Origin: a virus
Taxonomy: Duplodnaviria > Caudoviricetes
DNA: 62,029 nt
Strand: one strand, 5' to 3'
IMG/VR virus record: IMGVR_UViG_3300044980_000053
Span: 1-62,029 of that record
Each line of letters begins with the position of its first letter. The first letter of the stretch is position 1. The notes under the pieces were generated by a model that saw nothing but the letters and a program-made list of their open reading frames with translations, had not been told where the DNA came from and searched no databases. Positions 1 through 62,029 of this stretch are shown piece by piece. A program made the translations under genes and the position numbers.

Positions 1-441
1 CTTCTGAACGTCTATAGGAGAGACGTCACACGGTAGACCCGATAGATAGGCGATCGCCTCGGCTCCGTACATGAGACCCCAGTACATATAGCGAGCATCA
101 CTCGCTTCCAGAGTCATGTTGCACCCCTTGATCCAAGTCACAACATCGAAGTGGTGCCTGAACACAGAGGTATCAAAAAATACGTGTCGATAAGTACTAA
201 GGACAACGGCGTCGCATCGCGTGCGTTCTGCGATATCGTTATCACTGGCCTTAGTTAAGAGCCAGCCTTGAAGGCAATACTTAGACGTGCTGTTATACAG
301 ATCTAACGCATGAGCGCCAGCAGTGTCCGTGCTGATGCCCTTGGCGGCTTCCCACACTTCGCGCTCGGCGGGATCGGAGGGCCGCTGGACTAGTTTCTTG
401 ACTACCTTCCAGCGGTGGTCTGGCTCACGAAACTGACTCAC
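1..441 (-). CDS. Hypothetical phage protein, partial (runs off window start)
   Basis: Manually translated open frame from GTG at 441 (MSQFREPDHRWKVVKK...YRHVFFDTSVF...) with no stop to base 1; the start overlaps the end of the 984 aa ORF. Absent from the ORF track because it is truncated. Confidence 0.75.
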   Translation of the reverse strand, partial: MSQFREPDHRWKVVKKLVQRPSDPAEREVWEAAKGISTDTAGAHALDLYNSTSKYCLQGWLLTKASDNDIAERTRCDAVVLSTYRHVFFDTSVFRHHFDVVTWIKGCNMTLEASDARYMYWGLMYGAEAIAYLSGLPCDVSPIDVQK

Positions 442-3379
442 CGGACTCTGGCTCCTTCGTTCCCTGAGCACCGCGAGCCAGTCGAAGGACCAGCTCACCC
501 ATGCCGCGGAACGTAGTCTGCAGACTCTGCTCGAGCTCCTCGAACGTCGCTTCTCCGACTCGCTCACGAAGATCGACTTCCTGCATCCAGAGAGTCAGCA
601 TGACGCGTGCAAGATTATCTACCGACTTCTCGAGATTCGGGAGGTACTCACTCACGACGTTATGCAGTGCTGGAGACTGCGCGAGCATCGCCACAGCCGC
701 GGCATCGAACACGTCTTCACTCTGAAGGCGTGCCGCGTCGTGTAGGAACTGTGGGTTGATCTCGGACATCATGTCATGACTGCTCGGGCCATCCGTTGGC
801 ATCATAGCGCCAGGAGGCGGTTGCTGCCCCTGTTGCATGGATGGATCCATGCCCATCATAGACGGGTCCTGCATACCCTGCATTCCCATCATCGATGGGT
901 CTTGCATACCTTGCATAGAGGGATCCATGCCCGTCATAGACGGGTCGTGCATACCTTGCATAGAGGGATCCATGCCCATACCCATCTGAGGCATCCCGCC
1001 CTGCATAGACGGATCTTGTCCGCCCATCATGGACGGATCCTGTCCGCCCATCATGGACGGATCCTGCATGCCCTGCATCGAAGGATCCATGCCCATGCCG
1101 GGCTGGCCGCCGGACATTCCTGGCATGCCCTGCATCCCGCCCATACCTCCGGGCCCACCCGGGCCCATTGGGGACGAACCAATCATACCAGGACCCCCTG
1201 TCGCCAAGTTCATGGACGACGGAGGCGCGCCCATGGACTGGGTCTGCACGGTTGGCATCATGGGCGACCCACCCGCGATCTCGTGCGAGCGCTGAACAAT
1301 CGCCTGCACGGTTTGCTGACGCTCCATGAGCTTCTGCATCTCGTGCTGAATCGCCTGGTCCATCTCCATGGCCGCGAGCTCGACCGGAGACGGCTCGGGC
1401 GGGGGAGGCGGCTGGGCCATGGCAGCCATAGCGGCCTGCTGACCTAGCGCGTCATCACCACCGCCCGCATCGCCGCCAGGGGCGGCCCCCGCGGTAGGAG
1501 GCTTGCTACCACCAGAGGGAGGAGATTTCTTCTTGGGTTTGTCACCACCTGACTTCTTATCGTCATCGGCCGCGACCTTGTCAAGGCGCATCTGAATCTG
1601 CGCCAACTGACGAGGAGAAGCTACCCAAGCATATGAGGTACCATCAGACGCAGCTTTCTCAAGCAGCGTCCAGGCGTCCTCACAGTCAAGGACGTACTCG
1701 TGCGCAAGCTTCTTCAGAGCCGCGATCTTGTCCATGGCACCGCTGCCGTTGACAGAGAATTGCCGGGCCCCGGCGTCCTTTATGTTGACCTTCTTGGCAC
1801 CGGCGGAGGCCAGCATGCTGAGTGAGCAGTCGGCTAGATGGTGAATCGACTGAATCCAGTCGCGCTCATTCTGGCGCTCCTTGAGCGGGACCCAGATGAA
1901 CTCGGCGGGAATGTAGACGATCTGAGAGCCCTTTGGCATCCAGATGGTGTTATACGGATTGCGCTCGTCGGTGGTTATCGTGCGCTCTTCGAAGCCGCCC
2001 GGCGACTTGACCTTGATGCGCCTGACGCCGTCAGCATCCGTGCTGATGGACGTGATCTCCATCGGTACGGTGGCCTGGTAGCCAGACCGAATTTGTCGAA
2101 CGAAGAAACCCTTCCCTGCCTTAGGAGCTCCACTGACGTCCTTGAACATGCGCTCGTGCAGCGCACCAGAGGCCATGCTCTCGGCGACTAGGTCTCTGCC
2201 GACGAGAACCATCGGCTGGATGTAGTCGCCGTCAGGGAAAACGGCCAGGTACTTCGGCGCATCCCACCCGCGCTTAGCAACGAACTCGCCCTCGTCGGGA
2301 CGGCCGTACGGGTAGTACTTGTTCGAGCTACCGTGGGTCTCGGGATCGTAATACGAGTTGTCCACGATAGGCGCATGTCCGCGGATAGCAGGGCGACGAC
2401 CGTAGCGCGTGCCGCTGTCGAAGACATCGACAGGATTTGGAACCACTAGCGCCGGACGCTCACGGCCATCAGTCGCGTAGAGCGTGTAGATGTCGGCCTG
2501 GTTAGGCTCAATCCACCTCTCGTACGGCTGCTCCTTGACGGCCATGTTCCGCTCAAGGCGCTCGTCCTTGGCGGCGAATCCGCGCTTGCGTACGCCTGCA
2601 TAGGCCTCTCCGGCCTTGTCGCCAAAGATGCGCTTGAAATCCGTGGGCGTGTTGTCTTTGTCCGCAATCCAGAGTGCGCCACCAAAGTTCTGCTTGGCAG
2701 AGATTTTCTCCAGCTTGGGCTGGAGAACTTGCGCGAGAGTCGTCAGACCGTAGATTGCGGCAGCTTCCTTGAGGAGCTGCGGGTCTCGCGAGAGTGAGTC
2801 GCGGAACGCGCTCTTGACGCGGTTAGGCGCCTGCTCCAGCAGTCTCGGGAGCATCGCCGTAATGTCGTGGCCGACCTTCTCCAAGTTCTCTACCGACAGG
2901 AGCTCAGTGAGCTTTGTGGCGTCGGCCGCATACGAGAACCGACCCGTGAGGGGCGGCACCGTAACATTGCGGATGTCCACGTCCGTGTAGAGAGTCTCGG
3001 GCGTCTTGACACCGCCCCCGAGCGACGCATCTGCGTGTTTCTCGAGTTCGTCCAGCCAACCCTTGGTCAGCGGGAAGAACATGTTCTTGTCCTTGACGTA
3101 CATCACGTCGAGCGGCTTGACGGCGTTAGAGCTCATCACGACCGGCGCGTAGACGGCCATGCCCGCGTGCTCGAGGATGAACGCGCCCACGGCGTATCCG
3201 CGATCAACGTCGGTCGACAAGATCTTGAACGTCACGACTTTAGGAACGAGATCTGGCATCTTGCTCGAGAGGAGCTGATATGCCTGCTCGCTAAGTCCCT
3301 GCTCAAAAAGCTGAGTAGCCTGATCAGGCCCCGCGGGCATCTGACCTTGCTGCTGATTCATCTGTGGGCCGAATGGCAT
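425..3379 (-). CDS. Large putative virion internal/head-associated protein with Met/Gln/Gly/Pro low-complexity region
   Basis: 984 aa ORF; GAGGAG SD upstream; several K-x-A motifs (EKHA, VKSA, LKEAA, EKAAS, DKVAA); DPSM repeats; lies in the minus-strand structural cluster. Function inferred from context. Confidence 0.55.
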   Translation of the reverse strand: MPFGPQMNQQQGQMPAGPDQATQLFEQGLSEQAYQLLSSKMPDLVPKVVTFKILSTDVDRGYAVGAFILEHAGMAVYAPVVMSSNAVKPLDVMYVKDKNMFFPLTKGWLDELEKHADASLGGGVKTPETLYTDVDIRNVTVPPLTGRFSYAADATKLTELLSVENLEKVGHDITAMLPRLLEQAPNRVKSAFRDSLSRDPQLLKEAAAIYGLTTLAQVLQPKLEKISAKQNFGGALWIADKDNTPTDFKRIFGDKAGEAYAGVRKRGFAAKDERLERNMAVKEQPYERWIEPNQADIYTLYATDGRERPALVVPNPVDVFDSGTRYGRRPAIRGHAPIVDNSYYDPETHGSSNKYYPYGRPDEGEFVAKRGWDAPKYLAVFPDGDYIQPMVLVGRDLVAESMASGALHERMFKDVSGAPKAGKGFFVRQIRSGYQATVPMEITSISTDADGVRRIKVKSPGGFEERTITTDERNPYNTIWMPKGSQIVYIPAEFIWVPLKERQNERDWIQSIHHLADCSLSMLASAGAKKVNIKDAGARQFSVNGSGAMDKIAALKKLAHEYVLDCEDAWTLLEKAASDGTSYAWVASPRQLAQIQMRLDKVAADDDKKSGGDKPKKKSPPSGGSKPPTAGAAPGGDAGGGDDALGQQAAMAAMAQPPPPPEPSPVELAAMEMDQAIQHEMQKLMERQQTVQAIVQRSHEIAGGSPMMPTVQTQSMGAPPSSMNLATGGPGMIGSSPMGPGGPGGMGGMQGMPGMSGGQPGMGMDPSMQGMQDPSMMGGQDPSMMGGQDPSMQGGMPQMGMGMDPSMQGMHDPSMTGMDPSMQGMQDPSMMGMQGMQDPSMMGMDPSMQQGQQPPPGAMMPTDGPSSHDMMSEINPQFLHDAARLQSEDVFDAAAVAMLAQSPALHNVVSEYLPNLEKSVDNLARVMLTLWMQEVDLRERVGEATFEELEQSLQTTFRGMGELVLRLARGAQGTKEPESGESVS
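833..1095 (-). repeat. Coding tandem repeat, 10 x DPSM in an M/Q/G-rich tract
   Basis: GMDPSMQGMQDPSMMGGQDPSMMGGQDPSMQ... read in the translation; imperfect repeats at DNA level. Boundaries approximate. Confidence 0.9.
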
Positions 3380-3403
3380 TAGTTATGACTCCTCACGTAC
3401 CCG

Positions 3404-3412
3404 GTAAGGATA
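3404..3412 (-). promoter_or_regulatory. Candidate late promoter motif TATCCTTAC
   Basis: Upstream of the SD and ATG at 3379; similar 9-mers at 4947, 40482 and 43482. Confidence 0.5.
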
Positions 3413-3579
3413 CTACCTTGGGGATCTTGATATCCGGAAGGTTAACCCCACCTAGCTCTTTTGTCTTCTGACCTTTCAGAGACGAGAGCGAAGGGGCCGC
3501 GATTGTATCCGCAGCCACTTTGGCCTCGATTAATTTGAGGCCAGCCAGTCTGATGTGGCGGCCCAGCACCTAGTTGGCC

Positions 3580-4908
3580 TTACCGCCCTGCGCGGACGGC
3601 TTCTTCAAGTCGGCGCAAATGATTTCTCATACTCGCCTCTTTGTCCTTATCATCCTTCTTATCCTCATCGTCTTTACTCTGCATCCACGGCGGCATGTCT
3701 TTCTTCTCGCCGTCGTCCTTCTTATCCTTGTCCTCGTCGTCCTTCTTGCTCATGAAGGGCGGAAGGTCATCCGAGGCAGACTTAGCCTGATTAGCCGAGC
3801 GACCGTCGTAGGCACCGGGGCGCGAGTGCGTCGCCGACGGATCGTGCTTCATGTACTTGTCGCCGCGCGAGCCCGGGGGAACCGAGGTCGCGTCCGCGGC
3901 CACCTTCGCCTGCGCTTCGTTGCGCAGACCCGTAAGGTAGTGAGCCTTCTCTGCCGTCTTAAGGCCCATGCAGGCCCTGACGTGCGCAATCTTCTCTTCC
4001 TCGCCCAAATGCTGGGGGAGGTACTCGATGATCTCCGACGCGGTCTTCTTGAAGAGCGTGACGTACGGATCCTCAGACGCCGCCTTGCGGGACGTCTCCA
4101 TGACCGAGTTATCCTTCGAGTCGGTTCGAGCAGGTGCCATCGGGTGCGGCGCTTCCTTGCCAACCACAGCCGGGCCCTTGATCTGCTTCATCACTTCACC
4201 GAGGCTGCCAACGCCCTTCGTGCCGAAGTTCGCATAGCCCTCAGGGCGCCACGCAGCGTCCATCTTACCTTCGCCAGTGGTGGGCTCCTTATTGCCCTTG
4301 TCGCCACCTTCGAGAGTCGAGCCCTCAGCGATCTTGCGCATGATGTCGCGAAGCGACGCCGTGCGGGACTGATCCTGAACTGAGTTGTCCTTCGAGTCGC
4401 TACGAGCAGGAGCAGCCGGCTGCTCCTCTTCCTTGCCGACAGCGCCAGGCTTGGTGTCCACGTCAGTCTCGCCGCGGCTGTCCGTTGCAAAACCCTCGGG
4501 ACGGTACTTCAGGTCCATCTTCTGCTCGCCGTTCGGCGAGTCTTTCATCTGGTTCGGCTTGTCACCGCCCTCGAGAGTCGAACCCTCGGCAGTCTTCTCA
4601 GCAGCAAGCTCCATCAGGTGAACAGCGTTGTCAGAGGCGATCTTAGCGACCTCATCCCACGACTCAACTTGGCCAAACGACGCGGCCTTGAAGTTGGGCT
4701 GCTTAGCAAGCAGCTGCGAGGCCTCGACAATGTGACTTGCGATCTTGTGCGTGACTTCCATCGGAACGGGCTTGAGCGGATCAAAATCCACACGCTCCGC
4801 GATGTAATCACTGACCTTGACAGCATCGCCTTCGTTGGCGAACTGAGCTCGGCCCGATTGCGTCAGACCCAGCATAATTCCTCTTGCATACGCCGATTTA
4901 AAGAGCAT
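3580..4908 (-). CDS. Putative head scaffold/internal protein with internal duplication and about 12 K/R-x-A(S) motifs
   Basis: 442 aa; AGGAG SD; two AEGSTLEGGDK...RPEG...VGKE...APARxDSKDNSV units; charged tail. Confidence 0.55.
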   Translation of the reverse strand: MLFKSAYARGIMLGLTQSGRAQFANEGDAVKVSDYIAERVDFDPLKPVPMEVTHKIASHIVEASQLLAKQPNFKAASFGQVESWDEVAKIASDNAVHLMELAAEKTAEGSTLEGGDKPNQMKDSPNGEQKMDLKYRPEGFATDSRGETDVDTKPGAVGKEEEQPAAPARSDSKDNSVQDQSRTASLRDIMRKIAEGSTLEGGDKGNKEPTTGEGKMDAAWRPEGYANFGTKGVGSLGEVMKQIKGPAVVGKEAPHPMAPARTDSKDNSVMETSRKAASEDPYVTLFKKTASEIIEYLPQHLGEEEKIAHVRACMGLKTAEKAHYLTGLRNEAQAKVAADATSVPPGSRGDKYMKHDPSATHSRPGAYDGRSANQAKSASDDLPPFMSKKDDEDKDKKDDGEKKDMPPWMQSKDDEDKKDDKDKEASMRNHLRRLEEAVRAGR

Positions 4909-4946
4909 CTGTTAGTTCTCCTGGGACGACCCTATGGGCTCGCCTT

Positions 4947-4955
4947 GTAATGATA
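4947..4955 (-). promoter_or_regulatory. Candidate late promoter motif TATCATTAC
   Basis: Intergenic, upstream of the 4908 start; matches the shared motif. Confidence 0.5.
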
Positions 4956-4962
4956 GGACTAA

Positions 4963-5253
4963 TTACCTGTGTTTAACGCGCGGGACGTGGACTTGTAGTG
5001 GTGGATATCCAGTTGGATGATAAGGCATAGCACGTGGAGGCGGATGCCACCCCGCTATGCGCTCATAGTGACCGTAATGAGTGACACCGTAACCATCGAT
5101 CATTACGCCGGGTACCCAGAAATAGGCCTGCGGGCATAAATCGTACGGTGGCGCATATTCCCAGCAGTACTCAGGATAGTCGTATGCAGGCGCCGGTTCT
5201 TCCGCGTAACAAGACGCCGCGAGCAGAAACAGTATTACCAATAACTTACTCAT
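4963..5253 (-). CDS. Predicted lipoprotein, Tyr/Pro/Trp-rich
   Basis: MSKLLVILFLLAAS-C signal peptide II-like N-terminus; FWVPG...YGHY...GW segment. Confidence 0.6.
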   Translation of the reverse strand: MSKLLVILFLLAASCYAEEPAPAYDYPEYCWEYAPPYDLCPQAYFWVPGVMIDGYGVTHYGHYERIAGWHPPPRAMPYHPTGYPPLQVHVPRVKHR

Positions 5254-5462
5254 CCCAAAACCTTGGACTTATGTAAATTTGCTGCGGCCGGGGCTGCAGG
5301 CGGTGCAGGCGGGGATACAGCAGAAGGCGGCGCGACTCCGCTAGCTGCGGATGCTTGAGCAGGAGACACAGGCGCAGAGCCGGGGATTCCGGGCGTCGCG
5401 CTGCTGATCTTAAAGCGTCTCAGTGCTTCAATAGAGCCGGCGTCTCGAGATTGCTTAATCAT
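5250..5462 (-). CDS. Small Ala/Pro-rich putative virion protein with shared N-terminal motif
   Basis: MIKQSRDAGSIEALRRFKIS; tightly packed with neighbours. Confidence 0.6.
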   Translation of the reverse strand: MIKQSRDAGSIEALRRFKISSATPGIPGSAPVSPAQASAASGVAPPSAVSPPAPPAAPAAANLHKSKVLG

Positions 5463-5464
5463 GT

Positions 5465-5932
5465 TTATGCTCCGGCCGGCGGCTGAGCCGCAGGAGAACC
5501 CAAGAGATGCCCTACGCCTAAACCTAGCCGGTGACCTAGGGATGCGCCAACAGGCATTCCGAGCAGGCCTCCAGCAACGCCACCATACGCGCCGCCTGCG
5601 AGACTTCCAACAGAACCCAGAAGACTTGATAGCCTTCCCTCGCCTTGCGAGCGTTCACGGCGCATCATAGACGGAAGCATGGCGGCCTGCAGAACGGTAC
5701 CGGCTCTACCAATACGCTGCATCCACGGGCTACCAGGAATGGTCGGCCAAAACACGTTACCGTGATGAAGTGCGCCGCCAGGTCCAATCGCGCGAGGACC
5801 TTGTGCAAAAACTTCTGGGGCTTGCCCGATAACCGCCATTCGCGCGCCACGCGCAAGGTCGCTGGACCCGTAGCCCAAGAGAGCGAATTTCTCTAGGGCG
5901 GCTTTGGATCCTGCTTCTTTAGCGTCGAGCAT
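5465..5932 (-). CDS. Glycine-zipper protein (putative ejection/membrane-inserting virion protein)
   Basis: C-terminal GxxxG run (GSLAGGAYGGVAGGLLGMPVGASLG); N-terminal AKEAGSKAALEKF motif. Confidence 0.55.
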   Translation of the reverse strand: MLDAKEAGSKAALEKFALLGYGSSDLARGARMAVIGQAPEVFAQGPRAIGPGGALHHGNVFWPTIPGSPWMQRIGRAGTVLQAAMLPSMMRRERSQGEGRLSSLLGSVGSLAGGAYGGVAGGLLGMPVGASLGHRLGLGVGHLLGSPAAQPPAGA

Positions 5933-7722
5933 TAGTAGCGCCCTCCCTCGCCCTTTCCAAACTCAGTTCCGGCAGCGTAGGCGCCGATTGGCGAGTAGCC
6001 GTGAAGGTCGGCCTCATCGCCCTTATGTGCGCTCTCTAGAATCGTGTCCTTCAAGTATCTGTGGCCAAGTCTAGCCATCCAGTCACTGTTCAACAACGGG
6101 ACTCTGCTTGCAGCTCGAACCTCGGGCTCTGCTCTCGGACCTCCGTCAGCAACGCTAACAGTCTTGAACCCACGTCGATGAAGTACGTCAACGATCGGTT
6201 GCGTAACTGTCGTGCCTGCTGTGTAGTGCAGAATGTCGTTGGCCAAGGTCTCACCGTGTGCTTCAGATAAAGGCAGTGTCCTGGCCGTCTTAGCGAGAGC
6301 GCTCTTGTATCTGTTGTAGTTGACAACGTCGCCGTTGATAAAGTCGTCGTTAGGGCCTGGATCTACGATCTTCACCCAGTTGAGAACCGACTTGGCGACG
6401 GTCTCAATGTGTCGTTTATCGATATCTGCTCCGGCCCGCGCGTAGACGTCGTGTAGCGCGTCTACAAGGTAACGACGACCTTCGCCCAGTCCCTTAAGGG
6501 AGACAACATCTGCTGGGCTGGGAACACCGTCAGATAGCGCGTCGCCCGCGAACACTGACTGGCCCTTCTCGATGATCGGCTTCTGATCCGGCGGAACATA
6601 GTGCTGCAACTCACCGACGTAGACGTAGTGACCGCCCTGCGGAGCCGCAGATACGTTTCTGACTTCTCCGTCGTGCTCGGCCAACACCGCGCGGTGCATA
6701 AAAGATTTCGGAATCTCGAGGAGCTGACGAACACCCTTGATTCCCTCTAGCATCTTCTTGTCTGAACCCGCGGCAGAAATGCGACCGCCGTGCTTTGCGT
6801 TAAGAGAGAACTGAGTCAGCGGCTCACTTAAGCTCTGAGCTGCGCGAACACCTACGTTGGTTCCTAGAGGAACGTGTTGACCGTATGCGTCAAGTCCCTG
6901 GCACTTTTGGCACACGCCCGCAGTAGCTTCACACGTCATCGGCGAGCGCGCAACAACATCCTCGTGCTTCTTGGCGAGCTCTGTAGCGAGTTGCGGAGTG
7001 ACGAGTCTCCCGTCGGTGAGATACCTGTCGATGATGTTAGGGTCATCACCCTTCATCAGAAGACCGTTCTTTGTACCGCAGTCTGGCGTGGTGATAAGTT
7101 TGTCGTTGGTGTTGTTGATGAGGATCTTTGCAAGATCGCCAGGCTCTGTCACGGAGATGTTCGACAGCACAGCATTCTTTCGCGCTTCAACGCCGGCAGC
7201 CCACGACTCCCCTGGCGTGAGACCTTCAGAGAAGGAGTGGCGAATCGGCCACATCATTATCTTCTCTTTTGAGTTACGCACTAGAACAGGCGCCGCGACC
7301 ATGCGCATGAGCTGACCCACGCTACCTCTGCCGCCTGACTGAATCATTTCGCCCATGGTCCCGCGGTTCTGTCGCGTGAGTTTGAGCATCGCATCTTGGC
7401 CATCGAGCAGAGCCTTCTCGCGCTCTTCTATGTTCTTAGACTCTTTGTAGGCTTTGATGTGCGGAGCGAGAAGCTCGTCGCGTTTCGGATCCGGTTCTAT
7501 GTCGTCGAGGCCAACGGAGATTCCCTCGAGAGTCGCGAGCTCGTCGCCGAGTCTCTTGAGTTTTGTGACAATATCGGGATATTGGTCAGGGTGTTCTCGC
7601 GCCAAACGCACGAGACCGTCATTCAACGAGTTCTTTGTAAGCTGCTTGTCAGTAACCTGCCACTTACTCGGCAGGATCTGGTTGACTAGGTGTTGACCGA
7701 GAGTGGGCACATTAATACCCAC
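5932..7722 (-). CDS. rpoC: Multisubunit RNA polymerase beta-prime subunit, C-terminal part
   Basis: Bridge helix (FSEGLTPGE...ARK), Zn site (DCGT...RSPMTC...GVCQKCQG), trigger loop (AAQSLSEPLTQFSLNAKHGG), DKRHIETV; collinear with bacterial RpoC. Confidence 0.93.
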   Translation of the reverse strand: MGINVPTLGQHLVNQILPSKWQVTDKQLTKNSLNDGLVRLAREHPDQYPDIVTKLKRLGDELATLEGISVGLDDIEPDPKRDELLAPHIKAYKESKNIEEREKALLDGQDAMLKLTRQNRGTMGEMIQSGGRGSVGQLMRMVAAPVLVRNSKEKIMMWPIRHSFSEGLTPGESWAAGVEARKNAVLSNISVTEPGDLAKILINNTNDKLITTPDCGTKNGLLMKGDDPNIIDRYLTDGRLVTPQLATELAKKHEDVVARSPMTCEATAGVCQKCQGLDAYGQHVPLGTNVGVRAAQSLSEPLTQFSLNAKHGGRISAAGSDKKMLEGIKGVRQLLEIPKSFMHRAVLAEHDGEVRNVSAAPQGGHYVYVGELQHYVPPDQKPIIEKGQSVFAGDALSDGVPSPADVVSLKGLGEGRRYLVDALHDVYARAGADIDKRHIETVAKSVLNWVKIVDPGPNDDFINGDVVNYNRYKSALAKTARTLPLSEAHGETLANDILHYTAGTTVTQPIVDVLHRRGFKTVSVADGGPRAEPEVRAASRVPLLNSDWMARLGHRYLKDTILESAHKGDEADLHGYSPIGAYAAGTEFGKGEGGRY

Positions 7723-8107
7723 CCTGCTGTGGACCCATCATCTGTTGCATCTGCGCGGCTTGCATTGCTTGCTGCTGTTGCTGCGCCTGCTGCTTAGCCT
7801 GCTGGTGCTTGTGGAGCATGTAGATTCCGCCGCCGATGGCTGCCGACGGTAAGAGAGTTCTGATGTTGCCCATGGCGCGCTGACGCGAGAGCTCACCAAG
7901 ATCTGCCATCGGCCCTTGTGCGCCCTCGGCAAGATGGCCTACGCCCTCGAGACTCTTGGGCAGGCCGCCACCGAGGCCGCCCATGAGATGGCCGGGTAGT
8001 TCTTTCATGGCCTGAAACTGACCGCCGAAGAATCCGGGACCTTCATCTGCGAGCTTGAAAGTCTTCAGTGCTGCGATGGCGCCCTCTGCGCTTGCTTGCT
8101 TGATCAT
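7712..8107 (-). CDS. Small putative virion protein (Gly-rich, hydrophobic segment, poly-Gln tail)
   Basis: MIKQASAEGAIAALKTFKLA N-terminal motif; packed between the two RNAP genes. Confidence 0.6.
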   Translation of the reverse strand: MIKQASAEGAIAALKTFKLADEGPGFFGGQFQAMKELPGHLMGGLGGGLPKSLEGVGHLAEGAQGPMADLGELSRQRAMGNIRTLLPSAAIGGGIYMLHKHQQAKQQAQQQQQAMQAAQMQQMMGPQQGGY

Positions 8108-8613
8108 CAGAACACCATCCCGGCACCAGACGGGCCGCCTGAATCAACGGCACGCGAACCTGTGTCGCCTGCCTGCGGGTTCACTGTTGGACCCCAGTGG
8201 ACTGTTCTATCCAGAGGATCCTTGTGATCCTTCTGGTCGCCGGGAGGATTGAGGCCGTCTAGCCCCTGAAGAATCTGCTCGAGGTTATCTGCGTCTCTGC
8301 GATCGCCGTATGCGTTTCCGCCCTCGGATGCCGGCTCTGGAGAGGGACCAGCGTCGGCCTTCTTATGGCCGCTCTCAGCGGCTGCACGCAAGGCTGCGTC
8401 ATAGCCGTGGAATTTTCTGGTTGGTAACTGAAGCCTCAGTTCCTCTCCCGCTAACTTGAAATCTCTTAGTGCGGCGGTGACGGCTAAGTCGTGAGCTTTC
8501 TTAACATGTGCAGGCAACTTAGCCCCCTTAGGCGTAGCGTCTTCGAACTCTCGCGCTACCTCTGGGTGATTAGCCCAGAGATATGCACGTTGCGCTCTCG
8601 ACCTCATCGGCAT
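8107..8613 (-). CDS. Small putative virion protein
   Basis: MPMRSRAQRAYLWANHPEVA...LPAHVKKA N-domain followed by the AAL..FKLA motif. Confidence 0.6.
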   Translation of the reverse strand: MPMRSRAQRAYLWANHPEVAREFEDATPKGAKLPAHVKKAHDLAVTAALRDFKLAGEELRLQLPTRKFHGYDAALRAAAESGHKKADAGPSPEPASEGGNAYGDRRDADNLEQILQGLDGLNPPGDQKDHKDPLDRTVHWGPTVNPQAGDTGSRAVDSGGPSGAGMVF

Positions 8614-8631
8614 AGTTACTAAAAGGTTAGC

Positions 8632-11600
8632 TTACTTATCTATCTTGACGGGGTCATTGAGATCCAATTCTCCACGATGATAAGCCCCGAGCGCTTCCTC
8701 TGTAGAGGCAAAACTCTTGGTCTTTTTATCACTACTTGGCCTAGTAGCGCGGTGAAGACCCATAATGCTTTCCATCTCAGGAGCAATGTTTAATGAGCGT
8801 GGATTCCTGTCAGAAAATAGAAGGTGCGACAGCGTTATATTTTTGGAATCCTCCACCGCTGCTGGCGTGACGGGAACGTGTATTTGAACCGTATTCGACA
8901 GGATTGTTCCATCGACGGCCATAAACGTCTCTGAGCCCGGAACCGTAAGATCATAACCGGTTTCGCGGATGTTTGTGGCTTCGTAACTTACCACACGGTC
9001 CCAGCTGATTGATTCATTGTCTACCAGGTTAACCCAGGGAATAAAGTCCACCTGTTGTCGTAACGTTGGGTGATCCGACAAAATGCGTTGAGCCGTGTGG
9101 CGCGTCGTATACCCGTCGCTAATCGCATTACTAAGCGCAGTGTACGTAGCGTTCTTGTTGCCATATAGTCGACGCGCCTCTTTTGCTATTGCAAGAGGTA
9201 TCGGAACTATGTCTGTTCTCGTATAGGCAGAGGCCGTCTTATCTATTGGCTCAGCAAAGTAAGCCTTAAACCTTTGTGCCTTAGTCTCGTGAGCCACGCA
9301 CAATGAGCCGAGTTTACGAAGTTCAACGCTAGACGGCGTAACAACCCAACAATCAAGACCCTTGGGGGTCTTTGTCGTGGTGATTGTAGCGGTAACGTTG
9401 AGCGACTTATAGAGCAGTACCGTCTCTTGTGCCAACCGAATACTGGTTGTGCAGTGATTGATTATCCACTGAGGTTTTGCTTTGCCGTGACTAACAGCAA
9501 TGCTGCCATCCGTGTCGATAAGACCCGCCAGGAGACCACGACGAAACTCTTCAGGGGCTGTCAGAAAGAAAGGAGGAAGATGTTTATTTCGTGCGCCGTG
9601 TCCGATGAGCGGAGCAACAAGAGACGCATATTCCACAGAGCCTACGGCTAGCTTCTGGCTATTGGGCCCGAAACCCTCTCCTTTCCTTGTTAGATGCGTA
9701 ACTGTTGGCGTCAAACTAAAAATTTCTTGAAGAAGCGTTTTATACCGTTCTTGAATAGCCGGCTCTATCGCAGCCAGGTTTACGACTGAAGGGCCGTTGG
9801 CTAGCTCGTCGACCCAACCGTCCCCGACCAACATACCGAGTAATTGTCCTACGCCCTCCGTAAGAGAGATCGTCGAATTTAGTCGCTGTTCTCTGGGTCG
9901 ATTTCCTCGCAGTTGACGTTCTGACGTCATCATTGATACGCAAACGTCTAATGGCGATAGGTGTCGCGCTATAGGCACAAATACGCCTCCCGCTTCTGCA
10001 GGTCTTCGGCGAACAGTATTGAGCTCACGAGTAAGCCCATACACCGCGCGAGGGTCGTCATCAGATACAATCTGACGGCCAGATGCGAGTGTTACGGTTT
10101 CAACGTATCGATCTTTGTGTACCGACCACGCGGAGACCTTCATGAGTTTAAGTTGCCCCGTCGATGGATCGTGCGCTATCACACGAATCCCTTCTGGCAC
10201 TGCATAAAAAGCGCGATGTTCTTTTTCGAACTGAAGCGCGCCGTGTGGAAAATTTTCCAGGGGGCACACAAAAAATCGATCCCCCTCCAGATAACCCGTG
10301 ACTGTTTTGAAGCGCGCGGTCATTTGTTCATCCTGTTGTTCAGCATGTCGCCATGCTAGCACGTCTGCTTCTTTTTGTCCATAGTCTGTAAAAAAAGAAG
10401 AAGAGATACACAGGATTACGTGTCCAAAACAGCAGTCACCGTCATAGTCGAGGTTAGCCCCTCGTTCGTAAGCGGGTGCGATTTTAATCGCCTTACCTCC
10501 AATTAACCGGGGATAGGCCGCCACAATATTGCTCCTGCTCAAAGAAGGCGCACGGTTCACGAGTACAGGTCGATCCTTGGATTCGTTGATGAGCTCGTCT
10601 CTAGCAATGGGAGTTCTGTCATCTACCATGCGCTGAGCTTCGACTGCCGGATATCCGCGACGAACCAAGCGACCAATGATGAACTTCGAGTACATCGTCC
10701 ACGCCATGTCCTCTGGAAGACCGATCTCGTCCATAGACAGTTCCGGTCCAGGAGACACGACGCCTCGTCCGCTTGGCGTTTGCAGACGCTTCATAATCTT
10801 CGACTGAAAAAAGCCGTTGCCGGGGCGAGACCCTGTGATAGCGAGTATATAACCCTTTGCGTCTCTCTTGTTTACTCCCGGGCTGACCGGCTCTCCGATT
10901 CCAAACAACGCACTGACAGCGTCGTACAAGTGTTGACGAGGGGCGGCTAGCTCCTTGTCCGGTAGAACCTCTTTGACTTTCTCGAGGCCGTCGTTAGCCA
11001 AGAACGCATCTCTGTAAAGGAGATTTGCGTCACCGACTTGGAGCTTGCCGTCTGGCAGCGGCAGAACCGGGCGGATAATTGGCGGCGTGACTGGGACCTT
11101 GCTCAGGACATATGCCTTGTCCGGGGTGAGGCCGAGATCTTTAAGCGCCTCGAGGTACTTCACCTTCTTGACGGTATTATCTAAGGCGGTGCCCTTGAGG
11201 CGTCTAGCTTCATCGCGAAGGTTCTTGATCTCCTTATCCATGTCAATGGCACCGAGTGCGCTCTTGAACCAGTTGCCGCCTTTGCCGACGTGTTCTGTAA
11301 ATTGATCCTGTGTCAAGTTGAGAAGCTTCTTCACGGGCTCTTCGAACACAGGATTAACAATTGGCTCGACAAGATCGACGTGAGACCACTTAGTGCCAGA
11401 GGCTCCGCCGGTTCTAGCAGGGTCAAATAGTCCGCCTGTTTCTGGCTTTAGATCCTTGGCTCTGATCATCTTACTAGGATCTGGCAGTGCCCCGCTAGAC
11501 ATCTTGGTGATGTCCGCATCGGTGAGCGGGCCGAGTGCGAGCCTGGAGCCGCTCTTGTTAACCTTGATACCGGCACCAGTGAGCATGGAATGAAGTTTGT

Positions 11601-14547
11601 CATACACAAACGACGTCTTGGGTGCGGGAGTAGGTAGGCCAAGTTGAATGGCTCTCCAGAACTCGTCGTTTCTCTGACTCTTTATGGTGGCAGACTCACG
11701 GAGTATATTTCTCGCGTTGTGTGACACGAGACCGTCGAATTCCATTCGACCGATTCCCTTGGCCCCGTCGTCACCGCCCTTTGCTGGCTGTTCGTTGTAG
11801 TCGTAGCGGCCCGGTTGACTAGCCGACCACCCGCTCTCGGCGGTCTTCATGAGCTTGAGGATGTACGCATTGCCAACGAACACATTCGGAATTTTTTTTC
11901 CTGTGACAGGATCAGTGACAGTCTCCTTGTCAGAGAGTCCAGCCTCCTTTAGCTTGTCGCGCGCGAACTTAACAGCATTGCCAGGCATGTACTGCGGAGC
12001 AATGATCGGCTTGCCCGTCTTAGCCGCTACCTTGCCGAGAGCGGCCTCTATGATCTGACTCGGATTGATTCGCGTGATGACACCCGCACTCGTAAACAGC
12101 ACGTCGATTGGGTGACCGGACTCGTCCTGCAGCATCTGATCATCCGGAATGATCTGTGCAATCACACCCTTAGCCCCGTGCCTGTTGGTAATTTTATCGG
12201 CGATCTGGAGCGGCTCCTCGGTCTTAACGGTGACGCTGTGTCGAGCTTCGGTTTTCGCGACGTCAGATACTACGCCAGGGTTGTCGCTATTCCAGGTCTC
12301 AACTACCTCTCTATACGGCTTCACCAAACTCTTCGACAATTTGCCAAGGAGCGCCGCATCGCCGGTGACTACGTTGGGGCGCACCGCAACAAGAAGAGGA
12401 TCTCCTTTGTAGACGGTTGTCCCGGGCTTTATTACGCCGTCGTCGTCGAGATTTGCATACTGCTTGGCGGTGTATCTTGGGCCGAAGTAAGTCTTATGTC
12501 TCTCTCGACCGGCCTGCGTCTCCCCGCTGATATCGAGCACATGTTGATACATGTGCTCACTCGTTAGTTTGTTGGCGGCGTTTTGACTGACAACTAGACC
12601 ATCGTTTGAATTGAGGCCACGGGCCGCTACGTACGCTACGCGTAGATTTGTACCGAGAGCGAGGGTTCCGTCCTTGGTGAAGTTAGACTCAGCCAATAGC
12701 TGGCCTTTCTTCACTTCATCGCCCTGTTTAACGATCAGATTATTGGTGAGATACGTTTTAGCGGCCAGCGGAAGATCTTGGTCATAGTGCAGCTTCATAA
12801 CGCCGCCCGCAGCGCTTGTCTTTGTACCGCGAGGCGCCAAGTGAATGTAGTCACCGTCGATTTTGGTGATGACACCGTCCTCTCTAGCGGTAGGGACAAT
12901 GATCTTGGCAAACTCCTGCTCAACAGAGTGTCCAGGAGCCCACGACTCGACTTGCACGTTTGGAGCCTCTCTGTGCACGAGGGGCAACGCCTGCTCCTGG
13001 TGCTTAGACGCCATGAGTGATCGGTTACCTTGCATGCTTCCGATTAGTGGAAGCAAGTTGGTCGTGGGGCTAAACATGTCCGTCGCATGCCTGATCTCAT
13101 GAGTGACGCGGTCTGATGGCTCGTGTCCCATGAGGTGGTTGTGCATGGTCTCGATTATCTTACCGGGACTCAGGTCCTGTCCTGGAAAGGCGATTACGCT
13201 CTTACTAGCCTCTTTAATGCTGAGAATTTCATCCTTGCCGGTTTTGACGTTCCTGTAAGTTCCATAGAGATTGTTGTGATCATCACGCATGGTACCGATA
13301 GCCGCGCGGACATCGACACCGGCGTGGAAACTCTCGGGCGTCCTGACCTCGTCCAGAATCCCGAGGTGAGTCATGTGCGCGTCGCGAGCCTCTATAGGAA
13401 TGGCGCGTTCCGTTGGAATCGCGCCCTCGCCGAGCATAGTTACCTTAGACGCCTGACTGATGAGCTCCATCGGATTGATCTGCGTGGGAACAGCAGAGAG
13501 CGATGAGCCCGTCAAGAAACCGTTCACTGATTTCGTGAACATGCCAGACGGGATAGCGTCGCGGAGCTTTCCCTTGGCTGCGTCTAGCTTCCATCCGAAC
13601 TTGTTGCGCATAGAGCGTGCCGTGAGGCCGAGACGCTCTCGGATGAAGTCGTCTACTGAGTGGAAAGTCTTGAACTCTAGTGCGTCACGATCGTCGACGT
13701 TTCTGGCGTTCTTGTGAACGTCGAGAAGTTTATGGCCGGCCGAGAGTAGCGCCTGCGGTGACGCCTTGTCGAAAGGGTGACCGAGAGTCACCTCATTGAC
13801 GTCTGGGTCCATCTTAGTCGTATCGAAATACGCGCGCAACGCATCTGCGCGCGCCTCCGGCGTGGCTGGCCTAGGACGGCCAGGTCGCTCCAAGATAACG
13901 TCGTACAACGTGTCGACGTGCTTCTCTGGCTTTGAGAATTTTTTGTTGTTGATCTCCGCTACTTCAGAACCCCAAGCTCTAGATATATCTTGGTGAGGTA
14001 CGCCAAGAGCCTTGAGAACAGGATATAGACCAATCTTCGAGGAAGTGTGCGAGGGCGTGATGTACAGAAGACCTTTCTCTTGGTCCATCGACATCTTTAG
14101 ATTGGCACCCTTGGCCATGTTGAACTGCGCCTCAAGAAGCTGGTTGCCGCGTCTATGCACATAGACGCCGGACTTCGGCCGCAGTAGGTTGGCGACAGCG
14201 TACTCTGTGCCATCGAGGATAAACGTGTGCCTGGGCGTAAAGTACGGCAGGCGCAGTAGCGTGAAGCCCTTAGCCTGATCAGTTACCTGTCCGGCTGAGT
14301 CCTTTACTATCAAGTCTCCCTTTACGCGCTCAGATAGCGTACGGCCCTCCATTAGAGCCTTCTTCTGCTCGCGGGACGAGAACTCCTCTGGAACTACGTG
14401 AGCGTTGTTCAACTCGATAGTCCAGCGACCCGCCTTCATAGGAAAAGACTGGTTAAGGCCCTCTACGGCGGCCTTTCGGATGTAACCACGTCTGGTGTCG
14501 CTGTCTTCCAGAACGGGGCGCAAGTTCTTGGTAGAAGAGTCTGTCAC
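8632..14547 (-). CDS. rpoBC: RNA polymerase beta subunit fused to the N-terminal half of beta-prime, intein-containing (about 1457 aa after splicing)
   Basis: Beta motifs: RTPESFHAG, NRSLMASKHQEQA, DKITNRHGAKGVI, RINPSQIIE, KGIGRME. Beta-prime motifs: KPETGGLFD, VPVTPPIIRP, SGRGVV, LVNRAPSL, catalytic NLDYDGD at 10435-10455. Confidence 0.95.
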   Translation of the reverse strand: MTDSSTKNLRPVLEDSDTRRGYIRKAAVEGLNQSFPMKAGRWTIELNNAHVVPEEFSSREQKKALMEGRTLSERVKGDLIVKDSAGQVTDQAKGFTLLRLPYFTPRHTFILDGTEYAVANLLRPKSGVYVHRRGNQLLEAQFNMAKGANLKMSMDQEKGLLYITPSHTSSKIGLYPVLKALGVPHQDISRAWGSEVAEINNKKFSKPEKHVDTLYDVILERPGRPRPATPEARADALRAYFDTTKMDPDVNEVTLGHPFDKASPQALLSAGHKLLDVHKNARNVDDRDALEFKTFHSVDDFIRERLGLTARSMRNKFGWKLDAAKGKLRDAIPSGMFTKSVNGFLTGSSLSAVPTQINPMELISQASKVTMLGEGAIPTERAIPIEARDAHMTHLGILDEVRTPESFHAGVDVRAAIGTMRDDHNNLYGTYRNVKTGKDEILSIKEASKSVIAFPGQDLSPGKIIETMHNHLMGHEPSDRVTHEIRHATDMFSPTTNLLPLIGSMQGNRSLMASKHQEQALPLVHREAPNVQVESWAPGHSVEQEFAKIIVPTAREDGVITKIDGDYIHLAPRGTKTSAAGGVMKLHYDQDLPLAAKTYLTNNLIVKQGDEVKKGQLLAESNFTKDGTLALGTNLRVAYVAARGLNSNDGLVVSQNAANKLTSEHMYQHVLDISGETQAGRERHKTYFGPRYTAKQYANLDDDGVIKPGTTVYKGDPLLVAVRPNVVTGDAALLGKLSKSLVKPYREVVETWNSDNPGVVSDVAKTEARHSVTVKTEEPLQIADKITNRHGAKGVIAQIIPDDQMLQDESGHPIDVLFTSAGVITRINPSQIIEAALGKVAAKTGKPIIAPQYMPGNAVKFARDKLKEAGLSDKETVTDPVTGKKIPNVFVGNAYILKLMKTAESGWSASQPGRYDYNEQPAKGGDDGAKGIGRMEFDGLVSHNARNILRESATIKSQRNDEFWRAIQLGLPTPAPKTSFVYDKLHSMLTGAGIKVNKSGSRLALGPLTDADITKMSSGALPDPSKMIRAKDLKPETGGLFDPARTGGASGTKWSHVDLVEPIVNPVFEEPVKKLLNLTQDQFTEHVGKGGNWFKSALGAIDMDKEIKNLRDEARRLKGTALDNTVKKVKYLEALKDLGLTPDKAYVLSKVPVTPPIIRPVLPLPDGKLQVGDANLLYRDAFLANDGLEKVKEVLPDKELAAPRQHLYDAVSALFGIGEPVSPGVNKRDAKGYILAITGSRPGNGFFQSKIMKRLQTPSGRGVVSPGPELSMDEIGLPEDMAWTMYSKFIIGRLVRRGYPAVEAQRMVDDRTPIARDELINESKDRPVLVNRAPSLSRSNIVAAYPRLIGGKAIKIAPAYERGANLDYDGDCCFGHVILCISSSFFTDYGQKEADVLAWRHAEQQDEQMTARFKTVTGYLEGDRFFVCPLENFPHGALQFEKEHRAFYAVPEGIRVIAHDPSTGQLKLMKVSAWSVHKDRYVETVTLASGRQIVSDDDPRAVYGLTRELNTVRRRPAEAGGVFVPIARHLSPLDVCVSMMTSERQLRGNRPREQRLNSTISLTEGVGQLLGMLVGDGWVDELANGPSVVNLAAIEPAIQERYKTLLQEIFSLTPTVTHLTRKGEGFGPNSQKLAVGSVEYASLVAPLIGHGARNKHLPPFFLTAPEEFRRGLLAGLIDTDGSIAVSHGKAKPQWIINHCTTSIRLAQETVLLYKSLNVTATITTTKTPKGLDCWVVTPSSVELRKLGSLCVAHETKAQRFKAYFAEPIDKTASAYTRTDIVPIPLAIAKEARRLYGNKNATYTALSNAISDGYTTRHTAQRILSDHPTLRQQVDFIPWVNLVDNESISWDRVVSYEATNIRETGYDLTVPGSETFMAVDGTILSNTVQIHVPVTPAAVEDSKNITLSHLLFSDRNPRSLNIAPEMESIMGLHRATRPSSDKKTKSFASTEEALGAYHRGELDLNDPVKIDK
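8893..10434 (-). mobile_element. Intein with LAGLIDADG homing endonuclease (514 aa)
   Basis: Begins with Cys after DYDGD; motifs LLGMLVGDG and LLAGLIDTDG; ends GYDLTVPGSETFMAVDGTILSN with +1 Thr. Removal restores DYDGD-TVQIHVP (compare DFDGD-QMAVHVP). Confidence 0.93.
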
Positions 14548-14906
14548 GACAGAGGTCCAGATTTCTCTACGGGTTCGACGTCACTCATAGAATCTACCTG
14601 GTCAGGGCGAGCAGGCGCCTTGTTCTCGAACCAACATAGAACGATGACGTGCTCGCCGGTCTTGGTCTCATAGCTCTTCTCGTAGCGAATTGTTATCTCA
14701 CCTGACCAGGCCCTGTTGCAGACGTCGTCGTAGTCTGCCAGCTCCTCAGGACAGTTGAACATCTTCGTACACTGCCGAACGCTGGGGCCCTTACGGGACT
14801 TACCAGAAACGGTAACAGGAGACGCTGCCTGTCCGAATGGGTGGGCTCCCGTGAGCTCCTGCATGCGGTTCAGTGTTTCTGCGAAGTCGTCTTTCTTGTC
14901 TGCCAT
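14544..14906 (-). CDS. Hypothetical protein coupled to the RNAP gene
   Basis: 120 aa; AGGTG SD; 4-nt stop/start overlap with the RNAP gene. Confidence 0.75.
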   Translation of the reverse strand: MADKKDDFAETLNRMQELTGAHPFGQAASPVTVSGKSRKGPSVRQCTKMFNCPEELADYDDVCNRAWSGEITIRYEKSYETKTGEHVIVLCWFENKAPARPDQVDSMSDVEPVEKSGPLS

Positions 14907-14935
14907 GAGTCACCTATTGTGTTTTAATACCGCGA

Positions 14936-15632
14936 CTACGCGCCCCAACGATCTCGTTGGGCTTGTGACATGCGAATCTTTGCCTCGGGCGTATATTTTC
15001 GTCCGCGTTGTCTAGCGGACATCGCTTGTCTTTGTTCGAGAGTTGCCTTGTGACCGCGGCGCGCAGCCGATATTAGCGCGCGATTCATCAGACATCTTTT
15101 TACCTTTATTACTTTCTGAAATTTTCTTACGGTGTTCTTCAGTCTTAGGAACGCCTCGGCGCTGCTCAGACATAAGATCTCGTGTTTCTTGCGAGAGTTT
15201 CTTACCCGTTTGTGCGATTGCTAATTTCATTCGATGTTCGGGAGATTTTGTTCTGCCTTTATTTCCTGCGGAAATCGCCGCTCGCGCTTCTTCGTCATGT
15301 TTGTATCCGAGTTTTCCTGGGCCCTTAGCCTTTGCGTTAACAAGACGACAGCCTAAGGATCGAAAATACTCGGTCCAATAGTCTTCAGCGGCGTCCATGA
15401 AGGGCGCAGGTACTTCTTGAACCAATCGAATAGTTGGAATCACGTTTTGTTGCACCAGACTTTGAACCCAATACACGCGATAAGGTACGCGCCCTCGGTT
15501 ACGATTTTCTCGTTGTCCTTTGTCCTTAAGATGTTGTGCTAGACGGATCTCAAGCGCCTTGATTGTACGACCTACGTACCGTATCTCGCCATCTCGTGGG
15601 TCTATAAGAACGTATATCTTCGCGATTTTCAA
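14936..15632 (-). pseudogene. GIY-YIG homing endonuclease with NUMOD3 repeats, frameshifted near 15068 (track ORF stops at 15012)
   Basis: KIYVLIDPRDGEIRYVGRT domain plus NUMOD3 repeats; the repeats continue in another frame (GHKATLEQRQAMSARQRGRKYTPEAKIRMSQAQ) to TAG at 14936. Confidence 0.8.
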
Positions 15633-15637
15633 AATAT

Positions 15638-17422
15638 TTATGCCACCGTTTCTCCGTCAGAGGGCGGACTCGTGGCTCCCGTAGGATCTTGTCCTGTTCT
15701 TGCCATAGAGATCGCTGCTCTGTTTTGCTGCTGTGTCGCGTCTTCAAGAGATAATTTTACTAGCGCGTACATTGGTTTATCGCGTTTTTCGAGTTCCGTC
15801 ATCTGTGAACGTCTAGTACCTTCATCCAATCCCATCAATTGTTGAACGATTTGATCGGCCTGTTGTTGCATAGCTTGCGGATCATATGCGGCACCGCTTT
15901 GTCCTAGTTGCGCCTGCGTGCGCGCCTGGAGACCAAGTTCATTCTGTCGCTTCTGCATCTCGATATTGATTTCGGATGCGACTCTCGCGTCGTCGAGTGT
16001 TTCCTGCTTACGCTTCTGCCGCTCCTCAACTGGGTCGACGTCAAAGGCCTCACCAAGAGTAGCCTTGGAAATCCACGGACCGCTGGACGGATCAGCCATA
16101 TTGAGCTGCAAGAGCAGCGCCTTCTGTTGCACGTCGTCGATGAATTTAAACGGCGCGAGCTTGACCTTAATAGATCCCCAACCAAGCAGCTTGGCGGTCT
16201 TATCTGTTATCCACTGCAGGAGATCGTTTAGATCTGTGGTCTGATGAATCAACTGGTTCTCGAGGACGCGTAGCTGAATTCCTGAACCCATAGCGGAGAA
16301 CCCGCCATAGATGAACTCCTTGGGGAGTCCTAGTGCCGCAATAATGTTGTCCTCGGCCGCCTGAACTTCGCCGAGCGTCATAAGAGCGCGCGCCTGTCCG
16401 CCGAAGTGGGTAACTTCAGCCGGGATAGGCGACCACATGATGTGGAGCGGATCTCTGCGCCAGCGCTTTACGCTAGACTTCATCTCCGCTGTCCAGTGAG
16501 ACAGGTTGATCGTCAAAAGCGGATCGGCGTTGGCCGTCGACTGTTTCGGCGAGATGATGCGCATCGGAACGATGTAGTCGAGTGCGATAGCTTCGTTTGC
16601 CTTGCGTAGAACCGCGGCAAAAAAGAAGAGCTTAATTGTCGACGACAGGGGCGGAAATCCCCACTGCGCTTCGATGCCGGCGGGTGCGTCCATCTTAAGA
16701 TGGCAGACCTGCCCGTCAGCGAACTTAAAGATCTTGTCGTCCTTAAGAGTGCGGAGGAACTCCATTGGCATAGAGTCAATGAGGTGCTTGTTGTTTTTAG
16801 CGACGCGCTCTTTCAGCTCTTTCGGAATTGTCCAGTAGTATTCTGAATGTCCTGTTATCGGGTTATGATCGATGTCGATAAGCTTTGGGTCCCATCGAAT
16901 AATCGAGATCTTGTCTGGCTTAGCAATCTTCTTGTCCACGACGTCGTCGGGGCCCGCTTCAGCCTTCGCATGACAGCTTGGACATACGTAAGAAAAAGTA
17001 AGCTTCTTGAGACGAAAGCGATAGTTCAAGCTGGTGGCATTCGACTGCTGTCTGCAGTGCGGGCACTTGAGAAAACGTACGAACGGAGAGTACATCGAGA
17101 AGAAAGAGTTGCCGTACGTAAACTTGTCAATCGCCGCTTTTACTAACCATCGCTTGACATGGAGTTGTTCGTCGAGCAGCTTTTCGTACTTCTTCTTCAA
17201 TCCTTCGTTGGTCGTCTCATAGAGAATATCTGTGATCGGATACGTACAAAACTTCTGGAGTGCCGCATAGATATGGGCAGAATTGAAGTACAGATACTCC
17301 GTAAGGCGGAATAAGTCTTTTAGTTTTCGAGGCGCGAACGCCGTGAGAAAATCAAACAGCGGATTGCTGTGTGATGCTACGTTGCCAAAGTTAAGGTCTC
17401 CGCCGGCGTCTAGATCAAGCAT
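15638..17422 (-). CDS. Portal protein with Zn-ribbon insertion
   Basis: 594 aa; portal-like motifs (DKFTYGNSF, HLKMDAPAG...WGFPPL, IIAALGLPKEFIYGG); CPHC..CPSC insert; Gln-rich tail. Confidence 0.7.
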   Translation of the reverse strand: MLDLDAGGDLNFGNVASHSNPLFDFLTAFAPRKLKDLFRLTEYLYFNSAHIYAALQKFCTYPITDILYETTNEGLKKKYEKLLDEQLHVKRWLVKAAIDKFTYGNSFFSMYSPFVRFLKCPHCRQQSNATSLNYRFRLKKLTFSYVCPSCHAKAEAGPDDVVDKKIAKPDKISIIRWDPKLIDIDHNPITGHSEYYWTIPKELKERVAKNNKHLIDSMPMEFLRTLKDDKIFKFADGQVCHLKMDAPAGIEAQWGFPPLSSTIKLFFFAAVLRKANEAIALDYIVPMRIISPKQSTANADPLLTINLSHWTAEMKSSVKRWRRDPLHIMWSPIPAEVTHFGGQARALMTLGEVQAAEDNIIAALGLPKEFIYGGFSAMGSGIQLRVLENQLIHQTTDLNDLLQWITDKTAKLLGWGSIKVKLAPFKFIDDVQQKALLLQLNMADPSSGPWISKATLGEAFDVDPVEERQKRKQETLDDARVASEINIEMQKRQNELGLQARTQAQLGQSGAAYDPQAMQQQADQIVQQLMGLDEGTRRSQMTELEKRDKPMYALVKLSLEDATQQQNRAAISMARTGQDPTGATSPPSDGETVA

Positions 17423-17457
17423 TAAGCCACGTCCTGTGGTATTGCGAAAGAGATAGC

Positions 17458-19440
17458 ATGGAAATTACAGTTCGTATTGGTGCGGCTAGCAATGGAACCC
17501 CTGTGTTCACGTGCGCAAGCCAGCACCAGGCTCTTGGAAGAGTATTCGGCGCGGTCTATGATGACAAGCGATGTCTCTGGATGATGCCAGCATTCTGGCC
17601 GGCGTCCGAGCTCACGCTCAATGACCTCGAGGTCCTGTCCAAGAGTCTCCCGATAGTACTGTCGGACAGCGCTAAGCGGCATGTCGCAGATCTCGATAAC
17701 CACAAGAAAAGTCTAGCAGAACGGGCTCTTCCGGCAGGGTTTGACTTCGTCACTAAACCATATGATCATCAGATCCTTGGGCTCTGTCACGCGTGGTGGT
17801 GCCTGCGCTCGGCACTGTTCTATGAGGCCGGACTTGGCAAGAGTAAGATCGCTACGGACCTCATTCGCTTGATGAAGCACCAGGGCTCTCAGAAGTCAAC
17901 ACTAGTCCTTGGACCTTTGGTCACGATTACCAACTGGGGACGAGAGATCGATAGGCATTCTGGTGGGCAGCTGACTTGGCGAGCTCTTCGTGGCGATCCG
18001 GTAGAGCGCGCAGCCATCCTTGATGAAATCAAGGAGACTCGCCCCGATGTAGTTCTAGCGACTTATGACACCGCGCGTATAGACACTGATGCGATGATAG
18101 AGACGCTAGATTACGATACGATCGTTGCTGATGAGTCTCACAACTTAAAGGCGGCCGATTCTCAACGCTCTATTGCTGCAAGAGAGCTGGCCATAAAAGC
18201 GTCTCGTCGAGTCATAATGACTGGTACCTCAAGTTCTGGAGATCCTCGCGACATTTTCGGTCAGTTTAAGTTCTTAGGTGAGTGCTTCATGCCAGAGAAC
18301 GCCTGGCAGTTTAAGCGCAAATTCCTGGTAACGCCTGGTCCCAACTCACATGTCGTACTCGGGTTCAAGAACCTCAACATCTTGAATAAGCGTGTGACGG
18401 CTCTCTCCATCAACAAGACCAAAGAAGAGTGTCTAGACCTTCCTGAGCAAACGATAGTAGACGTCAGCTACCAGCTCTCTAGGAGACAGAGAGTAATTCA
18501 TAATCAGCTGGTCGAGGACATGACGATAAATCCCGTCATGATGGAGCTCCTCATGTTCGGTGACGCGAGGACTCTGCCTCCCGCAGCACAGCTTCCTCAC
18601 AGAGCTGCCGTTCTGACAAAGGCCCTCCAGGTCGCGTCAGGATTCCTGATCACCAAGGCGCAGGTTGAGGGCGAAGAGGACACAGTTACGCGGTTAGAGG
18701 AGAATCCAAAATTAGACGCCGCCATGGAGAAGTTGCACGAGGTCTTAGACGGTACTAAGAACAAGATCATCATATGGTGCTGGTTCAAGATCGAGATGGA
18801 CTTGATCCAGGAGAGGCTAGCTGAGGAGGGTTGGGACTACGTCAGAGTAGACGGCGACAACAGCTCTCAAGCTCAAGAGCTCATTGATGAATTCGGCGCA
18901 GATGATGGTAAAAGAGTTTACCTCAGTCAAGTATCAACCGGCGTCGGCGTGACCATCAACATGGCCACATACATGATGTACTACTCGATGCCGTTCTCCC
19001 TGATTCAATATTCTCAGTCACTGGACCGCAATCACCGAATTGGTCAGCAGCACAAAACTACCGTGTTCAGGATGTTGGGCGACGGCACGCCAGAGCCGAC
19101 GATAGCCAGACTTTTAGATGCCAAGGAGAGCGTAGACACTGCGCTCACCAAGCGCATGGACTGCATGGCGTGTCCGCATAGCGCGCGGTGCATTCCAGCA
19201 GGTGTCATGCCCTTCGACACTGCTTGTATCTACAAGCGCGCTATCGCGCGTCCCGTCACCGTTGCAAACCCGATCGACCTGTCGTATGATCCCGATCATG
19301 AAAATTCGAATGACCTTCGACCGCGAGGATATCAAGACCCTCATTGCGGAGCATCTGAGACTCAAGGGGATCAAGGTGGAGCTCTCGTCGATGAAGCTCA
19401 AGGGCTCAGTGACGGTGACCGTGGAGGTCGACGGAGCTGA
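17458..19440 (+). CDS. SNF2-family (SF2) helicase
   Basis: EAGLGKS, DESH, MTGT, QSLDRNHRIGQ motifs; C-terminal Cys cluster. Confidence 0.9.
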   Translation: MEITVRIGAASNGTPVFTCASQHQALGRVFGAVYDDKRCLWMMPAFWPASELTLNDLEVLSKSLPIVLSDSAKRHVADLDNHKKSLAERALPAGFDFVTKPYDHQILGLCHAWWCLRSALFYEAGLGKSKIATDLIRLMKHQGSQKSTLVLGPLVTITNWGREIDRHSGGQLTWRALRGDPVERAAILDEIKETRPDVVLATYDTARIDTDAMIETLDYDTIVADESHNLKAADSQRSIAARELAIKASRRVIMTGTSSSGDPRDIFGQFKFLGECFMPENAWQFKRKFLVTPGPNSHVVLGFKNLNILNKRVTALSINKTKEECLDLPEQTIVDVSYQLSRRQRVIHNQLVEDMTINPVMMELLMFGDARTLPPAAQLPHRAAVLTKALQVASGFLITKAQVEGEEDTVTRLEENPKLDAAMEKLHEVLDGTKNKIIIWCWFKIEMDLIQERLAEEGWDYVRVDGDNSSQAQELIDEFGADDGKRVYLSQVSTGVGVTINMATYMMYYSMPFSLIQYSQSLDRNHRIGQQHKTTVFRMLGDGTPEPTIARLLDAKESVDTALTKRMDCMACPHSARCIPAGVMPFDTACIYKRAIARPVTVANPIDLSYDPDHENSNDLRPRGYQDPHCGASETQGDQGGALVDEAQGLSDGDRGGRRS

Positions 19441-19687
19441 GATCGAAGAAGAGGGCCCGCAGTCTAGCCCTCCGTATGATTCGGGAGAGAAGGAACCTCC
19501 TGCACTAGAGCCTCTCACTCCGCAGGAAAAGAACATCACTGATATCAAGGCAGCCTCAGCTGCTCTGATGGACAAGAAGCCGGGTCTGTACGGAGAACCA
19601 GCGCGCTCTTCACTGGCAGGCGCTATGAGTGAGGAGGAGGCGAGGGCCTTCTTGACTAATGGCGGCGGACGATCGTCTGGACGATAA
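19298..19687 (+). CDS. Hypothetical protein (start probably 19298, MKIRMTFDREDIK)
   Basis: Protein-like composition from this Met; overlaps the helicase 3' end. Confidence 0.6.
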   Translation: MKIRMTFDREDIKTLIAEHLRLKGIKVELSSMKLKGSVTVTVEVDGAEIEEEGPQSSPPYDSGEKEPPALEPLTPQEKNITDIKAASAALMDKKPGLYGEPARSSLAGAMSEEEARAFLTNGGGRSSGR

Positions 19688-19717
19688 CAACAAAGCATTC
19701 TTAGCGAGTTAACGCCA

Positions 19718-19957
19718 ATGGGTGAAACACGAACAATTGAAGAATTGATCGACGCGCTTGGCGTCGACGAGTATATGCGAGAGCAGTTCGATACTGACCG
19801 TGCTCGCCTAACCGCGCGTCTTTGCGCCAAGCACGGCGTCAACGAAGCCGAAATCGATACGTTGATTAGAGACCATCGCTATGAGCACTCAGGCGAGGAT
19901 CCTGAAGACGATTACATGCACGTCATGGCGATGGGCCGCGCGGCCGGATGGGTGTAG
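19718..19957 (+). CDS. Hypothetical protein
   Basis: 79 aa ORF in the plus-strand run. Confidence 0.6.
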   Translation: MGETRTIEELIDALGVDEYMREQFDTDRARLTARLCAKHGVNEAEIDTLIRDHRYEHSGEDPEDDYMHVMAMGRAAGWV

Positions 19958-19978
19958 TTAGGCGACGGCCAGATAAAC

Positions 19979-20170
19979 ATGCAACAAAGGATACGTATGA
20001 CACCGCATGAGATCATCAAGTTTCGACGCGACGTTCAACAACAGTCAGGTGTTCCCGAGGAACACAAAAAAGAAGACCGCAAGCACTGCTTGAAGAATCT
20101 TCGCAAGCAGACCCGACGTCAGAGGCACGCTGCGCGTCAGCGCCTGAAGAAGCGCCGGGGCTGGGCGTGA
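19979..20170 (+). CDS. Small basic hypothetical protein
   Basis: 63 aa, Arg/Lys-rich, tightly packed. Confidence 0.5.
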   Translation: MQQRIRMTPHEIIKFRRDVQQQSGVPEEHKKEDRKHCLKNLRKQTRRQRHAARQRLKKRRGWA

Positions 20171-20171
20171 G

Positions 20172-20414
20172 ATGTGGCTAGAAATCGTGGAACACGAGGG
20201 GCGTAAGTACGTTAGAGCTTCGTGTTCTATGCCGCCTGCAGACGAGTACGACGATTCTTACGACGAAGAAGCCGTAATCTGTCTCAAGTGCGGCAAGGAC
20301 GGTAAGTGGTACAACACCGTGAAGCACGATAAGACCTGTCACTCGAAACAGCGCAAGAAGAAGGTGAAGAGTGAGCAACGACGAAAGAGGGCGAAAGCTC
20401 TTAGCTCGCGATGA
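20172..20414 (+). CDS. Small hypothetical protein with CxxC/H-C motif
   Basis: CLKC...HDKTC; packed between neighbours. Confidence 0.55.
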   Translation: MWLEIVEHEGRKYVRASCSMPPADEYDDSYDEEAVICLKCGKDGKWYNTVKHDKTCHSKQRKKKVKSEQRRKRAKALSSR

Positions 20415-21417
20415 GTTTCGCGAGGCCGTCTTCACGAGAGACGGTCGCATATGCGTCATATGCAGATCGCCGGCTATGGACGCTCACCACATACTCGAGC
20501 GCAAGCTCTGGTCAGACGGAGGCTACTACACGGACAACGGCGCATCGGTTTGCGCCGGTTGCCATCTAAAAGCAGAGACAACAGAAATCTCGTGCGAGGA
20601 GCTTAGAGAGAAGTGCGGGATCACTCGTCCTATCTTGCCTGAGCACTTGTACAGAGACGAGCGCTATGACAAGTGGGGCAACGTCATCCTGCCTAATGGG
20701 CAGCGCATACGCGGCGAGCTCATGGAAGACGGCAGCGTGCAGAAGATCCTGGCGTCTTACATGCACTTGTTCACTGGCAGGGTGAAGTATCCGAGGACCT
20801 ACCACCTCCCGTGGAGCCCGGGTTACACTGACGATGACCGAGTCATGAAAGACCCAGATGCGTGCTTTGGGCAAGCCGAAGTCGTTGTGACCGAGAAGAT
20901 GGACGGCGAGTGCACGACGATGTATCCGGACGGCATACATGCCAGGAGCACGGAGTATTCTCCTCATCCGTCCCGAGATAGAGTGCGTGCTCTACACGCT
21001 TCGATCGCGCACGACATCCCCGCGGGGTGGCGCCTGTGCGGAGAGAACCTCTACGCTGTTCACAGCCTCGAGTACGACTCGTTGCCGTCCTTCTTCCTGT
21101 TGTTCTCTGTCTGGGATCAACGGAACGAGTGCCTCTCGTGGGCTGATACTAAACTGTGGGCAACGCTTCTAGGACTAAAAACGGTCCCCGTGCTATACCA
21201 GGGAACCTGGGATCCGAAAGAGATTCGGCGTCTCGGTGGTGACGTAGCTACCAGTGTGTATGGCACTAAGCGCGAAGGTTACGTCGTACGAACAACAAAT
21301 GGTTTTCACTACAAGGACTTCCGAAACAAGATTGCTAAGTATGTTCGAAAGGACCATGTGGTATCACACGGTCATTGGATGCATCAAACGGTTCGTCCTA
21401 ACGGAATAAAGGAATAA
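20371..21417 (+). CDS. HNH nuclease domain fused to ATP-dependent RNA ligase
   Basis: N-terminal CVIC...DAHHI...NGASVCAGCH; ligase motifs KYPRTYHLPWS, TEKMDG (motif I), EGYVVR, AKYVR. Confidence 0.85.
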   Translation: MSNDERGRKLLARDEFREAVFTRDGRICVICRSPAMDAHHILERKLWSDGGYYTDNGASVCAGCHLKAETTEISCEELREKCGITRPILPEHLYRDERYDKWGNVILPNGQRIRGELMEDGSVQKILASYMHLFTGRVKYPRTYHLPWSPGYTDDDRVMKDPDACFGQAEVVVTEKMDGECTTMYPDGIHARSTEYSPHPSRDRVRALHASIAHDIPAGWRLCGENLYAVHSLEYDSLPSFFLLFSVWDQRNECLSWADTKLWATLLGLKTVPVLYQGTWDPKEIRRLGGDVATSVYGTKREGYVVRTTNGFHYKDFRNKIAKYVRKDHVVSHGHWMHQTVRPNGIKE

Positions 21418-21421
21418 CGCA

Positions 21422-21763
21422 ATGAGAAAACACAAAGTCAAGAAGACCCGCAAAGAGTACGTCGTATTTCTGTGCCAGAACAAGAAGTGTGAGTTCTTCG
21501 GCAAGCCGACCGTCCAGGGCGTTTGTCATCGGGAAGATCCTGATGTGATCGACTACAAGAAGCTCGATAAACAGGAGAAAGAAGCTCGAGAGACAATCAA
21601 GTGGCTGAAGAAGAAGTTTCCTGGTAAGAAGTACGTCAAGGCGCTCGAGTCTTATTACGAGTGCGCCTGGATCAACTGGTCCAGCTCGCTGGATGAGACG
21701 ATTTATCTTCGCATGCAGAACGCGCGTATGCGCCTCAAGAGACGCACTGCTCACAAGCGATAG
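21422..21763 (+). CDS. Hypothetical basic protein
   Basis: 113 aa ORF with AGGA SD. Confidence 0.6.
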   Translation: MRKHKVKKTRKEYVVFLCQNKKCEFFGKPTVQGVCHREDPDVIDYKKLDKQEKEARETIKWLKKKFPGKKYVKALESYYECAWINWSSSLDETIYLRMQNARMRLKRRTAHKR

Positions 21764-21772
21764 GAGTACCGT

Positions 21773-22042
21773 ATGGAGACTCTCAGAGTAACACTGCCGA
21801 CGGGTATCGAGGCGGCACAGGACACCGTGGAGTTTCAGTACTTCCAAGAGAACAACCTGTGGTACCGCCTGAAGACCTCAGGCTTTCACTTTCCCATTCC
21901 AGTCAGCGACACTAATGAAGGTATCTTCAAGGCCACCATGAAGGGCATCGAAGTGCTTCGCTGGGTCAGACATCATGTCGAGTTCATCAAGAACTCTATG
22001 GAGTCTGAATCAATCAACGCAACTAAGACAGGACAAGAATGA
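21773..22042 (+). CDS. Hypothetical protein
   Basis: 89 aa; AGGAG SD; ATGA overlap with the next gene. Confidence 0.7.
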   Translation: METLRVTLPTGIEAAQDTVEFQYFQENNLWYRLKTSGFHFPIPVSDTNEGIFKATMKGIEVLRWVRHHVEFIKNSMESESINATKTGQE

Positions 22043-22959
22043 GCGCATCCGGTGTAGAAGAGCTAGATGCTCTTCTAGACCCCGAGATAGAAGTTCACGA
22101 GCAGCTCGAACCAGATCTCGTTGATATTCTACCACGAGGGTACCTATCAATATCCCAGGCGACGCGCTTCCTCAAGTGCGCGCATCAGTGGAAGTTGATA
22201 TACGTAGACGGCAAGCCTCAAAAGACGACTATTCGCATGATGAACGGCACGTTCGTTCATGCAGCGGTAGAGAAGGTGCTCGAGGCTCGTTTAGAAACGG
22301 GTGCAACTCCCTCCTTGGAGTTGGCAACAGACGCGTACTCAGACGTTTTCGAGAAGAACAAAGTTCTTGTGGAAGAGTGGGAAGGTCAAGAACCAGGCTC
22401 CGCCAAAGACACGGGGATTCGCTGTACGACGACTTTCCACCAGAAAGTCGCGCCGTCTTCTACGCCTATCGCGGTAGAGCGTGAATTTAGAATCACCGTG
22501 AGTACCGAGGACGGTAAAGTAAGACTGCCCGTCATGGGGCGCATAGACTCCGTTCAAGCACAGGTCATGTCAGAAGAGGACTATCAACGCATCCGAGAAG
22601 ACTTAAATAAAGGCAAACAGGTCAAGGTACTTCAGAGACTACACGACCTAAAAGTGTCGACGGATAAGTGGACAAAAGACGATCTCGTCAATGACCTGCA
22701 GTTCGCTGTATACGCTCACGCGGAGCAGACGCCTGATATCCAAATAGACAACATTCACTACGGTCGGAGTAAGGTACCCAATCCTAGATATGAAGCGATT
22801 GATACCGTCATCAGTCGAAAGCAAGCGGATCACGCGCTAGACGTATTAAAGGGCGTGGCTCAGGGTATCTCGAGCGGCGTATTTCCCATGACTGACCCGA
22901 GCAATTGGTTCTGCTCTGAGAAGTGGTGTTCCGTGTGGAAACACTGTAGAGGTAAGTAA
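22039..22959 (+). CDS. PD-(D/E)XK RecB/Cas4-like exonuclease
   Basis: SISQ...C, GTFVH, GRID...DLK, QFAVY, C-terminal CxxxxC..C (Fe-S type). Confidence 0.85.
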   Translation: MSASGVEELDALLDPEIEVHEQLEPDLVDILPRGYLSISQATRFLKCAHQWKLIYVDGKPQKTTIRMMNGTFVHAAVEKVLEARLETGATPSLELATDAYSDVFEKNKVLVEEWEGQEPGSAKDTGIRCTTTFHQKVAPSSTPIAVEREFRITVSTEDGKVRLPVMGRIDSVQAQVMSEEDYQRIREDLNKGKQVKVLQRLHDLKVSTDKWTKDDLVNDLQFAVYAHAEQTPDIQIDNIHYGRSKVPNPRYEAIDTVISRKQADHALDVLKGVAQGISSGVFPMTDPSNWFCSEKWCSVWKHCRGK

Positions 22960-23249
22960 TGCCGATAGAAGACTACGAGTTTAAGCAACTCGAACAAGAA
23001 CTAGAGCGTCTCAAGTCTGACCACGAGTACGAGATCAGCTGCCTCAATAGTCGAGTAAAAGAACTAGAGATTGTGGTAGAGAGGCTCATCGCTGCGGCTA
23101 AGAGACCAAGAACGGCGCGAGAGGCTGCAGACATGACCTTCGTCCCATGGCCTACGGATAAGCACGTCAGGTATAACGGAGCAGGCCAGCCGTGCGATAT
23201 GTGGACTGGCCCTTGCGCATGCGGCGCTTTCCATGTAGAAGGTGTGTAA
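22959..23249 (+). CDS. Hypothetical coiled-coil protein with C-terminal C/H motif
   Basis: TAATG overlaps on both sides; PCDMWTGPCACGAFH. Confidence 0.65.
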   Translation: MPIEDYEFKQLEQELERLKSDHEYEISCLNSRVKELEIVVERLIAAAKRPRTAREAADMTFVPWPTDKHVRYNGAGQPCDMWTGPCACGAFHVEGV

Positions 23250-23677
23250 TGAAACACCTACTTCTCGCCGCCATTGTCGCCCTATTCGTTTCTCCTGCCT
23301 ATGGTCAGGACAGCAATAAATCTGTTGCAGGTCACTTTGAGAGGATCTCTGATTGGCACTATCTTGCCGCAGACCCTTCCGTGCCTCAGTGCGGAGGGAA
23401 GGTTATGAGCGACGAGTTGGACGCGATCAGCGAGATGTCCGAATTTACGGTCACCGCGGCGGTTCTTACTACCAATTGGAATGACCAATTCTATTGGGTG
23501 AAAGAGGCGCAAGCGTACGTTGAATTGAACCCGGTTCCAGAGTCAAAGACGGGCGAAGTCTGGGTCTACGGTTTCGTGCTCAACCAAGAGATGATCGCGT
23601 TTGAAATGCAGCACTACGACAACAAGAAACTAACCTGTGTAGACGCGTGGATGGCGCGACTAAAGAAGGACAAGTGA
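23249..23677 (+). CDS. Predicted secreted/periplasmic protein
   Basis: True start likely ATG 23249: MKHLLLAAIVALFVSPAYG-QD signal peptide; two Cys. Confidence 0.7.
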   Translation: MKHLLLAAIVALFVSPAYGQDSNKSVAGHFERISDWHYLAADPSVPQCGGKVMSDELDAISEMSEFTVTAAVLTTNWNDQFYWVKEAQAYVELNPVPESKTGEVWVYGFVLNQEMIAFEMQHYDNKKLTCVDAWMARLKKDK

Positions 23678-23973
23678 GTGTAGATCCATTCGATACTCCG
23701 AACGAGCCGTTTTACATCCCTGAGGAGCTGAAGCGAGCCGTTAAGGATATCGTATACGAGCTCCTAAGGGCTACGGCCAACCATGGCCCGATGTACTCAG
23801 CGCACGAGGGCCATTCGATCATAGAAGAAGAGTATGAGGAGCTCAAGGAGCACGTGTTCACCAAACAGGGACGTCGTGACGTTGAGGCCATGCGAGCTGA
23901 GGCTGTTCAACTAGGAGCCATGGCCCTTCGGTTCATTATAGACATCGTTGATTCGGGGAATGGACAGCGCTAG
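23674..23973 (+). CDS. MazG-like nucleotide pyrophosphohydrolase (putative)
   Basis: SAHEGHSIIEEEYEEL...EAVQLGAMALRF acidic all-alpha pattern; GTGA overlap start. Confidence 0.5.
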   Translation: MSVDPFDTPNEPFYIPEELKRAVKDIVYELLRATANHGPMYSAHEGHSIIEEEYEELKEHVFTKQGRRDVEAMRAEAVQLGAMALRFIIDIVDSGNGQR

Positions 23974-24010
23974 CAACAGAAACTCTCTTTCTGTGGTAAA
24001 AGGATTTGCG

Positions 24011-24175
24011 ATGGAAAAACTAGGTGTATTGATCCCCGGTTCAGATGGAACCAAGGCCTCGGAAGACCTCACGGTCAAACCCAAATGCGCCAAGTGCCGT
24101 CGTGAGCTAGACCCGGACACCAACGTCCCCAAGTGTGCCGTTTGCGGAACCCTCCCAGCCGAGGAAAAGGAATGA
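24011..24175 (+). CDS. Small Zn-ribbon protein
   Basis: MEKLGV...CAKC...CAVCGT; AAGGA SD before ATG 24011. Confidence 0.65.
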   Translation: MEKLGVLIPGSDGTKASEDLTVKPKCAKCRRELDPDTNVPKCAVCGTLPAEEKE

Positions 24176-24176
24176 C

Positions 24177-24428
24177 GTGCCGGGTAAAACGAAGTCTCCT
24201 GGCGCAGCCAGCCCAAATCAAAAAGTTACCGCTGACATAGCGGGACGACTCAAGAATATACGGGCATTGTGGCTCGCGGTATACAACGATCCAGAGCACA
24301 CCCTGGCAGAGGTGGCCGTTGAGGTCTACGACAAGATCGGGGAGCTGCTAGAGGGCAAGAGCCTAGAGCAGCTAACGTATTACAACATCGACAGAGACAG
24401 AGTTCTCAAGAACCTTAAGGAGTTCTGA
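24177..24428 (+). CDS. Hypothetical protein
   Basis: Track ORF 24135-24428; likely GTG start at 24177 after AAGGA. Confidence 0.55.
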   Translation: MPGKTKSPGAASPNQKVTADIAGRLKNIRALWLAVYNDPEHTLAEVAVEVYDKIGELLEGKSLEQLTYYNIDRDRVLKNLKEF

Positions 24429-24431
24429 CAG

Positions 24432-24599
24432 ATGCCTCTATTGAAACTGCGGAAGCTCAGCTTCCGTAGGATAGTCACGCTCGTCGTGCGCCTAGTCGCC
24501 ACGGCAGTTCTGTTCTTTACGAGCGGCAATGTTGCGCTGAAGTCGATGGCCAAAAGTGCCGTCGGCGAAATTATCAATGACGTTCTTGGTTTCGCGTGA
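24432..24599 (+). CDS. Small membrane peptide (55 aa, below the track cutoff)
   Basis: MPLLKLRKLSFRRIVTLVVRLVATAVLFFTSG...; AAGGAG SD; GTGA overlap with the next gene. Confidence 0.6.
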   Translation: MPLLKLRKLSFRRIVTLVVRLVATAVLFFTSGNVALKSMAKSAVGEIINDVLGFA

Positions 24600-25081
24600 C
24601 TCTAGAAGAGTTCCTAATCGCCCAACGCGACGAAGACGCAGAGCCAAACAAAGACGTTCAAGACGTTGGTGTTACCATCGAAGTGAGAGAGACGGCTTCG
24701 CCTCGTCTTGTCTCGAATCTCACGAAATTGCAGCGCCTGGGCCTCCTAAACGGAGACGCGTTGCTATCGATCGTTGGGCAGGCGCCTCTAGATCCTCTGA
24801 ATCTAGCGGGAGTGATTATGGATCGTCAGCCTGCGGGCTGGACGTTCAGCGCTCCCGACTGCTCTATGTTTCGCGTTCTAGCTAGAGACGAGAAGGATGC
24901 CGTGTCTGCGGCTATTCGTGTCGATCTCCTGGACAACTCCGTTGATACACTGGTAGCCAATAAGGCGCGACAGTTGACCGTGTATAAGCACTACGAGCCA
25001 GAGGGCAAAAGTGTCCTCGAAGATATCCAGAAGATGTGTGACGAGGCCGTGCAGGCCGCTGCTAGGGAAGCATTATCATGA
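24596..25081 (+). CDS. Hypothetical protein
   Basis: 161 aa; overlaps both neighbours by 4 nt. Confidence 0.65.
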   Translation: MTLEEFLIAQRDEDAEPNKDVQDVGVTIEVRETASPRLVSNLTKLQRLGLLNGDALLSIVGQAPLDPLNLAGVIMDRQPAGWTFSAPDCSMFRVLARDEKDAVSAAIRVDLLDNSVDTLVANKARQLTVYKHYEPEGKSVLEDIQKMCDEAVQAAAREALS

Positions 25082-25356
25082 ATAACGAAGCCGCGCTTCA
25101 AACAGAATACGTAGAAAACGACATAGGCGAAAGCCCTTATCGAGAAGCGCCTCGATCAGCACACATATACGACGCAGGGTCTCTCACGATCGATTTTCGT
25201 GAGGTAGTAGCCGTGTGGGCTTATGACCAGAAGTCTAGTAAAGACCCCGGCATAATAATCATATTTCGCAGCGGCCTGGAGCGTAAGTTCAACGGCACGT
25301 CTGTTACCAAAGACATTCCGCGCGCATATAAGGACTACATCCTAGGACGCAGATAA
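25078..25356 (+). CDS. Hypothetical protein
   Basis: 92 aa, ATGA-coupled. Confidence 0.65.
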   Translation: MNNEAALQTEYVENDIGESPYREAPRSAHIYDAGSLTIDFREVVAVWAYDQKSSKDPGIIIIFRSGLERKFNGTSVTKDIPRAYKDYILGRR

Positions 25357-25429
25357 TTCAGGTTATTGATCGACTGAGCATGTTGTTCAGTTGATCCAGT
25401 AAAGAAGCAACAGAAAGACAGAGAAAGAC

Positions 25430-25900
25430 ATGCAAGCACGTAACTGCGATCACTTGTTTCAGCGTTTCACGTTTCAGAAGACCACCACGGAGATCATCGA
25501 CAAGGCCAAGGCCAAGATCTCACAGCTCCAGAGCAAGATGGAGGAGCGTCAGTCGCGTATTCGCGATCTCCGAGAGTCCTACAAGATCTCGGACGCCGCG
25601 TTCGTCGACATCCTAGGCAAGATGCGCGAGAACATGCAGAAGGGCGGCTTCGTGCAAAACTACAGCACGAGCAGCACGGACAACCACGGTAACACCCGCG
25701 AGATCACGGTGGGCGCAGGTGTCGTCAACCACCTCCTGACGGAGAACGACTACATCACGGCAGAGCGTGAATCAGTCGAGCGGCTGACGTTTATCGTCAA
25801 CAACTTGCGTGATGGCCAGCACACGTCGGACACCGGTACGAAGTATACCGATCAGTGGCACACGCTGTCGTTTGCGGAGCTCGAGTACCTCGAGTTCTAA
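25430..25900 (+). CDS. Hypothetical coiled-coil protein
   Basis: 156 aa; purine-rich leader; GC3-rich codons. Confidence 0.75.
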   Translation: MQARNCDHLFQRFTFQKTTTEIIDKAKAKISQLQSKMEERQSRIRDLRESYKISDAAFVDILGKMRENMQKGGFVQNYSTSSTDNHGNTREITVGAGVVNHLLTENDYITAERESVERLTFIVNNLRDGQHTSDTGTKYTDQWHTLSFAELEYLEF

Positions 25901-25906
25901 CCGAGG

Positions 25907-26698
25907 TTACAGGGCTAACTGAAGAAGCTCCTCCGCGACCTCGTCACTAAGAGTCTCGCGGAGAAGTTTTAATCCACGCATCTTAGCCTGGCGAATCTCC
26001 TCCGGTGTCAAGCCCATAAGAGATGCTATCTGCGATAGGTTCTTGGATTCTCCTCTGAACCCAAAGAACAACTTCAAAACAACGGCTTCTAGGTTAGGTA
26101 GACCCGCAAGGATCTTTTCAATCGCTTCCCTCCGCTCATCCGCACTGGCCGCGTCGACACGGGAATCAGCGCCTCCTCGCGCAAACTCCTCGTCGTCTAC
26201 CGACTCCAGCGCGGCCCCGTCACAGTAAGGTATCATGCCAGCAACGGCATCGGCCTCTGGTGAAGCTACTCCAGTCGCGTCTGCGACTCTCTTAGCGCGA
26301 GCGGCTCTGCGATATTCTTTCTGCCGGTGTGTAGGAACATGAACGAGACTAGATGTCGCGTAATCATGGTCCGACATCTCCTTGTGGACCCACCATCCAG
26401 CATACGTTAGGAACTTGATAGGTGGTTTTCTCTCGCAGTCGAAACGGTCAATTGCCTTGAGCAATCCTAGGTTTCCTACCGCTATATAATCCTGCACTGC
26501 GACAGGATCTTTTGTTCTCTTGTGTGCTTGTCTGACAACAAATTTCAGGTGACTCTGTACAACAGCGTCTCTGGATTTGTAGTCCTTGTTCTGCTGCCAT
26601 AGACGAATTAATCGTCGTTCTTCAGCAGCATCTCGCACAACAGGCGTGCGACCAATTTCGTTGTAATAGAGAACAGCAGGCGATGGTCCATCCGACAC
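25907..26698 (-). CDS. Sigma70-family RNA polymerase sigma factor
   Basis: Region 1.2 (YYNEIGRTP...EERRL), region 2 (DYIAVGNLGLLKAIDRFD...KFLTYAGWWV), region 4 HTH (NLSQIASLMGLTPEEIRQ). Confidence 0.9.
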   Translation of the reverse strand: MSDGPSPAVLYYNEIGRTPVVRDAAEERRLIRLWQQNKDYKSRDAVVQSHLKFVVRQAHKRTKDPVAVQDYIAVGNLGLLKAIDRFDCERKPPIKFLTYAGWWVHKEMSDHDYATSSLVHVPTHRQKEYRRAARAKRVADATGVASPEADAVAGMIPYCDGAALESVDDEEFARGGADSRVDAASADERREAIEKILAGLPNLEAVVLKLFFGFRGESKNLSQIASLMGLTPEEIRQAKMRGLKLLRETLSDEVAEELLQLAL

Positions 26699-26772
26699 AT
26701 GTAAAATCTACCACGCTCACGGGCGCTTAGCGCGAGTCTATATGAGCATGAAAAAAAGTTGCATGAACGCGC

Positions 26773-26800
26773 TTGACACGGGGGCACTTCAGCCTATGAT
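26773..26800 (+). promoter_or_regulatory. Sigma70-like promoter TTGACA-N16-TATGAT
   Basis: Near-consensus hexamers in the divergent intergenic region upstream of 26851. Confidence 0.7.
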
Positions 26801-26850
26801 CTGCCCACTCGCGCTACGCGAGGAATCAACCACGAAGGAATAAAGCAGTA

Positions 26851-27867
26851 ATGACTAAGAATGGTAAGAATGGGTCCACGACGACAACCGCGACGACGGC
26901 TTTGACCCGTCCGGAACCTAAGGTCGTGAGTCGACCAGCTCTCGGTGCCGAATTAGCACTCCGGAACCCGGAAGAGCTGGACCAGGTCTTTTATGACAAG
27001 CAAGAAGCCCTATATGCACTGACGCAAGATGAGGCGCTTCCTGAGGAAATCAGGAACGCCATCACGGCTCTTCATACGCAGGCGGCTTCGAATAAGCCCG
27101 GTATGGACGAGATGAATATCAGCTGGCGTATTCCAGAGATTAAGATCGTGCAGGCGACTACGGTGAGCGCGGCGCGTCCCGCGGACTCTAGAACCGGAGA
27201 CCTATTCTCTTCGGCAGGCGAGGCTCTTCCAAAGACGTTCTCGTTCATCCCGGTACACTTCAACGAGGAGAACGTTCTGTTCCCTGTTGACGCGAAGCGC
27301 CCAGAGTGCCAGGCGCCCGACGCGAAGTTGGGCCGACCATACGGTGAGTGCTCCAAGTGCCCGCACCAGCCGTTCGGAAAGCAGAATGGCGGCCGCGGGG
27401 AACAGAAGCGCACGGAGTGCAACAACCAGATCGTCGCTACGGTACTAGCGGCAGACCTGTCGCAGTTGTACACTGTTCGTTTCGCGAAGACGTCGCGAAA
27501 GGCGGGAAGCTCGCTGTTGCAGCTGTCGGCTGCGCAACCAGTGCTGTGGCAGCAGACATATACCCTCAGTACCGAGAAGGGTCAGGGGACGGGTAACTAC
27601 TACGTCTTCAAGACCGCACCTACGGGTCGCAGCAATACACAGCACATGATGCGAGTGGCGCAAGCGCTATGCGAACTGTATACGGCAGATCGTCATAGGA
27701 AGCTCGCGGACCACTATCGCAGCGTTAGTGCTGCTGCAGACGTGGCTGCTGACGAGGAAGCGGAGTTCGAGAAGCGTCGTCACGCAAATGGCGACGCTGA
27801 ACCATACGACCTCGACGGCGCGGTTTCAGAGAAGACCTCGGTTAGAGGTAGCAGCAAGCCGATGTAG
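26851..27867 (+). CDS. Putative ssDNA-binding/recombination protein with Cys cluster
   Basis: IPEIKIVQ...PECQAPD...CSKCP...C pattern; acidic tail; heads the replication cluster. Function inferred. Confidence 0.45.
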   Translation: MTKNGKNGSTTTTATTALTRPEPKVVSRPALGAELALRNPEELDQVFYDKQEALYALTQDEALPEEIRNAITALHTQAASNKPGMDEMNISWRIPEIKIVQATTVSAARPADSRTGDLFSSAGEALPKTFSFIPVHFNEENVLFPVDAKRPECQAPDAKLGRPYGECSKCPHQPFGKQNGGRGEQKRTECNNQIVATVLAADLSQLYTVRFAKTSRKAGSSLLQLSAAQPVLWQQTYTLSTEKGQGTGNYYVFKTAPTGRSNTQHMMRVAQALCELYTADRHRKLADHYRSVSAAADVAADEEAEFEKRRHANGDAEPYDLDGAVSEKTSVRGSSKPM

Positions 27868-27872
27868 CTAAG

Positions 27873-27906
27873 AAGACGGGCGGCCTCTACGCGCTCGTCT
27901 TTTTTT
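27873..27906 (+). terminator. Intrinsic terminator
   Basis: AAGACGGGCG / CGCTCGTCTT stem followed by a T run just after the stop at 27867. Confidence 0.75.
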
Positions 27907-27940
27907 GCTAGGCCAGTGCTGTTATTTAACCGGAGGTCTC

Positions 27941-28780
27941 ATGTCACAGTTACCTGTACTTAATGAATTGGCGCAGAAGTACGCGCCGTGGTCGTGGAGT
28001 AAGCTCGGCACTGCTGAGTCGTGTCCCTCGCAGTTTCGTCACAAACACCTCTTGAAGACGGCGGAAACGGGCACAAATTCAGACACACAAGTCGGGGTAG
28101 CCGCTCATGCGGTTCTAGAACGGCGTCTCAAAGGAGTATCCAAAGAAGCGGCTGCTAAGGAAGCACTAGAAGAGACGCCACTAACTTCTCAAGAGATGGA
28201 GAATCTCTATGCACTAGACGAGCGCGTAGAGAGTTTCCTCCAGAAGTTTGACGCGTTCTGCAAGCGAGAGCGCGCGAAGAGCGTCATGATAGAGCAAGCC
28301 TGGGGTCTCGATGCTGCACTGCAGCCCGTTTCTTTTTTTGACCCTAAGGTCTTCTTCAGGGGAAAGATCGATGTCGCCGTCATAACAGCGCATGATGACG
28401 TCGTAGTCATTGACCACAAGTCCGGCTTTGCTAAAGACCTCTTCAAAGACACAAAGAAAAAACAGCAGCTCCACACATATGCGATATTGGCGCTGGCCAA
28501 TATTCCCGCTATGAAGGGAATGCGTGGCGCAATTCACTTTATGCAGGGCGACCCTAATAAAGCCATACAGTGGCTTGACTACGTCGACACTAAGAAGGTT
28601 AGAGACGTGTATGCGCCGTGGCTCTTTGATAAGATTAACGACGTCTCTAGTAACCTAGTCGAACCGTTCCTCGCTAAGCCGAAATTGCGTTGGCCGTGTG
28701 AATGGTGCGGATTTCGGGCGTCCTGCAAAGAATTCAACGAGAAATATCCAGAGGGAGTAGACCTTGGCGAAGCGTGGTAA
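27941..28780 (+). CDS. Second PD-(D/E)XK RecB/Cas4-like exonuclease
   Basis: GGAGGT SD before ATG 27941; SWSKL...CP, GVAAH, GKID...IDHKSG, QLHTY, CEWCGFRASC. Confidence 0.85.
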   Translation: MSQLPVLNELAQKYAPWSWSKLGTAESCPSQFRHKHLLKTAETGTNSDTQVGVAAHAVLERRLKGVSKEAAAKEALEETPLTSQEMENLYALDERVESFLQKFDAFCKRERAKSVMIEQAWGLDAALQPVSFFDPKVFFRGKIDVAVITAHDDVVVIDHKSGFAKDLFKDTKKKQQLHTYAILALANIPAMKGMRGAIHFMQGDPNKAIQWLDYVDTKKVRDVYAPWLFDKINDVSSNLVEPFLAKPKLRWPCEWCGFRASCKEFNEKYPEGVDLGEAW

Positions 28781-31700
28781 GAAAGGCGACGATCAGTCTG
28801 GCAAGTTTTCTCGCCTAACTGAACTGTGGACAGAGATAACATCAGACCAGTGGGGTTCGTTTCTCAACGAGCTTAAGCCGCAGTCTAAGTTCTCGTGGAG
28901 CAAGGATAGTATCAAGGGATGCTGCCCTCTTCATGATGAAGACACGCCATCGTTTTACGTAACGCCGTCTAAGGGCATCGCCTATTGCTTCGGCTGCCAT
29001 GCTCTATTTACCAATCCAGTTGCATTGGTAGCCAGCATCAGCGGCGCTCGCATGGGTGAGGCGCTTCTGCGCATTCGCAGACACTTCAATATTCGGCGGT
29101 CATTGTCGGATAAGTTCTGCGAACGGGTAACGGAGTATGAGCAGCACCAGGAACTCAAGTCGAAGATAGTGAACTTCTGCGGCGAGCAGCTGCTAGCAGC
29201 TATCAAGCTATGGCCAGACGACCAAGCCATGACGGATGCCGGTTTGTATTGGGCCAAGACGGCAGTCGAGTATCTAGTCTCTCGCAAGATGGGCGCGTCG
29301 CGCTCTGACTCGACAAATACTAAGATCGCTGACCCGCATGGTGTATGGGAGGCCGTGTGTCGCTCTCAGCTTATGGGGGCGTTGCCACCGGTGGCTTCCG
29401 CGTTGGCAGCCTTTGGCGCAGACAGCGAAGAATACAAGTTCTACGCGGAGTACACGAAGAAGTACACGGGTGAAGGCAACCGGTATATCGGTTGGCTAGT
29501 CATGCCGTACCATGATGCGCCTGGTTCTGTGTCTCGCATCAAACTGCGAGAGCCGCGGTCTGGTGATAAGAAGCAGATCGTCACTGTTGAGGAAGAAGAG
29601 TACAAAGAAGAAACAGGAGACTTCCTAGGTTTCTACGGTCTCCACTACTACCGTCTCTTCTTAGCCCCAAAGAGCCCAGGGGACCCCATGGTCCACACGG
29701 CATGTGTCGTCGAGGGCGAGTTCGACGCCCTGTCGAGCATCACACAGCAGATTAGAAACGGCGGCTCGCCCGATTTTATCGTTCTTGGCCTTTCAGGAGG
29801 CGGCGCGTCGTCGGTTGAGACTTTGCACAACTTTGGCGTGTCTCGTGTTCGCATCATCGGAGACAATGACAGTGGAGGCAATAAGTTCTCCCGTCAGGTA
29901 GTAGAGAAGTCTAAGGGTGCCGCTCTTTCGCTCCAGATTTTTTTGTGGCCTGACCGCGAGGATACGCAGAACATCAAGGACCCAGACGATGCGGTAAAGG
30001 CGCTGGGTTATCAGGTTTGGTTAGGTCTCGTATGCGATGACCGGTCGTACCTGTCTCTGCCTGACTGGTGTGTTCAGCAAGTTCAGGAGGAGCTCCGGGA
30101 CGCGCCGGTTAACGACGTACGCATGAGCGGTGAGATAGCCGCAAAGTGGGGCAAGTTCTTATCGGATAGTCAGGAACAAGAAAAGTACGTCAACGACGTC
30201 GCGGCTGCCTGCGGCGTTAGTGCTGACGTACTGCGTGACGACCTTGTTCCAGACGAGAAGAGCAAAGAAGTCAAAGCCTATATCAGTAGGTTGGCCTCTT
30301 TGATTTCATCGGCATTTGATGTCATCGGTATCAAGAGCGCGGAGAACCGCAAGAGCGTCCTCTGTCTATGGGACCGAAACAAGCGCGTAATGCACGACGT
30401 TCTGCTAAACGATGCAGTCAACGCAGAGACCTTCTTTTCTCATTACTACGGTAACATCGACGACATGCTCGAGCGCAATGTCGGGCCTCTTCCAGAGGAG
30501 GGGGACTGGGAAGGTGAGCTCCCGCACTCGTTGAAGATAAAGAGCTGTCGCCACTACTTGGTGCAAGCCATTCTAAAACTATCACAAGGTAAGACCAACA
30601 TCGCGGACTTAGAGATTAAGAAACAGGGCATACACGTGATGCCCAGCGTAAATTCAACGGACATCGGCCCTCCGCGTCCGGACGTGTTCATTCAGAACGG
30701 CAGAGACTTGTTTCATCTCTCGTATGACGAGGACGACAACATGTCAGCTGCAGTCGTCAACAGTCCGATTCAGAACGGAGTCATGTTCGAGGGGTCCGGA
30801 GAGCCGTGGGCTCAGGGACTAACTCTGTCTTCCATCAATACGCAGGTTGACGTTGTTAAGCTCTTCTTAGATCTCCGAAAGATGATTGATACTGGGTGGC
30901 GATGGAAGTATCAGGAAGTGGACACCACGTTCTTGGCTGCCTACGTGATGTGCTTGTCTGTGATGAATCTTTTCAAACGGCAGACTATCGTCTTCATTAC
31001 CGCTGAACCTTCATCGGGCAAAAGTCGTTTTTTGCACGGCTTTATCAGCGGCAACAGCTTCCCTGACATCAACGTACTGGAGCACAGTAAGGGTTACGAC
31101 GATTACAGCGAAGCTGGCGTGTCTAGTGGGCAGGCTGGTAGTACCCTATGCGCGTGCCTGGACGAGTTCGAGAAAGACCCTGACGACCCGAAGCGCACAG
31201 CCGCTGTCAAAGCTATCTTGTTGCTGCTCAGAGACATGATTTCTGAGTCTTCTGTCAAGCGTACACGCGGTACTGCAACCGGTGGCGTGAGAGAGGCACA
31301 CCTGCGTTTTCCTCTCATGATGGCCGCCGTGAATCCGCCTCAAGGGACCGCGGACCTAACGCGCCTGTTGGTCGTAGAGTCCGTAAATATCCTGGACCGT
31401 GACGCGCCTGAGGACATTCTCAAAAGAGAGATTGGCCAAGCCGGAATCATCAAGATTCGCAAGAATCTAACGGTAGGCCTGCTCCCGCACATCCAGTCTC
31501 TGATGCGCATACAGGACGAGATTAAGCAGGAACTAGGAGACAAATTCATCGTGCCGCGCAGCATTCCATCCCGAATCATGGAGGCACTGCATCCTGTCCT
31601 ATCCATGCTCAAGTTTCTGAGTATGGAAGCCCTGCGTTTAGGCCTACCAGAGGGTACGATTCCTGACTACCACGAGTTCATCAAGAACTTCAGCTCGACT

Positions 31701-32375
31701 CGCGAAGGTTCCATTAAGTTGACGTCCAGCCAGACGCTGGGCGAGGGCCTTCTACAGGACGTTCTAAACGGCTTCTTTTACATCACGGGGTCAGACGGTC
31801 GTATCAGCAATCGAAGCACAATCAGTCAGCTCATGGGAGACATGAATCGCGTACGAGACATTAATCTGACCATGTCAGGTGCGTACTTCGACGAGAAGAT
31901 GGAGTGGCTTGTTATCAATTGGATCGAGGCTCGGCAGAGCGTTCTACGAGACAGCAAGTTTTCGAAGTACGACGCACAAACTCTGCGAACGCTGTCCGAG
32001 CGCGCAAAGAGCTTTGTGAGATCTTCAGAGATCGAACGCGGGGCTGTTCTTCGTCGTTTGGCGAAGTACATGGGGCCGGCGCAGGACGCTAACCTGATTA
32101 CCGTTTACTCGATTCGCCACTTGCTCGACAAAACCCGTGAGGGGCAAACCGAGCTCATCCATGGCATGGGGGAAATTCCTGCGTCTGTTAATACGCAGGC
32201 GGACCTAGATGAAGTTCAGGAGTTCGCCAGAATCCACAAGATAAGCCTGGAGAAGGCAGCACAAGTCGTCGAGTTTATGCGGCAGTCTCGAGAGACGGCT
32301 GCGAAGAACGCGGCGCCTGCAGAAGAAAAAAAGAATGCAGGAGTTGCTGGACCCAACGATGAAGGCGTGGCATAA
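28764..32375 (+). CDS. DnaG-type primase (CHC2 Zn finger + TOPRIM) fused to a P-loop helicase-like domain
   Basis: CPLHDEDTPSF...CFGC; VEGEFDAL, GDND, KDPDD; AEPSSGKS Walker A, CLDEFE Walker B. Confidence 0.85.
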   Translation: MAKRGKKGDDQSGKFSRLTELWTEITSDQWGSFLNELKPQSKFSWSKDSIKGCCPLHDEDTPSFYVTPSKGIAYCFGCHALFTNPVALVASISGARMGEALLRIRRHFNIRRSLSDKFCERVTEYEQHQELKSKIVNFCGEQLLAAIKLWPDDQAMTDAGLYWAKTAVEYLVSRKMGASRSDSTNTKIADPHGVWEAVCRSQLMGALPPVASALAAFGADSEEYKFYAEYTKKYTGEGNRYIGWLVMPYHDAPGSVSRIKLREPRSGDKKQIVTVEEEEYKEETGDFLGFYGLHYYRLFLAPKSPGDPMVHTACVVEGEFDALSSITQQIRNGGSPDFIVLGLSGGGASSVETLHNFGVSRVRIIGDNDSGGNKFSRQVVEKSKGAALSLQIFLWPDREDTQNIKDPDDAVKALGYQVWLGLVCDDRSYLSLPDWCVQQVQEELRDAPVNDVRMSGEIAAKWGKFLSDSQEQEKYVNDVAAACGVSADVLRDDLVPDEKSKEVKAYISRLASLISSAFDVIGIKSAENRKSVLCLWDRNKRVMHDVLLNDAVNAETFFSHYYGNIDDMLERNVGPLPEEGDWEGELPHSLKIKSCRHYLVQAILKLSQGKTNIADLEIKKQGIHVMPSVNSTDIGPPRPDVFIQNGRDLFHLSYDEDDNMSAAVVNSPIQNGVMFEGSGEPWAQGLTLSSINTQVDVVKLFLDLRKMIDTGWRWKYQEVDTTFLAAYVMCLSVMNLFKRQTIVFITAEPSSGKSRFLHGFISGNSFPDINVLEHSKGYDDYSEAGVSSGQAGSTLCACLDEFEKDPDDPKRTAAVKAILLLLRDMISESSVKRTRGTATGGVREAHLRFPLMMAAVNPPQGTADLTRLLVVESVNILDRDAPEDILKREIGQAGIIKIRKNLTVGLLPHIQSLMRIQDEIKQELGDKFIVPRSIPSRIMEALHPVLSMLKFLSMEALRLGLPEGTIPDYHEFIKNFSSTREGSIKLTSSQTLGEGLLQDVLNGFFYITGSDGRISNRSTISQLMGDMNRVRDINLTMSGAYFDEKMEWLVINWIEARQSVLRDSKFSKYDAQTLRTLSERAKSFVRSSEIERGAVLRRLAKYMGPAQDANLITVYSIRHLLDKTREGQTELIHGMGEIPASVNTQADLDEVQEFARIHKISLEKAAQVVEFMRQSRETAAKNAAPAEEKKNAGVAGPNDEGVA

Positions 32376-32383
32376 GGGCGCCA

Positions 32384-35380
32384 GTGGCAGGAAAAACAAA
32401 ATTACCGGTGTTCACGGGAAATCCCGCAGTGGCACACCCCGACATTCAGGGCGGGGGAAAACCGAGTATCATCTGCGGCGGCTGCGACTTATTTCACAAG
32501 GAGAGATTTACGGGCTCTGGGGCGCCCGGACAAGTGGACGTTATGTTCGTATCTGAATCGCCATCGCAGTGGACGGTTAAGAACAATGCGGCATTCTCGG
32601 GCCGTGGAGGCTCGACGATTAAGCGCGCGTGGAAAGACCTTGGGCGTACGGACACCAAAACGGGCGCCCTTCGCGTGTGGTGGACGTACGCGGTCCAGTG
32701 TCAGGTTGAAGAGGGGCGCGAGCAATCAGGCTCTGCTAGTACCTCCACCATCGCCCGGTGCTCAAACTTTCTTAACCAGGCGATCTTGGTTAAGAGACCA
32801 AAAGTCATCATTGCGCTAGGCGCAACGGCGCTCAAGTCTCTTGGATATCGCGCGGAGAAGTTCACTGATGTACGCGGACGAATCTTGGAGCACGAGATCT
32901 CGGGCCACAGATTCTCTTTAGTAGTCACGTTCGGTACGAAGGCAGTGTTATCCCAGACGGGGTTGTTTCATCTTCTTACAGAAGACCTCAAACGAGCCGC
33001 GCGCTTAGCTACTGGCGTAGATGAGATCGCTCGCGCGACTCCTATAGAAGAGCTAACTAAGAACTACGTCTTTCCTAAGACTGTCCAGGAGGTTAAGGAC
33101 CTCTGTGACCATATTATCAACTACGTTGTCCCTGGGGCGCCGTCGGCGCAGAAATGTTTTCTAGCGCTGGACACGGAGACTAACACTCTCTATCCCCACA
33201 GAGCGGACGCTAAAGTCTTATGCCTGTCAGTGGCGTGGGATACCGGTAAGGCGACGGCGATACCGTTGTTTCACCCGCAAGCAACGTGGACACCAGACGA
33301 GCTCAGCGAGGTTCTGGCGCACGTTAGGCGTATGTTGGAATGTCCGAAGCCAAAGGTTCTTCACAATTCTGGTTTCGACCTTCGCTTCCTAGAACTACGT
33401 CACGGGTTGAAGGTTAACAACGTCCAGTGGGATACGATGCTAGGGGAGCATCTTCTACACGAAGACCTGACAGGCGCATACTCTCTCAAGACGCTAGGAC
33501 GGAACTACTTCCCAGAATTCTCTAACTATGCGGATAAAGTCGGAGAGATCGCGGCTACGCTAACAGAAGAAGAGCAAGAGACCGCAGACGCAATAGGGTC
33601 GGTTAAGAAGGGCAAGATAAAGAACCGTCTTGGTCTAGAAGACATGACCGGCGAGATGACCAAGGCTCAAGTAGACGCGTACATCCTGGGCGACAAGAAA
33701 CTCAGAAAGAAGCGCGCTAATGACGCCGGTTATGAGAGAGTTCCTCTAGACACCCTGCTCCCATACGCGGCCATCGATACGGATTTGACGCGCAGACTTC
33801 TGCGTAACCAATACGGTCGCATCAAGGATGAGGGTTGCCAGAAGACCGCTAGCTTAATGAAGTCTCACTGCATCCCGGCTGCGCGCGTGCTTGGTAAGAT
33901 GGAGTTTCTGGGATTCCCTGTAGACCGTGAGCACATCTCTGTCATAGAGGAACAACTCACTAAGGTCGTAGAAGCCAAGATGAATGCCTTGCGCGGGTTC
34001 TGGGATGCAACCATCGCATTCAAGCCGGACAAGAAGGGCGAGGAGTTCAATCCAAACTCAACTAAGCAGATTGAGTTCATGCTTTTCTCTGGCGGCGTCG
34101 TGGACCCTGAACATCCAAAGTATGACGACAAGGGAAATATCATTCCCGATACACGAGAGGGCCCGTGGTGCGAGAAGAACGAGAAGTCTGGTCAGTTTAA
34201 GACTGATAAGAAGACGCTAAAGGCTGTCGCTGAGAAGAAGCACTGTCCGTTTGCCAAGGCGCTGCTGGAGTACCGAGCCGCCCACAAGGCGCTAACGGGG
34301 TTCGTCCAGGAAATTAAGGTTCTGTCGGAGTACGACGGACGCGTACATACGAACTTCAACATCCACGGCACTGCGACCGGTCGTCTATCGTCGCGTTCTA
34401 TTAACTTACAGAACTTGCCGACTAAGAAGGTTGCGGGCACGAACATAAAGAAGATCTTCATCCCCGATAACCCGAATGAAGAGTTAGTCTTCAACGTGGA
34501 CTGGAAAGGCGCGGAGATCCGCGTGCTAACTGCATACGCCAGGGACCCAGAGCTCGAGAGGGCTCTCCAGTCTGGGCTAGATATTCACAGTTGGTTCACG
34601 CAAGAGGTCTTCGGTATTCCCTACGAAGAAGTCGAGGCGAAGAAGGAAACCGACGACAAGATAAAGGACACCCGCCTAACCATAAAGCGTGTCGTGTTTG
34701 GAACTCTTTATGGTGCGATGGCTAAGAAGATTGCCGAGACTGCCAGTATCTCCCAAGACAGAGCCCAGGAGATCATCGACAAGCTATACGCGCGCTTCCC
34801 GGCACTGGCGAAGTACATGGATGAGGTGGTTGGGCAAATCCACAGGAACGGCTACGTGGAGACGCTGTTTGGACGTAGGCGCCGATTCCCCCTATTCAAC
34901 GTCAGCGGGTTCTTTAAGGGCCGCGCGGAGCGAATGGGCAAGAACATGAAGATTCAGTCCACCTCGTCCGATATCGTCATTGGTCAGTTATGCGAGGTAG
35001 ATGAGCACATTAGTGAGCTAGGCGGCCGCTTGTGTATTACCGTCCACGACTCGATTGTTGGAACGATACGCAAGGACATGGCGCACCGGGCGGGCGCTTT
35101 TTTTCAGAAGTACTGCGTCGACAGGGTACGTGAGAGGTACCCGTGGCTACCCGTCGATTTCGCTTGCGACATCACTGTCGGACCAAACTACGGCGAACAG
35201 ATCCCGCTGCAGGACTGGCTAGACCAACGGGCCCCTGCCCCCAGCACAGAAGACAAAGAATTCTTCGAGGAGCTCGATCATGAGGCTGTGAAGGAACTTA
35301 GAGAAGACGAAGATGAGGCGCGTAATAGAGAGCGCATGGAACAACAAGAGGACGCCCGCCGAGAGGCTGAGGCATCATAA
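32384..35380 (+). CDS. polA: Family A DNA polymerase with N-terminal UDG family 4-like domain and 3'-5' exonuclease
   Basis: UDG-like CGGC...MFVSESP...FSGRGG...PKVIIALGATA; exonuclease DTET, HNSGFD, YAAID; polymerase TATGRLSS, DWKGAEIR, KRVVFGTLYG, VHDSI. Confidence 0.93.
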   Translation: MAGKTKLPVFTGNPAVAHPDIQGGGKPSIICGGCDLFHKERFTGSGAPGQVDVMFVSESPSQWTVKNNAAFSGRGGSTIKRAWKDLGRTDTKTGALRVWWTYAVQCQVEEGREQSGSASTSTIARCSNFLNQAILVKRPKVIIALGATALKSLGYRAEKFTDVRGRILEHEISGHRFSLVVTFGTKAVLSQTGLFHLLTEDLKRAARLATGVDEIARATPIEELTKNYVFPKTVQEVKDLCDHIINYVVPGAPSAQKCFLALDTETNTLYPHRADAKVLCLSVAWDTGKATAIPLFHPQATWTPDELSEVLAHVRRMLECPKPKVLHNSGFDLRFLELRHGLKVNNVQWDTMLGEHLLHEDLTGAYSLKTLGRNYFPEFSNYADKVGEIAATLTEEEQETADAIGSVKKGKIKNRLGLEDMTGEMTKAQVDAYILGDKKLRKKRANDAGYERVPLDTLLPYAAIDTDLTRRLLRNQYGRIKDEGCQKTASLMKSHCIPAARVLGKMEFLGFPVDREHISVIEEQLTKVVEAKMNALRGFWDATIAFKPDKKGEEFNPNSTKQIEFMLFSGGVVDPEHPKYDDKGNIIPDTREGPWCEKNEKSGQFKTDKKTLKAVAEKKHCPFAKALLEYRAAHKALTGFVQEIKVLSEYDGRVHTNFNIHGTATGRLSSRSINLQNLPTKKVAGTNIKKIFIPDNPNEELVFNVDWKGAEIRVLTAYARDPELERALQSGLDIHSWFTQEVFGIPYEEVEAKKETDDKIKDTRLTIKRVVFGTLYGAMAKKIAETASISQDRAQEIIDKLYARFPALAKYMDEVVGQIHRNGYVETLFGRRRRFPLFNVSGFFKGRAERMGKNMKIQSTSSDIVIGQLCEVDEHISELGGRLCITVHDSIVGTIRKDMAHRAGAFFQKYCVDRVRERYPWLPVDFACDITVGPNYGEQIPLQDWLDQRAPAPSTEDKEFFEELDHEAVKELREDEDEARNRERMEQQEDARREAEAS

Positions 35381-35407
35381 ACATTGCAACAAATGAGGTA
35401 GAAGTAA

Positions 35408-35989
35408 ATGTACACCAGGAGACCCGCCGCGAGAGACTGTGACCTTATGTTCTTCGATGTCGAGACCGGAGGGCTAGACCCCGATCGACACGACATTATC
35501 GATATCGCATGCGTACGCACTGACCCGACGGGTAAGACTGTCTTGGATGAATACTCATCTAGGATTATTCCTGTCAGGCCTGTCGATGCCGCTGCAGCCC
35601 GTGTCAACGGGTATACCGCTGAGAAGTGGGCGGCAGGCGCCGTACCGCTGAACACTGCCATGGTGCATGTTCTGAAGGTTGCTCGAGACTGCTTGTTCAC
35701 GGCTCACAACGTGAGCTTTGACTGGTCATTCTTAGAGGCTGCTATGAAAGAGTGCCAGCAGCGTTGGCCCAGCACGTATCACAAGATAGATACGGTGGCC
35801 TTGGCTATGCCAATGCTCAGAGCTGGGTTGGTGGAGAACGTCAAGCTCACCACGCTGACAAAGTTCTTTGGAATCGAGCACACTGACGCACACAGCGCGC
35901 TGTCTGATGCACGTGCCTGTAGAGAAGTATTTTTACGCCTTGACTCTGTCTACGGACCTGCCATAAAGTCCCTCAGCTCGGCCCCCTGA
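35408..35989 (+). CDS. DEDDh 3'-5' exonuclease (DnaQ-like)
   Basis: FDVETGG, AHNVSFD, HSALSDA. Confidence 0.9.
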   Translation: MYTRRPAARDCDLMFFDVETGGLDPDRHDIIDIACVRTDPTGKTVLDEYSSRIIPVRPVDAAAARVNGYTAEKWAAGAVPLNTAMVHVLKVARDCLFTAHNVSFDWSFLEAAMKECQQRWPSTYHKIDTVALAMPMLRAGLVENVKLTTLTKFFGIEHTDAHSALSDARACREVFLRLDSVYGPAIKSLSSAP

Positions 35990-36044
35990 TTCTGTCTTTG
36001 AGCAAAGACAAACTTGTTCATAGTCTCAGAGGGGCACCAACTTT

Positions 36045-36186
36045 TGCTCTCATAACCAGGACGAGATAGGCTGCGCTGCAGTAGCTGAATCAAGTTCGAC
36101 TTCCCTACGGTTCCAGGGTCGCGCCCTGAACTGCTTGGTCTCAGACTAATCCTGGCGGAGGCGTCCAGGTGCTGGTTATGAGGGCA
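36045..36186 (+). ncRNA. Candidate structured ncRNA closed by a 15-bp terminal stem
   Basis: TGCTCTCATAACCAG pairs with CTGGTTATGAGGGCA (one G-U), enclosing 3-4 hairpins; intergenic. Confidence 0.5.
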
Positions 36187-36241
36187 TCTATTTCTTAGGA
36201 GAAGAAATGGCTAGTGTTAACACCGTTATCGGGGTCAAGCC

Positions 36242-36811
36242 ATGAAGCCCTACTACTTTCGTAACGGCTTCATAAACGTAAAACTCGAGGATGTACTTAG
36301 CAGCACGCCTTGGGTTCAAGTGACAGATGCGCGCTTAGAGTGCTTCATGTCTGAAAGCACGGAAACGTACACCTACGGTGAAGGGCGCGGTGTGCGGACA
36401 TATCAACCCGTTCCCTATTCATCATTAGCCACTGAGATTCAACACCAACTAAATCGCGATGATATAGGCGGCCTAGACGGAGCTATGCGCGACGTCTTTC
36501 AATATAACGTCTGCTTTCTGAATCGCTACGACAACGCGCAAATGCAGTTAGGTTGGCATTCGGATGACTCTCCTGGCATGAGCCACGAACATCCCATTGC
36601 AGTAGTGTCGTTCGGACACGCGCGTGAGATTTGGTGGCGAGAGAAAACGCAGAGTGGCGTCGTGCCGTTGGATCAGCGGCAACTCTTAGAACACGGGTCA
36701 ATTTTCGTAATGCCTGCTGGCATGCAGCTCACGCATCAACATCGCATTCCTAAAGGAGACCGACCGATGAGCACTAGAGTGTCGCTTACGTTCAGGAGGT
36801 ACGTTCCATAA
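36242..36811 (+). CDS. alkB: AlkB-family 2OG-Fe(II) dioxygenase
   Basis: YNVCFLNRY...LGWHSDD...VVSFG...HQHRIPK...RVSLTFR. Confidence 0.9.
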   Translation: MKPYYFRNGFINVKLEDVLSSTPWVQVTDARLECFMSESTETYTYGEGRGVRTYQPVPYSSLATEIQHQLNRDDIGGLDGAMRDVFQYNVCFLNRYDNAQMQLGWHSDDSPGMSHEHPIAVVSFGHAREIWWREKTQSGVVPLDQRQLLEHGSIFVMPAGMQLTHQHRIPKGDRPMSTRVSLTFRRYVP

Positions 36812-37086
36812 TGGAGGGCCTCTTAGCGGACCTAGTGATAGTAGCCATCACCTTAGGCGCCGGTCTAATAGGTGCCGACCTTACCTGGAAATACTGGAAG
36901 CGCGCCAGGGCTAAGGATCCAGAAATTAAGCGCGAGATAATGGAGGAACAGGGAGAAAACAATGCCAAGGAGTACGAGGTCGAAGAATCTCGTAAGTGCT
37001 CCATGTGCGGGGAGTTGACAGATCCTTCTGCGGATCTATATATGAGCGGCGAGTGGTTTCACAAGAAATGTTTCAAGATCAATTGA
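36811..37086 (+). CDS. Membrane-anchored small Zn-finger protein
   Basis: N-terminal TM helix; CSMC...HKKC. Confidence 0.65.
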   Translation: MEGLLADLVIVAITLGAGLIGADLTWKYWKRARAKDPEIKREIMEEQGENNAKEYEVEESRKCSMCGELTDPSADLYMSGEWFHKKCFKIN

Positions 37087-37103
37087 CAAGAAAGAGAGAC
37101 AGT

Positions 37104-38042
37104 ATGCGTAACAGTCGACAAGGTACAGTGACGTTGTTTGTGATCGGGGCAATAGTTCTGCTAGGCGGTCTTGTGGTAGCGGGCATCGCGTGTGCGAAGC
37201 TCGAGAAGATTCACCCAGGGCACGTTGGCGTATCCGTCAAGAAGTGCGAGGGAGGAGGCGTTTCCGATGACCCTATTCCGACCGGCTACTACTGGCGCAC
37301 GCTGTTCTGTGAGGACGTGGTCGAGTACCCGATCTCGATGCAGTCGCTCATTCTCACCAAGAACCCTCACGAGGGCACTGGAGGAACGAGCGGCAACGAG
37401 GTCGACCAGTCGATCACAGTGACGTCATCAGAGGGCCTAGGTATCGAGACCGACGTGGCGCTGAATTTCACGCTCGACGCCAAGAAGGTGCCGAGTATCT
37501 ATTCGAAGTGGCGCGACAACATCGAGAACATCGAACACAAGTATATCCGCCAAACCGTTCGCGAAGGTCTTCAGAACACGTTCGCTAAGTACTCCGCTGA
37601 AGAGCTCTACTCCACCAAGAAGGAGACGGCGCGCGCAGAAGTCCAGACGTTCCTGGAGAATAAGATCGGCCCGTTCGGTTTCATGATCTCGCAGTTCACG
37701 ATCAACCGCATCGAGCCGCCGCAGCAGGTGATCACCGCTATTAACGCAAAGGTAGCCATGATCCAGCAGGCGCAGCAGAGCCAGCAAGAGGTCAAAAAGA
37801 AGGAGGCCGAGGCGGCTCAAGCAGTTGCTGTCGCCAGAGGGCAGGCTGACGCGCGCAAGGCGCAAGCAGAAGGTGAGGCAGCGGCCATCGAGATGACGGC
37901 TGATGCGCAGGCGAAGGCCAATCTCACGTTGTCTAAGTCAGTAACTCCAGAACTGATCGAGTACGTCAAGGCACAGAAGTGGTCGGGTAACCTTCCTCAG
38001 GTTACTGGCCAGATTCAGCCGATGATGAACGTCGGGAAATAG
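37104..38042 (+). CDS. SPFH/Band 7/prohibitin family membrane protein
   Basis: N-terminal TM; IHPGHVGV, ITVTSSEG..IETD, coiled AEA/AQA tail, KWSGNLPQ; start reassigned to ATG 37104. Confidence 0.88.
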   Translation: MRNSRQGTVTLFVIGAIVLLGGLVVAGIACAKLEKIHPGHVGVSVKKCEGGGVSDDPIPTGYYWRTLFCEDVVEYPISMQSLILTKNPHEGTGGTSGNEVDQSITVTSSEGLGIETDVALNFTLDAKKVPSIYSKWRDNIENIEHKYIRQTVREGLQNTFAKYSAEELYSTKKETARAEVQTFLENKIGPFGFMISQFTINRIEPPQQVITAINAKVAMIQQAQQSQQEVKKKEAEAAQAVAVARGQADARKAQAEGEAAAIEMTADAQAKANLTLSKSVTPELIEYVKAQKWSGNLPQVTGQIQPMMNVGK

Positions 38043-38044
38043 CT

Positions 38045-38239
38045 ATGACGTCAGATGACGAGACTAAGCTAATTACTCTTGTCATATCCCTATTGGGGAT
38101 GTTGGCGATCATCTTGGTAGCAGCAGTATTCACTGACTGCGAATGGAATGATCACAGGCGTCAGAGCTGCATCGAGCAGACTCATGACGTGCCAAGCTGC
38201 ATTAAAGCGTTCCCGCCAACAGGCGCTCATAAAGAGTAA
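38045..38239 (+). CDS. Small membrane protein
   Basis: Single TM helix, three Cys. Confidence 0.6.
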   Translation: MTSDDETKLITLVISLLGMLAIILVAAVFTDCEWNDHRRQSCIEQTHDVPSCIKAFPPTGAHKE

Positions 38240-38243
38240 GGTC

Positions 38244-38315
38244 GCGGGTATAGCTCAGCGGAAGAGCAGCGCCTTTACAAGGCGACAGTCGGCGGTTCGA
38301 TCCCGTCTACCCGTA
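38244..38315 (+). tRNA. tRNA-Val(TAC), CCA not encoded
   Basis: Acceptor GCGGGTA/TACCCGT, D arm GCTC/GAGC, anticodon loop TTTACAA, T arm GGCGG-TTCGATC-CCGTC, discriminator A. Confidence 0.92.
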
Positions 38316-38369
38316 CGAACATAAGAATCTTCGTTTTCTTGGTACAAGAAACAGTGAAAGGAAACAACC

Positions 38370-38594
38370 ATGCCAGCATTTGAAGTGATCGTGATCGAGA
38401 CTGCAACGAAGAAGGACGTCGAGGACAACGGCGCCGCACCGGAGAAGCTCATTCTCGGGCCTGTGGTCGTACTGGCCAAGGACGCTCCCACTGCCGGACA
38501 CAAGGCGATGATGGAGAACGCCGACAAGATCAAGGTCGCCAACCTAGACAGGACGTCGACGCTCATCCGCCCTTTTGCCGAAGCGGGCGAGTAG
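38370..38594 (+). CDS. Small hypothetical protein
   Basis: 74 aa; AAAGGA SD; GC3-rich codons. Confidence 0.75.
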   Translation: MPAFEVIVIETATKKDVEDNGAAPEKLILGPVVVLAKDAPTAGHKAMMENADKIKVANLDRTSTLIRPFAEAGE

Positions 38595-38597
38595 AAG

Positions 38598-38850
38598 AGA
38601 AGCCAAAGGCTTCTGCGACTCAGCCCGCTGTCGTTAATCCGCGTCGAGGGCACTCGACAGAGGATCTGTTGAAGCGTCTCACGGAACACCAACACCCGCA
38701 GAATCCATACTGTGTGGACCCTCTGTATCCGTCGGTATACCCAACGCGGATCGGCGGAACACTAGGGAGCAATTACTCCCCAGGGTCACACGTGGTGCAA
38801 AGCACCGGGACTACGGTCTCACTCAACGCCAAAGACTTGATGGGGCGCTG
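38598..38850 (+). ncRNA. Candidate multi-hairpin structured ncRNA (about 250 nt)
   Basis: At least 7 stems, including a C(UACG)G tetraloop at 38807-38820 and an 11-bp enclosing stem 38711-38722/38782-38792. Confidence 0.5.
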
Positions 38851-38851
38851 A

Positions 38852-40471
38852 TCAGTAGAACTCGAGATCTCTGCACAACATCCTCCACGCCAACCACGAG
38901 AACAAGTGAGCGTGGAGAAAGTCATCCGGTACGTTGGGCGGATGGCGCCACACCTTCTTCCCCGCTACCGTTGTCTCCTCGTAAACGCTTAAGATATCAT
39001 TGATTGCGGGTTTCATCGCAACAACAGGGCCAAACAGAAATTGTTTCAGTAGTACAGCTCTGGCCCAGTTGTCTATGAGAGAACTGCGGTCGCAGTGATA
39101 ACTGGCGGATTCTGGCGACCAATCCATCGGCTTGGATTTGTTCATATAGCGCACAGCCACCACCCTGTGAACTCCTAAGCGCGTCTTGAGCTCCGCATTA
39201 GCTAGTTGCCCCTCGCCAGCGTCCCCGACGATCATGCTGACGTTCCAAGCGTCGCAAATATGTGCAATCTCCTCAACGGTTTGAAGCATGTGGCCGTTAG
39301 GAAAAATCCTATAGTAAAGTGTCCTAAAGCGGCCGTCGGCTTGCTGCCCTCCGACGTGTAGAACCGTACGCGACTTGTACATACCTTCGCTGCCTTTAAT
39401 CTCGCCTCCGCCCCCTGACCAGTCGACGCCTGCAGTAACCTTTGAGATTCCGAGCATAGAGTCGTTCTCGGGTAGCCTAGAGAGCTTGACGCGCTCATCA
39501 CACAACTCTTCGAGGATCTCTTTCGTAAGAAGCTTAACGCCTGTAGAAGTAGATACGCCCAGGCACTCATTGAAGAATTTGGTTTCGCCGTAGACGGTCT
39601 GTTTATCTAAGAACTCACTCCAGTGGATTAAAGCCTTGGCGTGACGCGGGTCGCTAGTAGGCCACGCAGCAGCGACGTTCCTGGGCATGATGGCCTGGCT
39701 AATATGGAAGCCCTTGATCTTGGCGTCAGGCTTCATGTCGATCCATCGACCCTCACGTGGATTCAAGTTCTTAGAGCACTTCAGGCAAACAGGGCCCTCT
39801 AGACCAAGAGGCCTTATGTTGTCTACGAAGGTGTAATTTCCGCAACCACTGCACTTCATGCACCACTCAGATTGAGTGGACAACTGCCACAAAAACTCAA
39901 TACCGTTCTCAGAAGTCTTAGGAGTCCCCGCGTAGATAGAAAAAGGTCCGTACTTCGACGCGGACATAGCTTCTTCTACTACGGGCACTACTGACTCGTA
40001 CTGAATATCCTGTATCTCGTCGAATAGAGCTCTGTCGGCGGAGTAACCGCGGGCTCTGTCGGCGTCATCGCTGCCATATGTGAACGCCATCTCAGAGCCG
40101 TTGTTAAGTGTCCGTAACAGGACGTTATCAATGGACTCGGGACCTGCAAATCCCTTCCTCAGAAGCGGACTGTAGGCGAGGATCTTGGCGACACGTGTGT
40201 GTGAAAACTTAAGTGTCTGTTCTTTAGAGGGGGAGAGGTAGTAGGCCTTAAAGTGCGGGATACCCATGCACTCGGCGAGCATGAAACAAGCAATGGAGGT
40301 GCTCTTGCCAAGCTGACGAGCGCACTTCAGTAGAATCTTTGAGTAGTTACCGTCGTATATGGCGTAGAACATAGGCCAGTGTTCCAGGGAGAAGGGTTGA
40401 CCTTCCACGTGGAAAAACGACTCGGCTATGTCAGCCCGTGAACCAGAAAGTGTTAGGTCGCTGGCGCTCAT
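38852..40471 (-). CDS. terL: Terminase large subunit
   Basis: CARQLGKST Walker A, ALFDEIQD Walker B, AGTPK, Zn ribbon CSGC..CLKC, nuclease AGVDWS and PDDFLHA; start reassigned to ATG 40471. Confidence 0.9.
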   Translation of the reverse strand: MSASDLTLSGSRADIAESFFHVEGQPFSLEHWPMFYAIYDGNYSKILLKCARQLGKSTSIACFMLAECMGIPHFKAYYLSPSKEQTLKFSHTRVAKILAYSPLLRKGFAGPESIDNVLLRTLNNGSEMAFTYGSDDADRARGYSADRALFDEIQDIQYESVVPVVEEAMSASKYGPFSIYAGTPKTSENGIEFLWQLSTQSEWCMKCSGCGNYTFVDNIRPLGLEGPVCLKCSKNLNPREGRWIDMKPDAKIKGFHISQAIMPRNVAAAWPTSDPRHAKALIHWSEFLDKQTVYGETKFFNECLGVSTSTGVKLLTKEILEELCDERVKLSRLPENDSMLGISKVTAGVDWSGGGGEIKGSEGMYKSRTVLHVGGQQADGRFRTLYYRIFPNGHMLQTVEEIAHICDAWNVSMIVGDAGEGQLANAELKTRLGVHRVVAVRYMNKSKPMDWSPESASYHCDRSSLIDNWARAVLLKQFLFGPVVAMKPAINDILSVYEETTVAGKKVWRHPPNVPDDFLHAHLFSWLAWRMLCRDLEFY

Positions 40472-40481
40472 GCTCTGCGAC

Positions 40482-40490
40482 CTAAGTGTA
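40482..40490 (-). promoter_or_regulatory. Candidate late promoter motif TACACTTAG
   Basis: 10 nt upstream of the terminase ATG; matches the shared motif. Confidence 0.45.
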
Positions 40491-40532
40491 ACCGATAGCA
40501 ACCGATAGAGAAATTTGGGAGGATTGATAGAT

Positions 40533-41822
40533 ATGTCGAAGATCGAACAGAACCAGGTGACCGAGGATACCCCCGCCAACAAGCTGGGGATCGATGTTCA
40601 AACGCCGAACGGCTTCCGAGACCTAATCAAGGTTCTCGCGAGCACCCCGCAAGTCCTGTGCGCGGTGGGTCCTTCCGGCATCGGAAAGACCGCAATCCCG
40701 AAGCAGGTGGCCAAGGAGCGCGGCGCTCCGTATGCCGCCATCCACATGCCGACGATGACCCCGGAAGACTTCCACATCCCGACGATGTCGAAGGACAAGA
40801 GCCAGTACTACGACCGCCGTATCCCGCGCGTCTTCCAGGAGATCCTGGACTACGTGGAGAAGACGAAGGCCGAGAACAACGGCGTCGTTCCTCCGGAGAA
40901 GCGTCCGATCATCTCGGTGGAGGAGCTCAACCGCGCGGTCGACAAGTCCGTGACGCGCGGCGCATTCGTCATGCTCGGAGATCGCCGTATCGGCGATGTC
41001 CAGCTCGATGACTCGATCCAGTTCGTGGCGACCATGAACCCCTCGGGTGGTGGTATGTCCGTGAACGAGTTCGAGCGTGATCCGGCGATGCGTCGCCGTC
41101 TGACGCTGGTGTACGTGGCGCCGGACTACTCGACGTTCATTAACTTCGCCGACGCGGCGAAGTTCCACCCGGAGGTCGTGGCGTACCTGCGCGCGCACAC
41201 GTCGCAGTACTACGACCAGACCGGTGCCAACAGCGGCAAGGTGTTCGCGTGTCCCGCCACCTGGGAGGGCGTGTCGAACGTCTGCTACGCGTTCGAGCGC
41301 GTGCAGCAGCCGCTGACCTCGCCGGCTGCGCGAGCGGCCGTGTCGGGCCTCATCGGTACCGGCGTCGCCGAGACGCTCCTCGAGTTCATTCGTGATCGGT
41401 CAGTGACGATCTCGCCTGAGGACATCCTCAGCGGCTACACCGAGAAGAGCGACGTCCGGAAGCGCGTGAAGAGCATGCTTGCCATCGACGGCGGCCGGCT
41501 CGATCGCGTGACGGATCTCACTCGCGGCCTGTCGGTGCTCATCCTGAGCTCGACGGACAAGAAGCCGGAAAAGCTCGCGAAGCACCTGGGGTTGTTCATG
41601 TCGGATCTGCCCGAAGAGGTCTTCTTCGCGCTGATCAACAACATGACCAACGAGGGTAACAAGGGCGGTCAGGAAGCGCGTCTGTGGGTGCAGAAGATCA
41701 ACGTCTGCATGAATGACGACGCGAACTTCAAGGAAGCGCTCGCGAAGCTTCACAACGCCAAGGAGAAGGCGAACAAGGAAGCGGACGCGTCGGGTGCGAA
41801 GGACTCGAAGGAGTCGAAGTAA
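40533..41822 (+). CDS. MoxR/dynein-related AAA+ ATPase
   Basis: GGAGG SD; GPSGIGKT, ISVEELNR, ATMNP, DPAMRRR, CPATWE. Confidence 0.88.
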   Translation: MSKIEQNQVTEDTPANKLGIDVQTPNGFRDLIKVLASTPQVLCAVGPSGIGKTAIPKQVAKERGAPYAAIHMPTMTPEDFHIPTMSKDKSQYYDRRIPRVFQEILDYVEKTKAENNGVVPPEKRPIISVEELNRAVDKSVTRGAFVMLGDRRIGDVQLDDSIQFVATMNPSGGGMSVNEFERDPAMRRRLTLVYVAPDYSTFINFADAAKFHPEVVAYLRAHTSQYYDQTGANSGKVFACPATWEGVSNVCYAFERVQQPLTSPAARAAVSGLIGTGVAETLLEFIRDRSVTISPEDILSGYTEKSDVRKRVKSMLAIDGGRLDRVTDLTRGLSVLILSSTDKKPEKLAKHLGLFMSDLPEEVFFALINNMTNEGNKGGQEARLWVQKINVCMNDDANFKEALAKLHNAKEKANKEADASGAKDSKESK

Positions 41823-41825
41823 GGG

Positions 41826-42479
41826 CTAGGTACGGATAGACGCTAGGGCGCTCTCGGCCTTTGCGCGCCTCTCGCGGACGTGCATCTCAACCGCCGCTAG
41901 GCGGGCAAGTTGCACGCCCGCGGGAGTTTCTTTTATCTCGACGTCCGGGAGCTGCCGCGAGATGCGCGGCCACTCCTGTCTGACCTCGAAGGCGAGGTTT
42001 GTTGAAGCGAGTCTTCGCACGAGGTAGTCCTCGGCGAAAGAGAGTTCTTTTGGTGCTGTAACGAAACCTGCGCGGTCTAGGATGACGGCTACCCCAGCAC
42101 GAGGCTCGTCCTCTGGTACAAGAGCCTCGTCGTCGAGCAGTCGCCTGATCCAGGCGGCCTCCTCGAAAGTCCAAGCCAGTTGGACTGGCGTTGGCTCCTC
42201 AAGGATATCTGGAAGGACTTCATAGCCGTGAAAAGCTAATGCAGTCTTAGACGTCACGATAAAATCCCAGTAGAAACTTGGGACGAGATGGAGTCCCACA
42301 GCGGCCATGAGACGTGCCCTGTTCATAACAGGCAGATCTACGCGGTGGTGTTCCATCTCCTTCCAAGTCGTCTCTGGCTCCCAGAGCAGGAAGTCGCTTC
42401 CAATCAGGGCGCGTGTGGCTTGAAGAACAGCCACTGCTGGGCTGTCCTCGCTACGTAGAATGTCTTGCGCGTAACTCAC
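41826..42479 (-). CDS. Hypothetical protein (late cluster)
   Basis: 217 aa; abuts the upstream minus-strand gene. Confidence 0.7.
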   Translation of the reverse strand: MSYAQDILRSEDSPAVAVLQATRALIGSDFLLWEPETTWKEMEHHRVDLPVMNRARLMAAVGLHLVPSFYWDFIVTSKTALAFHGYEVLPDILEEPTPVQLAWTFEEAAWIRRLLDDEALVPEDEPRAGVAVILDRAGFVTAPKELSFAEDYLVRRLASTNLAFEVRQEWPRISRQLPDVEIKETPAGVQLARLAAVEMHVRERRAKAESALASIRT

Positions 42480-43478
42480 TCACCGAATGTAGCGCGCTAG
42501 GTGCGATTGCAAATCCATTGGGAGTGTGGGAAGAACTGCGGCCAGCTTCGCTAGGTCCACGCTGTCACCAACACCGCTGATCTCACGGGCAAGGTCTGGT
42601 CCCAGAGCATCGCTGTAGAAACTAGTCGGATAGGCGGCTAGACGCTCCATTGGAATAAATCGACCGCCAAGGGACATGCCCGCCGAGGCGACCTTATCTG
42701 TGTTCCACACGGAGGCTGCTGGATCTGGGAGCTTCTTGCCCCAGTGCTGGTCAAGACCGGCCATCTCATCTAGGACCTCGAGAGAGGCCGCGATCTTCTC
42801 CTGAACAGCGCGATCACGGAGCTCTGGGCCCTGTCTAAGGACCTCACTAGCAAGCTTCCTGAAGCCCCCCTGATGCTCCTCTGGCGCTGCCTCTGCTCTG
42901 GCCTCCAGCCAGTCTGCTAGCGTACGCGTAGACGTCACGACCAGCCCGGCCATCTTGCGGGTCTCGTCGGAGACGCGTACGCCGTGAAATGCGGCCTTCT
43001 CAACAAGGCGCGCGGAAGCCAGAGTGCGGGAACCTGGCGACAGGCTACGGCCCTCGTAACGTAGGCGTTGCTCAGCGGCCTGAACATCGCTGGCGCTCTT
43101 CACGCGAAGGCGCTTAATGTGCGGCAGGAGGTAATCATCGGAATCATCCTGCGCTACCTTGACCGCGCGTACTGGAGCTTCAAACAGGCTCTCGTCTACC
43201 CCGTAGACGTCGAGAGCTTCCTTAACAGAAGCCCTGACATATGCAGGTACGTCTCCTGCGGCGTCAAGGTATGCACGAGACAAGATAGCGTGCTCTCTAG
43301 AGTGCAGCGCGAAGGCACGCTTCTCGGGCCACGCAAAGGCTGAATCAGGCAACGAGTTGACCTCAGAAGCGTCAATATCGACTTCCATCACGGCGGAAGC
43401 GAGCTTAGGCCGTCCCTCTACTAGGCGCATTAGGTGCGCCATAACAGGATCATGAAAAGCGTCGATAATCTGAGGCAT
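42480..43478 (-). CDS. K-x-A-rich putative head morphogenesis protein
   Basis: Start reassigned to ATG 43478 (MPQIIDAFHD); KLAS, KVAQ, KSAS, KAAF, KIAA, KVAS; LPDSAFAWP motif. Confidence 0.65.
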   Translation of the reverse strand: MPQIIDAFHDPVMAHLMRLVEGRPKLASAVMEVDIDASEVNSLPDSAFAWPEKRAFALHSREHAILSRAYLDAAGDVPAYVRASVKEALDVYGVDESLFEAPVRAVKVAQDDSDDYLLPHIKRLRVKSASDVQAAEQRLRYEGRSLSPGSRTLASARLVEKAAFHGVRVSDETRKMAGLVVTSTRTLADWLEARAEAAPEEHQGGFRKLASEVLRQGPELRDRAVQEKIAASLEVLDEMAGLDQHWGKKLPDPAASVWNTDKVASAGMSLGGRFIPMERLAAYPTSFYSDALGPDLAREISGVGDSVDLAKLAAVLPTLPMDLQSHLARYIR

Positions 43479-43481
43479 ATC

Positions 43482-43490
43482 GTAAGTATA
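43482..43490 (-). promoter_or_regulatory. Candidate late promoter TATACTTAC (leaderless geometry)
   Basis: TATACT ends 6 nt before ATG 43478; no SD. Confidence 0.55.
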
Positions 43491-43518
43491 CGAGAACTGT
43501 AAGTAAAGAGGAGGAACG

Positions 43519-44235
43519 ATGAGTAAATTCGCTAACATGACGGCCGGGGATGTGGCTGCGATCGTCGTAGGATCGATGGAGCGCGGAGAGGAGCCTGATA
43601 TCGCGTCTCTTGACGCTTGGTTTGGGACCGCCTCTGAGGTAGACGGATTCAGCGTGATCTCTGCAATCGCTGCCCCTTTAGGTCCTATAGGCCTTTCTAG
43701 CGCACATGCCCCCATCTCTCGAAAGCAGCGCGCCTATCGGACGGTTTTCGCGGTTCTAAACACAAAGTTAAATAACCTTGACGGCGGTTGGCGTACTTTC
43801 GCCCGCCGTCGACAGAGCAGCGACGGGAAAACGCCTGAAGAGCGTAAAGCTGACAGCGAACAAGAAATGCGCGAGCGCGAAAGCGCTGTGGCAAACGTTC
43901 CTACCAGGAAAGTAACCGGAGTACTCGGTCGACATTCGAGCAGCTACTTTCCCAGTGTGAACTATTCCTGGTACGCCGTAAAAGACGTAGAGCTCTTTTC
44001 TACAAAAGAACATGACATCATGTACCTCGACGATAACGGCGACGGAACGGAAATAGAAAAAAGTACGGGAGAATCTCGCGCCAAATTTCTCGGGGAGAAC
44101 CCCGATGAAATGCTGGGACATGTCGTCGAAGTCGAGTACCTTCACAAAGAAGATGTTAACGATGCTATCGCAAAAACGCGCTCTACTATCTGGGCTGACG
44201 GGCACGAGGTCAAGTCTCTCAAGGTCATTGACTAG
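43519..44235 (+). CDS. Hypothetical protein; N-domain paralogous to the next gene
   Basis: GAGGAGG SD; MSKFANMTAGDVA...SAIAAP. Confidence 0.75.
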   Translation: MSKFANMTAGDVAAIVVGSMERGEEPDIASLDAWFGTASEVDGFSVISAIAAPLGPIGLSSAHAPISRKQRAYRTVFAVLNTKLNNLDGGWRTFARRRQSSDGKTPEERKADSEQEMRERESAVANVPTRKVTGVLGRHSSSYFPSVNYSWYAVKDVELFSTKEHDIMYLDDNGDGTEIEKSTGESRAKFLGENPDEMLGHVVEVEYLHKEDVNDAIAKTRSTIWADGHEVKSLKVID

Positions 44236-44245
44236 GAGAAAGAGC

Positions 44246-44530
44246 GTGAATGAATTTGTGAACATGTCGGTGGGGGACGTCGCTTCAGCTATCGTCGATT
44301 CTCTTGAGAAGAACGAAGAAGTAAACCTCGTTGCTTTTGCCGAGTGGTGCAAGACTGCGACCGCGAACGACGGAGAAACGTTATTCAGTGCTATAGCAGC
44401 ACCGAACGTGCCAAACGTTAAAGATTACCAAATCCGCTTCAAACAATTTAACAATGCGGTAGGAAACCTACCGAGTTTTATCGACCTAGTAAACAGGATC
44501 ACCGATAAGCGCAACAGCGAGAAAGAATAA
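44246..44530 (+). CDS. Small helical protein, paralog of the 43519 N-domain
   Basis: AGGAG SD, GTG start; MNEFVNMSVGDVA...SAIAAP. Confidence 0.75.
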   Translation: MNEFVNMSVGDVASAIVDSLEKNEEVNLVAFAEWCKTATANDGETLFSAIAAPNVPNVKDYQIRFKQFNNAVGNLPSFIDLVNRITDKRNSEKE

Positions 44531-44544
44531 GAGAGGAACGCAAG

Positions 44545-45870
44545 ATGAAAATTGATATCAGTCAGTTCATGCTCTGGCTCTTGAGCGAGCGCCCGTTCTA
44601 CGGCGCCATGGCGACGAGCCTTAACCGCGTTTGCAAGCCCGGCATGGGTACGATGGCCGTTGGCGTGCAGAACGGAAGAATCTCGCTGTTCTACGACCCG
44701 GAGTTTCTCGCCGAGATCGACATGAGCGCCGCGGTGTTCATCCTCGAACACGAGATGCTGCATCTCGCCCTCGACCATGTTCCGCGTTATCTCGAGCTCC
44801 TCAGCCACCTGCCCGAGGAAGCGCGAGAGCGAGCCAAGCCCGTGTTCAACATCGCGGCGGACTGCGCTGTCAACTCGCTTCTGCGCAACAACAAGAACTT
44901 CTCTGCCGCGGAGAAGTTCACGCGCAAGCACATCGAGCAGCGCGTCCTCAAGGAGGGCGAGAAACTCTCGGACACGGACGGCATGTGCATGCCGGAGAAG
45001 TACGGTCTGCCGGACCTCCAGGCGTTCGAGACGTACCAGTATGCTCTGATGCGGCGCGTGAAGGTCATGAACTTCAAGCTCAAGTCGCATGACGGGTGGA
45101 CTGACGGTCTCGAGGACGGAGACAGCCAGGAGTCGCTGACTGGTGAGGCGAATCGTCTTCGCGAGCAGCTGAAGGGCATGCTTCGCAAGGCCGTTCAGCA
45201 CGCCGGCAGCCAAGATCGCGGTCTACTCCCGGCCGGAGTCGAGGAGTTCTTGCGTGAGTACCTCGCTGACCCGGTCATCCCGTGGTGGGAGGTGTTTGCG
45301 ACGCGTGCGAAGACGTCTAAGGCGGCGAAGTATCGTCGAAGCGTCACGACTCCGAACCGGTCGCTGATGGCACTGAGCGAAGAGCATCCGGACATCATTC
45401 CGTTCCCCGGACGGGTGCGAGACAAGTCCTGGCGCGTCTTTCTGATGGTCGATACCTCTGGGTCGATGTCAAGCGAGTCGCTCGAGATCGTCAAGAGCGA
45501 GCTGCACCACATGCTGCGTGCCGACGAAGGCATGGAGCTTCGGTACATGCAAGGTGACGCCGAAGTGCACTTCGACGTTCTTCTGAAGCCTGGAGACGAG
45601 ATCCCTGCTCAGGTGTGCGGTCGCGGCGGGACGGACTTCGCGGCATATTTCCACTATATGGCGCGGTACGTTAACGACGATTCGTCGAAACCTGATATTG
45701 TCGTAGTTTATACCGACGGGTATTGCCCGGCGATATCTCAGAAGGAGCGCCTCCCTAGTGAAATTCCTGTGTTGTGGTTGGTTACTCCAAACCACTCTTC
45801 AGAAATGGCAAAGGACTACGGAGAATTGATCGTATGTGACCCGGCACATAACGGTCTCTACAAAAAATAA
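44545..45870 (+). CDS. HEXXH metallopeptidase-like + VWA domain protein (DUF2201-like), partner of the AAA ATPase
   Basis: HEMLH, NIAADCAVN, VDTSGSM (MIDAS), GRGGTDF, YTDGY. Confidence 0.88.
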   Translation: MKIDISQFMLWLLSERPFYGAMATSLNRVCKPGMGTMAVGVQNGRISLFYDPEFLAEIDMSAAVFILEHEMLHLALDHVPRYLELLSHLPEEARERAKPVFNIAADCAVNSLLRNNKNFSAAEKFTRKHIEQRVLKEGEKLSDTDGMCMPEKYGLPDLQAFETYQYALMRRVKVMNFKLKSHDGWTDGLEDGDSQESLTGEANRLREQLKGMLRKAVQHAGSQDRGLLPAGVEEFLREYLADPVIPWWEVFATRAKTSKAAKYRRSVTTPNRSLMALSEEHPDIIPFPGRVRDKSWRVFLMVDTSGSMSSESLEIVKSELHHMLRADEGMELRYMQGDAEVHFDVLLKPGDEIPAQVCGRGGTDFAAYFHYMARYVNDDSSKPDIVVVYTDGYCPAISQKERLPSEIPVLWLVTPNHSSEMAKDYGELIVCDPAHNGLYKK

Positions 45871-45872
45871 AC

Positions 45873-46445
45873 GTGTCGCGCTGGATAAATAGAACGGGCT
45901 CGTGGTTCGAATCAATCGAGGTTATAGGTCACACAAGTAAAACTAGTGTGAAGTGCAGATGCTGGTGCTTCAAACCTAATGGTCACTTGTGCGGCCGAGA
46001 GTTTGTCGTTAAATCGAATAATCTTGTAACAGGAAATACGCGCAGCTGTGGGTGTCAAGGAGAAGCTGGCCGTAAGCAACGGTATCCGAGACCGCCATCT
46101 TTTGATAGCTTCATACGTTCAATGATGTCTATCTATAGATGTGCCGCTAGAAGCCGACAACACTGCCCATTCCGTTTATCCTTCAAGACCTGTAAAACGT
46201 TGTTTTCTTCCAACTGTCATTATTGCAATTTGCCGCCGTCAAACAAGTTACATAGTAACTACACGACATATCAAGGCTTTCGTTATAGCGGTATAGATCG
46301 CTTAAACACAAAGCGTGGATATATCCTGAATAACTGTGTGTCTTGTTGTAAGACGTGCAACTATGCAAAGCGGTTTATGACTAAGGAGGAATTCCTTTCC
46401 TGGGTTGTTCAGGTGTACAAACACCAACACAAAGGAGATTCATGA
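45873..46445 (+). CDS. HNH homing endonuclease
   Basis: CRCWC...GNTRSCGC N-domain; CHYC...GIDRLN...NCVSCCKTCNYAK; AT-rich. Confidence 0.85.
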   Translation: MSRWINRTGSWFESIEVIGHTSKTSVKCRCWCFKPNGHLCGREFVVKSNNLVTGNTRSCGCQGEAGRKQRYPRPPSFDSFIRSMMSIYRCAARSRQHCPFRLSFKTCKTLFSSNCHYCNLPPSNKLHSNYTTYQGFRYSGIDRLNTKRGYILNNCVSCCKTCNYAKRFMTKEEFLSWVVQVYKHQHKGDS

Positions 46446-46684
46446 AGTACTCACACAGCGAGCTGCTCCTCAGGTTCCGAGGTAATCCGTCTTACAAGCG
46501 GTTCATCGAGGACATGAGAAAGGCGAACATCGACGTCTGCATTCAGGTTCTCCCTGGCAACAAGGAGACTCCGGTTGCAGTGGCGACGACTAACGCTGCC
46601 TACAGCGACATCGTCAACAGTGCGGGTGTGCTCATACACTCTGAACTCATCGGGACTCGAGTTGTCGTGAGTCCGCTTCTGTAG
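46442..46684 (+). CDS. Hypothetical protein
   Basis: AAGGAG SD; 80 aa. Confidence 0.7.
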   Translation: MKYSHSELLLRFRGNPSYKRFIEDMRKANIDVCIQVLPGNKETPVAVATTNAAYSDIVNSAGVLIHSELIGTRVVVSPLL

Positions 46685-46692
46685 CGAGTTCT

Positions 46693-46765
46693 GGCGTCGC
46701 GCGGTCACAAGTAGCACTTGATCCGGTGCTGCATGTTCCTCCCGCCGCGCGACGCCTCTTTTTTT
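46693..46765 (+). terminator. Terminator-like long stem with internal hairpin and T run
   Basis: GGCGTCGCGCGG/CCGCGCGACGCC 12-bp stem followed by TCTTTTTTT; lies between convergent genes. Confidence 0.65.
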
Positions 46766-46768
46766 GTC

Positions 46769-47704
46769 TTAACCTGGAAGCAAGGGCACGGAGTGAGGAT
46801 CGAAATTCGGACACACCGCCAATACTGCGGCTAGTGTACTGGCTTCGAGCGCTTGTGCCGCTGTCAACGCCTGTGCGGTCGACGCTTGGTTAGATGTCGC
46901 GGTAGCAAGTGCTGTAGCAGACATAGCGGCGTCGGCTGTACGCGCGGTGTTGGCGGCGGTCGCATCTGCCATAGCTGGCGATGACGATAACTGGCCTGTC
47001 GCGGTGGTCAGAGATGCCAAAAAAGCTGCTGCACCTGTTCCGCCGGTATTGGCGTTATAAAATACGTTACCTGCCGACAGTAATGCGCTGAAGCTGCCGT
47101 AGAGGGCGGTGACGTCGCCAAGCAGAGTCTGTGCTGTCGTGAGCAGCGCAGACTTGTACGTGTAGTCATTCTGCGCGGCGGTAAGCGTTGTAGTCGCTGC
47201 CTGTGCCGTCAGCTGTGTCTGATAACGGGCCTGTTTAGCTGTTGTGTACGCCTGAATCAGTACTGTGACCGTAGAGGTATCTGGTGCGGGAAACGTGTAG
47301 TATGCGGGTGTCGCATCCGGTGCAGTATAGTTTGCCTCGAAGCTAATCCAGGCAGTAACCAGGGCGTTGACGTTCTGCTGAAACGCCGTAGCGGCATCTA
47401 GCGCGGTCTGCAAATCGCCGTATGTCGCGGACCACACATTGGACAGATACAGGGTCCCCGCGGGGCCTGGTGCTGCAATACCCGCGGGTCTGCCAATCGG
47501 CACCGTAGAAAGCTCGGTAACGGTAGATACATGAACTAGCGTGTCCGCATCAGGGTTGAGGGGATCGTTCACTTGAACCGTGAAGACGTTCAAGTGTGGG
47601 AGCTCCGCAGGAATGTTTGCAGAGACCATTCGACTAGTGATAACGTACGCCTCTGCTGCGCCAGCTACCAGCTCTACGTCTCTTACTTGCTCTAGTACTG
47701 CCAC
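46769..47704 (-). CDS. Putative virion structural protein (Ala/Thr-rich helical C-terminus)
   Basis: 311 aa; composition like the tail proteins. Confidence 0.55.
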   Translation of the reverse strand: MAVLEQVRDVELVAGAAEAYVITSRMVSANIPAELPHLNVFTVQVNDPLNPDADTLVHVSTVTELSTVPIGRPAGIAAPGPAGTLYLSNVWSATYGDLQTALDAATAFQQNVNALVTAWISFEANYTAPDATPAYYTFPAPDTSTVTVLIQAYTTAKQARYQTQLTAQAATTTLTAAQNDYTYKSALLTTAQTLLGDVTALYGSFSALLSAGNVFYNANTGGTGAAAFLASLTTATGQLSSSPAMADATAANTARTADAAMSATALATATSNQASTAQALTAAQALEASTLAAVLAVCPNFDPHSVPLLPG

Positions 47705-47707
47705 GGA

Positions 47708-48094
47708 TCAGCACCCTGCCGAGAGGTTTACAGTCTGGTTAACGATGAGCGAAGTTTGAAGCTGACTGATCTCGTTAAGAAGTCGCTGAAGTCTGATCTG
47801 CGTCATCAGGAGATCTTCTTGCATCTGATTGATCGTGGCCCAGACGCGCGTCAGCGTTGGGCAGCGGTAGAAGCGCACGCCAGCTGCCGCAGCGGCCGGA
47901 GCACCGTCTGGATACAGACTCATGTCGGCGGCAGTGGCGTAGTGACTAAAAGAACCGGAAGCTAACGAGTACACAAAAACGCCAGGATCGATGCCGATAG
48001 AAGACGTGATCTGGTTAGTGACGGTGTACTGAGCCGCATTGGGAATAGACGCGGCGGAAGTAGTTTGCTGCAAACTTAAAGATACGCTTGCCAC
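47708..48094 (-). CDS. Putative virion structural protein
   Basis: 128 aa, co-oriented; preceded by a TACACTAG motif. Confidence 0.55.
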   Translation of the reverse strand: MASVSLSLQQTTSAASIPNAAQYTVTNQITSSIGIDPGVFVYSLASGSFSHYATAADMSLYPDGAPAAAAAGVRFYRCPTLTRVWATINQMQEDLLMTQIRLQRLLNEISQLQTSLIVNQTVNLSAGC

Positions 48095-48113
48095 GGTGAT
48101 TTTCTAGTGTAGC

Positions 48114-48635
48114 TTGCTTTTGCAAATGCAGCATTGTCGACGATGCACGAAGTGCAGTGAAGAAAAGGTCGTCGAGGAATTCAGAATAGTAGATTCTGAT
48201 ACTCGATACCATCCATGGTGCAGAGCGTGTGAAAACGCTGCGACTAAAGGCAGCGCCGCTCGCTTGAGGAATAAGGCTGTCATCAAGGAGTACAAAAACT
48301 GCCCTTGTTTCGACTGTCACGTTCAATACCCTTGGTACGTCATGACGTTCGACCACCGTGATCCCTCACAGAAGCTATTTAACTTGAGCGCGGCAGGCGC
48401 AAGACCGCTCCAGGTGGTTCTTGATGAACTAGCTAAGTGCGACCCTGTTTGTGGGAATTGTCATCTTGAAAGAACACACGCCATGCTCAACGATCCCGTG
48501 TGGAAGGCGCAGTGGCATGCGAAAGTTGTTGAGAGTGCTAAACGTAGGAGGAAACAAAAATGTCCACCTACCTCGGAATCGACCCAAGCCTCACAGAATT
48601 CGGCGCCTTCGACAGAAGCGATAGATGTCACCTGA
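48114..48635 (+). CDS. HNH endonuclease, copy 1 (start possibly 48126)
   Basis: CTKC..WCRAC..CFDC..FDHRDP..KCDPVCGNCH. Confidence 0.85.
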   Translation: MLLQMQHCRRCTKCSEEKVVEEFRIVDSDTRYHPWCRACENAATKGSAARLRNKAVIKEYKNCPCFDCHVQYPWYVMTFDHRDPSQKLFNLSAAGARPLQVVLDELAKCDPVCGNCHLERTHAMLNDPVWKAQWHAKVVESAKRRRKQKCPPTSESTQASQNSAPSTEAIDVT

Positions 48636-48679
48636 TTCAGCGGCAGAGAAGCGGTTACCGTCCTACTTTCTACGCGTAG
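48560..48679 (+). pseudogene. Remnant ruvC 5' end
   Basis: Translates MSTYLGIDPSLT..., matching the RuvC start MTRYLGVDPSLT, then degenerates. Confidence 0.75.
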
Positions 48680-48692
48680 CCTGTCGCATCGC

Positions 48693-49130
48693 ATGACGCC
48701 TCAACATAAACATTGCACTAAATGCAAGGAACTTAAACCGATTGATGAATTTGGACGCAACAAAAAGGCTAGGGATGGCCGGTCATCCTGGTGTCGAGCG
48801 TGTACGAATACGAATAAAATGAATAGCCGCGCCAAAAACGTCAAAATCATCGAAGCACACAAAGATAAATCGTGTATGGATTGTGGTATCCAGTACGATT
48901 CATGCGCCATGACATATGATCACAGAGACCCAGAGACTAAAAACTTTGGAGTAAGTGAAGCTTGGTCACGGCCTATTCCAGATATTTTAGAAGAAATATC
49001 TAAATGTGACGTTGTGTGTCTTATATGTCACAGCTATAGAACGCGTGATCGACTATTAAATAACCCAGAATGGAAAAAGAGTTGGCATGCTAAAGTCCTA
49101 GCCAGCGCTAATCGTAGAAGAAAAACATGA
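48693..49130 (+). CDS. HNH endonuclease, copy 2
   Basis: Paralog of copy 1 (CTKC, WCRAC, DHRDP, KCDVVC..CH, WHAKV); ATGA overlap with ruvC. Confidence 0.88.
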   Translation: MTPQHKHCTKCKELKPIDEFGRNKKARDGRSSWCRACTNTNKMNSRAKNVKIIEAHKDKSCMDCGIQYDSCAMTYDHRDPETKNFGVSEAWSRPIPDILEEISKCDVVCLICHSYRTRDRLLNNPEWKKSWHAKVLASANRRRKT

Positions 49131-49687
49131 CTCGATATTTAGGCGTTGATCCTTCTTTAACGGGTACCGGTCTTTGTTTAATTGATGACGGTGGATCCGT
49201 TAGAAACTTCAGACTCGAGACTGTTGACACCAGAGATCTCCGCGGCCCTGGACGTCTACTCACTATACGCCGAGCACTTGAAGAGTTCCTGATAGAACGT
49301 CCTACGCTTGTTGGAGTGGAGAGCTACGCGTTCAACGCTGTTGGTCGCGTATTTCAACTCGGTGAACTAGGCGGCGTGCTGCGGGTAGCGATCTACGAAG
49401 CGGGCATCCCATTCGTAGAAGTCGCACCTGTACAGCTGAAGAAGTACGCCACGGGCAACACGAATGCTGAAAAGCGCGACATCGTGTGTGCCGCCGCCGA
49501 GATCATTGGTGCGCCTGTCGACGATGACAACCAGGCCGACGCTATTTTTTTAGCTCTCATCGCTAGTTCCATGTCTGTCGCTGACAAGCGCTTGACGCCG
49601 GCACAGAATGCCGTCATCATGCGGCTCCGGAATCCGGGCAAGAAGAAGACGCGTCGACGCCCGCGACGCAATAAGACGGCGATCTAG
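49127..49687 (+). CDS. ruvC: Holliday junction resolvase RuvC
   Basis: LGVDPSLTGTG, VGVESY, ELGGV, LKKYATGN..AEK, DNQADA. Confidence 0.9.
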   Translation: MTRYLGVDPSLTGTGLCLIDDGGSVRNFRLETVDTRDLRGPGRLLTIRRALEEFLIERPTLVGVESYAFNAVGRVFQLGELGGVLRVAIYEAGIPFVEVAPVQLKKYATGNTNAEKRDIVCAAAEIIGAPVDDDNQADAIFLALIASSMSVADKRLTPAQNAVIMRLRNPGKKKTRRRPRRNKTAI

Positions 49688-49706
49688 CCACCAAGGAGCA
49701 TGCTAA

Positions 49707-51935
49707 GTGATCTCAGGTACCGAGGTTTTCTCGCACCCGACAACTGTACTCAAACGAGATGGTAAAACTACTCAACCGTTTATAGAGGACAAAATTGTTC
49801 AGGCAATTAGAGGCGCATGGATTGAAGCGGAGGGCGTGGTAGACGAGGCGGCACTCGTCAAAGTAACAAGACTGGCAATTTCGTCTCTGCCTATTGGCGT
49901 GGCATCTGTCGAACAAGTTCAAGATTCTGTAGAGACTTCCCTAATGAAGTTGCAGAAGTTCTCTATAGCAAAAGCCTATATTGTCCATAGGCAGCGCCGA
50001 GCAGAAGCTCGTGCTGATCGCAAGAAGCCAGATGCTGCTGCGATCTCCGGTTATATTCACGCATCGAAGTACGCCCGCCATCGAGACGATCTTGGCCGCC
50101 GCGAAGTTTATGACGAGACTGTGGCGCGCGTCGAAGATATGCACTTGCGGCGTTTCGCGCATATTGACGGGTTTAATACGGAGATTCGAGAGGCCTTCGA
50201 TTTAGTCCGTGAACAGCGCGTGCTACCTAGCATGCGCACTCTCCAGTTCGGAGGGGCAGCCATCGAGACCAATCATGCGCGCGCATATAACTGCAGCGCG
50301 TCGCTAGTGGATCGCCCTCGTGTGTTTGCAGAAGCTATGTTCCTTCTCCTATCGGGTTGCGGCGTTGGCTATTCCGTACAATACGACCACGTCGATAAGT
50401 TACCGAAGCTCGGTCGCATCAACACGAAGAGCGTGATTCATCACGTCATTCAAGACTCCATCGAGGGATGGGCAGACGCTCTAGATACCTTGGTTAATAG
50501 TTATCTGACCGGCGACTACGTCGAATTCTCCTATCACCTAATCAGACCAGCAGGATCTCCACTCAGAACAAGCGGTGGCAAGGCGCCTGGACACCTCAAG
50601 CTTCGCGAATCTATCGAGACGGTTCGCCGTGTTCTAGACGGCGCACAAGAACGAAAGCTACGCCCAATTGAGTGTCACAAGATTTTCTGTGCTGCAGCAT
50701 CCGCAGTGCTCTCCGGGGGCATTCGCAGATCTGCAATGATTGCGCTGTTCTCTCCAGAGGACGCCGAAATGCTCAACGCGAAGACTAACCCACAGTGGTT
50801 TAAGGATAACCCGGATTTTGCGTACGCTAACAACAGCGTTGTTCTTCAGCTTGAAGACGTTCGCAAAAAACAACTCAAGAGGGTTCTTCAAATGACCAGG
50901 AGCTATGGAGAACCTGGTTTCTTTTTTGCAAGTAGCCCGACACACGTGACCAACCCGTGTTGCGAAATTGCTCTCGACCCAGTATTCGTTGACGAGAATG
51001 GTAATCAGCACACCGGCTGGTCAATGTGTAACCTGTCTGAGATTAATGCGGCCAGGCTAGATACTCTTAATGACTTCGAGCGCGCTGCACGAGCGGCCAC
51101 GCTCATAGGCACTATGCAGGCGACCTATACGGATTTTCCATATCTAGGAAAGGTAACTGAAAAGATCGTTCGGAGAGACGCGCTATTGGGCGTAGGTATG
51201 ACGGGTATTCAGGACCGTCCGGACATAGCTCGAAACTACGACTATCAGAAAGTCGTCGCAGAGAAGTGCGTGCGATGGAACACCGAATTCGCTGAGAAAC
51301 TTGGCATCAACGCCGCTGCTCGCATTACTTGCGTCAAGCCGAGCGGGACGACGTCTCTCGAGCTTGGGTCTGTAGGATCCGGCATTCACCCTCACCACGC
51401 GCGTCGTTATATTCGGCGCGTGACGGCTGATGAACTCGAAGCTGTATTTCAAGAGTTTCGCAAGGTAAACGCAGGAATGTGCGTGCGTAAGCCGGATGGC
51501 AAGTGGGTTATTGAATTTCCTGTTGAGGCGCCTGAAGGTGCCTTAGTAAAGGAAGACGTGTCTGCCGTTCAATTCTTGGAAATGGTTCGCCAGACTCAGC
51601 TAGCTTGGGTCAAGACCGGGACGGCGCGCGGCGCCCTGAATCACAATGTATCTAACACAGCGGTCGTTCGCGAAAATGAGTGGGATGAAGTCGCAGAATA
51701 CCTTTGGAAAAACAAGGAGTGCTTCACTGGTGTATCTCTTCTGTCGGACACAGGGGATACCGACTACGCTTTTGCTCCTCTAGAAGCCGTTAAGAACGAA
51801 GCTCAGGAGAGACGGTGGAACGAGCTTTGTATGCTCTATAAAACCGTGGATTATTCTGCTATGTACGAGGAGAGCGATGAGACTGCTCTACGGGGTGAGA
51901 TTGCCTGCGCGGGCGGCGCGTGCTCTATTGCTTGA
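49707..51935 (+). CDS. nrdJ: Class II (B12-dependent) ribonucleotide reductase with ATP-cone
   Basis: VLKRDG ATP-cone; PSMR, YNCS, RRSAMI, TNPCCEI, CNLSE, VKPSGT, C-terminal CAGGAC; no small subunit in the window. Confidence 0.9.
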   Translation: MISGTEVFSHPTTVLKRDGKTTQPFIEDKIVQAIRGAWIEAEGVVDEAALVKVTRLAISSLPIGVASVEQVQDSVETSLMKLQKFSIAKAYIVHRQRRAEARADRKKPDAAAISGYIHASKYARHRDDLGRREVYDETVARVEDMHLRRFAHIDGFNTEIREAFDLVREQRVLPSMRTLQFGGAAIETNHARAYNCSASLVDRPRVFAEAMFLLLSGCGVGYSVQYDHVDKLPKLGRINTKSVIHHVIQDSIEGWADALDTLVNSYLTGDYVEFSYHLIRPAGSPLRTSGGKAPGHLKLRESIETVRRVLDGAQERKLRPIECHKIFCAAASAVLSGGIRRSAMIALFSPEDAEMLNAKTNPQWFKDNPDFAYANNSVVLQLEDVRKKQLKRVLQMTRSYGEPGFFFASSPTHVTNPCCEIALDPVFVDENGNQHTGWSMCNLSEINAARLDTLNDFERAARAATLIGTMQATYTDFPYLGKVTEKIVRRDALLGVGMTGIQDRPDIARNYDYQKVVAEKCVRWNTEFAEKLGINAAARITCVKPSGTTSLELGSVGSGIHPHHARRYIRRVTADELEAVFQEFRKVNAGMCVRKPDGKWVIEFPVEAPEGALVKEDVSAVQFLEMVRQTQLAWVKTGTARGALNHNVSNTAVVRENEWDEVAEYLWKNKECFTGVSLLSDTGDTDYAFAPLEAVKNEAQERRWNELCMLYKTVDYSAMYEESDETALRGEIACAGGACSIA

Positions 51936-51938
51936 ATC

Positions 51939-52154
51939 ATGAAGTGTTCTAACTGTAACGAGTCCCTCCCGCCCTCAGAGGGCCTCGTTCTACGCCACAA
52001 TGACGAGTTCATTGCTGCTATCTGCCCGGCTTGTTCTGAGGGCGTAGCCGTCGGCTCTCTGAGCGTTAAGAGAGACACTACAGGGGCGTTCGAGTACTCC
52101 CAGTGGAGTCCTGTAGCTCAGCTGGCGCAGCTGAGAGCTCACAGCAAGCGGTGA
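51939..52154 (+). CDS. Small Zn-finger protein
   Basis: CSNC...CPAC. Confidence 0.7.
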   Translation: MKCSNCNESLPPSEGLVLRHNDEFIAAICPACSEGVAVGSLSVKRDTTGAFEYSQWSPVAQLAQLRAHSKR

Positions 52155-52157
52155 GCC

Positions 52158-52433
52158 GTGAGCAAGGTCGAGCACCTGCTCGGGCTCACGCCTGCCTTGA
52201 AACGTGTTGCCTGGGCCTACCTACGACGCGGTGAGGGCGTCTACAGCACGGATTTATTGGGGTTCGATCGTGTTGTTGTGAAAGAGCTTTACCCGCTACA
52301 GTCCCCGGCCGATGCGCCACCACAGGGCGGCATGATCGTCGAGTTCTGGCGAGTCGGCAGGCGCGTACGCTGGCTAGACTTCGGCTGCCGCGTTACGGGC
52401 GGTGGCGGGGATCCTATTATTCGCGAAGTTTAA
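52158..52433 (+). CDS. Hypothetical protein
   Basis: 91 aa; last gene of the plus-strand run. Confidence 0.6.
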   Translation: MSKVEHLLGLTPALKRVAWAYLRRGEGVYSTDLLGFDRVVVKELYPLQSPADAPPQGGMIVEFWRVGRRVRWLDFGCRVTGGGGDPIIREV

Positions 52434-52642
52434 GGCTTAACTTCGGCCGCCCGTGCAAGGGCGGCTAGCTGCTCGAGCACAAGGTAACCCAGCGTAGCTA
52501 CGGTACCGGAGGGAACGACACCGACGCCCTTCTGACAAGTTACGAAGCGAACCATACCGTTGTCTAAGACCTCGGCAAATACGGTAGTCTCATCACTCGG
52601 CGCGCCGCCGGGATATTCTCTGGTTTCTACGGTGTTGCTCAT
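52430..52642 (-). CDS. Small hypothetical protein (start reassigned to ATG 52642)
   Basis: AAGGA SD; follows the tail protein stop. Confidence 0.55.
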   Translation of the reverse strand: MSNTVETREYPGGAPSDETTVFAEVLDNGMVRFVTCQKGVGVVPSGTVATLGYLVLEQLAALARAAEVKP

Positions 52643-52649
52643 AGTTTCC

Positions 52650-55106
52650 TTAGATAGCGTAGCCCGTCTGGAAGTGGTTCCACCGGCGCCTAACGCGCCC
52701 GATAGAGAGCGTATACGGACCGCCAGAGCCTGCGTTCGTCTGGGTGTTAAACCAAACGCTGACAGGATTTCCAGTGATAGACGTTCCGGCCTGAGCCACA
52801 TTGGCAACTAGCGCGCCGTTGATGAACAACCTGGCGCGGTAGTTAGTACCACCCGCTGAGTTCATGTTGGGACCGCAAATCTCTAGCTTCATCAGATAGA
52901 GAGTGTTAGCCACAACGGGAACGCCAGTGGATGTGAAGGTTTGCGAGTCGGCGTTGAAGTTGAGCTGCCAGCTGCCGTACGAGAAATCCCAGTGAGCGGT
53001 GATAGCGTCACTGCCGATCTTAACGCCTAGGTCTGTTGAGAACTCGTGGCTCGAGTCGTCAACAGTGCCAGTCTTGACGAGGAACTCTAGGGTGTACTCA
53101 AGGTTTGAGTCGGCCCAGGCTTCCTCTGGACCGGTAAGAGCAGAGGTACCTGTACCTGTTCCATTGCCAAGCGTTTGCAACGTGACCGTTCGCTGACTAA
53201 GGCCAGAGGCCGGAAGATTGTAACTGATAGCGTCGCTGCTTGCGGACAAGTTCATCAGACCCTGCGTATACGTCCAACAATCTGGCAGAACGGTGTACAG
53301 AATCTGCACGTCCAACAGAAGGATATTGCTGCCAGAGATTGTGCAGCTAAAGGACAGACTCAGTTTTTCTGTTAGAAGACTCTGGTGGGGGAGATGCCCA
53401 GACGTGGGGGATGCTCCTACGACAAGAGCCTCTGTAGTGCCGGTCGTAGCGGTTGTTACGCCATTAGCAACAACAGTACTTAGCCCAGATGGCGATAGGT
53501 TCGTCGACTTTAGAGCAACGTCAAGTACGTTGGATGCGTTGTTTGAAAGATAATAGACGACGATGCCGTTGATGATGGCGTTCGACGGGACGGACTCCGA
53601 CAGAGGAAGAACCCAGACGTCGCTAGACGTGGTCAATTCGACATCTACGCCTGTCACGCTGGGACTGCCTGCGGAGGCGGCACCGTCTACGGGGTCGAGA
53701 TGAACTATTGTCTGCAGCCCTGTGCCGTGTGTCCAGTCCTCATCAACCTCAGAGACCTGACCCATTCGGTAACCCGTGTGGTCAATAAGGGACCGAGGAT
53801 TTCCGAGATAGTCGTTGAACGTTCTAAGAGGCGTGTAGTTGGTCTCTGCCGGGGCCTTGTCGCTGTGCACGAAGTTCGCCATCGTAGCGATCTGCGTACC
53901 TAGCGGCCCAGCAGTGAGATACGTGCCGACCGTAGGGCCCTCGATCTTGGCGGCGCCGGAAGCGCTGCCAGCGAGGTCGCTGACGATCTTGGATAGCTGC
54001 GCTTGAACCGTGGTTGCAGGATTGGTCGTGCCGTCTGCCCAGTTGGGACCGCCGCTGTACGAAATGTTTGCGGCTGTATACGCACCTAGCGGCTGATTGG
54101 TGGCGCCCTGTGCGATTGCAACGCCAGTGTCAAAAACGAGTTCGCCGTTGATTACCTTGCAGATGTGTAGCGCGTTAACGAGGAGCTCGGGGTGGACGCG
54201 GGAGTTGAAGAGACTGGAGGCGGAGATCAGCGTGTTACTGTTCTCCGGGATGGACTGGCGGCGACCTCCTGTAGATGAGGTGCTGCTCACTTGTGAGAAT
54301 TGAACCGCCAGTGAATCGCCTTCCGCGAGCACCTGGGATGGGTTCGACGTAAAGAAACCTGCAAGATTGGCGGGGCTAAGCGTGTAACCAACGCCGTCTA
54401 TATTGCCAGAAATGTATTGCTTGGTTTGTGGCACCAATAACAAATCAGTGCCGGAGCCGCCACCGACCAGTGTCGCGTTCACGAGCTGTGTGTTGTCTGG
54501 CGATGCAGGTATTAGCGCATTGAGCGCGGAGATGACCTGAGACATCGTTGTAGTACCGGATACAGCGACGATAGAAATCGTGCGCTCGTAAGTATTCTCC
54601 GTCGAGAGAGTACAAGAAAACGAGGCACCAGAACTTATGGTGATGTTGATCTCGTCGCCAGCGGCGTAGGCGCGGCGCAGGGATTGGACCTGGACAGTCT
54701 GCGCGGAGTCAGAGGCGCGCTTGAGGTAGAGCGAGCCGTAGAAGGATTGGACGGGTGGAACAGGCGAGGCCTGAGCTGAACCAGGTGTCAGGCCTGGTAG
54801 GATGTATAGGACGTCGCTGAGTGTAAAAATGCCAGAGGCGGCGTCAGTGGTACTGCCAGGCCAACTAATAGTACCAGGACCTGCCAGGAGCATTCTTTGC
54901 TGCGAATCACGCAGATACAACGAGTCGTTCTCCACAGACCTGAGAACTTCAAACCGCTGCCGAAGGCATTCAATACTTCTTCCAAGAACAGTTTGGTTTA
55001 ATGCTTCACCGTTTTGCGGGGGTAGCACCGAGGCAAGGTTATTTTCGCCATCGTCAGAAGCCGTGTTCTGCGAGTAATCGACAAACGGGGTTACTGGACC
55101 AGACAT
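52650..55106 (-). CDS. Tail fibre/baseplate-associated structural protein
   Basis: 818 aa, Ser/Thr/Gly-rich, beta-rich lectin-like C-terminus; downstream of the baseplate genes. Confidence 0.65.
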   Translation of the reverse strand: MSGPVTPFVDYSQNTASDDGENNLASVLPPQNGEALNQTVLGRSIECLRQRFEVLRSVENDSLYLRDSQQRMLLAGPGTISWPGSTTDAASGIFTLSDVLYILPGLTPGSAQASPVPPVQSFYGSLYLKRASDSAQTVQVQSLRRAYAAGDEINITISSGASFSCTLSTENTYERTISIVAVSGTTTMSQVISALNALIPASPDNTQLVNATLVGGGSGTDLLLVPQTKQYISGNIDGVGYTLSPANLAGFFTSNPSQVLAEGDSLAVQFSQVSSTSSTGGRRQSIPENSNTLISASSLFNSRVHPELLVNALHICKVINGELVFDTGVAIAQGATNQPLGAYTAANISYSGGPNWADGTTNPATTVQAQLSKIVSDLAGSASGAAKIEGPTVGTYLTAGPLGTQIATMANFVHSDKAPAETNYTPLRTFNDYLGNPRSLIDHTGYRMGQVSEVDEDWTHGTGLQTIVHLDPVDGAASAGSPSVTGVDVELTTSSDVWVLPLSESVPSNAIINGIVVYYLSNNASNVLDVALKSTNLSPSGLSTVVANGVTTATTGTTEALVVGASPTSGHLPHQSLLTEKLSLSFSCTISGSNILLLDVQILYTVLPDCWTYTQGLMNLSASSDAISYNLPASGLSQRTVTLQTLGNGTGTGTSALTGPEEAWADSNLEYTLEFLVKTGTVDDSSHEFSTDLGVKIGSDAITAHWDFSYGSWQLNFNADSQTFTSTGVPVVANTLYLMKLEICGPNMNSAGGTNYRARLFINGALVANVAQAGTSITGNPVSVWFNTQTNAGSGGPYTLSIGRVRRRWNHFQTGYAI

Positions 55107-55108
55107 GG

Positions 55109-56095
55109 TTAAGCAGCTCCTGCGAACAAGGTCACTTCAACAGGTTTGTCTTTGAAGAGACTGTCTTGACAAACTTTGACATCCCAGCGTGTAAGTTTAC
55201 ACCCACCAAAGCGAATACGCCAATCGATGAAATCTTCAAACGTGAGATCCATTTTGGCGCGATTGCAAATAATGCAACAGGGAACTACGTTAGTTCGATG
55301 GTAGCCCTGATCGTTATCAACTCGATCAATGCCCGAATAGCGATAGACATCTTCGTATCCCTTACCTTTGGCTCTTCTTGTATTAGTGCCGGCGGCGGCG
55401 CAGTAAAAACAAGGAGCCTCAAACAAAATGCGACACTCTTCGTCTGTCAAATCCCAGCCAATACCTCGACTACGTGCGTTTGCTTTACCTTGTTTGATAA
55501 TGCAGTTGCGTGCGATCTTATCCCGGTCTTTGTGAATCCGCGAGCAGCCACAGCTAGTGGTATGTCCTGATCGAAGATCGTGTCCGCTTACAACGATTTC
55601 CCGTTCAGTACACGTACAACAGCATACCCAATAACCTTTATCTCTTGGCGCGCCTTCTGACATTGAAGCGAGACGCAACACCGTCAGTTGTCCATATGTG
55701 TTACCGACTTCATTTAATCGACGAATACATCCACAACTTCTTGTCTGTCCATCTGTTAGATGGCTTCCACGTACAATCACTTCAATACGTTCTTCGCATG
55801 CACAGACACAAATCCAGTAAGCTTCACCCTTCTTTCCTTTGTGCGACAAACGAACCACTGTAAGTAATCCATATACAGCACCTTGTCTATCTTTAGACAA
55901 CGCACATCCGCAACTTTTAGTTGCGCCACTGCGCAAACTCTGACCCATTACAGTAACTAACGTTTTGTCAGAACACGCACATTGGCACAAAAATCGTGTA
56001 CGTTTACTACCACCAGAGACGATAGATTCGGCACGCTCGATTACGGTGAGCTTGCCAAAAACATCACCAGATTGTATTGGGTTTTTTCGTGGCAT
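55109..56095 (-). CDS. HNH homing endonuclease with three Cys-rich N-terminal repeats
   Basis: 3 x GxLTV...CxCxC...GxTxSCGC; CFYC...GIDRVDN...VVPCCIICNRAK; AT-rich; inserted in the tail operon. Confidence 0.88.
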   Translation of the reverse strand: MPRKNPIQSGDVFGKLTVIERAESIVSGGSKRTRFLCQCACSDKTLVTVMGQSLRSGATKSCGCALSKDRQGAVYGLLTVVRLSHKGKKGEAYWICVCACEERIEVIVRGSHLTDGQTRSCGCIRRLNEVGNTYGQLTVLRLASMSEGAPRDKGYWVCCCTCTEREIVVSGHDLRSGHTTSCGCSRIHKDRDKIARNCIIKQGKANARSRGIGWDLTDEECRILFEAPCFYCAAAGTNTRRAKGKGYEDVYRYSGIDRVDNDQGYHRTNVVPCCIICNRAKMDLTFEDFIDWRIRFGGCKLTRWDVKVCQDSLFKDKPVEVTLFAGAA

Positions 56096-56097
56096 GT

Positions 56098-56643
56098 TTA
56101 TGGCGTAGCCTGGTACAACAGAGTCCAGCTCACGTCCACGGTTATCGCTGAAGTCTTCGCAATTGTTGGGAAAATTTGACGCGCTAGAAGGCGCGTAGTG
56201 CCTGGCGCGGTTCCAGGCGTGTCAGACGTAGACTGTGCGGTTCCGCCAGAAAACAGTCCGGCCTCGCTTATGTTCTGAGAATTAAGATCGCCGGATGGAA
56301 TCGTAATAATGAGCGTGACCTCGCCAGGGGCCAGGGTCACTTTTCCAGAATCGCCGATAACGTACCCTCCGATAGGGCTTTGGAGAGATATGTCAGAGCG
56401 AGTCGGCTGTGTTGTGCCAGATCCGAGACGGAGGCTGTAAATTTGATCCTGTAGAGGGGCAGGATCCGTAGCCCGTTGACATACCAATTCTACCAATAAA
56501 TTCGCCATGTTATAAGTAATTTGGTTGAATAGCTGGTGTTTACGCTTAATACCCCCAGTTACCGCGTCTCGCACTACGACTTGAAGGATCCCACGCATCG
56601 GTAGACCATCGCCAAAATCATTCATATCAGTGAGCGTAGACAT
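56098..56643 (-). CDS. Baseplate/tail-fibre attachment protein
   Basis: NQITY...LGSGTTQP...ISEAGLF...ARQIFPTIAKT..ITVDVSW pattern typical of myovirus tail-collar proteins. Confidence 0.7.
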   Translation of the reverse strand: MSTLTDMNDFGDGLPMRGILQVVVRDAVTGGIKRKHQLFNQITYNMANLLVELVCQRATDPAPLQDQIYSLRLGSGTTQPTRSDISLQSPIGGYVIGDSGKVTLAPGEVTLIITIPSGDLNSQNISEAGLFSGGTAQSTSDTPGTAPGTTRLLARQIFPTIAKTSAITVDVSWTLLYQATP

Positions 56644-59029
56644 TAATTGGCCTCTCGATAAGACTTATATCACGCGGTTGCGTTGAGGGGAACGTTGTTC
56701 CATCCCATCCCTGTACGCTGCCGTAACTTGCCGCAAGTAACATAGGATCGACGCCGCCGACAAGCAGAGGCATGTCATTGCCGCTGATGGAAGACGTAGA
56801 TAGATTTCCAATATTGGCCTGCATAAAGTTCACAGTAACCGTGGTACTATCCCAAGCGGTCAAACGCGTGATCGTACGACTCGTGTGGTTCACCGTATAG
56901 TCTACGTTTTCACGCAGTGCAAGGCCTCCAATTGTGCCTTCAATCCAAACGCGGTTTAGGTAAGCGTACCGAGGGGACGACGGCACGTCCGGCAACGTTA
57001 CTGGAACGCTGAGACTAGGAAACGACACACTCGGTGTAAATTCTTCGAGATGGTAAAAATCGCCCGCGTTCCATAAACCTTCTCCTACAGTAGGCGAATA
57101 GTCTGTAAAGACTACCTGGTCGGGACCGTAGACGCGGGATCCTACCAATCTTGCAAACGAAATCGGATCGTCAATTATATCAACGAGATCAGAAAAAAAA
57201 GTGGAAGGAACCGTCAGAGGGTACGTATATGCCGGTCTGGACCCAACAACGAGATCGTTCAAATCCGTAATGGACTGCGGAAAAGCCGTTCCGATAAGTG
57301 CAGAAATAGCCGCTGCATTAAAAGTGACAAAGAAGGTCTGGTACTTCAGATATTCATTAAACAACACATAAGCTACTCGATGCCTGTAAATATTTGAGGT
57401 CTCAGGAATAAAACCATCATCAGATGCTCCCACTATGAGACCTGGATCACCAACTTGTGCTTGATCAACGGGGTCAACCACGTTTAGAACATACAGAGGT
57501 GACGAAGTGCGACGAATTATGTCGGGGTACTGCCCGTCGATCGGGGTGAAAAGTTGTATTGGAATAACCGACGAGGCCCACCATGTCGGGCTCTGCACAT
57601 AATCCGTGACGGTTACCGCTGTCGTCAAAACCTCGAACGCGCTCAATACAGCACCAACGATAAGATCTGTTCTCAGCGGGGTTCCTGCTGGATACGTATA
57701 GTAATTAGTTAGCCCCGTGATGGGGTTCGTCGTCAACACGCGAACGTAGTTCGGGTCGCTGAAATCTACCGACTGATAAACCTCACCGTCGTTCTGCACG
57801 ACGGGGAATCCCATGACGACGTTGAGGGCAGACTCCACTCGATCAAAAACTGGACCCAGGATGTAAAGCTGAAAAATACCGCGGAGAAATCCTCGATAGG
57901 CCTCACTGCTAGGTCCCTGCCTTCCGATCATCGATCCGAAGTTGTTCGACAGAGTCATGCGATCTACGAGACCGTCTGGAACCCAGAACGACATCTGTAG
58001 TGATGGAGTCGTCGTACCAGGCGGTTCCTCGATCGAACCTGTTGTCGACAAACGGGGCGACGCGCCAGAGGCAGGAAACTGTTCTTGCTTCCAAGTGTAA
58101 TTTGCAGAGTACGGGCCCGGGTATCCCTGCCATGCAGTGATCGCAGTGATCGTACCTGACTCGTAGTTAACTACGTAGTCAATGTTCTCTTGCACTAGAC
58201 CTCCAGAAGGGGCCTGTGCGAAGATCTGCAGCGAGCCTTGGTCTATCCGTGTATGTGCGAGATTGCCTTGATTGCCAATAGTGAGATTAAAGATCTCGCC
58301 GTTGACCTGATTGTCGGCGGGCGTGCGTAGAACGACGTAGTTAACCGCGCCAGTCAAATTCGCAGGAATCGGCGTCTCGAGAGATACCCACAGGCCGCCT
58401 GTACGCACGAGCACGATATCGCAGTCGGCGTTCTTTCTCTGGAAGCCGTTGGGGCCCACGTCCAAGAATCGAATGATATCGCCCTTCATCACGCCTGACG
58501 GCGATGCGGGCGTCCAACTAGATACTGTGCTGTCGGTGAGCTCTCCACCGGTTTCGATGTCTACTGTGCGATAAGCGAAGCCAGGAAGAGGCGTGCCATT
58601 GCCAGAAGTATCTGTCGGGTCCGTGACAAACTGGAGATTCGGAAGCACGACGTCGAAGTCAATCGACGGCTCGAGGCTAGCGGTCGGTTCAAACGTCGTG
58701 TTGTCTAGTGAAGGGATCGAGACGAATTGCGAGCCATCAGGGTTCGACGGAGAGGTGACGAGCCAGCGATTGAGTTGCGTAGTAGAGCCCTCTTGAAAGG
58801 AAACCTCGTCTTCGCTGATCGTGACCAGCGTATAAAACTCCTTGTCGAAGGCGACGGCGTCCGTGAGGCACGGCGCGAGCGTGGCACTCGCGAGGTCCAA
58901 GAATGCCTGACCCATTAGCAACTCTTCGCCTTGACACAGAGCCTGGACCTGGTCTGCGTCGGCGAAGAATCGCTGCCAGAAGCCACTCAAGCCCTGGAAG
59001 AGAATCGATGGACTAGAAGGAACAGGCAT
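56627..59029 (-). CDS. Baseplate wedge/structural protein
   Basis: 800 aa; NFGSMIG...YRGFLRGIFQLYILGP wedge-like segment; follows baseplate J. Confidence 0.65.
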   Translation of the reverse strand: MPVPSSPSILFQGLSGFWQRFFADADQVQALCQGEELLMGQAFLDLASATLAPCLTDAVAFDKEFYTLVTISEDEVSFQEGSTTQLNRWLVTSPSNPDGSQFVSIPSLDNTTFEPTASLEPSIDFDVVLPNLQFVTDPTDTSGNGTPLPGFAYRTVDIETGGELTDSTVSSWTPASPSGVMKGDIIRFLDVGPNGFQRKNADCDIVLVRTGGLWVSLETPIPANLTGAVNYVVLRTPADNQVNGEIFNLTIGNQGNLAHTRIDQGSLQIFAQAPSGGLVQENIDYVVNYESGTITAITAWQGYPGPYSANYTWKQEQFPASGASPRLSTTGSIEEPPGTTTPSLQMSFWVPDGLVDRMTLSNNFGSMIGRQGPSSEAYRGFLRGIFQLYILGPVFDRVESALNVVMGFPVVQNDGEVYQSVDFSDPNYVRVLTTNPITGLTNYYTYPAGTPLRTDLIVGAVLSAFEVLTTAVTVTDYVQSPTWWASSVIPIQLFTPIDGQYPDIIRRTSSPLYVLNVVDPVDQAQVGDPGLIVGASDDGFIPETSNIYRHRVAYVLFNEYLKYQTFFVTFNAAAISALIGTAFPQSITDLNDLVVGSRPAYTYPLTVPSTFFSDLVDIIDDPISFARLVGSRVYGPDQVVFTDYSPTVGEGLWNAGDFYHLEEFTPSVSFPSLSVPVTLPDVPSSPRYAYLNRVWIEGTIGGLALRENVDYTVNHTSRTITRLTAWDSTTVTVNFMQANIGNLSTSSISGNDMPLLVGGVDPMLLAASYGSVQGWDGTTFPSTQPRDISLIERPINVYAH

Positions 59030-59031
59030 GA

Positions 59032-60999
59032 CTAGTTCGATACCACTGTAACGGTATTTGCGTTTGCGAGATAAACTACCGTACGGTCAGTAACACCAAG
59101 CGCTACGAGATCTGGCGCGGGACTAGAGACGAGTTTACTCGGATCAATCGTAACTATGTCCGTCGAACTATAGGTACTAGTTGTACCTGTTGGGTCTCGC
59201 AGAACGTAAGTGAAGACGATCGGCTCGAGTACGCCTATCGATGGATATTGATTACGGACATACTGACTTACCGCTGACGCGTCGATCGGCGCTGCGTTCG
59301 TGTTGAAGTTGGTGATAAACGCCGCTACGTTGGTCGCTATATCAGCGTTGTTCAACGTTGTCGTTGCCGTTGTCTGTAGTGTATATGTGATGGTACAGCT
59401 AACGACTACAGGATTGAGGCCGCGTGGAAGCGGAAAAGAACTTAGGATTCGCTCCGAAGTTCCACGCACGAACTCGTCGATCGCGCTGAACGTCGATACT
59501 GTCCGATAGCGCACGCGGAGGTTAAGTCCGTCGAAGCGGGAGACGTCTGCGTCTGTTCCGACGACGACCTGCATCTGCATGAGTGCACTCTGCGCGTACA
59601 CTGGCTCTGTTACAATCGTCTGAAATTGGAGGCCCTCTGACGGCGTCACCGCGTTACTCGGTGCCTGGTTCACCTGGTTAGGAAAGTGCTCCAGACCGTC
59701 GAGAGGAGAAATAAATGCGGACTCTGACCCGGGTGGATTCAAGATAGCGACGTCGAGGATATCTAGTACTGGGCCGCCTGGTAGTGTAATCTGGCCACTT
59801 GCTGCAACAGTGCGAGAAGTGATTCCGGTCGTCAGTGGGATACCCCCGACGCCTGCCAAGACGTCGTTGTAATTCGGCGCTGTCGTACCGATGGTATAGC
59901 TGACGTTCGTTGGCGGCGATGCTTCGTCGGTAATCACAGGGAACGGCGCCGTCTCGCTGATGACGAGATACGTCCCGTTGTTCGCGATCACCATGTGCTC
60001 GGTAGGCACATTTGGGAAACCAGCTGAGATGTGAATGATGTCACCTGGCTCTACGGCAGAGAAGCTATTCGAGTTGTCGCGGAAGATAGCCGCGACGCCG
60101 TCTGGTCTCTCGTACAGGCCGCCGACCACACCAGTGAACTCCGTCTCTACCGGCGCCAGGCCTAGGTAGATATCTATCATGCCTCCGACATGGAAGAGCA
60201 TGTGTGGTGCAACCCCAGGCACGAGGTCTCTTTGCATCTCGGGGTCTCCATACCCTACAACCGTCAGCGTGTTTATGCCGTCGAAATTGTCATTCAGTGT
60301 CGCGACGATCGAACGCTGATTGATCAGGTTTCTGACCGAGATCGCCGTTGGCGCGCGGGCTAGGACCTCTGGAACAGTCTCTTGGCCTGCGCCACCTGAG
60401 AACGTATCGACGATCTCAACATATGTGACATACGGGCTGAAGGGCGCGAAGCTTGCAAACTGTCCGGGCCCGACGTTGTAAGATGTGCCGGTCTGCGTTG
60501 CCACTAGCGGAATGCGGAACTCGTAATCAGTTACTACGTTCGTCGAATCGACGATAGGCACGAGGGACGCCGCTGGAATGAAATACGTTTGCGCACTGTC
60601 CACCAGGAATGTGATACCCGGTGCCCACGTGAATAGATTCGTAATGGGAACAAAGATGTCGACCTGTCTCGAGGAATGGCCGATTGCGTAGCCGACGGCC
60701 TTTGTGCCAGATAGCGGTGAAATGAAGAAGTTGCTAAGGATTGCGGTAACCGCGTCAGCCTGCGCCGTAGGGTCAGTGCCTGTAGCGTTGGCCGCGGTGT
60801 TCAGTGACTGCAGCTGTGAGGTCTGCGCGTACTGCCCACGGAGATAGGCGAAGATTGCGGCCACGGCGCCGATAGTCAAATCTCGAAGCGCCGTGCCGGG
60901 CGTAAAATCGCCTGTAGGTACCTCTTGTGTCAAGAGATCCTGCAGGAAGCTCGCGGCGTTCGCGACGTCGTCTTGTGAGATGGTGATATCTGTTGCCAT
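59032..60999 (-). CDS. Baseplate J-like wedge protein
   Basis: DFTPGTALRDL, FSGGAGQET..EVLAR, VVGYGDPEMQRD. Confidence 0.8.
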   Translation of the reverse strand: MATDITISQDDVANAASFLQDLLTQEVPTGDFTPGTALRDLTIGAVAAIFAYLRGQYAQTSQLQSLNTAANATGTDPTAQADAVTAILSNFFISPLSGTKAVGYAIGHSSRQVDIFVPITNLFTWAPGITFLVDSAQTYFIPAASLVPIVDSTNVVTDYEFRIPLVATQTGTSYNVGPGQFASFAPFSPYVTYVEIVDTFSGGAGQETVPEVLARAPTAISVRNLINQRSIVATLNDNFDGINTLTVVGYGDPEMQRDLVPGVAPHMLFHVGGMIDIYLGLAPVETEFTGVVGGLYERPDGVAAIFRDNSNSFSAVEPGDIIHISAGFPNVPTEHMVIANNGTYLVISETAPFPVITDEASPPTNVSYTIGTTAPNYNDVLAGVGGIPLTTGITSRTVAASGQITLPGGPVLDILDVAILNPPGSESAFISPLDGLEHFPNQVNQAPSNAVTPSEGLQFQTIVTEPVYAQSALMQMQVVVGTDADVSRFDGLNLRVRYRTVSTFSAIDEFVRGTSERILSSFPLPRGLNPVVVSCTITYTLQTTATTTLNNADIATNVAAFITNFNTNAAPIDASAVSQYVRNQYPSIGVLEPIVFTYVLRDPTGTTSTYSSTDIVTIDPSKLVSSPAPDLVALGVTDRTVVYLANANTVTVVSN

Positions 61000-61001
61000 G
61001 G

Positions 61002-61451
61002 CTAGGTCCCCGTGACTGACAGCATAGGTAGAATCAGGTTTAGCCCTTGATTAGCCGCATTTGTAATCAGGATCTGTGCGGCTATTCCCGGCGCTTCTGG
61101 AATAAGAATGTACTGGGTGACAACAATAGACGATAGCTGCTCGTCACTTGGGACGTTCGTCTGAGCGGCTTGGTAGGCCGTCAACGTATCAGATGCTTGC
61201 TGAATCGATAGCTGCAGAACCTCCTGTGCATCCTGCGTCGTGACGTTTGCGCCCATGAGATTGGTGAGCTGCGTCCCGTATGTAGGGTCGAGCGGATCAG
61301 TACCAACGGGAGTGAGAAGGCACTTGGCCACTTCATTTACGAGCTTATTAATTCCTCGAACGCCGAGAGAGCGCGTCTGCCCGAAAGAATAGAATCCAAA
61401 GCCATTATATTTTGAAGCAGGAACTATCTGCACGTTGACGTCGTAACTCAC
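61002..61451 (-). CDS. Baseplate wedge gp25-like protein
   Basis: KCLLTPVGTDPLDPTYGTQL motif. Confidence 0.8.
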   Translation of the reverse strand: MSYDVNVQIVPASKYNGFGFYSFGQTRSLGVRGINKLVNEVAKCLLTPVGTDPLDPTYGTQLTNLMGANVTTQDAQEVLQLSIQQASDTLTAYQAAQTNVPSDEQLSSIVVTQYILIPEAPGIAAQILITNAANQGLNLILPMLSVTGT

Positions 61452-62029
61452 AGCGGACTCCCGTCTGTCCAGACCCCATTTTGGAAATCAAACGTCATCG
61501 GCGACTGCACGATCGTTCCTCCGCTCCTAAACGTATTCACTGCCGCGTGAAGAGCATTTTGGTCTACCTGAAGTCTACCTGCTAGTAGGTCTGCATACGA
61601 CGCGTGATTGCTCTTGATCTGTGCGATGGTCTGATTCTCGAGAAGAGTTGCACGGTCGAGGGCCTGCGTATTGGCTAAACCAAGACTGCTCATCACCTGT
61701 ACGCCTGCGGCAGCAGGAATAAGCGCTATGGCCGCAAGCGGCGTTCCAAGCGCAGAGGTCGTAGAGTCCGGATGACCGGGCCAGTAGTTGGGAACGAGTG
61801 CCGATGGGTTGACCGGAGCTACGAAACCAGCTGATACGAAGTTGATCTGAAAGTGCGTGAATGGGCTCGTGTTGAGAAAGCCATATGGTCCGCCTGTAAC
61901 GCCAACTTTGCCTATGGCCTGGCCTTCACTGACTGGCTTACCAATAGGCGGACATCCTGTCGCACTCGACAGGTGCGTATAGACCGTTTGATAGCCAGCA
62001 AAGTCCCCGTTATGTTCAATGACTATATA
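61448..62029 (-). CDS. M23-family peptidase domain protein, partial (5' end beyond window)
   Basis: Manual translation YIVIEHNG...YQTVYTHL...VSEGQAIGKVGVTG...PFTHFQI is in frame with track ORF 61448-61696. Confidence 0.8.
   Translation of the reverse strand, partial: YIVIEHNGDFAGYQTVYTHLSSATGCPPIGKPVSEGQAIGKVGVTGGPYGFLNTSPFTHFQINFVSAGFVAPVNPSALVPNYWPGHPDSTTSALGTPLAAIALIPAAAGVQVMSSLGLANTQALDRATLLENQTIAQIKSNHASYADLLAGRLQVDQNALHAAVNTFRSGGTIVQSPMTFDFQNGVWTDGSPL

Follow-up and report, generated by a model that had tools for sequence, protein, structure and literature searches.

The window analysed here, a phage DNA stretch of 62,029 nucleotides taken at its full length, contains a single open reading frame of 1971 codons (8632..14547, minus strand) that encodes the precursor of one chain of a bacterial-type RNA polymerase (RNAP): beta, the N-terminal part of beta-prime, an intein and 86 further amino acids of beta-prime. 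Its GTG start at 14547 is backed by homologues whose alignments begin at residue 1-8. Within this one frame, Pfam recognises Rpb2 domains 2, 3 and 6 of beta in residues 148-924 and Rpb1 domains 1 and 2 of beta-prime in residues 1103-1376. The beta portion (11539..14547(-), residues 1 to about 1003, the junction being approximate; Pfam Rpb2_2/3/6) matches beta chains in the PDB at E 5e-59, and the family profile matches beta as far as profile position 1022. The N-terminal part of beta-prime follows (10435..11538(-), about residue 1004 to 1371; Pfam Rpb1_1/Rpb1_2), with residues of about 1081-1371 aligned to beta-prime 174-464 in E. coli numbering and the catalytic NLDYDGD at its end (residues 1365-1371); bacterial beta-prime in the PDB matches the phage chains at E 1e-45. 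Beyond the intein, the C-extein (8632..8892(-); 86 amino acids, TVQIHVPV..., and the stop codon) aligns with the final 85-93 amino acids of intein-less relatives. In PHROG, the RNAP matches the unannotated phrog_24349 at E 1.7e-58, as against a best E of 1.2e-24 for families annotated 'RNA polymerase beta subunit'. An earlier note on this DNA had beta running directly into beta-prime to about 85 amino acids past the catalytic loop. The fusion is borne out but "directly" is not, as a 514-residue insert (residues 1372-1885) intervenes; it separates the DGD from the last 86 residues, and the figure of 85 is correct for the spliced product only.

The cysteines of the beta-prime zinc ribbon are missing, as that note had also stated: no Cys occurs in residues ~1000-1100 of chain 1, a stretch in which GGLFDP (1038) and KWSHVDL (1053) are separated by 4 amino acids, and the zinc-ribbon Cys are likewise missing from the consensus of 28 relatives. 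Conservation is high in the region that aligns with the clamp segment of bacterial beta-prime. The NLDYDGD motif had been singled out as unusual; it is present, but relatives carry it too. Among 121 proteins longer than 1000 amino acids (the window protein, its database copy and 119 relatives), the motif reads NADYDGD in 95, NSDYDGD in 11 and NLDYDGD in 8, with 7 not matching the pattern.

The remainder of beta-prime is a separate gene (5932..7722(-)) two small ORFs away, just as first described. Its 596-residue product contains the bridge helix, the trigger loop and the cysteines of the second zinc site (DCGT ... TCEATAGVCQKC), matches Pfam Rpb1_5 at E 3.3e-19 and aligns with PDB beta-prime chains, for example over residues 6-473 with M. 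tuberculosis 666-1187; it is 32% identical, end to end, to gp216 of the cultured Salmonella phage Arash. The intervening ORFs encode 168 amino acids (8107..8613(-), with the shared motif AALRDFKLAGE) and a Gly/Gln-rich protein of 131 amino acids (7712..8107(-)), neither with a Pfam or PHROG match. The N-terminal motif of the latter, AALKTFKLADE, also occurs in the ORFs at 5250-5462 and 5465-5932.

The insert in the catalytic loop (8893..10434(-)), which the earlier description had missed, is a LAGLIDADG homing-endonuclease intein, located directly after the last catalytic Asp. It matches Pfam LAGLIDADG_3 and Intein_splicing and carries two LAGLIDADG motifs. Its fold and boundaries are well supported by an AlphaFold model (mean pLDDT 79.7), which Foldseek matched to the TliVMA intein (E 1e-21) and which VIA-align placed, from residue 1372 to residue 1885, onto residues 1 to the end of PI-TkoII (Z 25.1), PI-PfuI (Z 19.7) and PI-SceI (Z 17.4); for PI-TkoII, model residues 27..540 fall on chain residues 1..537. 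It retains Cys1, the F:4 Asp, the terminal Asn and Thr+1. In block B, SDDDP has taken the place of the His motif, and Ser rather than His precedes the terminal Asn. Both histidines are found in most working inteins, and for this reason splicing is only assumed here, from necessity. Across the intein family the acidic residues of the LAGLIDADG motifs are kept (D1576 in 93/106 members, D1680 in 100/106), the block-B His is missing throughout, the position-1 nucleophile is missing from most members, and some relatives carry the intein as a split gene. Only 5 of the 120 relatives listed have an insert at this site; it is absent from the other 115. A search of titles and abstract openings found no published description of an intein at the RNAP Asp triad, and we regard this active-site intein as the new element of the locus.

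Upstream of the RNAP gene lie a 120-residue ORF (14544..14906(-)), which takes the place of Arash gp205 by position only, and a free-standing GIY-YIG/NUMOD3 homing endonuclease (15012..15632(-)), inserted between the portal and RNAP genes and without a match in the four loci compared. The portal assignment of the 594-residue protein beyond them (15638..17422(-)), and with it the described position of the RNAP beside the portal, is upheld by a match to Arash gp204, 'portal protein' (28% identical, E 5e-81); the Foldseek PDB matches listed are all portal or portal-neck proteins (best E 5.6e-5), from a low-confidence model (pLDDT 63.9, TM-scores 0.2-0.37). On the other side, a 984-residue protein (425..3379(-)) is related to Arash gp218, which was detected in virions by mass spectrometry (PMC10585845). 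The order helicase, portal, small ORF, fusion gene and, further on, the C-terminal part of beta-prime is kept in the 4 loci compared, and the portal-small ORF-RNAP order in relatives as distant as 28-35% identity.

The RNAP architecture, described as unusual in the earlier note, is not confined to this phage. Chain 1 has 571 database matches at E<=1e-10; of the 120 listed and examined, from contigs of up to about 197 kb, nearly all are 1450-1490 amino acids long with Rpb2 and Rpb1 domains on one chain. The same layout is present in Arash (gp206 and gp216) and in the cultured Vibrio phages D69, D148 and D181, and chain 1 is 35% identical to gp206 (1525 amino acids), colinearly across the beta/beta-prime junction. 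Among these homologues the fusion and split are the rule, in a very large lineage to which cultured and deposited phages belong. We found no description of the layout in the literature searched; the Arash paper labels the genes beta and beta-prime and uses neither 'fusion' nor 'fused' (PMC10585845). The lineage is big and barely studied.

Pfam searches for alpha (PF01000, PF01193) and omega (PF01192) were negative in the window, in agreement with the earlier note, and in Arash and Vibrio phage D181, while control genomes were positive in 14/14 cases. The locus encodes, as proposed, a phage RNAP of two bacterial-type chains without alpha, omega or beta-prime zinc ribbon of its own. Rpb2_6 has exactly one match in the window, and the two complete relatives likewise have one each, which makes one RNAP set per record. 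The window covers about 33% of the genome, so a second set or accessory subunits could lie elsewhere; within the reach of Pfam detection, the two complete relatives argue against this. Sigma70_r2 matches number one in the window, two in Arash and one in D181. The sigma-70-family factor of the window (25907..26698(-); 263 amino acids, regions 2 and 4; Pfam Sigma70_r2 and Sigma70_r4, PHROG 351) had been put forward as the partner of the enzyme. Its counterpart by similarity in Arash, however, is gp196 (E 3e-15), with no resemblance to the virion sigma gp10 (best E 0.24), and the gp190-gp225 stretch of the Arash virion table lists gp194 and gp197 but not gp196 (PMC10585845).

By analogy with the virion proteome of Arash, and because the gene lies beside that of the portal, the RNAP of the window is probably packaged in the capsid. 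In Arash virions, gp206 had the highest spectral count of all proteins (3516 spectra, 128 unique peptides), compared with 1333 spectra for the major capsid protein; these counts are not normalised for protein length. Also detected were gp216 (40 unique peptides, 1210 spectra), sigma gp10 (24 and 467) and portal gp204 (32 and 877; PMC10585845). An RNAP made after infection for middle or late transcription, its detection in Arash reflecting carry-over and its proximity to the portal having no functional meaning, is a less likely explanation, though one of some weight. The Arash authors themselves name carry-over of abundant proteins as another possible cause, and they scored 116 proteins as virion components, among which metabolic enzymes are numerous and ribonucleotide reductases, RNA ligases and helicases are represented (PMC10585845); the window sigma, moreover, resembles gp196 rather than the virion sigma gp10. 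Against this stand the rank of gp206 and its co-detection with gp216 and gp10, the portal-RNAP gene order conserved over large distances, and the single RNAP set per genome, which would leave one enzyme to cover every phase.

It is rather unlikely that the phage chains assemble on a host alpha dimer, perhaps with host omega, into a hybrid enzyme. They are similar enough to bacterial beta and beta-prime to be matched at E 1e-45 to 1e-59, but neither complete relative has an alpha or omega gene, a packaged enzyme would have to act before meeting host proteins unless host alpha were co-packaged, and other multisubunit phage RNAPs are described, in a 2026 review of jumbo phages, as lacking alpha and omega homologues and stable host-subunit binding (PMC13282480). 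Least probable by far is a splicing-dead intein, leaving the gene dead or yielding only cleaved fragments, to which the replaced block-B His and penultimate Ser might point. The 1971-codon frame is intact, the residues at both splice junctions and F:4 are retained, and the same deviations are invariant across 106 diverged family members, which speaks for selection, not decay. A dead gene would also fit poorly with the single RNAP set, and the penultimate His is absent from about 5% of working inteins (PMC4031507).

We therefore favour, as a likely overall reading, a phage of the Arash lineage with a single two-chain RNAP, an intein-interrupted precursor and probable packaging. The window is about one third of the roughly 190-kb genome of this uncultured tailed phage. 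Chain 1 joins all of beta head-to-tail with beta-prime, which begins close to its N-terminal end and continues for 86 residues beyond the Mg-binding Asp triad. Chain 2 supplies the remaining beta-prime, including the second zinc site as well as the bridge helix and trigger loop. The covalent link may take the scaffolding role of the cellular alpha dimer, and promoters may be recognized through phage sigma-70-type factors. The intein is predicted to excise itself from the precursor (Cys1372 ... Asn1885 | Thr1886), restoring NLDYDGD-TVQIHVP before the enzyme can work, and its LAGLIDADG endonuclease would spread it to intein-free alleles. The mature enzyme would probably be packaged and enter the cell along with the DNA to carry out early transcription.

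The phage enzyme shares with bacterial core RNAP (alpha2-beta-beta'-omega) the double-psi barrel domains, Asp triad, bridge helix, trigger loop and second zinc site, and its chains align to solved bacterial chains across nearly their full length. It differs in lacking alpha and omega genes and the beta-prime zinc ribbon, in the break of beta-prime at DGD+86, and in size (about 1457 + 596 amino acids, as against 1342 + 1407 in E. coli). Fusions of beta and beta-prime are known from Helicobacter and Wolbachia. Cyanobacterial and plastid rpoC1/rpoC2 likewise cut beta-prime between the catalytic loop and the bridge helix that follows it, and their break does lie slightly downstream, as the earlier note had it (DGD+154 in the gamma subunit, PDB 8h3v_E, about 68 residues later than in the phage); those enzymes have beta on a chain of its own and possess alpha and omega. 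RNAPs of the phiKZ/AR9 type are also phage-encoded, lack alpha and omega, split beta-prime and exist in a virion form, but are far more diverged, in 4-5 pieces and two sets, and lack a sigma-70 homologue (Iyer et al., 2021, PMC7824862; PMC13282480), whereas the window phage has a single two-chain set with sigma-70-type factors.

With PI-TkoII, TliVMA, PI-PfuI and PI-SceI (PDB 2cw7, 7qss, 1dq3, 1vde), the intein has in common the Hint splicing fold, the LAGLIDADG endonuclease of two motifs inserted into it, and the residues Cys1, F:4 Asp and terminal Asn together with a +1 nucleophile. It is set apart by its host site, the RNAP Asp triad, by (S/T)DDDP in place of the block-B T-x-x-H, by the penultimate Ser and by a disordered loop of about 24 amino acids after the first strand. 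The closest system overall is the RNAP of Arash (gp206, 1525 amino acids, and gp216, 606 amino acids; OQ632216.1; PMC10585845) and its homologues in D69, D148 and D181, with the same fusion, a break 86 amino acids after the catalytic triad, a separate C-terminal beta-prime chain of about 600 amino acids, the DYDGD motif, the portal-small ORF-RNAP order, sigma-70-type factors and neither alpha nor omega. Identity to Arash is nevertheless only 32-35%, nine genes rather than two lie between its two RNAP genes, and the DGD-site intein of the window phage has no counterpart there.

Two ORFs of the window together encode a bacterial-type RNA polymerase (RNAP). The earlier note had read one ORF as running from beta straight into beta-prime with the remainder of beta-prime encoded separately, and this main reading stands: beta and the N-terminal part of beta-prime share a 1971-aa ORF (chain 1 precursor, 8632-14547, minus strand, to which residue numbers refer), and the C-terminal part of beta-prime (beta'C) is a 596-aa ORF (chain 2, 5932-7722, minus strand), with two small minus-strand ORFs of 168 aa (8107-8613) and 131 aa (7712-8107), neither with a family match, lying between them. 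By Pfam, the beta domains Rpb2_2, Rpb2_3 and Rpb2_6 span residues 148-924 of the longer ORF, including the catalytic barrel Rpb2_6 (PF00562; residues 599-924, E 4.4e-42), and are followed by the beta-prime domains Rpb1_1 and Rpb1_2 at residues 1103-1376; the bridge helix/trigger loop module Rpb1_5 (PF04998, E 3.3e-19) is found in the 596-aa chain. The catalytic motif NLDYDGD (residues 1365-1371) aligns with the NADFDGD of solved chains and retains all three Mg-binding Asp residues. The beta barrel, Asp triad and bridge helix/trigger loop, core features of a bacterial-type multisubunit RNAP, are present, and a relative of chain 1, P0006 (1457 aa, 69% identical and intein-free), hits solved bacterial chains of both beta (E 5e-59) and beta-prime (E 1e-45).

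Alignment to PDB chains pairs residues ~1081-1371 with E. coli-numbered beta-prime 174-464. In a profile of 28 relatives the beta match extends to profile position 1022, and positions 1090-1460 correspond to beta-prime 176-550 of Pseudomonas chain 7xya_D; these alignments together place the end of chain 1 ~86 residues past the Asp triad. The 596-aa chain aligns to beta-prime 589-1080 of PDB chain 7l7b_D, and its residue 6 aligns with M. tuberculosis beta-prime 666 (where the Asp triad ends at 541), from which point the alignment continues to the C-terminal region. The break in beta-prime falls at about DGD+90 to +125 in bacterial numbering, DGD being the end of the catalytic motif. The cysteines of the second zinc site are seen in the 596-aa chain (DCGT ... 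TCEATAGVCQKC).

The four-Cys zinc ribbon at the N terminus of beta-prime was not found, residues 1000-1100 of the window protein holding no Cys at all. The motifs GGLFDP (1038) and KWSHVDL (1053), which we take to be equivalent to the E. coli beta-prime motifs flanking the zinc ribbon, lie 4 aa apart. The Cys-free N-terminal beta-prime segment recurs in the consensus of the 28 relatives and is thus a family trait. HMMER gave no alignment to PDB chains between the end of beta and residue ~1081, the 161-aa beta/beta-prime junction used as a single-sequence PDB query gave chance matches only, and positions ~1023-1088 of the 28-relative profile were unaligned to PDB. Since the junction is unaligned by both sequence and profile, it is the motif reading and the absence of Cys that point to zinc-ribbon loss, with which the Cys-free segment fits.

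The same layout occurs in a wider lineage. By megablast, none of 50,697 phage records matched the 8.6-kb region, and relatives were found at the protein level only, the best among those records being the cultured Salmonella phage Arash and the Vibrio phages D69, D181 and D148. Arash gp206 (1525 aa, annotated as 'subunit beta') is colinear with the window protein across the junction at 35% identity, its alignment being interrupted exactly at DYDGD and picking up again at the last 93 residues, and the 596-aa chain is 32% identical to Arash gp216 (606 aa) over the whole length of both. Hence the window shares with Arash the joining of beta and beta'N in one chain, a break ~86 aa past DGD and a separate beta'C of ~600 aa. 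In a collection of 5.8 billion proteins, 571 matched at E<=1e-10; among the 120 listed of these, most were 1450-1490 aa long with Rpb2 and Rpb1 domains together, on contigs of up to ~197 kb, and the DYDGD form of the catalytic motif is a trait of the family. Arash, Vibrio D181 and two IMG/VR contigs also share one gene order, which runs from an SNF2-type helicase through the 594-aa protein and a small ORF to the fusion gene and, farther on, beta'C, and the distance between the two RNAP genes differs among them. The window has the portal - small ORF - RNAP order with a GIY-YIG endonuclease gene additionally inserted. Of the compared loci, only those of Arash (gp218) and D181 have a counterpart of its 984-aa protein (425-3379). 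The short protein P0164, used as a query against viral contigs, gave no match. The window enzyme belongs to a type that is widespread and already deposited, though uncharacterised, and its architecture alone is not new to databases. Near beta residue 505, ~950 bp holding a homing-endonuclease gene and small ORFs break up the fused gene of D181 (8983-14497 of locus L003) and that of D148, which would reflect an intron or else a genuine division of the gene; the D69 gene is continuous.

Six-frame searches covered the window and the complete genomes of Arash and Vibrio D181. The statement that the window holds no alpha or omega gene was borne out, as neither alpha (PF01000, PF01193) nor omega (PF01192) was matched at E<=1 in any of the three records, with all 14 control genomes positive for each, a result that diverged analogues could escape and that is compatible with recruitment of the host's own subunits. 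Each record has exactly one Rpb2_6 match, and Sigma70 region 2 is matched once in the window, twice in Arash and once in D181. The window sigma factor (25907-26698) has regions 2 and 4; its similarity is to Arash gp196 (E 3e-15), and gp10, the sigma detected in Arash particles, gives a best E of only 0.24. The window itself is 62,029 bp, with a CheckV completeness of 33% that implies a genome of roughly 190 kb.

What the window adds is a homing-endonuclease intein in the Mg-binding loop of this enzyme, and the peculiar family to which that intein belongs. The earlier note had overlooked it: alignment of 119 relatives revealed a 514-aa insert, residues 1372-1885, directly after the last catalytic Asp. 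An insert at the DGD site is present in 5 of 120 proteins (the window protein and four relatives) and absent from the other 115. By Pfam, a LAGLIDADG_3 domain covers residues 1667-1736 and is followed by an intein-splicing match (1755-1883). Residues 1346-1901 were modelled with AlphaFold from an alignment of 37 sequences (mean pLDDT 79.7), and the Foldseek matches of the model include TliVMA (E 1e-21) and PI-PfuI, both inteins with an endonuclease. VIA-align, in which model residues 27..540 are protein residues 1372..1885, aligned it with PI-TkoII (2cw7) residues 1..537 (Z 25.1, rmsd 3.8, 401 aligned), PI-PfuI residues 1..454 (Z 19.7) and PI-SceI residues 1..454 (Z 17.4). As modelled, the insert has what defines an intein, namely a Hint fold with its termini together, placed in frame and missing from most homologues.

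This full-length mapping sets the bounds of the element at DGD|C ... SN|T, and the predicted excision product, NLDYDGD-TVQIHVPV, has the same length as the intein-free NADYDGD-AMQIHAPV. The window copy carries the residues of a class 1 intein at C1372 (position 1), the terminal N1885 and the +1 residue T1886, and both LAGLIDADG motifs retain their acidic residues. Neither the Thr-x-x-His of block B nor the penultimate His was found in it, SDDDP and Ser standing in their places; about 5% of working inteins are without the penultimate His (PMC4031507, accessible text). The insertion site and the intact frame suggest that the window intein undergoes protein splicing. An alternative start 57 aa further in, at a Cys (FFVC|PLENFPH) conserved in five sequences, was rejected because many relatives have Val, Thr, Ile, Leu or Phe in place of this Cys (as seen in the printed junctions) and because the structure alignment sets intein residue 1 at C1372. 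A further idea was that the first ~50 aa of the insert might have arisen as a decayed copy of the extein strand (QMTARF vs QMAVHV); in the model, some of this part forms the first Hint strand and some is disordered.

A HMMER search with the intein against 1.84 billion representatives gave 804 proteins at E<=0.001, 239 of them at E<=1e-30, and 296 stretches of IMG/VR encode a relative of it. Among the best 150 matches, 108 have D-x-D-G-D no more than 60 residues from the predicted start; the others are mostly fragments. Over 106 aligned members, block B reads (T/S)DDDPRAVYG, Asp always standing in for the usual His; F:4 is Asp, the terminal residue Asn and the +1 residue Thr in 106/106, the penultimate residue is Ser in 105/106, and the His within a W-S-x-H motif is invariant. 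Position 1 is Cys or Ser in only seven of the 106, the rest having Gln (39), Asp (16), Glu (14), Ala (11) or other residues; Cys, Ser or Thr occupies it in 23 of 54 distinct IMG/VR copies. It is Cys in the window copy and in P0133, the nearest of the relatives that have the intein. Five intein-bearing relatives (P0252, P0255, P0259, P0262 and P0263) have D-F-N-G-D in place of D-x-D-G-D at the triad, the middle Asp being replaced by Asn.

How such elements might splice can be weighed against the described classes. Class 2 (KlbA-type) inteins have Ala1, a penultimate Ser and Cys+1 and require His B:10 (Mills, Johnson and Perler 2014, PMC4031507), and class 3 inteins have Cys at F:4 (PMC4031507). 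By these definitions, as far as the accessible text gives them, the family fits neither class; the window copy lies outside both because it has Cys1, Thr+1 and Asp at B:10, with F:4 Asp in 106/106 members. All members occupy the active site of an RNAP that is, where checked, the only one of its phage, and so they must come out. From residue patterns we put forward, as a tentative and rather unlikely proposal, that the catalytic-loop intein may belong to a large phage-borne family splicing outside the three described classes. One could conjecture that Thr+1 attacks directly, much as in class 2, or that the invariant extein Asp at -1 assists. The window copy, which keeps Cys1, may be the conventional end of the spectrum within its family.

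In some relatives the element is broken into two ORFs. In loci L054 and L056, ORF1 ends 63 aa past DGD and ORF2 begins with Met in a different frame; in L072 and L073 a stop 21 aa past DGD is followed by a restart; and L025 has an in-frame TAA 25 codons past DGD. At least 10 representative proteins start at the same Met as ORF2 of the split elements. These relatives, with the break 21-63 aa after the intein start or with the in-frame TAA, would be candidate natural split inteins, in which a very short N-terminal piece would pair with a long C-terminal one still holding the endonuclease.

Other insertions occur in this gene. The fused RNAP gene of relatives (P0008, P0040, P0044, P0081, P0093, P0112 and others) carries additional ~350-aa inteins of the form C...GN|S. 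Their three insertion sites, likewise conserved, follow RTPE or precede SNRxGxKG or SGFFQ, and P0112 (2825 aa) has four inserts in total. A non-intein insert of 120-190 aa lies in a beta loop near P0006 residue 576 in P0059, P0066, P0073, P0078, P0082, P0084 and P0115; in precomputed Pfam annotation of the whole proteins, several of them have GNAT acetyltransferase domains (PF00583, PF13508). The window protein has no insert at this site. Beyond the intein, the 62 kb hold seven free-standing homing-endonuclease-type genes (15012-15632, 20371-21417, 44545-45870, 45873-46445, 48114-48635, 48693-49130 and 55109-56095), one GIY-YIG/NUMOD3 and six HNH or endonuclease VII-like, of which one is fused to an RNA ligase.

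Four small ORFs flank beta'C (7712-8107, 8107-8613, 5250-5462 and 5465-5932, all on the minus strand and none with a family match) and have in common a short helix-like motif, A-A-L-K/R-x-F-K-L/I (for example AALKTFKLADE, AALRDFKLAGE, EALRRFKISS and AALEKFALLG), which leads into low-complexity sequence rich in Gly, Ala, Pro and Gln. The four look like paralogues of one another, and their products are possibly capsid-targeted or protease-processed companions. A 442-aa acidic low-complexity protein without a family match (3580-4908, minus strand), encoded between beta'C and the gp218-like virion protein, has the internal repeat AEGSTLEGGDK...RPEG(F/Y)A...APARSDSKDNSV.

The position of the RNAP genes had suggested that the enzyme is packaged in the virion. 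The neighbouring 594-aa protein matches Arash gp204, annotated as 'portal protein', at E 5e-81. Its AlphaFold model (28 sequences) is of low confidence (pLDDT 63.9), and the PDB matches listed for it by Foldseek are all portal or portal-neck proteins (HFTV1, lambda, T4 gp20, SPP1 and others; best E 5.6e-5, TM-scores 0.2-0.37). Arash particles have been analysed by tandem mass spectrometry (PMC10585845, accessible text), where the fused chain gp206 gave 128 unique peptides and 3516 spectra, the highest of all, beta'C (gp216) 40 peptides and 1210 spectra, the sigma factor gp10 24 and 467, the portal gp204 32 and 877, and gp218 36 and 1149. The particle list comprises 116 proteins, ribonucleotide reductases and RNA ligases among them, and its authors note that abundant enzymes may be mere carry-over (PMC10585845). 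In the accessible part of the particle table, the gp190-gp225 stretch includes gp194 and gp197 and lacks gp196 (PMC10585845). By analogy with Arash, the one phage for which both chains are known in particles, we reasonably infer that the window enzyme is probably packaged; the carry-over caveat and the absence of gp196 from that stretch keep this conditional.

The available text of the Arash paper does not contain the words 'fusion' or 'fused' (PMC10585845), and that of Weinheimer and Aylward (2020), on RNAP-encoding Caudovirales, does not mention subunit fusion, inteins, virions or sigma. The mReC clade is described there as Caudovirales with beta and beta-prime detectable by cellular models, a TerL of PF03237 type and an MCP of PF07068 type. 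The window TerL (38852-40582) matches PF03237 at 28.9 bits, no capsid protein was identified within the window, and the sample numbers of two relatives are absent from six supplementary files of that study. Among literature outside subscription journals, a full-text search found no paper with 'intein' and 'NADFDGD' together, a search on phage multisubunit RNA polymerase and intein gave, among the papers listed, none on the window's case by title or start of abstract, and further searches gave nothing on the window enzyme.

If biochemistry confirms the reading, this would be a compact, clearly bacterial-like RNAP of two chains, without alpha, omega or zinc ribbon, working with sigma-70-type factors. 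The cultured hosts, Salmonella and Vibrio, would make it testable whether a covalent beta-beta-prime link can replace the alpha scaffold, and how particles would package and inject an enzyme that depends on sigma. Likewise, if confirmed, the intein in the Mg-binding loop would be a natural on-switch for an RNAP, and its family a source of splicing domains with unusual catalytic residues that could serve protein engineering.

The combination of an RNAP with sigma-70-type factors, if confirmed, would break the pattern set out in the accessible text of reviews (Iyer et al., 2021; a 2026 jumbo-phage review), in which phage multisubunit RNAPs are multi-piece and sigma-less and sigma-bearing phages are without an RNAP. 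The split can be compared with the cyanobacterial rpoC1/rpoC2 arrangement, and the claim that the phage break lies upstream of the cyanobacterial one holds: the cyanobacterial gamma subunit (8h3v_E) has 625 aa, its DGD ends at residue 471 and the chain stops at DGD+154, with beta as a separate chain, whereas in the window the break is at DGD+86 and beta is fused.
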